Positions 1 through 64,000 of a DNA stretch of 64,000 nucleotides are shown here, in pieces. The notes beneath the pieces were generated by a model. The model did not search any database. It was given only the letters and a program-made list of their open reading frames with translations, and was not told the origin of the DNA. The DNA is taken from the NCBI GenBank assembly GCA_010093815.1, contig ML996572.1, one strand, 5' to 3'. This DNA comes from Pseudovirgaria hyperparasitica. Taxonomy: Eukaryota. Both the position numbers and the translations under genes were made by a program. Numbering within the stretch: position 1 is the first letter of the stretch; the number at the start of each line of letters is the position of its first letter.

Positions 1-616
1 CTCTTTTCTATGCATAGCGAGACGCCCAGCCAGCCAGTAAGATGGCATAGAATGAGACGTTCAGCCTCGGTCGCGGCTCCGAGAGTATGAGACATAGACG
101 TAGACTACTCATAGTAGTTACCGTACGCTAAGAAGCAATAGTCAGTCAACATGGAGCCCCGATTGTGACGGTTTGCGCACGAGCACATACATCGGCAAAT
201 CAGCGACAGTGTCAAGCGGAGACGGCTCCGACTAGGGATGTACTAGGGAGGTAGCATGCTGAGACCCGTAATTTAGTCGTCCGTAGGGAACTGCTGTATT
301 TTCAGGGTGCGGCGAGGAGGAAGCAGAGTGTGTACTGTGGATGGAAGTTGGAGGAGGATTGGGGAAGACAAAACACACGCGGGTAAACACATCAATTTCT
401 TGTAGAATAATTGTCAGAGCAAAGAGAGAGAGGTGCCGTGGTCCGCCCGCGCGCACGGTTTGCCTTCACTTCCCTAGGAGACCCCCCCCGTCAGCACAGC
501 ATTTCATCTTTGGCATGCATGACTCAGCAGCCGTCCTTGTAGCATTTTGAAATCCCATCTTTCTAAGCATCCATCATCTATTCATCAAAATCACTAGCAA
601 GACTTCGCAACACGAT

Positions 617-2929
617 ATGAGCTCCCGTGGCTCAATCGATGATGGCTGTGGCGGTAACGGCGAGGATGCTTCTACTCGACTCCTCCCTCGATTGCTCCCC
701 GCTTTGGGAGGTCATGGAAGTCGACGTCCCAGCATTCGACTTTCGTCTGCACCGCCCAAAAGGATAGGAAATCCTATAGCATGCAGGCCCTGTAAAGCCA
801 GGAAGCTACGGGTATGTTGCCATCGAGCTTTTACGATGGACGCATCTAACATGTGAGGCGGGTGCTAGTGCGATGGAATTCGGCCAGTGTGTACAAGATG
901 CCAGAAGAAGAACACTGGTGGTTGTCAGTATGAGTTGCCCGCCGGTGTTTCTCGTCAAGTCGCCTTGAAGAACTTCAACAATGCTCTGAAGCGTGACAAC
1001 GCCGACTTGAGAGAGCTTGTGTTACTCCTGAAGACGAATAGTGAAGCTGAAGCTAAGGCAATACTCAATATGATCAGATCCCACGACGATCCTCTCATTG
1101 TTATCAAGAAGCTTCGGCAACTCGACCTGCTTCTCACTTCCCCTGACACTCCGAGCCAAGACTCTGATGAGGCTGACGTGAAAAGTGCTATTCAGGTCCC
1201 TGCCCGGCCGTGGACAAGTGTCGCGACTGACGAAGTGGTCTCAGAGCTGATCACTGCCTGGTTCGCTTGGGAAGACACGACACTCTTTTCGTATATCACA
1301 CTAGATCTTTTTGTAGCAGACATGAAGGCAGGCGATCCGGAGAGTGCGACATATTGCTCTCCCTTCCTCGTCAACGCCATCTGTGCTGCCAAAGCCGTCA
1401 GTTGCATCACACGAGCTCGAAGAATGAGAAGTGCTAACAAGACCTTCAAGTCTATGGACAAGCCTGCCGCAGACGCAGCGTCTGAAAGCACATGGAAGTT
1501 AAGCGAACGATTCCTCGCCGCTGCAAAGGAGCACCTGGAGCTCCAATGCGGACGCGCTTCGCTTCCTACCATCCACGGACTGTATTGTCTTTTCCAGCAC
1601 GCATCTATCTCAGGAGAAGATCGGGCAGGCACGTTGTATCGACTTGCTGCGATCGACATGATAAGCCGTCTCAACCTCACAAAGGTATACAGAAGCTTGA
1701 GAGACGATGTACCATCACATTTTAGGCGAAAGCAGGCTATATCACGAACCTTATGGGCTGTCTGTAACGTCGAAAGGTATGTCAAATCTACTTATGCAGT
1801 ACCCGATCCTCCACAATAAATATATTGTTACAGCTCCTGGTATTGAAGACATGTTAACATCAATCCGAAATAGTCTTACTACATCCCTGTACCTGAAGCC
1901 CACCTTATTTCCGGCACCACCAATTCCTCCCTACTTTCGAGAGCCTCCTCTCACATCTTCAAAAATGGAGGACGAGGCATTTGACTTCCTGGGCTCCCCA
2001 TTTTCTCACAAGAGTTCACAACCGCCCGTGGTGCGAGGCGCACAATATGCACTATGCGAGGTCTCAATCATCATGAATGAGGTCGTAAACTACAACCACA
2101 CCACCCGCGAGTGCCCAAGTGGTGGTGCTGCAGATATTGACATCCGTCAGGGTCTCTATCGCCGGCTCACAGATCTTGAAAGGTCCTGGCCAAGCTGGCT
2201 CAGACATGACGCTGAAGTCACCCCGCAAACTTTCGTCTTGGGGTAAGCGAGCACCTGCGTTACTACAACAGCCTGTTAACATACCCTAGCTTCTTTGCGA
2301 ATATCGTCGCCTACAACATCCTCCGTCCGTTATATAACGTCCACCCTGATACAAGCTTCGAGCCCTCGCTGCCTCCAGGCTCGATGAGAGGCCCGCTAGG
2401 GTACGCGTCAACAGCACAGTCATTCATCCTCAAACATGCTGCCATCGATGTCAACCTGATGGAGACGCTCGAGAAGCGCTGGCCATACAATATCCACCCC
2501 TTCACATCTCTTTTCCTCGCCGCACCGTACAACTGTGCCGCGACTCTAATCTCCCTCCTCCACATTCCCGTTGCACAAAATCTTTTCACTCGAGCAGTCC
2601 GCAATCTTCGCCTGCTCGAATCAGGCCTACCTTGCGTCAAGCTAATCCTCGGTGGCCTGCTGGTCGTAGCACGGTCCGTCGGCCAGCAAATCCCATCCGA
2701 AGCACAGGACATATTCGAGGGCGTGGAGGAAGCTTGCGAGCTGGAGCGCAAAGATATCCCCGTGTCGTTCCGCGCTCCTCAGGACGAAGCGCTGGTCAAG
2801 TTGCTGGCTATCAGCGAAAGTGAAAATCTGGACATGGTTGGCGAGGTGGAGAACATGGGCTCGGAGCTGGGATGCATGCTGTCGCTGTATAAGAGCATGA
2901 GTCTGAAGGGGAGGGATGGTGCGAAATGA
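617..2929 (+). CDS. Zn(II)2Cys6 fungal transcription factor with fungal-specific TF domain (multi-exon)
   Basis: Removing intron 812-868 (GTATGT..CTAAC..TAG) gives CRPCKARKLRCDGIRPVCTRCQKKNTGGC. Further plausible introns at 1397-1450, 1777-1873 and 2243-2289 join ORFs 887, 1707 and 2384 in frame. PARPWT and YCSPFLVNAICA are typical of this group. Confidence 0.9.
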
Positions 2930-3394
2930 TGTGGTATACCCGGTTTTATAATCCTGGGATCTAGGGGAGCTGGAAAATTTGCTTTGCTTAACACTCACAC
3001 ACATGAAATTTCGGACTGCGTGTTAGGCTAATGAAATGAGATATGCCTATCAATTTATAAATTCATGCTTGAGAATATCTCGTCTTTATAGAATGCTGAT
3101 GCGTGACTGACGCGAGACGTGATTGGAATTCATTATAGAGACCCAAAATCTGATACATGGACGTGACATCCATCGTAGAGACCCTACATCTATGACAAAG
3201 ACTTGATGTCGATCTACCATATACAATTTCCTCGCCACCAAGAAAGTAATCAACAACATGGATGAAGGAGATCCATGATAATCAAGAACTAAACAAGTCC
3301 AGACAAGAAAGAACCAGACTGCAGAAAGCTGGAAGGCCCAAAAACCAAAACACCCCCAAAATCCGAAATGAGGCAAGAAAAAAAAACACAAAAA

Positions 3395-3488
3395 CTCATG
3401 CCCGAGGATTTGAACCAGGGTCTTACTGAGAAACCAGACGAACTGAGTTTTTTCAATCCACGTTGTGGCACCACTAAACCATGGCCCC
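3395..3488 (-). pseudogene. tRNA-like / Pol III A-box plus B-box element (degenerate tRNA or SINE head)
   Basis: Minus strand reads GGGGCCATGGTTTAGTGGT (A-box-like) ... CCTGGTTCAAATCC (B-box), then T-runs. Acceptor and anticodon stems do not close. Confidence 0.55.
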
Positions 3489-4135
3489 GAAGTGTGGGAA
3501 CTGACAGTTAGTCGTTTCGAATTGTTTATAAAGGGTCCACATTCTGGTCTTCTCTAATTCTTGGGAAAGAGATTATACACTCGATCTATGACGCACTCAC
3601 TCAGGGCTGCTCCTTTGGGATCAACCTTCGAGGAAAAACTCCCTTAAAACTGTTTTATAGATACTCGAATACGTTCTTTCGACGACAAAATCTAGATGTA
3701 CGAGTTGGCCCTTAGATAAATTTATACATACTATACAAAGAAAATCAAGTAGATTTTGTGATAGTATGTACATCTCAGAAGCCCTTCAGATGATACTATA
3801 GTCCTATAATATTATAATAAGCCAGTCTAGATATCGCTACTCGTAATCCATCACGCAGAGACACAGACGCAAGACATGTCCAAACCTCAACACCAACACA
3901 CACCCTATACCAGCAGTATTAGGTCCAAGCGCCCAACGTTGTTGGTTCAACGACTTACAAACTTTCAAAGTTGCCGTTCTGAGATGCGAAAGAGCCAATC
4001 AGCGCACAGCCGAGCACACGAGGGAAACGAAAGGTCCAAGCAACACGCAAGACGCAAAAAAGTGGGAAATTTCGAAGCTTTGACCCGGTATGGCTGCTGC
4101 CTAACGACGAACCCCTTACGTCACTCAACCCGGCC

Positions 4136-4401
4136 CAATTGACGGACGAAAAAGGGGGCGTCCGGCGATAAAACGTCAGAGCAATCGCCGAGCAAGGAAT
4201 GAATGGCAAGGCGAAGAGTCTCTATTGACGGGAAACCAGCCAGCCAATGGGAACCTGCTCTACAGGTCTGCGCAAAGTGGAGACAGGGAGTCATATGGGC
4301 GATGTGTGTTCTCGCACGGACGGTATCGTGGGGTCTTGGCGTGGTGGAAGTGAATCTTCACAACACTGTTCAATAGCGAGTGTTTTCGCCAACCTATTGA
4401 C
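4136..4401. promoter_or_regulatory. Cluster of CTATTGA / ATTGACGG motifs upstream of the orphan gene
   Basis: CTATTGAC at 4222 and 4394, CTATTGAA on the minus strand at 4369-4376, CAATTGACGG at 4136. ATTGACGG occurs three times. Confidence 0.45.
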
Positions 4402-4824
4402 GGCCCTATCTCTAGTTGTTTTGAGAGTAATTGATGAGGCGGCAAGCGAGATTGGGAGGATGGCGTGTGATGGAGTAAAAATTTTCTCCAGGGGAGGGGA
4501 GGGGAGGAGGGGGACTGTTGGAGGAGAGTATTTATTGCGGCTTTGCTTGCTCGTTTTTTGCTTCTTCTTTCTTTCTTCCTTTCTCTATATCTTCATACTT
4601 TACATCTCTACCACTGTTGAAGATCGTTCTATCCTCTCTCATCACGTTGGTTGAAAATCGTCCACATTTACATTCATCACGCTCATCACATCGTCATTCC
4701 TCATATCGCCATTCGAAATTTCGACACTCAACACATTGCCATCTCGCCACTCATCATATCTCTTTCTTCTTTCTCTTTCGACTCCTCAACTCATCATCAC
4801 ATATTTCCTCATCATCTGCCAACA

Positions 4825-7395
4825 ATGCCTCTCAATTTGGCCCCTCTCTGGTCTTTGATCGGTGTTCTCACCGCCATCGACCTTTTCACCAAGATCATCT
4901 ACCCGGAGGCTCGGGCCGCAATCTACGAAGTCTGGACGGCCATCAGCGGTCGAAGTTCCACGTGGGCGCCTGAGGGCGCATTCGTGTGGAGCATGGTCGG
5001 CCACATCCACAGGCCTCTTCCGTTGGTGGCGGCGCCGCCAAAACTGGAAAACTCACTTCCCCTGGGAGATGCCCAGGAAAACGCAACGAACCACTACAAC
5101 ATCTACAGTGGTTTCAGTCCAAGGACAGAAGCTCACCTCTTCCAGCTTCTTCTGACAATCGCCGTTTTCCTGGGCATGCTCGTGTGGCTCGCGTTACGGA
5201 ATTCGAAGTCTTCCGCTGTGCTGGAGCAGCGAGATCCTTTCGCGGTCTCGGTGCAACACATACTTGAACAGCACAACGTGGACTTCGGTACGTTCGTGGA
5301 GCGCACCCTCCGCATGCCAATAACCACGGATGAGATCGCCGCTGCCACCATCGAGCGGCGATTCAACGAGGTCGGAGGCCTGGGTGAGTTCATGCAGAAG
5401 AGCACGGCGGCAACGGCAACCCAGGGCGCGACAATCAGCGGTCTCGCCCAGCGTCTTGGGGCCGTCGAGGCCGCCGTCGGCAAGGCTGTGGCGGCACACA
5501 GCACCCTGGAAAGGGATTTCCAGGTACACGTCACCGACTTCAACGCCCTGGCTGGCCAGGTCGCAGCAAACTCTTCTTCCGGAAAGTCCACCGCGGAGAA
5601 GGCGTCCGATCAAGAGAAGCGGCTCTTCTCGCAGATCACGAAGCTCAAGGTGCTGACCGAGAGGTTCAACACAGTGCAGTCCGACGTCAGCAAGCTCGAC
5701 GTCTCCCTGTCTCAACAGGGATCTCAATCGTTGCCCACCCAGGGGCAACTCACTGCACTGGCCCATCTGCCCCAGCAGATGGAAGACCTCGAGGCTCGCC
5801 TTCGCGAGCAGATCGCCGGGAGTGTGCTCGACCGGGTCGCGGCTGTAGAAGCCAAGGTGGAGCAGGGAGAAGCTCATTGGCAAGACCAAGCCGCTGGTCT
5901 TGCCGAATTCACAGGGAAGGCGGAGGAGTGGTTCCGTGGGGTGGAGGACAAGATCAAGGAGGCGGCTGAGGACGCCTCCGAGGTCAAGAGGGGCATGGAG
6001 GCCTTCGCGCGCCTCGACGAAGAAGTCAATTCTTCGGCAAAGGCCTTTGTGGAGCTTACCACAGAGGTCGGCAAGATGGGTGCGCGTCTGGACGAGGACT
6101 TCAAGTCTTCATCGGCCGCCATCACGAAGCTCGGCAACAACGTCGGGAACATGGGGAACACACTCCGAAAGGAGTGTGTCAAGCGACATGAGAAGGACTA
6201 TGCCGCCATTAGCTCCTTGGGTAAGGATCTTGACAAAGAGGCTCTCCGCACAAGGGCCTCCTTCACCGAGTTCGAGGCTCGCGTGGGCCGATTTGAGGAA
6301 GCTCAGAAGAGCAAAGGCTCTTCTTCTTCCTTGTCGGTGGCCACCACTCGTCCTTCGGAGGCCATCTCGTCGGAGCCTCGTGCTCCAAAACCTTCCTCCG
6401 CCCATCCCATCCCCTCGCCCCCAGTCGTCTCCTCCGCTGGACCCTCGCGCCCATCCGCGCCGACAGGGGTTTCAGAGGTGCCATCGAGGCCCTCTGTCGC
6501 CCCTCGCCCATCCACCGAGACGTCCGAACCCAAGACGTCGCGCAAGGAGGGCGCGAGGTTCCAAACCGTAGCTGGCATAGAGGCGCCAGTTCCCACGAAG
6601 CCCAAGGGCCACGGCAACCGTGGGATGAGAAAGGTGTCAGAGGCATCATCATCAACTGCACCTCCGGCCAAGCAAGAGCCGAAGACCACCACCACCACCA
6701 CCACCGCCTCTACCACCACTCCTCCCACTGTCGCCGCACCTGTCGCCGCCCCTGTCGCCGCCCCTGTCGCCGCCGTCGCCGCCCCTGTCGCCCCTGTCGC
6801 CCCTGTCGCCGTTGCCGCCACCGCCGCCACCGCCGTCCGAAAGCCATCTCAGGCTGAGAAACCGGCCTCTGCTCCCGTCGCATCGTCATCGACGGGCACC
6901 GCAGGCAAGGCCTCAAAGGCAATCAGAGGCGGGATGACCCAGAGCAAGTACGCTGCCCCCGAACAGGGCAGCGCGGTCGTCCCCAAGAAGACGCCTGCGC
7001 CCACTCAAAGCCGGGCGTCTTCGAGCCTCCAGGCCAAGGCAGTGGCCTTCACTCCAGCAGCAGCACCATCACAGGTCGAGAAGCCAGCTCCCGCCAGCTC
7101 CCAGGACGTCCGCAGCGCGCCAGTCGCCAAGCCGCAGCCCTCGTCCTCGTCGTCAAGCAGCAAGGCCGCACAAGCCCCCCAGGACAGCGGTGCAAGCAAG
7201 GAGAGTCCCGCGGGCGAGTCGTCTGAGAAGACACAAGCCCAGAAAGACGAAGAAGCGGGCCTCCTGCCGCTATGGGATGGACCCAAGACTGCGGCGCAAG
7301 AGTACGAGGAGAAGCTGCAAGCTGCTCTGAACAAACACGCGAAACTCTTCGACAACTTGCCCAAGGGCATGCACCACAGCAAGTATGCACGCTGA
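4825..7395 (+). CDS. Orphan intronless membrane protein: two N-terminal hydrophobic segments, long coiled-coil, Ser/Pro/Ala/Thr-rich disordered tail
   Basis: Long GC-rich ORF. First ATG at 4825 (MPLNLAPLWSLIGVLTAI), second hydrophobic segment LFQLLLTIAVFLGMLVWLAL, heptad-like region, then low-complexity tail. Confidence 0.8.
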   Translation: MPLNLAPLWSLIGVLTAIDLFTKIIYPEARAAIYEVWTAISGRSSTWAPEGAFVWSMVGHIHRPLPLVAAPPKLENSLPLGDAQENATNHYNIYSGFSPRTEAHLFQLLLTIAVFLGMLVWLALRNSKSSAVLEQRDPFAVSVQHILEQHNVDFGTFVERTLRMPITTDEIAAATIERRFNEVGGLGEFMQKSTAATATQGATISGLAQRLGAVEAAVGKAVAAHSTLERDFQVHVTDFNALAGQVAANSSSGKSTAEKASDQEKRLFSQITKLKVLTERFNTVQSDVSKLDVSLSQQGSQSLPTQGQLTALAHLPQQMEDLEARLREQIAGSVLDRVAAVEAKVEQGEAHWQDQAAGLAEFTGKAEEWFRGVEDKIKEAAEDASEVKRGMEAFARLDEEVNSSAKAFVELTTEVGKMGARLDEDFKSSSAAITKLGNNVGNMGNTLRKECVKRHEKDYAAISSLGKDLDKEALRTRASFTEFEARVGRFEEAQKSKGSSSSLSVATTRPSEAISSEPRAPKPSSAHPIPSPPVVSSAGPSRPSAPTGVSEVPSRPSVAPRPSTETSEPKTSRKEGARFQTVAGIEAPVPTKPKGHGNRGMRKVSEASSSTAPPAKQEPKTTTTTTTASTTTPPTVAAPVAAPVAAPVAAVAAPVAPVAPVAVAATAATAVRKPSQAEKPASAPVASSSTGTAGKASKAIRGGMTQSKYAAPEQGSAVVPKKTPAPTQSRASSSLQAKAVAFTPAAAPSQVEKPAPASSQDVRSAPVAKPQPSSSSSSSKAAQAPQDSGASKESPAGESSEKTQAQKDEEAGLLPLWDGPKTAAQEYEEKLQAALNKHAKLFDNLPKGMHHSKYAR
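6685..6837 (+). repeat. Coding microsatellites: (ACC)n and GCCCCTGTC-based units encoding poly-Thr and (A)APV repeats
   Basis: Visible tandem units; protein TTTTTTTASTTTPPTVAAPVAAPVAAPVAAVAAPVAPVAPV. Confidence 0.9.
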
Positions 7396-7584
7396 AGAAC
7401 ACCTCTTCCTCCTGGGAGGGGGACCTCACGCTGGCCTGGTTTCGAAAGGCTGCTGCAGGGACTTGTCTTCAGTTTTGCTTCTTGTTGTGCTGTATCTTGC
7501 TTCACGCGGTAGCGCTCGGCTTCGCTCCTTTCTCACACTCATCCTTTTCGACCTCGACTCATCACCTGGACTGACTTGGGACAA

Positions 7585-8611
7585 GGCTCACGTTCGAGTG
7601 TCTGGCACACTCGATCAAGCCCTACGTCCTATCTTCTCCCTGACACTCCCTGCATGGCTCACGTTTGAGTGCCTCGCAAACACTCATTCAAGCCCCTCCC
7701 TCCTGTCTTCACCTGTACTCTGGGTATGGCTCATGTTCAGTGTCTGGCAAGCACTCGTTCAAGCCTTCACCCTCTCAAGGCTCAAGTTCGAGTGTCTGGC
7801 AAGCACTTGTTCAAGCCCCTCCNNNNNNNNNNNNNNNNNNNNNNNNNNNNNNNNNNNNNNNNNNNNNNNNNNNNNNNNNNNNNNNNNNNNNNNNNNNNNN
7901 NNNNNNNNNNNNNNNNNNNNNNNNNNNNNNNNNNNNNNNNNNNNNNNNNNNNNNNNNNNNNNNNNNNNNNNNNNNNNNNNNNNNNNNNNNNNNNNNNNNN
8001 NNNNNNNNNNNNNNNNNNNNNNNNNNNNNNNNNNNNNNNNNNNNNNNNNNNNNNNNNNNNNNNNNNNNNNNNNNNNNNNNNNNNNNNNNNNNNNNNNNNN
8101 NNNNNNNNNNNNNNNNNNNNNNNNNNNNNNNNNNNNNNNNNNNNNNNNNNNNNNNNNNNNNNNNNNNNNNNNNNNNNNNNNNNNNNNNNNNNNNNNNNNN
8201 NNNNNNNNNNNNNNNNNNNNNNNNNNNNNNNNNNNNNNNNNNNNNNNNNNNNNNNNNNNNNNNNNNNNNNNNNNNNNNNCCTCACCCTCTCAAGGCTCAA
8301 GTTCAGTGTCTGGCAAACACTCGTTCAAGCCCAATCCAAGGCTCAGGTTCAGTGTCTGGCAAGCACTTGTTCAAGCCCCTCCGTCCTCATTTCGGTATGG
8401 CTCAAGTTCAGTGTCCGGCAAGCACTCGTTCAAGCCTATCCGTCCTGTCCTCACTCCCAAGGCTCAAGTTCAGTGTCTGGCAAGCACTAGTTCAAGCCGC
8501 ACCCTCTCAAGGCTCAAGTTCAGTGTCTGGCAAGCACTTGTTCAAGCCTCCCTCTCCTTTCTCACTCTCAAGGCTCACGTTCAAGTGTCTGGCAAAACAC
8601 TCGTTCAAGCC
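7585..8611. repeat. Array of ~38-bp palindromic direct repeats with variable pyrimidine-rich spacers
   Basis: Consensus GGCTCAAGTTCAGTGTCTGGCAAGCACTYGTTCAAGCC. Copies start at 7585, 7656, 7728, 7779, 8294, 8340, 8399, 8461, 8511 and 8572. Spacers are 8-34 nt. Confidence 0.95.
7823..8279. other. Assembly gap (457 N) inside the repeat array
   Basis: Run of N flanked by repeat units on both sides. Confidence 0.99.
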
Positions 8612-9537
8612 CTCTCCGTTCTGATCATATTTCTCCACACCTTCATCTTTCGCAAATCCCCAGAACAGAACGAGAGTGAGAAACGACAACTCGTACTTCG
8701 ATACGAGGAGAGTACAGAGACATACAGGACAAGGAGGACGAGGACCATGACCAGGACCAGGACCAGTGAGAGGATGGTACGGTATCTTTTGGGGGAAAAT
8801 GACTTTGGGGGGTGGGCGGAACACGTCTATCTTTTCTCTCTCCTCCCTCTCAGAGAAAGATGGGCGGGTGTTCAATCCGGGTTTTTGATTTTTGTTTTGA
8901 TGGATGGGAAAAACTGTTGTTGTTGAATGAGTGTTGCTCTGGCTTTTCAGAGAAGAATGGAATTGGGATGATTTGTTGGTTTCTCTCTTGTTTGTTTTGT
9001 TGTTGCAAAGTTCCTTCGGCTTGGGCGGGAACAATGTGGTCTTGAAGTTGCACAAGTTGAATTTTTTTTCCTTTGTTATCACGAGTTCTTGGTTTGACTC
9101 AATGAATGCATCTTCATCTCGTTCATGATGTCTCTTCTCATCGTCATCTTTTGCCGTAATGTGTCTTTCATCATGATGTGACCATGTGTGTGGTATTGCA
9201 ACTAGATGCTGTTGTATTTGTGTTGCATCGCGAGTTGGAACTGAATTGCAATTGAGTATGTGGGCAATTTCCGATTGGTTGCTATACGACCGTGTCTATG
9301 CTACGCCGTGGATGCAGAATTATGACAACAATTAACCCTCTAAGTATGATATGATGACATTCCCAATAAATCACGACGACGGTGCAGCGTCCTTGATATG
9401 CGTTGGTTGCGACGCGGCCTGCTCGCCTGCAACGCCACAGATTACTCATTCTCGTCATACCGAAACATCGGAAGATATCGCCATACAGTATAGCATATAT
9501 TGCAGATAGGGACTTGGGCGGACCGTCTTCGCAGTGC

Positions 9538-12500
9538 TCAAATCTCAAATTTCTTCCATCCCTCCACGAGCCCATCACCGGCTTTTGTCACAATCGCCCA
9601 GTTCGGTAGGAAGCGCCATATTTCCTCCAGTGCGGGGATTGCGCCTTGGGCGTTTGCATCGGCGTATAGACAGACAACGTGGCCTGAAAGTCCAGTGTTT
9701 TTGGACTGCGACGATTGTTTTACCAGGCCGTCATACGTCATTACTGCATGCTCGCCATTACCTGTCATGTCTGTCGTGCTGGACACAGTATCCCATGCCA
9801 CGCTCACGTTCCACTGAGCGTGGAAAGTTCGACTCCACAATCTGACTTCGCGTGCGCCATTCTCGCCCACGGGAGAAAAGCGCGAGTCAGATGCTGCGTT
9901 GGCGATATGCAGTGATTTGACGGGCGTGTCGAAGTAAATGCGGCAGTTCTTCGTGTCAAGAGCTGAGATGTAAAAGGTAGCAGTATTCTTGCCGCCTGTG
10001 GTTTCGATGTCGAAGTTGAACCATTTGGACTCATAGCTCCGGCGACTGTGGATGGCTGAGATATTGGATGGGAGTGTGACCGGGTGTGCAGGTAGACCGG
10101 GCCAAATACAACTCGTCAGACCGTTGCGCGAGCTGGTGTATGCATCAGACGATGTGCAGTTTATGTCATGTCCGCTCGCACTGGGGAGGTTAGAGATTGC
10201 TGCTTCGACGAAGGGTTGTGCGCCGGTCAGTGAAACTGATGTAGCGCCGGTGTCGCAGTCAACGCGCTGGAGGAAGAAAAGTTTGAGGCGATTGTTTGGC
10301 GAGAACGGAAACGCAACGAGATTATATGCTAACGTGCCAATCAGGATCAACAGGAGGAATGTAGGGAAGTGGTAATGGAAGCGGTGTAGGAAGGGTGTGA
10401 TTGGGATCAGTAGGAGGACGGTGAGGATGGCAATGAAGAGGTAGACGGCTAGAATGGAGCTGCCGTCTGCTCCAGTCTGGTGCAGACCCGCGGTGATGGT
10501 CAAGGCTATCTGTCCAATAAGGACGATATTTATAGGCCCGAGGAGGAGAAATTGAAGGAGCCAGACAGAGCTTGGGAGTTTGCAGCTCCAAGGCTGCTCT
10601 TCACCATAGGCTCCACGCATTTCAGCGGGCGGTCGATCGTCACTTGTGGTCTCTGAAACGTCCTGAGAAGCACGGCGAGAGCCATAACGTGCAAAGGATT
10701 GACGATCATTTTGTAGCAATGATGTCGTCTCAGTAGCGTCGTCGTCATGTTCTGTGGACCCATGATTGGATCTATGGTTGGTACCTGAGGTCGGAGGTCG
10801 ACTATCCGGGCCATTACCATCCATTAGTGCTACGTAGTCTGCCTTCTTTGGCAGAGCAAACATCTCGAGGAAGGACAGTAGCAGCGCGATAGAGACGCTT
10901 GCAAAGTATATGACGAGGAAGTAACCTCCTGCAAGATGGAAATTGTTCTCGCTGATAGTGGCAAGGACTAACAGCGCAAAGGATGCAATGTAGATCCATA
11001 GCAATGCGTATATGCGCTGCAATGCCGTGGGCCGCATCTCATCAGAGGCTCGAAGACCCATCCATGCGACGAAGAACCAGGCCGCAATCATGGAGGCCCA
11101 TACTGAGTACTCGCTGCTGTATGCGATCAGTGGGTTTACCTTGGCATATAGGTATGCAAGGGCTATGGTAGCTGCGGTAGCTATAGCAATCGTCATCGGA
11201 TATCGGAAAAAACCTCGAATTCCATTGAAAGAGATGAAGTGATCATCGTTCGAGGAGTGTACCCATCCGCGGCGAGCCCACAGATACATTTTGTCAGCCC
11301 GTGACAAGAAGATTGTGAGAACGATGAACATGATCGGTGTAACCACAAGAAGCGTGACAGACCAAGCAAAGAGGGTATGCAATTCAAAGACTGCAAGTAC
11401 TTGAGTGAAGAGATCGAAGTAGACAACCCTGCTTCCGTCGCCTGCTTTGACTTTTCCATCTTCTGGCTGCCCGCTAAAATGGTCGCTGGTATCTGAGACC
11501 ATTGCTTTCACAGTGCCGAGTGAGGCCGAAAGCATGTTCCAGACTGACTGCTTGGACGTCTCAATCGTTGAGTCCTGCATCGTATGATACTTTGCTCTTG
11601 GCTCGAAGAAGGCAACATCAAGGCCTCTGAGGCCGAGATCGCCATTGAACACGACATAATCAGTCTGACTGCGGATAGCGCCTTGTTCAAAACCGTCTGC
11701 CGTGACGACGGTACCAAAAGGGTTCTTGGCTTTCTTGTAGAATCTCGCAACTTCAGTATCTGTAGCACGGAACAGGATAGCCTTACCTCCCGCTCCGGCT
11801 CCTTCGAGGTTCAAAAATGTATGCGGCGTTTGCGAAACAGGATGCCGCATGAAAGCCCGTGCTCCATTGAGGTAGTCTTCCTCCCCGTTGTTTAGTAAGA
11901 GAACTAGGCATCTGGTTGGCTCGTTGCCTGGTGTAGTGAAATAAGAGAGTAGCTGGAGAATGGTGACAATCCCGACACCATCATCAGTGGCTCCAAATCC
12001 GGTTGAGACAGAGTCAAAATGAGCGTTCACGAGGACGCCTCCTTTAACTTTCTTAGCATCGCTTGAGGCATTGTCCTGATAACAGTGGCCTTCATCATCA
12101 GTGCCCTTGATCGACACTATGATGTTACTTCCTTCAAAGTAAACGCTCAAGCTATCTCTCGAAGAGGTAACGTTCGATCCAAGATCGTCAATCACTATGA
12201 CAGAGCTCAAATCGGTTCTCTTCGTAGAAGTGACACCATCGATCCTGTCTCTCTCGACAGCGAAGCTTGCCTTGTTGGTCGTGAGAATCTCAGAGATCCG
12301 ATCCAGGAGGAAAGTTCTTGCATCGTCGTTCGCTTTGCTGTTATATGGGTGATAGTATGAAGTCAAGTTTTGAAGGTCATTCCAGGCTGCTGTGAGATCG
12401 ACTCCTTCCGGGTACTTGGATGGAGTCGAAGGCAGTATATAGTGATTCACAATGAGGACAGCGAACAATCCAATGTATATGATCGAAGTGAAAAAGGTCA

Positions 12501-12543
12501 CCGGGACAGGCGTAAAAGAAAAGGGATTCCCAAAGCGAGCCAT
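9538..12543 (-). CDS. PFF1: Vacuolar membrane protease, peptidase M28 family
   Basis: 1001-aa ORF with VLVNAHFDSV, GATDDGVG, NNGEEDYLNGA, FLNLEGAGAGG, RSQTDY and YHT motifs, followed by multiple TM helices. Confidence 0.92.
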   Translation of the reverse strand: MARFGNPFSFTPVPVTFFTSIIYIGLFAVLIVNHYILPSTPSKYPEGVDLTAAWNDLQNLTSYYHPYNSKANDDARTFLLDRISEILTTNKASFAVERDRIDGVTSTKRTDLSSVIVIDDLGSNVTSSRDSLSVYFEGSNIIVSIKGTDDEGHCYQDNASSDAKKVKGGVLVNAHFDSVSTGFGATDDGVGIVTILQLLSYFTTPGNEPTRCLVLLLNNGEEDYLNGARAFMRHPVSQTPHTFLNLEGAGAGGKAILFRATDTEVARFYKKAKNPFGTVVTADGFEQGAIRSQTDYVVFNGDLGLRGLDVAFFEPRAKYHTMQDSTIETSKQSVWNMLSASLGTVKAMVSDTSDHFSGQPEDGKVKAGDGSRVVYFDLFTQVLAVFELHTLFAWSVTLLVVTPIMFIVLTIFLSRADKMYLWARRGWVHSSNDDHFISFNGIRGFFRYPMTIAIATAATIALAYLYAKVNPLIAYSSEYSVWASMIAAWFFVAWMGLRASDEMRPTALQRIYALLWIYIASFALLVLATISENNFHLAGGYFLVIYFASVSIALLLSFLEMFALPKKADYVALMDGNGPDSRPPTSGTNHRSNHGSTEHDDDATETTSLLQNDRQSFARYGSRRASQDVSETTSDDRPPAEMRGAYGEEQPWSCKLPSSVWLLQFLLLGPINIVLIGQIALTITAGLHQTGADGSSILAVYLFIAILTVLLLIPITPFLHRFHYHFPTFLLLILIGTLAYNLVAFPFSPNNRLKLFFLQRVDCDTGATSVSLTGAQPFVEAAISNLPSASGHDINCTSSDAYTSSRNGLTSCIWPGLPAHPVTLPSNISAIHSRRSYESKWFNFDIETTGGKNTATFYISALDTKNCRIYFDTPVKSLHIANAASDSRFSPVGENGAREVRLWSRTFHAQWNVSVAWDTVSSTTDMTGNGEHAVMTYDGLVKQSSQSKNTGLSGHVVCLYADANAQGAIPALEEIWRFLPNWAIVTKAGDGLVEGWKKFEI

Positions 12544-12970
12544 TGGAGAGAGAGTCGATTGGTGCTTGGCAGGCCAATGACGCGACGCGTAGCGAAGTAA
12601 GTGTGAGGTCGTGATCGTGACGACTACTGTTGTGGTCGAGATGTCCTCATCACGCAGCCAAATCTCGGGTTTCTACGAGTACAGCTGGACGTCGAATTGC
12701 CGTCACCACGTTTTGAAGCCTGAATGGAGGAGAAAGAAGAGTTGAGCGAGAGGAAAGCAGGGAAGTTGCAACAGATCCGGAGAAGATCCCATGACGACCT
12801 GCCTGCCGCCCCGCTTTGGGAATAGCGCGAAAATTGATCCGGCCCCACTGTGTCTTGGCGATGAAACAATTATAGTGACGACGACAACACTTTCAATCAT
12901 ACACTTCTGCTTTGTTCTATCGTCTCACACACACACCAAGCTTTGATTATGGCTGACTAATTGACTGCCG

Positions 12971-13600
12971 ATGTTGTTACCAATAGCGACTACGTCTATC
13001 CACGGGAGGAGGCTTAGCCTGTCACATTTGATAGAAACACTAAACACTCTAATGGCGCCCAAGCTCCCCGACATTTCTGATGTACCTCAGAAATATTCAG
13101 ATTGCTGCCTGAGTATTTCGCAGATCCTCCTTGATCAAGTCTATTCGCTCGTATTACTTCCGACCACCCTTCTGTCGATTGGCTCCGGCACAGGACTGCT
13201 CGAAGCTCTTCTGCAGAAACACCATCCGGAACTGAACGTCGAAGGCGTAGAAGTGCGTTCGGCGTCAAACCTGGTACAGTACCTTTTCACAGATGCTTTA
13301 AACACTGTCTCTGGGACATGGGACTTGTCGAATAGGGCGCTCGAAGCCGGAGCTTGGATGTTCGTGTACCCGAGAGAACCAAAACTCATCCAGCAATATC
13401 TCGAGCATCGCAGCAACGGCATCGTGAAGCTGGTCATGTGGCTAGGTCCAGTCGTGGACTGGAAAGACTACGAAGCCATCTTTTCTCAGGCTCAGCAAGA
13501 GCAGCGATGGTCGAGAGTCAATGTCCGCAATGGCGCAGATGCTGGTTTGGTAGCGTATGAGATGATGGCTTGGATGACGAGGAACGATTCTATCTCATAG
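12971..13600 (+). CDS. Small SAM-dependent methyltransferase-like protein (true start may be ATG 13052)
   Basis: Motif I-like LLSIGSGTGLLEALL followed by VEGVEV; WMFVYPR and WLGP..DW segments. Confidence 0.7.
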   Translation: MLLPIATTSIHGRRLSLSHLIETLNTLMAPKLPDISDVPQKYSDCCLSISQILLDQVYSLVLLPTTLLSIGSGTGLLEALLQKHHPELNVEGVEVRSASNLVQYLFTDALNTVSGTWDLSNRALEAGAWMFVYPREPKLIQQYLEHRSNGIVKLVMWLGPVVDWKDYEAIFSQAQQEQRWSRVNVRNGADAGLVAYEMMAWMTRNDSIS

Positions 13601-13612
13601 TGAAATGTTCGC

Positions 13613-15637
13613 TCAAGATCCACCTAAGTCACCACTTGCTGCATCCTTGATAGTTTTGTAGGTGAAAAAAGTCGGAAGTTTGGATGGAGCATGCCGAAGA
13701 GAGCTCTTTTCAGGCTGAGAACGCGCCGAGTTGCAACGTTCGACCTTCTTCAGCTTACTCCGAGATCGCATCGGAAAAGTCATGATCGAGCTCCCATCTG
13801 GCTTTGTTGGTGACTGTGCTAGGACCCTGCGAAAGAAGGGCATCTTGATCGTCCGATTTATTGGGGTGTCCGAGCTCTCTGGAACTGGCAATGGAGTTTC
13901 CATCCATTCGTATCGATGGCCGACTACTGCAGGCAATGGGGGTGGTATTGATGCCGCGGGTTGCTCTCCACTCTGCGCACCTGATGGGAAAATTGTGATT
14001 GTTGAGGTGTTCGAGAACTTTCGTGCAAGCGTGCTGGGGTCGAAGAACATTTCCGATGGAACAACGCTCTTTGTCGTTGTCCTGTTCGACAAATAGGATT
14101 CTGCATGCACCAGAACAGGACGCATCTTGGGACCAGGATTTAACTTTAATGTAGCCTGATCTCTTATTTCCTCTTCGATCAGCTTCAAAATGTCCCACGT
14201 GGGAGATTCTTCTTCGTCTTCTTCTTCTTCTTCATCTTCTTCGCCAACTTCCGCATCCCCGTCTGCTGCTGGCTTCAACATTTCATGTCCTTGTTTCTCT
14301 GCTAGTGTGGTGGTACCATCGTACACCATCGGCTGGAGGTAAACCAGAGGTGAATCTGGCCGTTCTGGGGGTGACCTAGATGGCATCGGAGGCACTGGTG
14401 GTGGTGTTGATGACATTGGAGGCCGCATCATGTTTGGCCAGTTCATTTCCCCATATGTCGTAGGTCTAGAATAAATACTTGATGCGCGGAACGCCTTCTC
14501 AGTCCAAACACGACACAATTCTTCCTCTTCGGGCTCATTAATCTTCTCAGGTCTCACCGTCTCAACGCTGCGGCAGTCAGCGCTACTATCATCTTCAACC
14601 TCGTCTTCAAGATGCTCATTTTCCCCAATACTCTTTACCTCGTCTTCAAGATGCTCATTTTTCTCCATACTCTTCACGTCGTCTTCAAGATGCTCATTCT
14701 CCCCCATACTCTTAGTCTCGTCTTCGTCGCCACCAAAATCCGGCACCCCAAACAACCTCCCCTCAGGTACACCCCTGATCCTCACCTCCCCAAGTTCCAT
14801 TCCCTTCTCCATCCCACTCCACGCATCCTCACACCGTGCCGCATTCCACCGTACATCCACCTCCCTAAGCACAAAATCGAACCTCTCCCCCCAATAATCC
14901 CACTCCACACACTCGTTCCCTCTTCTAGGCCCCCACTCCCTCTGCATTCTCCTCATCCAAGCCCCACACTCCACAAAACTCTGCCTCGCAGCCCCATACT
15001 CTCCAAGCGCATACTCCACCGTCCCCAACAAGAATTGACACAGTGGATCCGCCCGATTGAGCAGCCATCCGCGCGCAAACGCTGTGCGCGCGCTGCCGTG
15101 CTCTCCTGTCCGCATGTACAGAAGCCCGATGTTGGCCCAGAGCTGCGCCCGCATCATGTAGTGGTCGCTGCCGTGGGCGCGTGTGAGTAGGGATAGGAAG
15201 GCTTGTCGCGCGCTTGGGATGGCTCCGTTGCGTGCGCGTGTGAGGGCGGAGGCCCAGCGTTGGGTGATTTCAGTACGGGTTAGTGGGGGGAGGGGGGTTG
15301 CTGGAAGGGGTTTGTCGTGTAGGTGTGTCACTGGAATGGGAGGGCAGAGATGGGGTGGTGGGCGTGGTGGACGAGGAGGTGGGATTGTTGAGCGCGGCGG
15401 GTGAGCATCTGCTTGTCGTGATAGGGGGGGTGGAGGAGGCGGTCTCCACGATAAGACAGGAAACGGTGTCTCCGTCGAAAGCTGTTTGAATGCGTCAAGC
15501 CGTCTCTGTTGGGTACTTAGTTGAGGAACGAGGGCTTCAGGCTCGATTCCAAACCCAAGGGACGAATTTATAAGAACAGGGTATGATATGACTGAGAGCT
15601 TCTCATCTTTGGGCTTTGACGAGCTGAAGAGGCCCAT
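13613..15637 (-). CDS. TPR protein resembling the NoxR/p67phox N-terminal domain, with Pro-rich and acidic extensions
   Basis: LWANIGLLYMRTGEH..A..F, FLLGTVEYALGEY..A...F, DYWGERFDFVL...DV.WN and IRGVPEGRLF parallel the NoxR TPR/activation region as recalled. Confidence 0.6.
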   Translation of the reverse strand: MGLFSSSKPKDEKLSVISYPVLINSSLGFGIEPEALVPQLSTQQRRLDAFKQLSTETPFPVLSWRPPPPPPLSRQADAHPPRSTIPPPRPPRPPPHLCPPIPVTHLHDKPLPATPLPPLTRTEITQRWASALTRARNGAIPSARQAFLSLLTRAHGSDHYMMRAQLWANIGLLYMRTGEHGSARTAFARGWLLNRADPLCQFLLGTVEYALGEYGAARQSFVECGAWMRRMQREWGPRRGNECVEWDYWGERFDFVLREVDVRWNAARCEDAWSGMEKGMELGEVRIRGVPEGRLFGVPDFGGDEDETKSMGENEHLEDDVKSMEKNEHLEDEVKSIGENEHLEDEVEDDSSADCRSVETVRPEKINEPEEEELCRVWTEKAFRASSIYSRPTTYGEMNWPNMMRPPMSSTPPPVPPMPSRSPPERPDSPLVYLQPMVYDGTTTLAEKQGHEMLKPAADGDAEVGEEDEEEEEDEEESPTWDILKLIEEEIRDQATLKLNPGPKMRPVLVHAESYLSNRTTTKSVVPSEMFFDPSTLARKFSNTSTITIFPSGAQSGEQPAASIPPPLPAVVGHRYEWMETPLPVPESSDTPINRTIKMPFFRRVLAQSPTKPDGSSIMTFPMRSRSKLKKVERCNSARSQPEKSSLRHAPSKLPTFFTYKTIKDAASGDLGGS
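14601..14724 (-). repeat. Three 39-bp in-frame tandem repeats (K-S-[MI]-x-x-N-E-H-L-E-D-[DE]-V)
   Basis: TCGTCTTCAAGATGCTCATT recurs at 14601, 14640 and 14679. Confidence 0.9.
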
Positions 15638-16266
15638 GTTGGCAACTTTCTTCCGCAGTTTGTGTGATGATGGAGGTGGTTAGGTATGTCATAGTGCCTA
15701 GACCTGGAGATATGATATGGCCTAGATGCGTTGTCATTGAAAGTGGCTGTGTGGAAGCCGTGGAATGGTGACTGCTTTCGTGAAGGATAGAATAGGTCAC
15801 GACGTGATATCACGACGTTTAAGTGCTGTTCGCAAATCATAGAAAGAATAGTCTGCTGCTCAGTGAGCTGTATGAAGCCGCATCAAGAAGACTTAAGGAG
15901 TCTTGTCTGCTGCTCAGCATGCGATGTGAAGCAACATCTTAGGGGCCTTGTACATTCTGATATGCGCGTGCTTGTCAGCTGCTCGACTTGATGACAGTGG
16001 GATGACAGAATGGCATGATTGGCGGTGAATGATATCGAATATGAAATGGCAAGCGTTCGTGTGAAAAGACTGAAGTAACCGAGATTTAAGCCTTTCACGA
16101 ATGAGTTCATGCTGATTTAGCGGTCAGACGTCTGTAGGTGTCGATGTAAGACGTAAATAAATTTTTGTTCTCTTCGGAGCGGCGACGTAGCGTGAGCGGT
16201 TCATCCGTTAGACTCTACACCATCGAATTTTTCTCGTCTCTGTTACTGGAATGCTTAAGTACAGTG

Positions 16267-18199
16267 TCATGCTTCAGTCTCAGCGGTAGCGGTTTTCGAC
16301 TTCCTCGATCGCTTCTTTTTCTTCTTCCCATCTACTCCAGCCGTATCTTCCCCGTCAAGCTTCTTCACTTTAGTCTTCTCAGGCACACTATTGCTTGAGC
16401 CTGAATTTTTGTTAAATAGCTGCTCAAAACCACCAGATGGCTCGTCCTCAGTGCCAAATGTGTCTTTGCGCCACTGCCGCAGACGCGCCTTTTTGCTGAG
16501 ATACTTCTTGTCTTTTTGTTTCTTTTCCGTGTCGCGAAAAGCGTGTAGTTTTTTCAGTCCGGCAAATTGATTAAGGTCGGCGTCGGACGCAAGGAGGATA
16601 TCGCGGGCAGTGAGTCCGAAATTTTTTGGTGAAGTCTCCCGGTAGCGGAACGAGGTTGGCTTATTGGTTTTGCTAGAAGTTGCTCTTGCATCGAAATTTT
16701 GCTCCACCAAATTCTCAATAATACGACGATCGCGGCGTGCACTTCTTTTGGCCTCTTCCTTCTCCTTCATCCGCTCCTTCTTTGAGTGCTTCTTTTTGGA
16801 GGTAGCGGCCTTGCCTGCTTCTTCATCCAGTTCCTCTGCTACATCAACCGGTTCATCATCTGTAAAGTCTGGCACAATATCCTTAATATCGATATCGTCG
16901 TCCCACGTCGGCTTCTTTGCCTTCTTTTTCTTCTTACTGCTCGTTTCCTGCTCATTGGCTGATCCGTCGAGATCGTCCGCTTCGTAGTACTCATCGCCGA
17001 ACCTTCGTTGCATTTCTTCCTCCCATTGCTTATCATCGAAGTCGGCATCCAGCACGTCGGCCCATTGCTCTATTTCGAAGGCTTTCCCATGCGCACCAGC
17101 AGACTGCCGGATCTGTCTTACTTTGCGTTCCATTTCATCTGCCTTCAGTTTCTTCAATCGAGACTTCTCCTCGTCTCTTTCGAGCTTCTCCGCATCTTTC
17201 CTCGCACGCTCAGCCTGCCTCGCTTTTTGTCTACCAGAGAGATCTTCGCGCCGCACGGAATATTTGGCTATAATATCACGAGAGTGAGACTGTAGGGTGA
17301 CGTTGGATTTTTTGGGATCCTCGAATCGGCGGTTGTAAGCCTCTTCGAACTTGTCCGCACGCTCTAGCTCTTCGTCGTCATCAGAATCGAAAGGCTGAAA
17401 ACGGGAAGGCGAAGTCGTCCTCCAAGCGTTCGAAGCAAGGAAATTGGAAAGAAAGGTTTCAGGGTCTTTGTCAGCCTCCTTGACGTCAAGTTTTGTATCT
17501 ATCCTCTTCGGGGCCGACATCGTAGGTTCGGGCTTGGACTTTCGCACGAGGAAGCCCTCGTCGCCTTCTGATTCCTCGTTGCCCTCCTCTCCAGCAGCAT
17601 GCATTTGCTTGACGATGTCGTCCTTCAACTGTTGTTGTTCTTGGGCGTACGTTTTTGGCGTATCTTCTTCCTCGGGGTCTTGGTCGAACTTGCCCTCGAG
17701 CAGGTTTTTACGATGGTAGTCTTGGAGGTGCATGGGTTTCTCTTTTTTGCCTCCGTTGGGCTGCTTCGGGACGACGATCTCTTCTGAAAAGAAGTGCGCG
17801 TTCGTGTCGTAAATCTTGGGATCTTTTGCCTTTATAGCTTGAATAGTTGCGAGAATATCATTGTCAACGTTTTCATTGATCAGTTCTCCCTCATCGTCGT
17901 CTTCTGAACTCGATTCATCGTCAGAGTCAGCTTCCACAGGGCCGTATTTTTCTTCCACTGTCCCGGATCAGTCTTGCGCGCACAAATACGCAAATGTTCT
18001 AGGTCCGCTTACATCGCTGCTTCTCCTCGCGCTTTTTGTTGTGTTCAAATCTAGCGGCATACTCCTTGTTAATGCTGAATCCATTGCTGGGATTTTGGTC
18101 TTCGTCGCCGCTCTCCGCAGAAGAATCATCGTCAAGAATCCTAGCGCGTTTCGCTGTACGGTCTTCCGCAACGAATTCTGTGTGATCTCGTTTACCCAT
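16267..18199 (-). CDS. KRI1: Kri1, 40S ribosome biogenesis protein
   Basis: Exon 1 MGKRD..FSINKEYAARFEHNKKREE, intron 18012-17958, exon 2 LEEKYG..AIKAKDPKIYD..FEEAYNRRFEDP..FRYRETSPKNFGLTARDILLASDADLNQFAGLKKL. Confidence 0.95.
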
Positions 18200-18549
18200 G
18201 GTGGCCAGATTCCAGATATAGCCGCCTGTATGCCTTGCTTCGTGTGGTTCAAGACTTTTTCTTGAGAGAGCGAGCAGAGAGGATGCTAAGATTTTCGATG
18301 AAATGTGCAGCCAAATTTTTGGCGGGTCTGTGCGCACGGGCCACTATTGTGTAGGTACCACTGGCACCAGGTACGTCGTTGGCTTACTGTATTGGGGTGC
18401 CGTTGTGAACGAAGGTTTAGGGAATATTGTCTTTGATCGGACAACAACAAAGCACTCGCCTAATATCTCTCGATACCACTTGTTTGCGCCTCCTCTAGCT
18501 CTCATATACTAACCCAATGATTACCTCGTATATTCCGCGATAATTCTAA

Positions 18550-21500
18550 ATGGCTGAAGAGCAGCCACTCGTACCAGCTATAGCACCCGTGGAGCAACCG
18601 TTGAACCTCATGTAACATTCTCCTATGAACCATGCGTATGAGCAGTCCACTGACAAAATTATCGTAAACAGTCCCGTAGTTCTCAAGGAAGCAGCTCTTG
18701 ACAGCCCAACATTCCGCGCTACCGCCGTCCATTTTGGAGAACAAGTTGAGATCATTGAGAAATGGCTGGATAGCTATGTGAAGTCAGCCAGCAGACTCTC
18801 GTCAGAAGCATCTTCCCTTGAGAATCTTGTCAACACCTTCCTGTCAAACGCAACACCACCACAGCAAGTGTCCGAAGCTGTCCTCGATCATGACTACACC
18901 GTTCTCGCTCTCAAGCGATATGGCGAGGGAGCAAGAGAGTTTTGGTCGTACACGCTCCGGGGCATGAAACGGATTGAGACTGCTGTGGTAGAACCGATAC
19001 GCGCATTTCTGTCGAGCGAGATCAAGGGACTCAAGGAATGTCGAAAGACGTTGGACGCTGCCCAGAAGAATTTCGACTTGGTGATTGCGAGGTATGCCAG
19101 CCAAGCTAAGACAAAGGAGCCATCTTCGTTAAGAGAAGATGCGTTCCAGCTTCATGAAGCTCGAAAAGCGTATTTGAAAGCGTCAATGGACTTCTGTGTA
19201 GTCGCCCCGCAAGTACGTGGTAATCTCGACAAGCTCTTAGTAAGGCTATTTTCAGATCAGTGGCGCGAGATGAAATCTTCGAGAGATTCAACAGTTGGTG
19301 CTTTCTCGAAGTGGACGAGCGATATGGAAAGGGTCCGTGGATGGAGCCGTGAGATGGAGAATGGCGAGCGATTATTCAAGAGAGAGCTATTTCTAGCTCG
19401 GAGACAAATCGAAAGTAGCGCGGAGGGTGCTGTCAAACCATCTCGAGAGCTTGATGACTATGCCATATCGACCGTTCCGTATCTCGGCTCCCAGGCCGCG
19501 TCGACCGCAAATCTTCAGACCCCCGGCGGGCCCCCGAAAGCTACAAATGATTCCGGTGAAAAACAAAGCTGGCTCTTTCAACGAACAACCACTGGTAAGC
19601 CGGCAAGAACCATGTGGGTCAGAAGGTGGTATTTCGTAAAAAACGGCATCTTTGGATGGTTGTCACAAGGTGGCAAGTCGGGTGCTGTCGAAGAGTCAGA
19701 AAAGATCGGTGTTCTATTATGCAGTATTCGTCCCGCCGTCCAGGAAGAACGTCGTTTCTGCTTCGAGGTGAAAACGAAGGATACGTCGATACTACTCCAA
19801 GCCGAAACGCAGATTGAACTCATGGAGTGGATTAATGCTTTCGATGTCGCCAAGAGGAAGGCCCTAGAGGACCCTGCAAGCACTGACAATATATCATCGC
19901 ACAATGTTGATGCCGCATTTGCCATAAGTCCTCCGGTTGCCCCAGAATTTGCAGCTAAGGTCACAGAGGGTCATGCCTCTTCGCTCAGTGATGACATCCA
20001 GGGGTTGGATCGAAGTGGCACTCTGACCGTCGATAGCGGCAATCCCCTAGTGAATCATGCTGCCAGCTTCGACATCTCTCGCCGGTTGACTGAGCGTGAT
20101 GGCGAAAGCAGCAGTCGAGACCATGCAACGAGGATCATCCAAAGACTAGATTTGCATCGACGAACCACAGCCTCACCACAACTCTCCAGTACACCTACAG
20201 CGCCGGCAGGGGGTATTGCAAGTCTGATATCCGCAAGTCATAATATTCTACCTGTAGGTCCTGCAACGCCTCAGGTCCCCGCTACTCCAGACACTCGTAT
20301 CAACATGGGTAGTGAAATTTCTATAAGTACTCTCGCGCCTTCAACACTGGCTAATCCTCCGGCTCCAACCAATCTGAGCAAGACGGCTGTGATTGTTAGT
20401 GGGGAAAGGGGTGTAGGGCTTGGTAAGTCTGAAGGTGGTATGCCTAGTGGAATAATGGCCAATCTTTGGGGTTCCACAAACTGGGGCTATGTGAACAGAC
20501 TCGAACGAGGCGAGCTCAAAGCACAACATAGTCCATCAGCCTCGACTAAGCCATCTCCTATGACAGTGGCAGCAGAGGACAACTCTCTACCCGAAATACC
20601 TGCAGCTGCTTTGGTTCCTGGAATCACACCAGACACGCAATCTGGTCCAGCCCACCGTAAAGCTGCTAGCGTTGGCGACAGCGTTGGAAGAGTGCCTCCT
20701 CCAGCATTAGTCTCGAATGATGACTTCCCGAACTACTATCCTCTGCCACTCAAGGCACAAGATGCCCAATTCCGAATTCTGTTCCCTAACACTCCCAAAG
20801 ATGAAAGAGTCGTACTTGTGTTCCGAGCTGTGTGGAATCCCACTGACCAACAAGAATTTCCCGGTCGAGTCTACGTAACAACAAAGGAGATATATTTCTA
20901 CAGCAATCACCTTGGGCTTATTCTCATCACCGGCGTCAACCTCACAACGATCGACGAGGTGACAGGAGCACCAGGGAAAGACTGCGATTTTCTCTATCTT
21001 CATTTCAAGGATGCGGCTCGGCAGAATGGTGCTGTTCGCTTGACCATAAAGACTTTCCTGGAGCCCCTGAGACTCCTACAGAAGCGGTTGGATTTCTTAG
21101 TACAAAATGCCAATTCAGTGCAGCCCGAGTCAATTGAAGACGTTCTCAGGAAATTGATCAGGTTTGAGATGCACGACTCCAATGGCGATGAGCCAGACCA
21201 TGACAGCTGGGAAGATGTGTCGATCAACACTCCTGTTGATGGACCTACGAATCGGCGTCTTCAGGATCTGAAAACGAGACTTAGAATTGATGGCAATTTG
21301 TTCGAGAACGGCCAAGGTTCTGGTGTTGGCCGAAGCGCGTCAAAATTCAAATTGCCCTCACAGCCCGTGATATACACGCCGATAGGAATGACTGAGCAGG
21401 CGGTGGAGAAGGTGTACGATATCAGTGCAAAGTCACTGTTTCATGTATTGTTCGGTGACAAGAGTGCAGTCTTTCAGATGGTTTACAAGGACAGATTCGC

Positions 21501-22823
21501 AAAAACGGTTGTCCAAGGCCCGTGGGTACAGACAGAGCAACAGCCTCAACGTCGAGATTTCGCATATGACGTCGAAGACACGAATCCTCCGACGCATATA
21601 ACGGACTGTCAAGTCATCGAAGTCTTCAATGATCATCTATGCTACGTGGTTGTGGACAAGAAATCTCCCTGGTATCTGCCTCTGTCAGGTAGATTCACGA
21701 TGGTTAGCAAGATTGTGTTGACGCACGTGGCCAAGTCTCAATGTAAACTGGCAATCTTCATCAAGACAGAGTGGAACCCCAAAGGTTCCATCTTCAGACG
21801 TAAGTCAAACACCGGTCTTCCTAGACGTTCGCTAATGTCTATACAGCACTCATCGATCGCCAAGCTTTGAAAGACATGGAGCTCTCCGCTTTGGATCTCA
21901 TCGATGTCATCACTGATCAAGTCAACAAGCTAGGAAGCACTGCAAGAACCCGAAAAGCCATTCAGATATTTGGCAGCATCGGCCAGCAAAACACCGCCAC
22001 TCAGTTCGTACCCTCTGAGATTCCGTCTGCCATCAAGGACCGCAAATTTGTCCTCAAAGTCCGCACTCTACCCGGCATGACCATTAGTTGTGCTCGCCAC
22101 TACTTCATAGCAGGCATTCTTGTCGTCGCCAACGGTCTCATGTCCGTAGCATCCTCCATTCTCGAAGCCTGCACAGCGCATTCCATGCTCACAGGCCTGC
22201 TCCTGCTCAGCATCGCTTTCAACATGTTCTTCACACAACGCGACACCTTCACATGGTGGCGGGAGCGCGCCGCAGGCAAATTCATGGCCCGCATTGGCGT
22301 CGGCCCAAACATGTACATGTCACGCGCAGTATACATGCACGACCTCAACAAATTCACAAACATCACAGCATTCCAAGAAGCAGACGGGCACAACAGCTCA
22401 AGTAAATGCCGCACCGCATTCCATGACCTCCTCGTCGATCCCGAGCCCTCTTCGCTCTCGCCCTTTGACGCAAGCTCCACCCAGTCCATCACCAAGCACC
22501 GGCTGCAGCGCTCACGTCTGCGCCTCGGCACATATCGCCATGACCTCCTCGTTGCGCTCCGTCTCGTCAACCGCGTCGAGTCGGAGGTTTTGCAGGCGGA
22601 ATATGAGGACTGGCTTGTTGATGAGACGGGCCGCTGTCAGCGCGTGGGAGGTATGCTTGCCTCTGTGCTTAACGGCACGGACGGGGATGGCGGCGACGGC
22701 AGCAGCAGCAGCAGCGAAGCCGATGCGATCCAACCATGGTACGAAGAGTATTGCGGGAGCTGTAATAGGGAGATGGAAAGGATCGGCTTGAGTGTGCATG
22801 GTGGTGTGGTGTCGTACGTGTGA
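18550..22823 (+). CDS. SIP3: Sip3/Lam1-like BAR-PH-GRAM-VASt membrane-contact lipid transfer protein
   Basis: Introns 18612-18671 and 21800-21846 give LIPVVLKEAALDSPTFR (BAR), a PH domain (WVRRWYFVKNGIFGWL..RRFCFEV), GRAM-like FPGRVYVT, VASt-like ISAKSLFHVLFGD and a C-terminal TM region. Confidence 0.88.
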
Positions 22824-23937
22824 ATGTCCTTGCGCGAGTGTGCACTCCTCGAGGGTCTGTGTAGGAAAAACAACTACACACTAGATCTTGATATCCATAT
22901 CCCGTCTGGACCTCCCACATGTATACTACTCATAGGATCGTCAGAAAGAAAAATAAATAAACATATCTCCAAACAGAGAACAGAAACCTCGATTTTGACT
23001 TGACGCCCAGGAACCGTGAACCGCACCGCTGCACACATCCCGCAACTGAGCTCGAATTATCCACGCATCCTTCGCGAGACCTGCAACTCAACCTGCCACA
23101 TCTCCAATCCATCTTAATCTTTCATTCCAATACAGTCAAGTCCAACTACCGCCTCGGGTGTCGGACACTGACGAATATACCCTAATCTGGATTGAAATGC
23201 GCATTTGAGCGGCGATTCGTGTTTGTTAGAGTATGAAGTGTCCCTTCCCTGTCTTGTCTTGGAAGGGGGATCTATGACAACTGTGATATCGAAACAGTCT
23301 GCATATGTCCACAGGTTTTACTTACTAGGTCATTTCATCATCAGTCATCATCATGCACAACAGTTATAACGGCTACGTGACAGCACATATATATATCAAC
23401 AAGCGCAGTCATGTCATAATGGCACTCACTCATGGGAGTTAGTGCATTGGTAGCATGATAACATGCAGACACTCAAAGTTGTCAAGATATGGTATTTTGA
23501 CATTTGTTTCGCGAAGAAACCAACTCCAAGGACATGCTTATGCCTATCCAAGAGTAAACCATGCCATGCCATGCCGTGCATACATACATACATTATCATG
23601 TAAAACAGTCGTGAGAATAACGGTGCGAAGCTCCAGGACAATCCGATGAACTAGGGTATCACGCCCCTGTGAGTAATAAAAAGCCAGCGTATTGCACCCA
23701 GTCCTAGTAACGCCGCAGAAACCCATTGAAGGTCCTTGTTAGGTTTTTTTTTCCCTCTATACCAAACGCCCGATCTGAAACGCCGGTATATGTCAAAAAC
23801 GAATACTGAGATGACTCGTATTGCATGCTGCTGTCCTGCCAGAGGTACAACGTCTACAGTACCAGACTGCACGTAAATATATATTGCCAAATCCTTCGAC
23901 TATCTCTCATGTGCCTCCCGTCATCGTCTCGTTAGTT

Positions 23938-26900
23938 TCACAATCCAGTGTTCGAGCTGTCCGTATTGCCATACTGGTATCCGCCCTGGTGCATGTATGG
24001 CATCGACCATTCATCACCAATGAAGTCAGGACCGTCCATGGCTAAATTGACGCTCATTGGGCTGGATTGTGTCCCTATCACAGGGAACTGGTGAGGATTC
24101 GGATTTTGCGTGAACGACTGGGCATGTGTGGCGGAGTTCTGAAGCATGTACATTGGCACTGTGCCGAAGAGTTGTACATCATCTTGTATACCGGTACTCT
24201 CGTAAACCATTTGGCCCTGATTTCCGTTCATCAGAGAGTCGTTCAGAGACTGTCCAGACGTATCCATGAAAGTTATATTTTTCAAATCCTGTTCAGACTG
24301 GTTTCCGAATGGTTGACTGTTATTCTCGAACGTTGTCATTGGTTGGTTGGGGTACGCGAATGGATCAGCGGACGGAAACATCATGGCGCTCATGTCTGTG
24401 ACGGGTGGTCCGAATTCCGAGGTGGTGGCAAAACCATTAATGACAGGCGTTCCAGGAAATTGCTCAGATAGAGGTCGATTGAAACTTGCTGATGATGCCG
24501 ATGAGGGGGTCATACCAGGTGTTGGCTCAAAGCTGGAACGTTGTGGCGAAATTTGGTATTCCATACCAAGAGGTATCTGCTGTTGTACCAGATGCGAATT
24601 GTAAGGATTTGTAGTCTTGAATGGATTAGAAATGTTATCAGGACATGTAGAAGCGCGACGAGGCTTGAAAACAGAGCTCTTAGTGCTTACACTCAAGTCT
24701 GGCTGAGAAGAAGTAAGGGGATTAGGCCGAGGCTGATGAGGTCTTTTCTTGTGAGTCAGGGGTGGTATACGGGCCTTACGAAGGTGCTCCGGGACTTGCT
24801 CGAAAACGGTCTAATTACCATTAGCTCGATGGATCAACATAGTCTCTTACGTTTGGCTTACCGCTAAAGTGACTGAGCATCGATCTGCAGCTAGACTTCT
24901 CTTCGCCAATTGCGAAAGCGTATCCTTCCCGGCCTGCGCGTCTCGCAGTACTTGGCGACTCGTGGGATCATCAGGGTTTTGGAGAACGAAAAACATCAAC
25001 GACATGATCGAGAAGTATGTCGTATACATTGTAGACCAGTAGGCGCCAGCCAACAGATGCCGAGCCTTCATCTCTACAGCGATGTGGACAGCGTTTCGCG
25101 CAACGCTGACACAGGCAACAGCGCATGCGTAAGCTCGTGGGTCAATATCTTTGGACCGGTATTGATCGCATACGTAGTGAAGGAATGGTCGGTACAGCAT
25201 CATCTGCGCATGCGCATAAACTAGTCGTAACATATGCTGACATCTGTTCACGTTTAGCCCTCAAGATGATCTGACGTGTGCAGAAACCATACCGAAAAAT
25301 GATACGATTATCATCGCCGCCAGGACGAAGACCCGACGGAAGGGAGCTCCTCCATTGCTCTAGCTGTTGCTCAATGTCGCGGATAGTCGTTAAGCTCACA
25401 GTATAATTTTGGCCAGTAAGACCTGTTTCTGCTGAGGTGGTGCCCTTGATAGGATATATTGCACGGACCACGCGACCTATGATGATCATCAATTTAGCAT
25501 GATGATTGAAGGCAGTCATCACGGAGGTTTTCCCGGCTGGAAACGGTCGGATCTCTTCCTTTGTGATGTATTCGTCATCGACCTCTGAAGGAAAGTCCTG
25601 GTCTATATCCTCGTCATTGAGGGTATAAGGTAGACCTATAAGTGCACCAACGTAGAGATCGATTTTTCGAATAACCCAGAAGATTCGTTTGCGCAGCTCC
25701 TGTTCGATACAATTGAACTTTGCGTTGAATGAACGATGCAGACCTAGACGAAGAGCAGATCGTATCGCAACACCTATATAAGAGTAGCATGTCGATAGCT
25801 TCGCAGAGCTTTGCAGAAATAGGATCATAAAGATGACGGCCTGAATGGACGGGATATCCCTGCATTCAGCAATATCTAATAATTTTCGTGAGGCCTGGAA
25901 GTACTTAAAGCTGCATATTGACGTCAGCCGCCTCCCTAGGTCAGACCCGCAGATACTCACCCTTTGTCAATCGCACTCTCATATCCCAACTTGTCCAGTT
26001 CACCATCATCCTTACTGAACAGCGTGCCAACGGCAAGAGCTGCGTACAGTAGAGGTAAGAAAGTGTGATCGTCGTGGCTATAGTTGTCGTGGGTATTGTC
26101 GTATATTCTGTCAAAGGACTGTTTAAATGATGGCATGTGGACGAAGCGAATGATGGCAGTAGCGTCGATGATAGCGAGCTGGCAAAGCTTCCACGCTTCC
26201 TCCCGAGGGGGAAGGTCTACGACATCGAGTCCGTGGTGAGGCGCATTGGAGTCAAGCGGCGATTCGGACGACTTGGGAGAATCGAAGACGGTTGATAATG
26301 GTCGTGATTTTACGAATGGTGTACCCTGTCCCTCTGGACCTATAATGTCCCCTAGTTGCTCGCGCATCCGTCGTATGAAGGTGAGACCTGAAGATCCACC
26401 GTGGTAATCCCAGTAACCTTGCTCGTCCAAGTCAAGGTTGCCGGTAGCTTTGACCATAGATTCAAGGCGACCTGAGTCTACTCCTTCTTCCGTGTCAGCT
26501 CGAAACCCGTTTCCTTGTCCAATCACGGTATTGCTATGTGCGCCTGCTTGACTCATGTGAGACAGCATGCCGGCCTGAAGCTTCTGTTCAAGATTCGGAT
26601 CTTTGAGGTCGATGGGTAGATTGGGTAGAAGAGCACCAATTACAGCCTTTGCACGCTTCAATTCGTTTTCGAGAGCTTCAATATATTGGGGTTGAGCATT
26701 GCGACGCCGGTTCGAGGGTTGATCATATGTACATTCTGATTTGTGTGAGCACCTTTGCAAGCGAAGTCGTTCTGTGGGAGATTTGCGAACCATAGCTATA
26801 GACTGTACAATGCGTACACGGCTGCTTGCCGTCACATTTAATCTTCTTCCTGCGACATTCGTCACAGGCTCTTGTCACACGTCTTCTCTTCTGCATCGGC

Positions 26901-27058
26901 ACTTTTGGAGCAGTCTGGTCGCCATTATCAGCCAGTGGGGAGCTGTGATCGTCGGAGTCGCTGTCGTGATCATTCGTCGCGGATGTGTTCCATGCAGCGC
27001 CTGAGTGAGAGGCGCTGGTGGTGGTCTGGTCGAAAGGTTCAGCGGACGATGCTTCCAT
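23938..27058 (-). CDS. ASG1-like Zn(II)2Cys6 transcription factor (multi-exon)
   Basis: [32 protein letters not shown] spliced to [13 protein letters not shown]; fungal TF domain ([28 protein letters not shown]) across ORFs 25957, 25142, 24847 and 23938. Confidence 0.9.
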
Positions 27059-30000
27059 GACAGAGCTGAGAGCGAGGGGGAAGGTGGGGAAGACAGGGAA
27101 GTGGATAGAGCACGGAGATATGAATAGGTGGAATTGTCGTCTGGTTGAGTCAGCAGAAGGGACACCGTCCGCCCGTGAACAGCCAAGGAGGGTGTGGAGA
27201 GGAAATCCCAGTAGTAAAAGGCTTGGGTGGAGCGGGATGTGTCAGGGAGCTCTCCAGTGGAGAGGAGAGGAATGAAGCCTCGCTCCTAGCTGTGAACTAA
27301 ATGGTTGAGATAGAAGTCGGGGGTGGAGATAGTGAAGACTATCTCCGAGTGCAATTCCCGGGCATCTTGTGTAGTCACATAATATATATAGAGCGAGAGA
27401 GACGCGCAAAGCCACATGGTCCAGATCTACGTATGGAAAAAAGGTATCTTGCGGTGTTGCGCGCGACCATGATCACCAAAGTACGTACGTAGTGAGTATG
27501 ACACGGCAAAACACACATTGGGATGGGAATTGGGATAGGGTGGTCCGAGCGTTGGAAGTTGGAAGTGATGATGATGATGACAACTGCGCAAATCCTCTGG
27601 GCTCCTCTCGGCGTCTGCACAGACCCTTCTCACCACAGCTTCGGGACCAGATCTATATTCCGTGAGGGATTGGGGTGCGACTGTCAACAAATCAACAAAT
27701 GGTGATACACAATGCCCCTTTCATTGGACACCGCTGCCGATCGTCATTGTCGCCCCGGCATTTCGCTTACATGCACTGCACTCTGCACTCTGCACTCTGC
27801 ACGTTAACACGATAAAGCCCAGCTTGACCCTGGCTTCGCACTGCACGGCCGTATTTTTCAAGAACTTATAATGTGCAACTAATCATTCTCTTCTTCAGAT
27901 TGGACGAGTCGAGGCCAAGACTATTCGCCGCCGGCCTGTAGATCCAACAAGCGTATTCTCCAAGTTTGGCTCCAGCATTTGATATGATATTCTAGTGAAC
28001 CTAGTCGACCGCAAAACACTCCAAGGACCTTGCCTGGCTCCGCCGAGTCACATCACCATACCTCAGGAAAGAGTATGATCAAAATGTCCGCATACGCGGT
28101 CTCTGGCTGATGACAAAGCTCGTGTTAGACGCCTGCAGATCACTGAACTGTTCCAGCTGGTCTAGATGCAGGTCCTCTTCCGTTTAGCAGCTCTATCAAA
28201 TGCTTACGCATTAAATGCCTCTCATCTTCACCAGCGCTGACACGGTAACAGCCTTTATCAACGACCTTTGACGCTGGAAGAGGTCCCAGGGGCGACAGAC
28301 CTGCACACTGCTCTTTGTCACAATCCCAGCAGACGCTTGCCGCTTCTTAGGCGCCGTCTGCAAGCCGCAACTTGTGGAATTGTTCTTGGGAGACTTGGCT
28401 GTTGGGGTTCGTTCAAGCTTTTCACTCTTCCAAGCCTTGTGGGCCGACCACTACGAGAGAGCACTACGCCACCTGTCGCGAAACTCGAGCATGTTCCCAC
28501 TAATTAAGACCTCTTGTAGGCCGCGTCATCTTTAAGACTATTGAAGAAGTACCTTATTCAGGTATAACTCTCTCAGCCCGCTTAGTCATAGGCCAGGATT
28601 TCGACTAGGGCATTACGTGCTGTTCCCTCCCACTGTCTGCACAAATTTATCACCAGACCAGCTGATTCCAAACAAAGTCCAGCGTTCAAGGTTATAGGTT
28701 TAGGCTAACGTTGGGCAGGCTAGTACTGTGCAAAAGCGATTCTTTGTGACTCGAATTTCGATCTTCCAATCTAATCAGCCCGATGCCATTCAGGTAGGTA
28801 TTGATACTCCCCTGAAAGTATCTCTATAATGATCGATCTCCTTGACTGTATAACTGTGGCAGGCCCAATATCTGCACGTCCCCTCGCTTCCAATAAGCCT
28901 CGGCCTCGGTATACCTTAATCGACAACGCTACCCCGCTTTAGGCCTAATAGGTGAAGTCGCTTACTGTTGGGAATGCGGACCTGGCTCCACTTGCAAACT
29001 TTTTGCAGGAAACGATGTCCTTGACAGCCATGCGACATTGCAACATGCGCCAAATGTGCACCCTGCAATGCGACCATACAGCCTACCAATTGTGTAGGTC
29101 TTCTTGGGTAATCTTGTCACCGTATACTATAGATGTCATTGGACGATTACCTCGTGCCATCCTTCTATACAAAGTTTGTAAAAAGTAACGAACAATCCAT
29201 CATTATCCTCTCTACGTATCCGTTACAAGAGGTACTATAGATACGAGCGGATACGATCACATATGTATAACTTTGTAACACGCCCGTCGACCGTGGAACC
29301 AGGTGGTGTGGCGTGACGCCAAAGGCCAGTCTGTACAAACTCTATTTACATTCACCGAGCATATCGCCTCGAACCCTGCCACGGCTGTCATCAAGACCAA
29401 GGAGCTTTATGTGTGCCTCCGGAGAAGCCTCAATCGAGAGTGGATATCAATCCCGCTGCCGAGCCGCTTGGACCCAAGACAGCGGATTGCCTGCGAGGCG
29501 CGAGTGGAGTCTCGGCGTCGGGTCGGGAGTTCTCCAGCAGAACGTCTCTCGGATCGGCCTTCTCTAAACCCGAAGCGGGCGGAGAACGAAGAAGGGCGAC
29601 TGCGTTTACTCTGGCGAACGCATTCGGAGAAGCTTGTCTAGAGCGGAACGATTTTATTGACGTTTGAATATGGACAGGGACAACTATGATAATTTAGGCT
29701 CTTAAGGATCTACAAAACCACTAGTTTCATACGACACTGGTGGGTATGTGGAGGGATGTATACGTAGATGGTGTAGATTGACTTGGAGATTTCAAATGTA
29801 TAAAGCGTGTTCGAAAGTAATACGTACGATCTACATCGAAAAGCTAATAGCTGTACTTAATTTGCTTAGTATGTCACGTCGAGTACGAGGTCTGTTACGA
29901 TTATATGTCCGTCCTTTGCTACGGGTTAGCATTATAGGATCAAGTTGTATAGAACTAGGGATAACACCTTCCTTCGATAAGATCATCTTCCACATTCCGC

Positions 30001-30479
30001 AAACAGACGAAACCACTACTGAAACGATTCCAACTATAATTCCATGCCACCACATCAATAATAAGATATTTTAAACAGACAGAATTCTAGATATGTAGCA
30101 CTTCTACTGGTCTTGAAGTTATTAGATATCGCTGCTATCGTTGCTACCCTGTAGTCGCTTATGTTCGCGGAATAAATGTGTCCAAGAGGCTGTTACTACT
30201 TTAACCTCAATTGCATATACATTAAAAGCTCCAAAGTTAAGATAAGCCAAGCAACTTACCATCGCCTATGAAGCGGAGCATCAGTCCTTTCATCCATGAT
30301 AAGTATCATCACCACACTACTATATACGATTCCTATCTTGTTGCTTAGCATTTGACATACCACTCTATTATAACTACGTAAGCCATGAAGACGACATGTT
30401 CTCTTCGTAATAAATCAAGTTCATAGTAATACGTCATTTTCCTAGAACATAAGTCGCTTATCATTTTTCAGTTCCACGC

Positions 30480-31150
30480 ATGTGTTTATATACACCCATT
30501 AAATAGTTATTCTACCTCTCTACCTCTATATATAAGTCTATATAATAGAATATCTATATAGACTTATAGAGTAGAATAAGATAATTAATTCTACTCTATA
30601 TACCTTCTAAGCTCTATACCCTCTACTATACTCTATAGTAAGAGAGCTTATTTTCTTAGAGAAGAAAAAGAAGATAGACTTTCTAGAACCTAACATGTTC
30701 TTCGAATAGCTCTCTTCTAAGAGCTTTTAAGAATTTATTAAGCCTCTTCCCTATCTCTCGAGAGAAACTTTATAAGAATAAAATAAATCTATAGAAGAAT
30801 TATATATCTAATTACTTAGTTTATTTACTTTTGAAGTTCTTATATACTTAGACTAGATATAAGAGTAGTAAAGGCTCTAGATAGAAAGATAGGGTAGAGA
30901 ACGCGTTTTTATAAGTGCTTAATAACCTAGGTACTAGAAAAACGATGGATGTGTTAAAGGCTAAGCTCTATTTAAAATAAGTTAATGTTCGTTTAGAAGG
31001 AAGTAAGAATATAGTGGTACTTCTGTCTCAACGGACTAATAACACGACTGTTGAATACTTCGCCTTCTGTAAAATTCGCTCTCTCTCTCTCTTAACTCTT
31101 GAAACTTCAATCAATCAATTAATAAATCAATAAATGCTCTTATAACCTCA
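30480..31150. mobile_element. AT-rich, TpA-saturated relic, probably a RIP-destroyed repeat or transposon (family unidentified)
   Basis: Very high TA dinucleotide density and near absence of CA/TG (e.g. tatataagtctatataatagaatatctatatagacttatagag); no ORFs. Confidence 0.55.
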
Positions 31151-33299
31151 AGTTTGTTAGTTTAATAGTCTGGACTCCGCGGCTACGATCGATACAGTGA
31201 TACAGTCGTCTCGACTAGTATAATTCAGGTCACGGAGCTCGGAGTTTACGAATGACGGCCGGATGTTACTACGTCGACTGTCTGTTAGTGGTTGACGTGG
31301 ACTTGACACTGTGCATATGAGTGTAAGGTGGCGGGCTCCACGCACCAACGATCTACACCAAAAGGACCAAATCTTGAAGCTACTGCTTCAAGGGTAGAGC
31401 ACACTGCTTATATACGACTGCTACACACATGTAGAATCAACTGGCAGGCCACGTGCCTGACAATGAGTGCAAAACATTTCAGGCTTTTTTTACAACTACG
31501 CCGGAGTACACTAGTCTATAACCAGTTAGAGCATCCGAAGACTACTAACATAAGCTATACATTCCTTACCTAGTACGCCGACTCTAAAAATAAGTATGTC
31601 TGCCTTTACTAATTACTACTACTCCTCCTATAGAAGACCTCTCGGACGGCATTGTCCATGACCTTTGTAAGCACGCCCCAAAATCTACTTACTATCGATT
31701 TCTAGCCTGGCCCACCAATAATCGAAAAGGTATTTAAAGTATATAGTACTTTTCTAATGGGTATTTTGTATATTTTTCTAGCTAAGTCATGCTATTCGCG
31801 TTGCTAATTACCCTCCATGTTACTTATGGTCACAGAAAAATGCCGCTCAGCATGGATTGATAGCTTGGCAGACTCCACCTTAGCGTTCGCTTCTTCGGCC
31901 GCTCTATGCGCTCATTCTCTGCTGACTCGAAATCCCCGCAGGAGCACGTACTACAACTGACGGACTTCTACGGTCTTGTTAGTCGACATTGCTGGGACTA
32001 TACAGCTGCCATAGCTCGTAACCAAGTCAACGCCAAGACCTGGAGTGCATCCTCTTTCCTTAGCTACGTATATGGATGTGAGTAAGAGGCATCAACGTTG
32101 TTTGGTCTCTTCCGAGAATCACGCCATTCGTTGCCGCACCCTGAAGAGCCTCTAGAACTTCCGTTATACCACGTGTTGCATGTAGCACGCTCACGGCCTG
32201 CTCTATCCATCCATCGCGTGTCGTCTTCTGCGAACTCGAGCGCGCCGCGGTATTTTATCAGGTCGGCCCAGAATACCGGTATCTAAGAAGCCATTTACCA
32301 CGAATGTTGCGTCTTGGTAAAAACAGATCAGACCCCCTCACCTAACGATCCTAAAAGTGATGTCTTTCATTCTTGTGAGCACTCCCAAGGTACTCCATTG
32401 TATGCACTTTCGACATCGAACCCAACCAGTGACAAATTTTCTCTCACACTACGTTTCTTTCATCTTCACTATTGATAGTTGGAGAGCTTCTTTCCTTTCT
32501 TGTACCACTGATTTAGGTGCGGAGAAGCCGATTCCTTGTTTCCGCTCAGTAGAATGCTCTGCTACATTAACTCGTCTTGAGGTCTTCGTTTGCATGCTAG
32601 ATCGATATGTGTCCAGTACCCTGTTGTCGGGCCGTCCAGGATTCCTTAGAGGCAGTCTGATCAATGAAGGTCGATGGCAATTGCCCCAATTTGATCAATG
32701 CATTAGAGGGCGTGGACGAGTTTCTGAGTCGTGAGCCAGACTTATTTAAAGTTACACTCGCTATACAATTCATTCCCGGTGCTTTATTTTAATTTTCGCC
32801 ACGCGGCCGTGCGTCATGCAGCCGTGCATGTTTTATATCTTTACATAATTAAAATTAGAATCCTTTAAAAGAAATACCTTCAAGTTCGCTAAGCTAATTA
32901 CTAGAACAATTCACATAGAATCCCGTATATAATGGAAGTCCGGAGTATCGAGCACGTGCACCAAGGAAAACGTATTCTCCGTGTATATTATAGGTTATAA
33001 ATGTTGGGTATAGTGCAACAGGATATAAGACTAGAGTCGAGATAGCTACGCTCGTGCATACGTGCCAGGATTCTAGATGTTTGATAGATATACATGTATA
33101 TGGAAGTAGGCGAATCCTATGCGAAGGAGATCTGTAGAAGGTCCCAGTTGCCTAAACAGGACTAGTGATTAATGACATACTATTGCGTTCTTAATAAATA
33201 TCCTTTGATTTCTTCTTTCCATTCATGACTATTATCTATGTACCCTCGCTCTATGTTCGTCTAAAGCTGGTACCTCTACTTTAATCATTTTTTGTTATA

Positions 33300-34265
33300 A
33301 TGCTCTCTCTTCCACTCTCTCTGACGCTCTTTGGGGGATTACTTTCTCTAGCTCTGGCTGATATAACGTATGGCTTTTATCCAGAATGTATGAACTATCC
33401 AGTCCGCCCTATCTTCGAGGAAGCTCTACATATGACTAGGCTGGCTAGAGAGGGCATTTCCTTATGGAACATTCCAGATCATCTAAAGGCTTCTTTCACA
33501 GTCATCTTCTATGGATATGACTCGGAAGCTCGGAACAAGGCATCTGAAGTATTAGGATTGGTAGGCGATTTGACAGAGGCCTCCTGGACAACTGCAGACA
33601 TTCGAATTTTCTGTGACGACAACCACTGGGAAATGTTACCAGATGATCAGCTCACCCCGGATCAAGTTCCTGAAGACCACTCTCCGGGCGAACCAGTCGC
33701 GTTCGATCCCATCAACGATGTATATCTGAATGAGAAACCTTGCGCCGAATCGAATATTGTTTATCGGATCTCACGGAGGCCCCAAAGATCCCCTGAGCTC
33801 CCAATGCAGCTCACCATCACATGGTGCGGGGAATTCTGGCCTACGAGTCGTTTTTTTACACTCAAAGATCCGCCTCAAGATGTGACCTTCAGGCATACAC
33901 AAATGGACGCAATTCGGTACGCCTGTTTAACTCCTCTATTCGTGGCCATACTACTAGATGCTGTATATCCCGACGGTAAGTCACACCCCCCGTGCATTCG
34001 TTCATCTGTCTTCACAGATACTAAAAGAGTATTATAGCTTTGGAGATAGCCACAGCATGGCGTGATGCTTTAGCGTTATCTAGGGCTGAAGCACTTAGTA
34101 ATATAGATAGTTACGGTAGGTTGAATTATTATTAAACCTGTAGGCGACCACTAATACTATATAGTGTTTTATTGTATTTTGGCACTCTTAGAAAAGACGG
34201 GTTATAAGCTGATACAAGAGCCACAGTTTATCGGAGCCGGATGGGTCCTGAGAGCCGATGAATAA
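33300..34265 (+). CDS. Secreted zincin (M35-like) homologue lacking HExxH, 3 exons
   Basis: Signal peptide MLSLPLSLTLFGGLLSLALA. Introns 33976-34037 and 34116-34164 give ...VAILLDAVYPDALEIATAWRDALALSRAEALSNIDSYVFY...ADE*. Confidence 0.7.
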
Positions 34266-34380
34266 CGATCATATATATATTTTACAATTACCTATGTTTC
34301 TATAACGGCGCCATCTAGAACTCCTCGGGTTTTCTTAGTCTTAACTGAGATTCCTCGGTATTAGGTTTGGGGTTAGTCAT

Positions 34381-35380
34381 CTTACTTGGTCTCTGACTCA
34401 ACTCATCTTTACTGTATTACATAACCTCTCCTTTGACCTTGTCAAGACCCCTCCCATCTCAAGCCGTCAACAGTAAATTCCCTAGGCCTCGACCTCAGTC
34501 ACACCCAACTTCAAACACGAGCCGCACAAGATATCGTAATGCCCAAGCACCCTTTTAAACCCGTGGTAGCAATCACACGATATACCATCCTCCTCCCCCT
34601 CAGCGGCCGCTGCCCCATCAATCATAGAATTCGTCGCAAGCGAAGTTTCCCAAAGCCAAGACTCTGACGGGCGTCTCTTCGCGTCTTCCTATATATTAAA
34701 TAGCCATTTCCGTTCCTGTCATGAGATGGGTACCCGTACAGACCGACCACGGGCATACGAAGTCAATGGCTCGGCATAGTCTACGTCCAGCACTACCCGG
34801 ATGAACTAGGCGACACACCATCTACCAGCGCTACGGGAGAGTGTCGACTCGCTAATAGTACTGATACAGCGCGAGGTCCCTAAGGTCCGCTCTCAGGATC
34901 ACATTTCACTCGACAGCATCAGCCAAAGCGATACGACCGCGCACACAGTGTTGTCGTACAACGATCTGTTCAAAGCCCCGATTGTCGGGCTTTACAAATA
35001 GCTATCCTGCCGACCAACAGTCTCGGACATCGCGAATTGCTTCTAGAGCGAAAGTACGTACCGCGTATCGGTCGTAGATACAGATTAATTCAGTTGATTC
35101 TGGCACTGACACTCATCAGACAGGCCGGCCAGTCAGGCTTACCGCTAAGATTGCCCATGGTATAAAGGTACTGCCCGGACTTGCGTTGCTCAGCTTGCGG
35201 TCGCGCATGTGGGTGCGGTTGTGGTGGGAATCTGGGGCGATGAAACAACTCTGGGCTGCAATCTTGCTTTTTGTGCGGTGCTGGAGGCATTATTGATTTC
35301 CCTGCTCGTGTTTCAAATCCACAGATTCTACAGAGGAGGCCAATCGAGAGATTGACAGTGACCTTGACAACTTTATCGAG
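34381..35380 (+). pseudogene. Probable RIP-inactivated gene remnant
   Basis: One frame (34381-35053) is interrupted only by TAA/TAG stops (34474, 34483, 34537, 34567, 34777, 34807, 34999, 35044), never TGA, and ends at a GTACGT donor. A TM-like coding stretch follows. Confidence 0.35.
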
Positions 35381-35950
35381 TCTTCTTAGGAGATTAAGGA
35401 GGCAGTTGCGAAGGCTAAAATCACAGTGAAATTTCACAAGGGCAAATTAATAAGTATAAATAGCAGTACTATAGATAAATCTCTATTTTCTATTCTAGAT
35501 AGATATATTATTATATGTAGATCTGCTGTTGGCCCTACTAAAGTCAATAAAGTTATAAAAGTATAGAACCTACCCATATTATATCGTCGTCTACTTCGTT
35601 AGCGAAACCAGAAAATATTACTCTAAAAGTAACTATTGCATAGATCTTGTTTTGACGACAATCGTATCTAATCGTTGCAGCTATATAATTATTTAGTGAT
35701 ATTTATAGAATAATTCTCTAGGAGGCCTGGAACCCCTGGATTTCCATTTATAGCTCTAGTACGAGAATAAGAATGGTCCTTTGACTGACGCCATATACGA
35801 CATAACAAGTATCACGAATCGTAGAAAGCACGAAACAGTCTCTATACAGCTATTACAGAAACACCCAAGCTATATTCTCTGATCTCACACAATTCCCACC
35901 CACCCCCTATCCCCCCCTCCCCTCAAGACCCCCACTCATTCCCTATCCCC

Positions 35951-37096
35951 TCACTCAACCTCCCACTCCGCCGGCACCTCCGCCGGCCTCGCCCTCCCCA
36001 TCGACCAATCATTCCCCCTTAACGCCACAGAAACCGCAAACAACGCCAACGAATCCGCATTCCGCAGCGCGCTCTCCGGCCGCCGCGACCCCAGCATCAT
36101 CGCCTTATCCCAGCCATACGCTAGCCCACCGTCCTCGCCTCGCTCGTCGGTAGCAGCATTGTGGGGGCCCATGACGGCGCGGGTATGCGTGAGCTCGTGC
36201 AGGAGGGCGAAGGCGGGGAGGATGGTGCGGATGTCGTCGAGGTGGCGGATTAGAGGCGGGTTTGTGGGTGGGGGGTGGGCGTCGAGGGTGGTGTGGGGGA
36301 CCGGGAAGGTGGTTGTGAGGATGGTGGGGAGGGATGTGTTGCTGACGGTTGTGAACCAGGATGGGCCTTTTGGGGGTGGGTTAGTGGGTTTGTGTTTTGG
36401 GAGGAGAGGGAGGATAGATTAGGGAAGAGGGGCAGGGGGGGGAGGGGACGTACATATAACTATGATTTCGTCTTTGAATATGCGGAGGACGTCGAGGTCG
36501 ATGTGGCGTTGCTGGATGTATGCGGCAACGTAGCGGCCTGCGCCGTCGTGTGCTTGTTGGCAGCCATAGTGTGGTGCGGCGAGCAGCGGGTCGTCGTTAC
36601 AGTAGATTGGGAGGTCGAGATTGCGGATGTTGCTAAAGGTGCTGTATACGTGGCGGATCTGTGGTGAGAGATGAATGTCAGTCAAACACACTCCTGAAGT
36701 TTGTGCTAGGGCAGTGACCTTATCAAAGCGAGCCTTGAGGACAGACCGGGAAGTTCTGCCATCTATAATTCCGAAGAGCATTTCATAGGTGTATATAAGG
36801 CGGCGGTAGTTCTCCCCCTGAGGACCCTTCTCGCGCATTCGCGCGTCCAGGCGATTTGTGTCGCCGAGAAATGGCTCGATAAGATCGAGATCTTTCAGGG
36901 CTTGGCGGGTGATTGCTTGGACGTCGTGGATGGCGTGGTCGACTTTGATAGTCTGTGCTGTGGTGCATGTGTCGCTGTCGAAATGCATGGTGATGTAGCT
37001 GGCGCTTCGGAATGCGGGCATGTAGGGACGTACGAAGGGGGCGAGTAATGGGATGAGTATACCGGTGACAATCAGGGAGAAGAGGAGGTGAGGCAT
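35951..37096 (-). CDS. Secreted or membrane-anchored HExxH metallopeptidase (M35/aspzincin-like), 2 exons
   Basis: N-terminal hydrophobic segment. Intron 36453-36367 joins IIVICPSWF. Exon 2 has LLHELTH, AYGW and ALRNADSLALFA. Confidence 0.8.
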
Positions 37097-37756
37097 GTTT
37101 GCATACTTGATTAGATTTGAAAAACGCGTTGAAGTGAGAGAGTCAGTAGGAGCTATTTTTTCACGTAGTCGAATGAAAATTCATTTGGAGAGTAGAAGAG
37201 TAGATCGTAGAGAATGCGTAAAGCTATATGTAGCTGAGACGGAAAGGCATGGTCACTACAAATATTCTCTTGAGTTCTCTTGTTTGCAATAGGGATTTTC
37301 GACAGGGGTATGGTCGGTGAAATTCGCGTGTCAACATGGCACTCAAACAATGCCTATTGTCACCCTGCCTAGCGCGCAAGCGGGTCTCTACATTGCATAC
37401 GCAGCTTTTTCAGTGTTGTCGCCTAGCCGACGACGTGATCTCACTGTCATTCCGCTCTAACAATTGCAAGTCAGTGCCTTTAAATGGACTACCACTCTCC
37501 TTGCAAGACCACTGGACTATGGGCAAGGCGCATCGTGCAAAGACCTGCCAGTATAATGCCAATAATCAAAAGCTTATCACGTTAACAACTCCCCAGCTCA
37601 CCGTCATCTCACAATGCCCACGAGCACAACACATATTACGCACACACACATTCCACGGATCACAGCACACAACCATACTCTGACTCAGACATTATCACAT
37701 TACTATTCAAGTCCATCTCCATACCAATCCTCATAAACCCTCCCCTGAAAATCATC

Positions 37757-39771
37757 TCAATGAATATCAACAGCCACGCGATTCGTCATAAACCTCTTGA
37801 TATTCGGCAAGAAGCAACTCGCAACAATGCTCACCGCTCCAAACGCAATACTCGCATACCACACCCCTTTCAAGCTCTCCGTAAATGCCCAACGCGCCTG
37901 CAGCCCGCCAACCTGCAGAATCTCCATCGTAACTCCGGGGATTGTGAGCGCGGATGTTGGATCGGTGAAGAGGGCACCGATGAAGGCCTCGACAGAGTCG
38001 ACTGGCAACCCTGCTGCGACGACGGCCGGGGCGATGAGTTTGGGTACGTTGGTCATGAAAGAGGTGTTGAAGATGTTGTAGTAGATGGTCGTGCCGACGG
38101 AGCCACCGAGGAAGCGCACGGCGAGGGATAGTGCGGCCGTGGTGCCGATATATGCGTCAGGGCCTGGAATGATGTGTGAGCTAAATAGGAGGGTACTGGG
38201 CGCTACAAGAGACTTACAGCAATAGAGGGCGACGGTCAGGCAAGGCACAATCACACCTCCAATACCGAGCGAGCCAAGGGTGGCGAATGCTACGGACCGC
38301 GGCATGTTGAAGGGCGTGGCCGAAGCAAGCGAGCCGCAGAAGGCAGTCATAAGTACGGAGCAGGTTACGAACATCCAGGCGACGCGGCCGCGGCTGTATG
38401 TGATGCCGGCACTGACTAGACAGGCCCCGATCAAGATAGCAAGAGGATACCAGAAGCCGCGGAGGCCAGTCTGCAATGAGTCAGTACATACAATGGTGAA
38501 TATGAAAAAGTAGTGATGTACCTGTTCAGGGCTTGCTGGCCAGACGTTCTGCAGCATCAGAGGGAAAAAGCCAAGAATTGAGTAGAATTCCATACCTATT
38601 TACAAGATTAGTTGATGAGCTTGTTGGTGAATGCTTCAGAGAAGAGTGCATGGTTCATACCCGCAATGAAGACTATGATGTACGACATCAGCACAACGCG
38701 CTGGCCTTTGAAAATTGCCGCAGGCACCATCGGGAATTTTGGGATGAACGCCTCGTACACGCAGAATGCGACGATGAGGAGAATGCCAATGATCAGTGGT
38801 GCAAGAGTAGTAGCGCTCGTCCAGGGCGCCTGGTAGCCGCCATACTGAAGACCTACGAGAAACAGCGTGACTCCGCTGATGCTCAAGAAAGCACCGCCCC
38901 AGTCAATGCGCTTCAAGATGTCCATTCTCGATAGATCATCGACCATATGACGTGGCGGTGGATGGTAGCAGAGGATGATACCGATCGTGCCGATACCGTT
39001 CCAGATGGCAGCAATGCCGAGTGCCCAGCGCCAGGTGGAGTGTGCGTGGAGCTCTTCAATGTAGAGGATGTATGGGATGAATGGTAGAATGCTGAATGTG
39101 ACGACCGAGAGCGTCACTCCGCGATACCGAACGGGCTGGACGCCTGGTCAGCATAAATGTTGATGAAGAATATGAGAAGCCGCTTACAGTGATCTCGGCA
39201 ACACCAGCCAAAGCCGTCAGTTCGCATATGCCGGCGCCAATACCACCCAGAGCTTGTGCAGTGACAGAGGAGCCCAGTGATTTGGAAGTTGCTTGCACAA
39301 CACTGGCGACAATCAGTAGCAGAGAGCCGAAGATGGTCACGTATCGCCTCCCTAGAAGATCACTGATATACCCTACAAAGGGGCATATAGCACTACCACA
39401 TTGTTAACGAGTGAAAGTCGTCCATGCAGGAGGGAAACATACGTAACAGCAAGAGTATTTGCAGTCAGCAGCCAATTAGGATACTTGGTACCGATGCTCG
39501 CTCCGATGTAGTTGAGTGTGCCGCCTGTCATGTAAAGAATCGACTGAGCACCTGCAAAGCCAAGTCAGCAGCTGAATTGTAGATGACCAAGCCAAGTCTA
39601 CTCACCAACATAGACCAGACAAAGTGACACGACAGCCACAACCCTCGTCAACGTCCATGGTACTTGTGAAGCAGACTTCGCCTCTGTGAGAGGTGCCCCA
39701 GTTGCATTGTGCTTGCCCTTTTCGTCTCCACTACTCTCAACGTCGGGGTCTCTGTTGTAGTTGCTCTCCAT
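37757..39771 (-). CDS. MFS transporter, TRI12 (trichothecene efflux pump)-like family, multi-exon
   Basis: SDLLGRRY, GICELTALAGVAEI, TWRWA, YHPPPR, IDWGGAFLSISG.TLFLVGLQYGG..PW.S, RFLGGSVG, MTNRVAV. Start codon uncertain. Confidence 0.88.
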
Positions 39772-40874
39772 CGCTTGAGCCTCCACTTCGCGTGGTCCGT
39801 CTATATTCTGTTGAAATGAAGCTTTGGCACGGCAAGGAAAGTTCGACGCGACTCTAAATACCAACACATTCTCGTCATCGTGGGATGTAGCCTTTTATGT
39901 ACCTTTGTCCACAAAGACTATTCCCGCATGGTCAACATTAGACCCGATCCTTCATACAAGATCATCATCAGTTGGAACGCGAGACAAGTGTGAGGCACGG
40001 CTCATCTTGTCCAATAAACACCATCAATACGTTTGCTTGTCGGGGCCTACATAGGTCTCGAACCTAAACCCGCACGGAACGCATCGAGAAGCGTGCAGAT
40101 GTGGAGATAGTCTGCGATGAAAACCTGGGGAATATCATGCGGGGGGACGCCTCAAATAACACCAGTGATGGGAATAACTAGCGCTGGGGGCTATTCCCAT
40201 AGACGCTAAGCCTTTCTGGGAGTACTTAGCCTGCAAAGTGTGCGCTAGTGCCGAATGATTACCTGTAAGAGCTTAGCGTGTTGATGGGTGGACAGCCGTT
40301 CTTGGGACGCCCATTACGCCTTATGCTTCTCTTTGAACGCGGTAGTCACGCGCTCCTCGTTTACTGTTGCTTTATCAAGTCATGAAAACGTCCAGATTGT
40401 CGTGTCAGTATTTCCGACATCATGGTCGGCCGAAGCCACGGCGAGGAGGCATGAGATGTGGCTTATTCCCTCCAAACGGATGGACGAGACGTTTGTACCT
40501 GAAGATTGGAGACATTCATGGTTAGTCGACGTTGTCAACTAGGTGCTAGAACAACAAAGCCAAGACTCGTGGTCGGTTTTACTATGATGGATCGTCAGGC
40601 CTGACGGCTGCAGAGACCAGCGTCATTCTAGTGGGATGCACGGCGGAGCAAATCGGAGGATGACAACATGATGATCAATGAAGTTTAGCCCTATATAGCA
40701 AAGAGCTATTATCACAATATGACTCTCCAAACCTCTGTCCAAAGATCCACATGATAGTCTATATGTGCCTCACGGAGAACAAGATCTTTTCTCTCGATAA
40801 TTGCAAAATACTACTCAGAATGTCAGTTGATCGGCCTTCCAGAGGCTCAAGTCCTTCATCTCGTGTGCTGAGCA

Positions 40875-43800
40875 TCACATCTCCTCTTTCACTGCAACAT
40901 CTGGCTCCGCAGCCTCGAAATCGCCTTGTTCCAGGATCGTTCCTGTGCAAATCTTTCCTATATGTGTGCGATCAATCGTCACACAGTTTCTACGAATGTT
41001 CGCCATGAGAACCTTGATGAAGGGCACTGGACTGCGTTGGAAGCCTTCAGAGCCTGGTTGCTGGACAACATATCCATCAGGTTCGATGATCATACCTTGT
41101 TCCGCCGGGTAGTAAGCCAAACAGAGGTATCGACATAACTCAGTATACTCTTTGTAGGAGCCGAGGTATAATTGGCCAGCGAACAGGTTCAATTGGACAA
41201 CTAACTTGCGTGGCAGATATTTTGGATCGAAGTCCGCCCCTAAGGTGAACAGATCCAGCTTATCGAGCGGGCGGTACTGAAGATTAGGTCGTGGTGCGTA
41301 CACATGAAGCGTGACTTTCTTATACTTCTTAACGATCTCAATCAGGTGTTGAGCCTCGAAAGGACTAATGATGATAACGAACTTGACGGTACCTCGATGC
41401 ACTTTGGTCAGTATCCACTGCACCGGGCGATAATACGAGTCACTGATAGCGTCCTTTGGCAACTCCTTGATCGTAGTGGCAAAGTCAACGGTCACAAGTA
41501 AGTCCTCAGTAAATTGAGCGACGTCAAAATCAGATGCGCTACAATCCCTGAGGCTGTCGTATGCTGGAATAAAGGCATCCGACCTCAGGTCTAGCTTTCC
41601 AGTTCTCGCCAAGACTTCTACTGCTCTGTGCAGTACATGGTCAGCTGGATCTACTGGCGCAGGATGCTCGACGTTCTGTTCTTCTTCTGCCTCGGGGTTA
41701 AGTTCCCTCTCTTGCTCCTCAGCCAGAGATGTAGCGTTGAATTTCACGCATGCGAACTTGCGGCAGCGGTCAACGATACTCTGGATGCTAGGCTTCGCGA
41801 CGTCAAATATTGTCTCAATGTTCTGTTTGGATTCAGGCTTAGGTCTGAAGCGATACTCGAGTGTCTTAGCCTCTGGCTCGAGGAACCGCTCTGCTTCGTT
41901 CTTTGACATTGAATAATAGCCTTGTTCGTGAGAACCTCGTTCAGCTTTCTGCCATATAGGCACCTGATCTTCGAAGCGTTTCCCCTGAGCGGCCCACAGA
42001 GGCATACTGTGCTGTAAGTCGAGGCACGACTCCCCAACTGCCCAAGACAAAACGTCCTTGACCTCAATGATAGGTTCCGTTGGTGGTTTCGTGTCCGCGA
42101 TAGCTTCAATACGACTTTTGCGTTCCAAGATTTTTGATTGTATTTCGGTTGGAACACAGAACACTACCGACTGCGACTTACCCAACCTCCGCATGCGCAT
42201 ACAGGCTTGGCACAATCGGTCCTTGGTGAGTCGAGCTCCCAGGGTGACGGCTGCGCGGTATGTTGCGGGAAGAGAGATGTCTATACCTCTCGCGTGTTGT
42301 TCTGAGAGAAAGACAAGACACAGATGGGTCTGCTTACTAAATGGAGAGGACTGCAACGCTTCAACATGACCGGTTCGATCGAGCACAGTAATCACATCGT
42401 TGTCGTCAACGAATATGACTGCTTTGGTATCCTCTTGGTGTACTATTTTCTCCAGCCATTGCGCTGCGACTTGGCGACTGCTGAGCTCTAGAATAAATGC
42501 CCCTACGTCGATGATCACGCGAGGCAGCGGATCCAGTTTGAGGACCAGATCGAGAAGTATATCTGCATCCGAAGCTAAGCTTGAAGAGGCTCTTGGGGGT
42601 ATAAGCTCCACAGAAGTTTCACTCTGCAGTAGATAGCTAAGCACCAGCGCATTTGTGTGACGCTGTGCAGCCAAGTCCAAATGCGTGACTGAGAGCGGGA
42701 GAAGATGGTGAGCATCGTTGGTACCACTGAAACCAGTGGTCGGATGTACTTTTTCTCGTCCGATGTCCCACCCGCTAGAGGACAGCTTCTGGGGAAACTC
42801 GCGTATTTCCGCGCAGAACACCATGTTCGAGAGATACCAGTCTACAACAACTTTGGAAAATCGGAGATGAGGAAATATTTGATCGGTGCAGATCACTCTG
42901 TCCTTCATGTTGATTCCTGCCAGTTGATGAAAATCCTGTGGGAGCTCTGGTGACGAACGTACCCACTCTCCAAACTCACCATCAGCTTGGTCACTACGAA
43001 GAAGCTTTCCAAAAGTGAGAAACATTTCTTCGTCACTGAGACCTCCATAGTAATAACTCAGAGAACTGAGGATAATGGTAACGTCTGGGTGCGAGAATTC
43101 TGATCGTTGGGACGGTGTATCCTTCGCGCGGTAAGGCACAGCCAGTCGACTTCTGGGTATTCGTGCTGGGTCGAGGCCGTAATTGACCTTCCAACGTTTT
43201 GCAAGCAGCGCGAATGATACGATGCCACCAGCGATGAGGCCTCGTAAAAGCAGAAGGTAATTCTTCGTTGATGGCGCGAAAAAAGCATGAATTTGGTCGG
43301 TCTCCACATGCGAGATCTCTTCTGATGTCAGATCAGGCTTCGAAATATATATCAAGACCGCCTGCCGGACATGTTCTGGCTGTCTTGAAATCGGGAACCC
43401 GGGTAGTCCAATAGAACAGATATGCTCCGTAATCAAGTTCAGTAGAAGTTCGGCTGCATCGGACCGAAGTATTCTTACCCGTGGAAAGCGCCCTGTGCGT
43501 CGTTCGTCTATCTCGATCGATTTTGGCAGGCTCTTCTGGACTTTAGGAGCAAAGCGCGGAATGAGTTCCAACAGCGACTGTATGACGTTCCATCTCTGCG
43601 GCGAGAACTCCACAGGACGTTGTAGGCCCATGGTGTATATCATCTCGAAACGGACCGAGAAATTCTCGTCGCTCTCATCTACGATATCTCTGGAATTTGA
43701 ATTCAGGAAACGCTGTATATTTAGTAGAATTTGCCCAACCTGATCCTGCCCAGAGATTGTACAGTCCAGTCCCATCAATTGAAAGGACAATATATGTTCA

Positions 43801-46800
43801 GGTTGGACTAAAAGCACACCGCCGTTTTTGAGACAGTTCTTCATCTGCCTTTCGACAGCTTTAGCCTGGTCTAGATTCAGGGTCAAGGAGCGTGAAAACG
43901 GCATGTGGTGAATCTGTCGATCGAGCAACCCGCCTAACTTTGAAACCAGCATGGAAAAGGCTTGTTTTGATTGAGGCTTCGATACGATTACGCGCGTTAG
44001 GGTCTCTCCCGTAGAGGAAGCAGCAGCAACAAGGGGCACGATGACTGAGCTTTTGCCTAACCCCATCATCAGTTGCGAAATCGAGTTCTTGTTGTCTGGT
44101 GGGCTTTGCATGTGCTGTGCAGTTTCCATTTGAACTGCCCGGATAGCAATGGCACTTTCAATTTCGAGAAGTAAAGCTTCAGGGTATTCTGATGCTTTCC
44201 AGTTGGAGTGTCCTTGGTTTGACAGCTCATTCGAAAGTGCAGTCATGTTCGATGACAAAGAAAGAAGCCTTTCAGCTCTCTGCACTTGTGTCAGTGCCAG
44301 ACCATATTTTATGATACAGTCCTTCCAGGCTTGCGGCAACAAGACCCAGCGTTTGTGCTGCAATTGTTGTACAAAGAGTTTAGGGCATATTCGCGGGAAG
44401 GCTCCAGTTCGGATTGCCAACTTTCGAGCCCAAGAATGGTCATCGGTGATAGCCTGCTTAATTGCATCAAACAAAACTTGCAGATACTGGTTACTGCTTG
44501 CGAGGAATGCGGTCAACTCTTCCTGGACATTTTGGCAGTCAGGGTGGATCCGCTGCCTATCTTGATGGACACCTGATTCTTGAAGTGAAGCAGCACTTAC
44601 CCTTAGAGTTTTTACGTACTCTATTTCGTGTGCTGCAACGGCCTGGAGCTCAAGAATAGACAGTAAGTCCGATAAAGTAGGGTTTGCCAAATGCTCCTGT
44701 ACTATATATCTGAAAACAGTCGGAGAGGAAGGATCTGTCGGCGGCTGCGTCGGTATCTCAGGAGCCATAGGTTTGAACACATCCTGCTCGCTAAAGTGGT
44801 GCTCCCTGAGCGGTGCATCAGTTGCATCGATATCATCATCGTAGCAGTAAGGGGAAATAGCAACAGGCTCGATCGCCAAAGTCCTGACGGTCTTTTCAAT
44901 CTTGACTAGATACTCAGCAAATTGGTAATTGTCGTACCGAAGCTTGAAATATTCTTTCACGCTCGCAATGGCTTTTTTAACGTCAATGTAGATGTCGAAC
45001 TGACCTATTGGAAGGTGCGGTTCTCTGCATGGCCACTGGTCACACAAAGCTGTAATGAAATCTGCCAAGCATTTGGTCTGCAAACGTTGATAAGCGCGAT
45101 GACGTCGTAGGACAAGTGCTTCATCATCCTCTTTCTTTTTTGGTATTGTCTTCGGCAGCTTTGACTCCGGACACTGATCTACAGGTACCAAAGCCGGCTC
45201 GAGAAGGTCTTCCAATTCGTGCACAACCAACGCCTTGCCCAGACCAAAGTTACACAATGGCACATCTGGTGGGCGTATTTGTGCTAGAGCCGGAGCAGAG
45301 TAGAATGATGACATCGTTTGGACAATATCCATACTCCCATCTTCTGTGAATGCGATGGTTGACAGCCAGATCATGACTTGGAATATACTGTACAACTCCG
45401 ATGAGCGTGCTAATGACTCCTGTATCCGACACCAGGATTCAGATAAAGTTTGTTTCGGCTTGACTAGCCATAGGCTATCAAAAGCCAAGTAGGATACATC
45501 AATAGCAGGAAGAGGGTTCTGTAGCCTTGTGGTCTGCACAATAGACTCCCATATGTCGTTATGATAGTCGGGACTCAGCACTGTGTGCACAACTTCACGC
45601 CTTCGGAAGATTAGAGAAGCTGCTACGAAGCATGATTGTGCCCTGTTGCTATTGAGACCGCAATCTCTTGATATATATCTGACATCGTTGGCAGTGTCGA
45701 AATCTTCAGCCCCGAATCCATGGATGTGGAATGCTGCACACCGAATGTTGTCACGCTCCACTAAATGTTGGCTCGTCATTGTCAGGGTAGGAGGTTCGAT
45801 GTAATTTTCAGACTTAAGATAAAAGAGACTTTGTTCTCTTGCCTGGTCATACAAGGACTCAACTGTAGTACGGAAAGAGTTATGTTGTGCCAAAGAATTG
45901 AGGTTCTTGTCCCATACAACGTGATGCGAAATGAATGTTCCATTGAAAGGAAGAATTCTGGCAGGGCTGAGTTCGCTAATGCACTTCAGCAGATCCAGAG
46001 TATCGGACGAAAGGTAGTCGAACGAACGAACAGACGCAGATCTGAGTATCGTAAGTGCTTCCTCAGTTCCAGTCTTATGTGTGAGCGGGTCTGGTAGGCA
46101 TCCAGATGTGACTGCATGTAGGTAGCTCAGCAAAAGTCTACTGTGTAGGGTACCATCGTCATTCAGTCGTCCTAGAAGTTTGTCGATCGAAAATCGATGT
46201 ATTCGGCTGACTGCGTTTGTGCTGCTAGCACTGATGGTCACGAGAACGTGGTGCCCAGCTTTAACGTATTGGATTGCGTTCTCGGGCACCAACAATATTC
46301 TATCGTTCCTGTCGTTGCTATCTTTCAGGACCAGCTTATTCTTCAGGCCGATTAGAGAGCCAATATCTTGAGAGCTGTCCACAACGAAGTCCTGGAATTG
46401 ATCAGACTGTATGAACGCGGTTCCCTTTTTCAACCGGAAGCTGAGTTGAAGTCGGGTCAGATCAATTTTCAGACAGTCATCAGCGTTATCATGTGTCACT
46501 ATAGCATGATCAGGTTCCTCAATCACCGAGAATATACGAGTAAGGGTCTGGGCTGAAAGGCGAGTCTTGTTGATGAGCTTTAGTGATCCTTTGGACAGCA
46601 CCCATGAGGTGCGAGTTCTCATCTTTGTCAGTGTCCAATTTAAAGGTGACGAATCCCACGGTCTTGAAGACGGACGGAACTCTATCCGTTCTTCAGATCT
46701 TTCCAGCCAATGGCAAAAACCATCAATAAAACAGTCCGGGAAATCCGCTTTGAACAGCCGGGGAGGCAAGAGCTCAAAGAGTGCACCACTTGTTGAGGTT

Positions 46801-49800
46801 GCTTTGATTAGGAGATCATCCTCCAAAGGGTCATCCTTTCTTCTATCGAAAGACGTGAGACTAAAGTCTAAATTGCATCCAGCCCATGGCTGTTTTGTCG
46901 CGAATTCCATGCCTGGAGATTGGGATGGGCAAACTTCTAGAGCGGTGCGCCCGAGCAAAAGTCTATAAGTCGGATGCATTTCGTACTTTCCTGGTAGGCG
47001 TGCCAGAGGTACCCCGTTTACAAGTAATTCTGCAGTTACGAGGTTGAAATGGACTGTGTTCTTGACGCCGTGGGGCGGATCACTCTCGAGCCAATGTTCA
47101 CAAGGATCTGCAAGAGCATGCCACGATCCTGCCTGATAGCTGGTCCATGAGTGGCTTATGGCTTCATCCAGAGAGCCGTTTTCCTGCTCCGTTATATGTT
47201 CAGCCAGTCTTGATCGACATTGATACATCAATTTTCGCCAGCGATGGATGCATGCCAGGAGTAAATGGTCTCCTGTATCTCTATTGCTGTCTGTCCATTC
47301 CCGACAGACTATCGCAGACTGTAAAAGCATTGCCGCTTCTTGAGTCGACGAGAGAAGGACGTCAAGATGCCGCTGTTCAACTTCAAAGGTCATTACAACC
47401 GCCGTTGCGATCTCGACGGCTCGATCCGTTTGCTCGCCACGTGCGGTCTCCTCTGTGAACATATTTGCGTTATTCCGTAGACCGATCAGCCAGGTGAATG
47501 CTATAGCACGAGCGGCGGACAGAAATTCCAGACACTCCGCTTCTACAGTTACCGATGCGGTCAAAGATAGAATACGTGACGCCAAGGAAATGAAAATTTT
47601 GACGGCATGAGAGGACTCCACATTCTGCTTCACTCTTGCGAGCGCTTCTCCAAGTTTGGTCATGAACTTCAGTCCGAATGATTCATCAAGAACAGGCTCA
47701 TGACTTGAACGAGTAATTTCATTCTGCGTATTAGGCCCTGCTTGATTAATAAGCTGAAGAATGAGAGCAGATGTCTCCTTTTTGGAGAAATCTAACGTAG
47801 GTACGGAGATCTGAACAAGAATATTCAACCACTGAAGGCGATGACCAAGTGGAAGTGCTGCATATGTTCGATATTCATCAAGGGAAAGTGTTTCTGGGCA
47901 TGACCATTGAGATGAGATAACCTCGTTAGGAGGTGGACCGTCCGGTTGTGTAAATGGACGATGTAGAAACTTCTGTAGCGTAATCGAGCTTGCGGGAAGT
48001 TGGTAAGTACAAAAGGCATGGAATTCTTTCGTAGGGCGGGGGGCAGAAGTAAATGAGGTCGCTCTGTGATCATAGTACTCCCAGTGGAGAGGACTGGCCA
48101 GGCATACGTCATTCTCCTTCAACTCTGTGATGTGCTTGAAACTGCGCTTCAAGACGGAACCCAGTTGAGACCTTGCTGTAGTAGCTACATCAATATGCCG
48201 TGACTTCCAAGCGTCAGAGTCTCGGAAGTTCTTAAGACCACTGTAGGTGTTGGCCAACAGCTTTGGCCTCGATTGGCCCGGACACACATAATCACACTTG
48301 AGTGTGGCCATAAGAATGAAATGAAGCCCATCTCTCCAGGCTTGGAATGAACGTGGAACTCTGAGCTCAAAAACGAGAGCTTTCAGTTCGTTTTCGTCAC
48401 TGGGGAGTGGCCATTCGTACAGCTTGATTCGTATCTGGTCAGCCTTCTTAGAGAGCTGGCATCTTTTGCACTTTGGACTGTGTGTTTTCTCTATGGTGCC
48501 TCTGTACTTGTTCACAGTCGCCTCGATCATATCGCAGTGACCCTCACGATGTTGTCTCATGAGGCATTCGTGCTCTGCTACCTTTGCACTAAGCTCCTGG
48601 CATTTCTCGTCTCGGTCAATCAAGGCTTGTGCCTCAATCTCCTGGCGCAGACTTTTGTGGATGCCAGATGAGTCAAAAAAGCGAACAGCAAAGGATGCTG
48701 CATGGCCAAAGTTATGAAACATGGAAACGGGTAAGCTGAGATCAGCTTTCGACTTTCGTTGCTTCAGGTAGTTCTCCAGCTTATGTAATCTCTCCATTTC
48801 CCGCCTTCGCGGGAGGATCAAGGATTGTAGAAGCTCAACAGGTATGTCAGGGTCATACTCACGAAGCAAAGTAAACATCGAGCATGCTGAGAGATCCATG
48901 GCGACCCATAGCTCGAAGAGAGTGATTACCATCATCGAACACGTCTCAGGATTCTGTTCATAGTGTGGTGCAGCCGCAGCGTGATAGGCTTCTATCAGAT
49001 CCTGAATCAGTGTGCACGAAGTCTTCTCGAACAAATTAGAATTAATCCAAGCTTCAAGATGTGTTTCGACCCATAACTCCGTGGCTAGTAGTTCGAGGGC
49101 AAGCTTTTCCTCGTCATCATCAGAGAAAACAATATCGGGGAAATCTTCGTCGTCGAAAGTGGGAAGCGTGTCTTTGGGCTCGTACTTTACCATTTTCTGG
49201 CGCTTGGCTTTTTTGCCCGTCGACGTAATGAATTTATCAAGTTTTGGAAGACGGTGATACGCGTCCTCTGCAGGCTGGAGGGACGAAAGACCTTCTAAGC
49301 GCAAATCATTCTTTGTTGAGTCCGTGACAACATTCCATCTAGTCTCAAGGAGAGCACGAGCAGCGACTATAGCTTCTTCAATATTATGTTGCCAAGGGCT
49401 GACGATGTCGCCAAGTTTAGTCACCCGACGACTAATCTTTGCAACCATGCACGAAAGAACATCAGAGGGTAATCCAATCTTCGTCGCGAGGCGGAGAATT
49501 TGGGACAAGGCTAAAGTCATGAAAAGCTTGTACAGTCCGTGCGGCTCAGTCGTACTAGAGCGTAGTCGGGCTTGAAGCATTACTCGCATCAATAGCCATA
49601 TCGGAGTTCGTCTCCAGGGTCGATGGCTCTCGGGGCCGACCACATCATCTCGGGTATTTTTGATGATACGAGAGGTGTTGTGAGGGCTCCCACAAGCTCT
49701 GATATAAGACATCAAAAGCTCCGTTACCAGTGACGGGTCTGGACTTTCGCGATCAAGCACATTTTTCGCATCGATCCTGTCCTGTTGATCCTCTGCGTCG

Positions 49801-50404
49801 ATACAGCTGAGGAAACTCAGCTTTCTGACTGTAGACACGAGAGTCGATTGGAACCCGTCGGCGCGAAAGACTGTGAGTGGAACTGCAAAACTCGATGATG
49901 GAAAGGTACGCTGCAGTCGACCTTTTGCTTTGATACAAGCGGAGTTATCTGGCGACAGCTCGAAACAATCAAAAACTACATTTTCGCCAGCGTTTGAGAT
50001 GATAAGTGCAGCATTGTGTGGTCGGATCAATAGCGGAATCGTGCCACCTGGTAGCTTTAGTAAATGATTACTTGCGTATTGTAGCAGGTCTCACCTCTGG
50101 GATGCAATTTTTGCAGCATTGTAGTCAGAGTTTCAGCATCAATCGCGCCTTGCTTGTCCATACATGCCTTCATGTTCTTGAACATTGATTGAGCCGAATC
50201 GATTGGACTAAGTTGACTGGGATTTGCCGAATCGGAGGCTTCTTCAAGCGCGCTCTGCATAAGCCCGAGTAATTCACGATCATATTGCACATTGTGGTCG
50301 TCTTTCGACGGTAGCCGTTTGGGAAGGTAACAATGGTTGACAAAATAGTTCACCGCTTGAGCGGTGGGCTCATCGCTGACAGACGAGGTATCTGAATCGC
50401 TCAT
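40875..50404 (-). CDS. Very large (~3150 aa) DUF6606/DUF3638/DUF3645-type protein with P-loop/DExD-like NTPase motifs
   Basis: Exon 1 (VNHCYLPKRLP) spliced via 50094-50048 to LLIRPHNAALI. Motifs HAVTSGCLPDPLTHKTGTEEAL, QLMMGLGKSSVI, DIVDESDE, LAVPYRAKDTPSQRSEFSHPD, GFSGTND, QACMRMRRLG, EEQERE, LNLFAGQLY. Confidence 0.85.
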
Positions 50405-51203
50405 TATGGAACACTAGAAGCGATACGAAGGTCTAAGCGGAAGAGATGATACTGGATCTGTAAAGCTTTGGAGGCCTGTGAAGTCGAAGGAGGTAGGTGT
50501 AGAGGTAGAGAGTTGAGAGGTGAGGGAGACGAAGCGTAAGTTGGACGAGTTTGAGAGAAGTGATCAGAATGTGAGGTGAATTCATAATGGCTGCTGGATA
50601 GTACTGTACTCGACCATAGTGAGTAATTAAGTGAATAAGGCGCTGAGATCACTTCATGAAGCCTCAACAGTTGGCGGCGAAGAGGAGACAGAGCCTCGAC
50701 AACACCAGGCATCTCATTGAGAGCCATTGGAACTGGAATCGTTTAGCTGATGGTACTAGACACACAGTGTGAGAGGTTCGCGATGCTGGATGAGCTTAGA
50801 AGTGTGAAAGACGCGATGTAGAAGCAGCCCTCATCTAATAATTAATTATGGGTAGGTACGAATAGAGGTTGGAGGGCTATGATCTAACCGTATCAGGCTA
50901 GCGTGATTCTAGCTAGTCGCTCTAGCAGTGATATCATCCTGAACCATATTAATGATCAATATTCAACCTCCGATCGACCGCAGTAGGGGTCGTTTTCTCA
51001 TAGATCCTACAGTATGGCTACAACTTATTATAAAGAAGCCTGGCCATCAATAGGCAAACATCGTTCGTTGAGCGTTTGACCAATCCTACGTCACTTATCC
51101 ATGCCACATATGATATATATCGTTAGGAGACGACATAGTCTGCTGTCTTGACAAGTAGCCAAGCATACGTCTGCCCCTTCAGAACATACCGCACCATCAC
51201 AGG

Positions 51204-52973
51204 ATGTCCTCTAGGAAAGCACCGGTCATGGTAGAGATACATGCCATCTCGAGCATTTACTCGCCCGCCCATGACGCAACAAGACAAGATCCTATTCGCA
51301 AACGTCTCTCGATCATTGATTCCAGCTGTGCAAACTTCACACCGACCGGGGCGCTATGGTATCTTGAGCGCTCGGCTGATGAATCTACGTTTGCCATTGA
51401 CGCTCTTCGAGAAAGCTTGAAGGCAACCTTGCAAGGCTATCTGCAATTCACAGGACGATTGCGTATGGTGCATCAGGACGATGAAGAATCACATGCAAAC
51501 GGAACGGCGTTTTACAATCGTCTTGAAGTGTGGTATGGCGATGCAAATGCTCCAGGGGTCACTTTTGTAGCTGCGTGTTCAACGGCGAAGCTTGATGACT
51601 TTGTCCCCACGGCACAGGAGCAGGCGCAGAGGAGAGTTTGGAAAGCGACAGATATACCGCGGGAAGATGTGCGTATCCATTACTAGGGATCTAGCAATGA
51701 GAGATCTAGCAATGCGAGATCTAGCAATGGGACAGCGATTCTAACGAGTGTTCAGGTCTTCCTCTCAAACCCTCTGGCAAACGGCATGACAGCTCCGACC
51801 TACGACGACAGCAACAACATATCCGACCCCGTGATGGTAGTGCAAGTCACCTCGCTCTGCGATGGAGTCGTCATCGGCGTCAAGATATCTCACCCCCTCG
51901 CAGATGCGCATACCCTTGCTCTCTTCGTCCGCGATTGGTCTTCAACACATGCGGCAATGCACAACGGCCTGTCTCCAGCTCCACCGACCGCAATCTTTGA
52001 GCCACAACTCATAGATGACGCGGCGACGAAGGCATTACACGGCTCCTCGAAAGAGGAAATCCTCTCCAAAGCTCTTAGTGCTCCAATGCAGCGCTTCGAC
52101 TGGTGGGACTGTGCACACGCCCCGTTTCGTTCTGTGGCCATGCAACCTCCCGAGATCCTGAGGGACAAACCCGCCGCCAAAACACCTATTCGCAAGCCTG
52201 ATAGAACAGCATGGCACGAATGGAACCGCGATGCACCAGTCGAACACGTCGTCTTGCACTTCAGCGCCGCAGAAATCTCATCTCTGCGTGAGCACGTCGC
52301 GCTGCACACAGATACCAACAACACCCTCCAGCCAAGCACTCACGACATACTCCTGGCACATATCTGGTCTGCCATCACACGAGCCAGGGGCTTCACAACT
52401 CACTCTGACGACGACGACGACGACGACGACGGCAACGTCCACGCAGCCCTCAGCTTCTCCCTCCGCACACGCCTCTCCCCACCGCTCCCCTCTCACACCA
52501 CCGGCTCCCCAATCGCAAACATCACATTCACCCTCCCCGCACACACCGTCGCATCACCAACCTCCCTCGCCCACACCGCATCCACAATCCGCACCACTCT
52601 ACACACCCTCACCCCCTCACTCCTCGCAGCACACATCTACAGCCTCACGCAAGAAACCACCCCACAGCGCATCTGGCAGCTCTTCCTCGGCCGCAGACAC
52701 GTAATCATCACGAGCTGGGCGCGCACTGGGTGTTACGACGTCGATTTCGGCACGGGCAAGACACCACGCTATGTTCATCCCATGATGCCGGCTGTGGACG
52801 GGTGCGTACAAGTCATGGAAGCTGCAGCACGAAAGGAGGAAGCGGAGCATGATGATGATGATGATGATGGAAAATGGTTTGCAAGGGGCGTGAATGTGAA
52901 TGTATTTCTCACCGCAGACGCGATGGAGATGCTGTTGCGCGAGTACGTAGAAGTATCCCGCCTGCACAGCTAG
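51204..52973 (+). CDS. BAHD/transferase-family acyltransferase
   Basis: LSIID, FTGRL, HxxxD (HPLAD), STHDILLAHIWSAITRARG, TSW and DFGTG. Intron 51669-51755. Confidence 0.9.
51688..51729 (+). repeat. Intronic 15-bp-period tandem repeat (GATCTAGCAATG x3)
   Basis: Copies at 51688, 51703 and 51718. Confidence 0.85.
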
Positions 52974-53258
52974 GCAGACAAATCAGATCCAACGCCCGTA
53001 CACCGTTCCAAAAAAAAAAGGTTGAAAAAAAAAAAAAGGTCCCAAGAGAAATGCATAACCCAAACTCCCTCTCCAGCCGCGACTGCAAATAAATCCCCCA
53101 TCTCTAGCAGCGCGATCCCTTCCGAAATGTGCCAACCCTTCTCTTGATATCTCCGCTTCCCGTCTCTCCGCTCTCCGCTCTCCGCAGCTCATACTATACC
53201 TTTCCACCCCTGCCCACGACGCCCGACGAGCCTCATTCTCACACTCGCCACCGCTCTC

Positions 53259-56200
53259 CTAACCCTTCCTACGAACCCCCGACGACGCAGTACCGGGCTG
53301 AGGCCTGGTACTACGAGTATTTGGCTTCTTACGCGCAGGCGCAGGGGGTGAGGAAGGCGGAAGGGGAGACGGCGACGAGGTAGTGACCGTTTCTGGCGGT
53401 GGAGGACTTGTATTCGACGGTGGCGCCGCGGCTGGGGGTGGTGCAGTCGGTGCTGCTGGCGGTGCTGGCGGTGCGGTCGGTGCGGTCGGTGCGGGCGGTG
53501 CGGTCGGTGGTGGTGGTGGTGGTGGTGGTGGTGGTGGTGCGTCCTCGTCCGACTCCTCCTCCTCCTCGTCGTCGCTAAACATCCCCACGAGACGCTCCAT
53601 CTCTTCAATCTCGTTGAGACTTGGAATCTCATCCTCCGGGACCCGGGTCGCGATGTCGTACAGGTATAGGCGCGCCGGGTCCGGCTCGTGGTGGGTGTCT
53701 GCGGCGGTGGTGATGCGGGCGGTCTTCTTGCCTTTGGAGGAGGCGCCGCCGGTGGTGGTGATGGTGTCGGTGGGGGAGGGGGGAGAGGTGGAGGAGGAGG
53801 AGGAGGCGTCGGCGTCGACGTCGACATCTGAGATGCGACGCTTCTTGGCTTGGGTGGTGGTGGTGGTGGGTGCGGAGGGGGAGATCTTGTCGGTGGGCGT
53901 GGGGTCTGAGGCAGGCGTGTCTGCCGGAGTGCTTGTCTGGCAGGGTTCTGCCGATGGAGTGATGGTGTTGTTGTTGCCGCTGGTGCTGCCAGCTTGACCC
54001 ATCACTTCTTCCGGAGCAGACACGTTGCCACCCTCACCACCCGTCTGCGAGCTCGTCCTCTGCTCGACCCCCTGAGTCCGCGGTCCGCGCCACGCGGCCG
54101 ACTCCATGAACAACTCCCATCCGCGCTCCTCCTCGCGGTCCCGTGGGGTGTCGTCCGTCGTTGCCCAGTTGTACCTGTCGGCAAAGTCCACCGCCTCGTC
54201 CTCGTCTTCGTCGCTAGAGTCACCACCAAAGGGTGACTCGGGGGTCATGTAGGAAGGGGGGTCAGGGCCGATGCCCTGCCATTGCTCGTATGAGAGCGTC
54301 GGTGTGCGGAGCGAGGCTTGTGCGGAGGCGGCCGCTGCAGGGCTGCTGCGTGCGACCGGGGCGAATCTCTGCTGCTGCGCTCGGGCGGGAGTGGTGTTGA
54401 ATGTGTGCCCTGGGTATGGCACGTTTCCAGCGCTGGGAGCTGGGCTGGCTGGTCCTTGGTCTTGCACTCGTGCGGCTGCACGAGTGGGGAAATAGTCGCT
54501 GGCCCGAAAGACGATGGTGGACGTGCTCGCGGGGGCATCGATGTCCATGTTGTCGGTCTCGTCTGGGCGAATGATTCCGTGACGGATGCTCAGTTGACGA
54601 CCAAGCCAGTCCATGTACTCCAGGCTGTACGGGTTTGATGGTGGCCCGCTACCACTGCTCGCGTTGCGAGTCTCTTCCACTTCCACCTCCATCTCAACTT
54701 CCTCCTCTACTTCCGGTTCCAACTCCATGGCAGTACCTTCTGGCCCCACGAGCGCGCTGTGCTCTTCGGTGGAAACTTGTTCCGGAGCGCGCTGTCCTCG
54801 TGCGAAGAACCTACCATGGGACAGCAAGGGGGTGCTGTTGTATGTAAAGATGGGTTGACGCTGCTGCGCCGGTGGCTGAACCGCCCCGTCTTCATCATCC
54901 ATCGGGGTATCTACGACCTCATGGCCGCTAGGAACCTGATGGCGGTCCGTGATTGGAAATGAATCCTCATCTCCATCGACCATCGACGAATCGACGACGG
55001 TCTCCAGATCAGAGAGAATCGATCCACTGCCTTCAGCCTTGGGAAAACCAGGCTCTCCAGCAGCAGACTCAACCACCTCCGCACGATCAGGCAGCGAGAG
55101 ACCCGCCGTCTCAACGGCAAGCGGATCCTCCTCGCTGGCACGAGCTTCCTCTTCCGACGCCGCTTGGGCAACCACAATCTCTTCGAGCCTCTCTGGGGGT
55201 GAGAATTGTGGCTCCACCGAGCCGACGACGAGTCCCCCCTCTTCGCTTGGTTGGAAGTAGTACGACTCCTCCTGGCCGCCTTCCACATACTCCGGGTCCA
55301 CCGCCCGCCGCCAAAACATCTCCTCTTCCTCCTCCTCCTTCTGCTCCTTCGTCATTGTGCCAGACTCCACAACGTCCAGCGGCACTTCCCCGTCATGCTC
55401 CTCCTGGGTAGGAAGAACCTCCAAGAGCTCGATGAGCTCGAGGGGGACGGTCTCATCCGAGACCGGCAGGTCCTCCACACTTCCATTAGCCTTTGGGAAA
55501 CCAGGCTCGATAGAAGCAGGCGAAGTCTGCTCTTCCTCCCGTGCCTCCGAGGTCGTCTCTGTACCTTGTGCCTGAGCACGCGGCACGACGCCAAGGGGCG
55601 ATGATGTGACAATAGGGTTGCTAGCCCCATTGCCAGGGCGTTCATCTTGGTGAACCGACGCGGGCTTAGCAGGGGCAGGCGAATCAGATTCACCGCCGTC
55701 TACCTTGGTCGGACCGGCGCCGGTCACAGGGGGAGAGTCGTGAGGTGTAGCACCGCTCTGGTCGGGAGCAGTAGGTGTGATGGCAGACCGGATCACCGTC
55801 CGTCTGCGCCAGTTGCTAGAGCGAGCGATGCTCTCTCCACGGCGTTCCAGGTGGCGAGCCAGGATGACGTCCGAAGACGGCTTGAAGGGCTCCTTGTCGC
55901 TTTCTGCTCCGTTGGGCAGGACTTCAATCGCAGTCCTCTCCGGAATCCCTTCGCGTGTTGCCTCCTCGATAGCCTCATGCGCTGGACCGCAGTGAGGAAT
56001 CGAGGGGGCAGTCGGTCGCTGGACGTGATGGCTGTCCGGAGCAAAGCGGAACGGTGCACCATCACGGCCCAGTGGGACACGCGAGCTTGGAGGAGGGATT
56101 GAGGGAGGATATGCGGCTGTGGTGGTCGCCTGCTTGATCGCAAACTCGATGTCGATGGGTTCTGGTTGAGGTAAGGGCGGCGGGAGCTTTCTGGTGCAAC

Positions 56201-56630
56201 AACACCTGCTGTACAGTGCCGCCGACAAGAGCACAAGACCAGCGACGACGAGGAAGAACCGAATGTGTGCTGTCCAGCAGCTACAATCGTCCACCAGAGC
56301 ATCGCCGCTGGGTGTCTTTACATCGACGGGCTGCGGCAAGTGAGTTGACCATCCGATGTGCTCGAGGCACTGCTCCAAGGTGGCGTTGACGCGACTTAGA
56401 CACCCGATGACGAAACTTTCGCGTGACATTGCAGCAATGGGAGTACCCGGTGCTGGCGTTGGAGGTCCCAGCGTCCCAGGCGGACTTGGTAGCTGTTGTG
56501 GACGAGTGAGAGTGTGAGCGATCTGTTTGACGAGAGCAAATAGCTCCGGTCGAAGCCATGGTATGTTCTGATCAATTGTGCTGAAGATGGAGAGACTGAG
56601 TCCCACGAGTAGGACGAGAAGAGGTAGCAT
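53259..56630 (-). CDS. Orphan intronless protein: signal/TM segments, then long acidic and Pro-rich disordered region
   Basis: ORF of >1100 codons. First ATG at 56630 (MLPLLVLLVGLSLSIF), second TM FFLVVAGLVLLSAALY followed by CCC; poly-E and poly-P tail. Confidence 0.75.
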   Translation of the reverse strand: MLPLLVLLVGLSLSIFSTIDQNIPWLRPELFALVKQIAHTLTRPQQLPSPPGTLGPPTPAPGTPIAAMSRESFVIGCLSRVNATLEQCLEHIGWSTHLPQPVDVKTPSGDALVDDCSCWTAHIRFFLVVAGLVLLSAALYSRCCCTRKLPPPLPQPEPIDIEFAIKQATTTAAYPPSIPPPSSRVPLGRDGAPFRFAPDSHHVQRPTAPSIPHCGPAHEAIEEATREGIPERTAIEVLPNGAESDKEPFKPSSDVILARHLERRGESIARSSNWRRRTVIRSAITPTAPDQSGATPHDSPPVTGAGPTKVDGGESDSPAPAKPASVHQDERPGNGASNPIVTSSPLGVVPRAQAQGTETTSEAREEEQTSPASIEPGFPKANGSVEDLPVSDETVPLELIELLEVLPTQEEHDGEVPLDVVESGTMTKEQKEEEEEEMFWRRAVDPEYVEGGQEESYYFQPSEEGGLVVGSVEPQFSPPERLEEIVVAQAASEEEARASEEDPLAVETAGLSLPDRAEVVESAAGEPGFPKAEGSGSILSDLETVVDSSMVDGDEDSFPITDRHQVPSGHEVVDTPMDDEDGAVQPPAQQRQPIFTYNSTPLLSHGRFFARGQRAPEQVSTEEHSALVGPEGTAMELEPEVEEEVEMEVEVEETRNASSGSGPPSNPYSLEYMDWLGRQLSIRHGIIRPDETDNMDIDAPASTSTIVFRASDYFPTRAAARVQDQGPASPAPSAGNVPYPGHTFNTTPARAQQQRFAPVARSSPAAAASAQASLRTPTLSYEQWQGIGPDPPSYMTPESPFGGDSSDEDEDEAVDFADRYNWATTDDTPRDREEERGWELFMESAAWRGPRTQGVEQRTSSQTGGEGGNVSAPEEVMGQAGSTSGNNNTITPSAEPCQTSTPADTPASDPTPTDKISPSAPTTTTTQAKKRRISDVDVDADASSSSSTSPPSPTDTITTTGGASSKGKKTARITTAADTHHEPDPARLYLYDIATRVPEDEIPSLNEIEEMERLVGMFSDDEEEEESDEDAPPPPPPPPPPPTAPPAPTAPTAPPAPPAAPTAPPPAAAPPSNTSPPPPETVTTSSPSPLPPSSPPAPARKKPNTRSTRPQPGTASSGVRRKG

Positions 56631-56922
56631 CCTGAATGACTTTGAGGTGACAGGTTCTGAAAAGAACAGATGAACGAATTTGAGGTGCACGTCTCTGAGG
56701 GAAACGATCCCGAGATGGTTGTCTTATAGACAAACGTTTCTTCTTCATGAAAGCAAGAGATGAGAATAGAGAGGCAAAGTCAAGTAAAGTGTGGTAAGTT
56801 GTACGTTGTGAGACGTGTGAGACAATGATGTTGCTGGCAGGAAAAGGAAGTTCGAGAGAGAAGAGCAGAGAAAGAGAGCTATAAATAAGAAATTCGACAA
56901 GCGAGAAAGTGTGCCGGGTGAC

Positions 56923-56968
56923 CTATTGAGAAGCGAGCGGTGACGACGTCACAGGGCCTGCTATTGTT
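56923..56968. promoter_or_regulatory. CTATTGAG (56923) and CTATTGTT (56961) upstream of the orphan gene
   Basis: Directly visible, about 300 bp upstream of ATG 56630. Confidence 0.4.
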
Positions 56969-57330
56969 CACCGTTGGTGAATGGACGGTGATGACGGCAT
57001 CGCGAAGGGGTAAACAAACAAGGACACGCGTTGTTCACTTCGATTCACTTCTTGGCCAAACAATGTCAAATCAGAACCTTTGCCGAATTGCCGCCGAGAT
57101 GGAATGTCTACTCTGTCCAACGAGCACAGACATGTCTCCAGGCTTCCAGTCTGCAATGATAGCTTTTATTCCGCAATACTTTGGGTCCCGCAAGCATATT
57201 TTTCTCGAAGTGGTGAACATGAATATCCTCGTCATTCATTCCTACGTAATTCATGTCCGTCGGATTAGGTGACTATTAATTGTGTTCTCCAAGCATCACG
57301 GAACAGCAAATTCCTGTGGATAGCAGTGCA

Positions 57331-60273
57331 CTACCTGCCCCTTTTCCCAGCCAGAGGGTCCGATTCACCTTTGACATCGACCTTCAATTTCTTCCGGCAA
57401 TCCTCACAGTACCACTTCTGTCGTCTTCCGGGCATATTCGTTTGGGTGAATCCCACACACTCGAAGTGAAACCATTGCTTCTCGCACTATGATAATTATT
57501 AGCAGGACCTAGGCAGATTGTGGATGGTTATTGAAACGATACATACACTTTCCTCGTTAGAGCAAGCTATCATCTGCCCGTGCGAGACATCGTTACAGAG
57601 ACAGTACCGTTCTTCGTTGTCATCAATGTCGTCCTCGGCGGCGCCTTCTTCGCTCTTGCGGCGTGCGTGCCCTTTTCCTTTTTTGCGCGGCGCGATAGTC
57701 GTCATACCCTTGCCGTTCTCATCTATGGCAACCGGTCCAGGAGCACGCCTGCGACGAGTGCGCACAGGTGCGGTGTTGATGGCGATGGCAGCCTCGTGAG
57801 CTGTCGGGAGGCTGACATTGCTTGCTCGACGAAGGTTGTGACCTTTACTGGCTTCCTGTTTGACCTGGGGTTCTACGCTAGCCGCTTTGGCAGCTGCACC
57901 GCTACGAGACGAAGGCCGGGTTGACATCCTATATTGCGTTTGAGGAGGTACCGCTGCTGCCTCTGGAGTTGCAACTTGATCTTTGGGGGCAACAGACACA
58001 CGACGGGAGCATGGCGCAGCCAGTTGCGGTTCCGTAGATGCGGCTCTCTCCTTGGCTGTAACAGAGGACCTGCGGGAGCGTGATACAACGGTAGTGGTTG
58101 AAGTCGTGGGGTTAACAGGTTCCACAGGGCGAGTAATGGGGACCAGGCTTTCCGATGCGGTTGCTGGCACAGCAGTCTCAACATTAGTAGTATCAACGGT
58201 GCCTACAGGCTCAACCGGCGCAGTCGGTGGCGACACGGGCGTCTGCATATGCTCATTCGGTGAAGGTAGTGGAGGAGTGAGTTTCTGGGGGCTGAGTGCT
58301 GGGACAGGAGTAGAAGGGCCGGCTGGAGCAAGGGGGACCATTGTTGCTACTGCGCTTCTCGCAGAGGTCGGAAGAGGAATTGGTGAAGCGGATGCCTGGG
58401 AAGCTGACGCTGGTAAGGGAACTGGCGTTTCTTGAGATCTAGCCGGCTGTGGCAGAATAAGCTTCAGTTTCTTGGCGTTGTTCTCAGCAACAACTGTAGA
58501 GTCTTGAGAAGCGCCGTCAGGGGTTTCTCCAGCGTCCTTACTATGTTCCGGGGATGCCTCCCGTTTCCTCTTCTTTACAGTCTTTGGAGTCTTACCTACG
58601 TCCTTTCTGGTGCTATTAGGAGCTGCAATTGGGGTTGCAGGACCGAAAAGATCCTTCATCGTATTTCCAATATTAGTGATCAGAGTGTTTGCTCCCTCCA
58701 GCCCACCCGCTCTCCTGATAAGAGGAAGTTGCTCCCTGGGAGCTTCTTTCTTGCGCTTTTGTGTCGGTTTGACGGCTTTTCGAGTCGTATCATTTCCCTC
58801 GGTGGTCTTCGAATTGGGTGTACCAGAAGGGGTTATCGGAGGTGGTGTCATGGGTAGAGCAGCGCTTTCATTAAGAGCCGACACGTATCCGGCCATCAAG
58901 GCAGCATGTGCAGGGGCAGTTGTAGCGGAAGCCAAACCACTTGCACCGTCGGGGGTATCTATAGTAATTTCCATGGGTACTGGCGCGTCAGCAAGGACTG
59001 GTTCAGGTTGGGCATCCGCATCATCTTGAATAATGGGTGGGGACAGAATGTCTGCTGCGATAGGTAAAGTAGGCGTCGGCTCTGCTTCCGCGGCGATAGG
59101 TACAGCTGGTGGTGATGGTGGAGGTAGAGGCTGGGGCTGGGGCTGGGGCTGGGACTGGGACTGGGACTGCGACTGCGACTGCGACTGCGACTGCGACTGC
59201 GACTGCGACTGCGACTGCGACTGCGACTGCGACTGCGACTGCGACTGCGACTGGGACTGGGATTGGGGCTGGGGCTGAGGATCATTGTCATCGTCAATGA
59301 AGGGTGTTCCAGTTTCTTGCGCCTCACGTCTAGCTTTTTCCATGGCAGCCAAACCACGGCCACGGGTATATAGCTCCCGCTCAACCATAGTCGCACTAGG
59401 TGTCCACACGGCATTTTTCTTCATCTGCTTGCGAAGCCTGGCCATCTCGTACTCTGTCAATCTCATCCAGGGCGCATGTCGGCTGCCGGGGAGTGCATCT
59501 GGCGGAGGAGGAGTGAGTCGAGCAAGGGCATTACTAGTCGAAATGCCTGCCACTCTACTATGGACTTCTGTGCCCATGCCTGGAGTCCTGATACGAGGCA
59601 CTTTTGGTATCTTGATCTTCTGTGACTTGGGGACGGCCGGGCTTCCCATATCGGAGTTCGAGCTGTATCCTCCAAAGGTCTCTCCGGCGGCTATGGAGCC
59701 ACCCGGGATAGTAAGGCGCCGATGTGTCCCAGCACGATGCTTGGGCCGAGTATCTCCATCTCTTTCGTCATCCGAATGTAGTGTCGGTCGTGGTATACGC
59801 TCCGTCTCAGGACGTCTTGTGCGTGCCACTGGTGGCGATACAGGAACAGGCGTAGGATCGCGCGACGGAGGCTTAGGTAGGGCTTCGAGCTTCTTCCTGA
59901 TGGTGGTAATGCGATGGGCATGGCGTTCAGTGACATTAAAGATCCGGTTTGCTTCAGCAGCAGACGCCTCTCTGCAGATCAGCGCACTGTCTAGAGCTTC
60001 AGAGATGTCCCTCCTCAGCTTCACAGGATCTGCGCGCTGATCGACAGGAAGATCTGGTTGTCTTTGCCATTCAGATGTAAGCCTGTGAATTTCGCTGGTT
60101 CGCTTGCGGTAGGTCTCGTCGAGCTGTGCGATGAGGGTCAGAGAGCGTCGGAGGTCAGCAGGAAAGTATTCGGTGTAATCGGAGAAGTCAGACACAGTGG
60201 CTTGGTGGTCGGGATGTGTAGTCTCTTGGTGAGCTATGCTGGGGAAATGGTCGATGACATCGACGTCCGACAT
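57331..60273 (-). CDS. ING-family PHD finger chromatin protein
   Basis: N-terminal ING domain (DYTEYFPADLRRSLTLIAQLD). Intron 57546-57487 completes the PHD: [39 protein letters not shown]. Confidence 0.92.
59129..59277 (-). repeat. Coding hexanucleotide repeat encoding (QP)n-(QS)n-(QP)n
   Basis: (GACTGC)n core flanked by GACTGG/GGCTGG units on the plus strand. Confidence 0.95.
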
Positions 60274-60720
60274 ATTCGCATAGTTCACGTAGGTGAGGCG
60301 CGTCGTGAGGATGCCGGTCGCGGGGTGCCTACGACTGCGATGGCGATGCCTGCTCCAGTAGTGATCTGGCAGAAGTCTTTTCAGCAGAGAAGAAGACCTC
60401 GAGGGTGCATACGAAGGGCGCACGTGTTGTGGTGAATTGACGATGCTGCGACGCCGTTGCAGGCACGACTTGGAGTCTTGAGGTTTCGCGTCTTGACGCC
60501 TGAGGCTCTACATCTTGGGGCCTGAGGAGCTACATATTCAGGCCTAAGGCATTCATGCATATCGCCATGAACTTACGCTAGCACAACTCAAGCTAGCGCG
60601 AACCGAGTAAATCCAAAGGTACCGAGTATTTCTGGTAAGTCTTCCCGAATGACATGAAAAATTATCTTCATTCCAACAATTCTTACGCCCACGCTGCCTC
60701 ATCTGCTCAGACTCTTCACC

Positions 60721-61407
60721 ATGACCAAAGCGAAATCTGGAGAAGCACGATCACCAGCCAAAGAACAGCTACGAAATCGTGAATCCCAGCGTCAGTCACG
60801 AGAGCGCCGCAAGGAATATGTCCTGGACCTCGAGCGGCGACTCCGGGACTACGAGCGAGCAGGCAGCCAAGCATCGTCTGCCATGCAGGAAGCTGCTCGG
60901 CAAGTCGTGCAGGAGAATCATGGCTTGAGAGCTTTGTTGTATCATCTGGGCCATAATGATGCCTATATCAATGAGTTTTTGAGGTTCAATCACGCCAGGC
61001 TGAATGGCGCTACCACGGAGTCGTACAGCCAGCTCAGCCAGCGTAAGATGGTATCGGAAACGTTGGCTGCGATGCCGAGTACGCCGATCGATGCCAGAGC
61101 ACCCTTTTCTGCTCAGATAAAGCAGCCACTGAACAATGCAGGTGCAATCACTCCGAAGCAGCACCGAGTGCCGGTTCAAGAAGCAGAAGCCGTGCGTGGA
61201 GCCGTCCAGATAGACACAGGCACGGGTGTCCATGCTGATGCATCAAAGGATACTATGGACTGCGAGGAAGCTGCTCGGCTCATTGCATCATTCCGAGGCC
61301 ACCACTCGACCGATCAGATATGGCCGGAGCTCGGATGTAGCTCAGCCAAGCGGTGCGCAGTCAAGAACAGCATCATCATGAGCCTAGCAGACGGCGAGGG
61401 ATCTTGA
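60721..61407 (+). CDS. bZIP transcription factor
   Basis: RNRESQRQSRERRKEYVLDLERRLR, MQEAARQVVQENHGLRALL, and C-terminal CEEAA..I...ELGC...C.V.N. Confidence 0.85.
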   Translation: MTKAKSGEARSPAKEQLRNRESQRQSRERRKEYVLDLERRLRDYERAGSQASSAMQEAARQVVQENHGLRALLYHLGHNDAYINEFLRFNHARLNGATTESYSQLSQRKMVSETLAAMPSTPIDARAPFSAQIKQPLNNAGAITPKQHRVPVQEAEAVRGAVQIDTGTGVHADASKDTMDCEEAARLIASFRGHHSTDQIWPELGCSSAKRCAVKNSIIMSLADGEGS

Positions 61408-62651
61408 GCACATCATGTTACTGAGTCCTGGACCGATCGACTTTCTGGCGTTATTACACGACCACTGCTCAGAGTGCAGAAACAGCACAACGGAGTCGAT
61501 CCAGAGCAACATACCACTGACACAAAGTATGCTGTCGACTTCCCGCCACCTACAGTACAAAACGGCCACCAGCATCTCGTATACGCAATCAACGCTCCCG
61601 TCCAGCAGCCTCTACACATTCAACGTCGATGTAAATGCTTACGATGGATCATCCTCCAAAGTATAGCTCGAACCCTTAACTCCTGCGTCAGTCAGTCTAG
61701 CTGAGCATCACAAAAGAGTTCGTCTGGAACACAAGCAGCCCAGCGACCAGGGCAGTTACGCAAGATATACCAGCGTCTGATACTGTGCGCTGCATATAGC
61801 CAGAAGCAAGTAGCACTATGGCAAGAAATAGTTGGATCGGCCACTTGGGGCGGAGCTGGTGTCGCGAAGACTATAAATATGTGACGGCTGAGGCTGTGAA
61901 CGATACTACATACTACGCAACACCAGTACTCGATATACCTGGGGTCCGGCCGTGGCGCAGTGCTTAGATGGCGCTCAGGACAATGCTTGTAGTGCTTAGT
62001 GCTTGGCGCTTACGGCCTAGCCACATCCGGTATAGCGCGAGAAGAAAACATCAGCTTATGCATATTATTGCGATTGTTATTCTTATTCTTATTATCATCT
62101 GCAGCATGCATGGCACTATCCATGGATTTCTTTATTTATCATTCGCTACGATGGGTCCTGCGTCGGTACAGTCAGAGCGGGACTGACACTTGAGATTGGG
62201 TATCGATGTTTGACGCGCGCGCTCCTGGCTAGAACTACTTGGACCGACCAATCGACGACCCAACTTCCGACCTCTACCTACAACTCACTTGATAACTTTC
62301 TGCAACTACTACTGCATGCATTACGCCGCTCACCCAGAATCTATCCATCATGGATGTCACCAAACTTGGCGGCACAGTCACGCCTGTAATTACTCACTCA
62401 CTCACTCTCGCCGCTTCCATCACACCCTCCTCACGCCCTCGACAGGCCTTCCTTGTCCTGTCAGACGCCATCATGGCTCGTGTTTGTTTCACTCGCCAGG
62501 CAATCTCGTCTCCACCTGGCGCCTCCATAGTACATAATCAGAACGACCTCCTCCTTCAACCATTCGCCTGCTCTCCATTTGCCCGTCCCTTATCTCACTC
62601 GACCTTACCTGCTGCGCGCTCGAGGCGTCGGCTGTGCCATTCACTCCCAGA

Positions 62652-63880
62652 ATGGGCGCTCTAGACGTCGCCTCAAAAACCTACCTTCACCCTCGTTATC
62701 AACGACTGTTCTTTGGCTCGCTCCTGGTCTTACTGTCGATATCTTCTCTCTTTTACCTCAACCGCTCCAGGATTTCGCAGTCCGTTAGCAATGCGTGAGT
62801 GCTCTTGCTTCAATCCTCGCAAGTCCTACCCTGACTCTTCGCAGCGTGCACAAATCCAAGGTATCCTACGTGCTACCAGACGCCATCCCACTCAAACCCT
62901 CCTTGAGAGACATCATACAGGCCCTTTACGCTCCGACTCTACAGCCAATCACCGCTCCCACCTTCACTGACCCCGTCGACGGCGAGGTATTCCATATTCC
63001 GCAACACCCAATCTGGACAAAATCTCTCGGCAAGCGGCTATGCCTCGTCGACATCGATAACCGGCCCTTTGATGGCGAGAATGAGCTTATGGGGAAAGTA
63101 CCTACGCCATTCGACTGGACAACTTTCTCCAACACACCCTCTGGAATGCTTGGCCACTACTTCTACGCCATGATCCATGGCTACGACTACAAATTCATTC
63201 GCACTACCGACTACCCCGACCGCGCTCCCTACTGGACCAAAATTCCCGCCCTCGCCGACCATCTGCACGACTACGACTTTGTCGTCTCCATAGACGCCGA
63301 TGCCCAGATCCGCTTCCCCCAGCTCCCTTTCGAGTGGCTCCTCAACCGATGGAACGTGACCAAAGAGACCTCCATGACCATGGCTCTCGACCCCGATGAT
63401 CCACCAAACCACGACGTTCACGGTCGCCTACACGACAACGCCGGCTTCATCGTCGCTCAGAACCTCCCGCGCACTCACGACCTCCTCAAGACCTGGGCCG
63501 CGTGCCCCGACGAGCCCTCTCCCGAATTCGAGAACTGTGCTCGTTGGAAACATCCCTGGCCCGCTGAGCAGGCCGCTTTTGCAGAATACATTCGCACCAT
63601 ATACAACGAACCAAACGATCTGAATGAGATACCGTGCGACGAAGCGAATGGCACGCCTGACTTCACTCCCAACGGCGAGTTTCAGCATGGCTGCAAGGGG
63701 AAGTTTGTGCGCCATCACACCCTGAGCAAGGATGCTATCAAAGAAACCATCCAAAATGGCCATATGGGCGTTATCATGGGGAGAATGCACCAAGACTTCA
63801 ACGAGCACAAGGAGACGAACACCTATATGAGGAAGACGAACAATCTGACCAGGACGGACAGCGGTGATGTCATTGACTAG
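62652..63880 (+). CDS. GT34 (GMA12/MNN10-like) glycosyltransferase, type II membrane protein
   Basis: Exon 1 62652-62794 with TM FFGSLLVLLSISSLFYL; intron 62795-62844; HYFYAMIHGYDY, WTKI, DxD (IDADA), NAGFIVAQ, WPAEQAAF, PCDEANG. Confidence 0.85.
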
Positions 63881-64000
63881 GCGCATCCGTGCACTCGGCC
63901 TATTATGTCTTGCACGCCTTAAAAGTCCTTTGCTTTGCCTCCGCCCCCGGGATTCCCCGTTCGGGCTCGGAGCTCTCGGCTGAAAATTAACGCTCGAGGG

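Follow-up and report, generated by a model that had tools for sequence, protein, structure and literature searches.

Genomic context of the array

The array described here occupies positions 7585-8611 of the 64-kb stretch of DNA that was analysed (hereafter the window), within the ~2.1 kb that separate the stop codons of two genes in convergent orientation. Upstream lies an ORF of 856 aa on the plus strand (4825-7395), expressed and unspliced, whose product has a low-complexity C-terminal half. No homologue of near length was found for this protein, its first 500 residues had no homologue among 1.84 billion representatives, and its sole Pfam match is below threshold (DUF7934, E 0.0033). With an orphan gene that contains internal repeats of 9-21 bp immediately upstream, the neighbourhood is both repeat-prone and young. 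The downstream gene (9538-12543, minus strand) encodes a PFF1-type vacuolar membrane M28 protease of 1001 aa, with the Peptidase_M28 and the PFF1 transmembrane and C-terminal domains. Between the array and this gene (8612-9537) there was no convincing candidate for a third gene.

The Pfam scan covered 31 long frames, namely 29 of the 58 stop-to-stop frames of at least 150 aa plus the two flanking ORFs. Other frames of the window carry Fungal_trans, Zn_clus, TRI12, Kri1 and BAR/PH/VASt domains. The presence of fungal-specific families (PFF1, Fungal_trans, Zn_clus), together with spliced GT..AG introns, indicates that the window is fungal. Cas, reverse transcriptase and transposase families were absent from the 31 frames scanned.

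Anatomy of the array

Ten copies of a unit of 37-40 bp (u1 to u10), all of them on the plus strand, make up the array. The left part (7585-7822) holds u1 (7585-7621), u2 (7656-7694), u3 (7728-7765) and u4 (7779-7817), separated by spacers of 34, 33 and 13 nt, and ends with the initial 5 nt of the following spacer. It is succeeded by an assembly gap of 457 N (7823-8279) and by the right part (8280-8611), with u5 (8294-8331), u6 (8340-8377), u7 (8399-8436), u8 (8461-8498), u9 (8511-8548) and u10 (8572-8611) and spacers of 8, 21, 24, 12 and 23 nt. The assembled array sequence amounts to 570 nt. The first-pass annotation of this DNA had described ten repeats of ~38 bp that start ~190 bp past the stop codon of the orphan gene and had listed the lengths of the spacers; the number and size of the units were confirmed, the eight lengths are exact for the eight complete spacers, and u1 begins 189 nt beyond the stop codon of this gene (TGA, 7393-7395). 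The nested palindrome that it had proposed, with outer GGCT/AGCC and inner AGTG/CACT arms, is present in every one of the ten units.

The units are well conserved, with 27 of the 40 alignment columns invariant and a mean column identity of 91%. A majority unit of 38 letters matched six of the ten at no more than three mismatches (none in 100 shuffles), and a profile HMM built from the units recovered all ten of them in the 64-kb window with E values from 5e-15 to 5e-11. The next match of the HMM had an E value of 1.5, so that no further copy, degenerate ones included, was found in the window. By manual count on the alignment, the core substitutions (13 or more) occupy about 11 of the 38 columns, in line with a uniform scatter. 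The variable core columns 7, 12/31 and 26 are positions predicted to be unpaired.

A degenerate pattern of the unit was also searched for in other collections. Metagenome contigs gave four loci, each with one isolated match that lacked both a tandem copy and an adjoining 5' arm, prokaryote contigs gave three single matches in bacterial MAGs, and viral contigs gave none. The seven matches are taken as chance; the collections searched are not fungal genomes. An exact-string literature search with three 17-mers of the unit returned no papers. The titles and opening lines of abstracts on fungal minisatellites, UTRs and hairpins held nothing pertinent, and the parts available to us of the literature on Vts1 in filamentous fungi held nothing about such arrays.

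The spacers as part of the repeat period

A way to understand the nature of the array is to compare its spacers among themselves. As had been claimed beforehand, the repeats are much better kept than the C/T-rich spacers (0.90 for the cores and 0.46 for the spacers, as matches over the longer length). The composition of the spacers is indeed biased (43% C, 32% T), but their similarity to each other (0.462) exceeds that of composition-matched shuffles (0.418 +/- 0.010, maximum 0.450, n=200; matches over the longer length). An alignment shows them to be indel variants of a single C/T-rich segment, the short spacers corresponding to the 3' portion of the long ones. Two types can be read from the alignment at the unit-proximal end. 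Type 1, ending in ...CTCAC(C/T)(C)TC(T)CAA, precedes u4, u5, u8, u9 and u10, and type 2, ending in ...G(G/C)TAT or GCAT, precedes u2, u3 and u7. Three spacers of 12-14 nt are near-identical, which points to recent copying of whole periods of 51 bp.

The periods of the array are 71, 72, 51, 46, 59, 62, 50 and 61 bp (range 46-72 bp), and TRF reports tandem arrays with periods of 46, 50, 62, 71 and 112. Since the spacers are homologous and differ mainly by indels, the array is a minisatellite with a variable period of 46-72 bp and not a repeat-spacer system; on sequence grounds, the entire period is to be read as one degenerate repeat with indels. The first-pass annotation had set the array apart from an ordinary fixed-period minisatellite, and its period is indeed irregular. 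A 17-mer that resembles the spacers lies in unique sequence to the left of the array (7525-7541, plus strand). It shares 94% identity with the last spacer (8554-8570) and may have survived from the single-copy progenitor of the period. We also considered a coding repeat. A frame of 513 codons is open across the array, yet the periods as a set are not multiples of 3, which places successive units in different frames, so the array is non-coding and this reading was discarded.

Assembly gap and copy number

Four public sequencing runs (X1 to X4), derived from two samples of the organism, contain the locus. X1 and X4 are from one sample, possibly the source of the assembly, and behave as DNA, unique sequence being covered evenly at a depth of ~250-330. 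In each of the four runs, contigs join ...8386 through GGT to 8280..., a unit-spacer junction that is missing from the assembled sequence and whose DNA depth is about twice the single-copy value (699 vs 312-328 in X1). In X3 there is also a contig that links 8547 to 8280. A junction without an assembled counterpart implies more units inside the 457-N gap, in agreement with the earlier suspicion that further copies were hidden there.

The DNA contig depth on the array is a few times that of single-copy sequence. Summed contig depth, which gives only the order of magnitude, puts array-like DNA genome-wide between ~1.5 kb (X4) and 2.7 kb (X1). These figures suggest tens of units in the whole genome, not hundreds, and no dispersed family. 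They also suggest that the true length of the gap probably exceeds 457 nt, or that there is a second small locus.

Transcription of the array

Runs X2 and X3 belong to a second study and a single sample. Their contigs carry joints, missing from X1 and X4, that skip introns of 47-97 nt (GT..AG at 1396/1451, 1774/1872, 2241/2289 and 18611/18672; CT..AC at 127/191 and 17957/18013). In addition, X2 has a poly(A) loose end at 3072, and the depth between genes varies several-hundred-fold in X2 and X3. Spliced contigs, the poly(A) end and the variation in depth from gene to gene, taken together, identify both as RNA assemblies.

An RNA contig of X2 is colinear over 4593-7757, running from the orphan gene into u3. 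From the PFF1 side, contigs of X2 and X3 extend from 12744/12746 to 8519, into units 9-10, and the gap-junction contig is present in both RNA runs (depth 40 in X2 and 25 in X3). Transcription had been fixed in advance as a test of the array, and with RNA contigs over both edges and over the gap unit the outcome is clear: the array is transcribed. Since the contigs of the DNA runs are interrupted at these positions as well (7756/7757 and 8519), the breaks are induced by the repeats and are not ends of the RNA.

The ratio of RNA mass to DNA mass (X1) of the array was 0.038 in X2 and 0.023 in X3. The corresponding values were 0.046 and 0.011-0.022 for the orphan gene, 0.35 and 0.13 for PFF1, and 0.0055 and 0.002 for the silent intergenic stretch 3336-4669. 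By this measure, which is crude as it relies on contig depth, the array stands ~7-10 times above the silent stretch and near the upstream gene, and the ratios weakly favour the orphan gene as the source of the transcript. The RNA contigs come from one RNA sample, are unstranded, give levels only crudely and have no transcript ends. The ratios give a weak hint that the array is the 3'UTR of the orphan gene, if the RNA is of plus sense. The 3'UTR location put forward by the first-pass annotation is to this extent plausible from the RNA contigs.

Secondary structure

The folding of the units as RNA was compared with that of shuffles on both strands. The z-scores from u1 to u10 were -2.72, -2.53, -1.29, -2.38, -0.86, -0.13, -1.05, -0.76, -0.51 and -1.48 on the plus strand and -3.85, -3.39, -1.48, -1.31, -2.84, -1.13, -1.85, -2.24, -1.99 and -3.36 on the minus strand, where G.U pairs lengthen the outer stem. 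Values of -2 or below were reached by three of the ten units on the plus strand and by five on the minus strand. The commonest unit type (u3 and u5-u9) folded on the plus strand no better than shuffles (z from -0.1 to -1.3), and one base of the stem is lost in the expanded central type. The best hairpins are those of the edge units u1, u2, u4 and u10. Good hairpins at the edges and poor ones in the type that was amplified are the opposite of what selection for structure would predict.

The 341-nt right half folds at -82.7 kcal/mol on the plus strand (z -2.64) and at -111.1 kcal/mol on the minus strand (z -3.05), but this long fold pairs neighbouring units together and does not form ten separate hairpins. 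The multi-hairpin RNA proposed in the first-pass annotation therefore finds little backing, with the commonest unit type at the level of shuffles on the plus strand and the long fold pairing neighbours. As single-stranded DNA, typical units folded no better than shuffles (z -0.26 and -0.27), which gives no support to slippage driven by ssDNA hairpins as the specific mechanism of expansion.

Eight of the ten stem pairs of the proposed nested structure never vary. The sole compensatory change is found in u2, where a double change from C-G to U-A keeps the inner stem; in u4 a change from G-C to G-U also keeps it, and u10 has an A.C mismatch in the stem. Covariation, the check suggested earlier for this structure, was not significant: this one compensatory change in one unit, the observed count, was reached by 175 of 500 shuffles, and the covariation score by 60 of 500. 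No Rfam family was detected in the array when the region 7300-9600 was searched on both strands (E <= 1). A chance match to SNORD104 (17.6 bits vs a gathering score of 40, E 0.56) lies outside the array, at 9348-9391.

Resemblance to Smaug/Vts1 recognition elements

The loop of the inner stem on the plus strand is worth a closer look. According to the portion of PMC4053848 available to us, the Smaug/Vts1 recognition element (SRE) is a loop of the form CNGGN0-4, 4-8 nt in length, on a non-specific stem, and its best variant is CUGG. The available portion of PMC3468468 describes Vts1p as working via Ccr4p-Pop2p-Not and a reporter that is destabilised by three SREs in its 3'UTR. In the array, the plus-strand loop is CNGG in nine of the ten units, the exception being u2, which has lost the motif (CUCG). 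The loop reads CUGGC in u1 and CUGGCAA(A) in u5 and u10.

We have re-implemented the idea of PMC4053848, as far as the part available describes it, as a score that is the Boltzmann-sampled probability that CNGG opens a hairpin loop of 4-8 nt. In context (+/-60 nt, 25 C), u1 scored 0.94, with a CUGGC pentaloop (7602-7606, plus strand) on an 8-bp stem that makes it a predicted SRE. In the other eight CNGG units, pairing between neighbours brings the score down to 0-0.02. The in-context totals were 0.95 for the array and 0.01 for its minus strand. When each unit was folded alone, the probability was 0.93 for u1, 0.85 for u5, 0.89 for u7 and 0.74 for u10, and between 0.13 and 0.17 for u3, u4, u6, u8 and u9, where an alternative C-G/U-A pairing closes a GGCA tetraloop; u2 lacks the motif. 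In the whole window, both strands considered, a probability of at least 0.5 was found at 15 of 1683 CNGG sites, i.e., ~0.12 per kb per strand. One of these sites (5552) lies in the orphan ORF and is the only one in the mRNA part 4593-7584, which is not exceptional. No SAM-domain family appeared among the Pfam families of the 31 frames scanned. Because the units share one ancestor, the CNGG match counts only once. Its chance is about 1/64 for each hairpin loop, and the match was spotted post hoc among many known loop motifs.

Proposed origin of the array and alternative explanations

These observations taken together indicate that the array is a real tandem repeat, and probably an ordinary one. 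We give a probability of roughly 60% to a locus-specific minisatellite of variable period, with no dedicated function, as a passive passenger of 3'UTR or read-through transcripts between the two convergent genes; how it arose, and that it lacks a function, are what we infer from the observations above. The array would have arisen when one period of ~60-70 bp, composed of a C/T-rich segment and a quasi-palindromic core of 37-40 bp, was duplicated in tandem, either by replication slippage or by unequal sister-chromatid exchange. The C/T-rich part, rich in short direct repeats (CCTC, CTCTC, TCAAG), would have lost and gained pieces, giving rise to the periods of 46-72 bp. The lasting similarity of the cores may reflect the youth of the array, or else exchange and conversion tracts that are anchored in the cores. 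Transcription would be passive, from the 3'UTR or the read-through of the flanking genes.

Some observations fit this neutral explanation less well. Units with different types of spacer (for example u3 and u7 compared with u5, u8 and u9) have cores that agree in all but 1-3 letters, despite strong divergence between the spacers. Homogeneous cores across differing C/T-rich parts would not be produced by the copying of whole periods alone, and either conversion anchored in the cores or selection on the cores is needed. Since neutral duplication of whole periods does not fully account for the homogeneity of the cores, the functional alternatives jointly keep a minority share of the probability. 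We also counted against neutrality the clear transcription, the changes in u2 and u4 that keep the stem, the unpaired state of the variable columns, the five of ten units with z of -2 or below on the minus strand and the CNGG loop in nine of ten units.

What might such a function be? In the 3'UTR of the orphan gene, which would be lineage-specific, the array could serve as a natural platform that presents many copies of Smaug/Vts1-type CNGG stem-loops, or of hairpins recognised by a different RNA-binding protein, although we regard this as unlikely. In its more specific version the units would be predicted SRE stem-loops, a 3'UTR cis-regulatory element of the orphan gene and putative target of a fungal Vts1 SAM-domain protein, which would recruit Ccr4-Pop2-Not so that deadenylation and decay scale with the number of units. 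The model draws on the in-context score of u1 (0.94), the scores of u5, u7 and u10 alone (0.74-0.89), the retention of CNGG in nine of ten units, the rarity of sites of at least 0.5 in the window, and the RNA contig of the plus-strand gene that enters the array, whose RNA:DNA ratio is similar to that of this gene. However, eight of the nine CNGG units score 0-0.02 in context, the five commonest ones reach only 0.13-0.17 alone, u2 has no motif, the RNA contigs over the array are unstranded, and the match is one event with a ~1/64 chance per loop, noticed post hoc; the SRE version is also rated as improbable. Alternatively, the array might be a source of dsRNA or small RNAs, in which overlapping convergent transcripts, or imperfect hairpins of ~100 nt formed by neighbouring units, would be converted by Dicer into siRNA- or milRNA-like RNAs. 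RNA contigs do enter the array from both flanking genes and the long folds join adjacent units (z -2.64 and -3.05 on the plus and minus strands), but the contigs are unstranded, z-scores so modest are expected of any quasi-palindromic tandem repeat, and the window has no other copy that could be a target. We consider this quite improbable.

Two further explanations were considered. In one, the array derives from a mobile element (MITE, foldback or Helitron-type tandem array), either as its remnant or as a satellite inside it, or else represents a locus of a dispersed satellite; this is improbable too, though a shade less so than the small-RNA source. Subterminal transposase-binding repeats have a conserved motif at variable spacing. 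By analogy the layout of the array would fit them, and the ~1.5-2.7 kb of array-like DNA, compared with 570 nt assembled and a nominal gap of 457 nt, would allow for a second locus. On the other hand, the ten units are co-oriented, flanking TIRs are missing (there is just a 15-nt inverted pair at 8555/8672), the 31 long frames contain no transposase or RT family, no further copy occurs in the 64 kb, and depth is elevated a few-fold, not hundreds-fold. Least probable of all, and by our estimate very unlikely, is a set of DNA-level sites in which the dyad core would bind a dimeric protein and the array would separate the convergent genes as a putative terminator, pause site or boundary. The dyad (GGCT...AGCC and AGTG...CACT) is invariant in the ten units and the array stands exactly between two converging transcription units, but a young array explains the invariance equally well, RNA contigs enter from both sides and do not stop ahead of it, there is no promoter nearby and no known motif was identified.

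If the favoured explanation, a functionless variable-period minisatellite, is right, the array carries mainly a caution, since tandem repeats made of a conserved core and an indel-prone filler look like repeat-spacer arrays and disrupt assembly from short reads. Should the platform of stem-loops be true instead, the number of units, easily altered in a minisatellite, would tune the decay or translation of the mRNA, a rapidly evolvable post-transcriptional "rheostat" derived from tandem duplication of a regulatory hairpin. A regulatory RNA hairpin would then have been amplified into a 3'UTR array of variable copy number, whose dosage effect on mRNA stability would be directly testable.

Comparison with known systems

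The array shares with CRISPR its near-identical and partly palindromic repeats of ~38 bp, with shorter differing stretches in between, and its direct repeats (91% identity) are within the range of about 23-55 bp. The likeness ends there. The spacers, of 8-34 nt, are C/T-rich, of low complexity and mutually related, no Cas family appeared in the 31 long frames, and the host is a eukaryote with spliced genes. The first-pass annotation had already concluded that this was not a true CRISPR, and related spacers of variable length, the absence of Cas and RT families from the 31 long frames scanned and a fungal host bear this out.

The conserved motif with irregular spacing is also seen in the subterminal repeats of transposons and in foldback elements. 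In the array, however, there is no inverted arrangement, TIR, TSD or transposase, and the copy number is low. Neither terminal inverted repeats, nor a target-site duplication, nor many dispersed copies, the hallmarks of transposons, MITEs and foldback elements, were found, and the only inverted pair near the array is that of 15 nt at 8555/8672. We therefore did not retain a foldback or transposable element as such, in view of the shared orientation of the ten units to the left and right of the gap and of the low copy number.

With the SREs of the nanos 3'UTR and of the 3xSRE reporters, as presented in the available parts of PMC4053848 and PMC3468468, the array has in common the CUGG loops, the presence of several copies past a stop codon and its transcription. 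It differs in that only one of ten units passes the score in context and four of ten when folded alone, and a natural array of ten or more SREs does not figure in those parts of the two papers.

The closest resemblance is to eukaryotic minisatellites, which are tandem repeats of 10-100 bp units that include variant copies and are unstable in length. The array has a tandem period between 10 and 100 bp on one strand (TRF 46, 50, 62 and 71), and like them it is head-to-tail, with a 46-72 bp unit that includes the filler, with variant units, non-coding and collapsed into a gap by short-read assembly. What sets it apart is an unusually irregular period, in which a kept core of 37-40 bp alternates with a C/T-rich segment ridden with indels.

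Genes and repeats around the array

Of the two convergent genes that flank the array, the one on its left is an 856-aa orphan ORF (4825-7395, + strand), expressed and unspliced, for which no homologue was found in the large protein collections searched. By eye, its product appears to be hydrophobic over an N-terminal segment, rich in Ala and Glu in the middle, and rich in Pro, Ala, Ser and Thr over the C-terminal half, within which tandem repeats of 9-21 bp are found (6685-6835). On the opposite side, contigs from X2 and X3 (the public runs with spliced contigs, hence RNA) continue unbroken from the coding region of the PFF1 protease gene to about 1 kb beyond its stop codon. This RNA (8519-9537) represents either an unusually long PFF1 3' UTR or an overlap of the two convergent transcripts.

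Further upstream, a spliced Zn2Cys6-type gene (600-2930, + strand) carries a CxxC...CxxC motif in its frames, with introns at 810/868, 1396/1451, 1774/1872 and 2241/2289 in the RNA contigs; a Pfam scan of these frames gave nothing at E <= 1e-5. The DNA contigs over this gene have about three times the single-copy depth, with ca. 7% differences and 3-nt indels. Near-identical paralogues are present elsewhere in the genome.

Elsewhere in the window, a giant open frame of 3071 aa (40878-50090, - strand) contains DUF6606, DUF3638 and DUF3645 domains. An AT-rich dip at 30001-32000 (GC 0.379 vs. about 0.5 in the rest of the window) has no long ORF and could represent a repeat that has degraded or sequence affected by RIP. 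A hexanucleotide repeat, CTGCGA/CTGGGA (59131-59277, 18-24 copies), lies in a 1002-aa frame (57502-60507, - strand) that the Pfam scan assigned to no family. A second minisatellite (14592-14725; period 39, 3.4 copies, 85% matches) sits within long open frames on both strands (13616-15679, -; 14483-15187, +) and, since its period equals 13 codons, may be a coding repeat.
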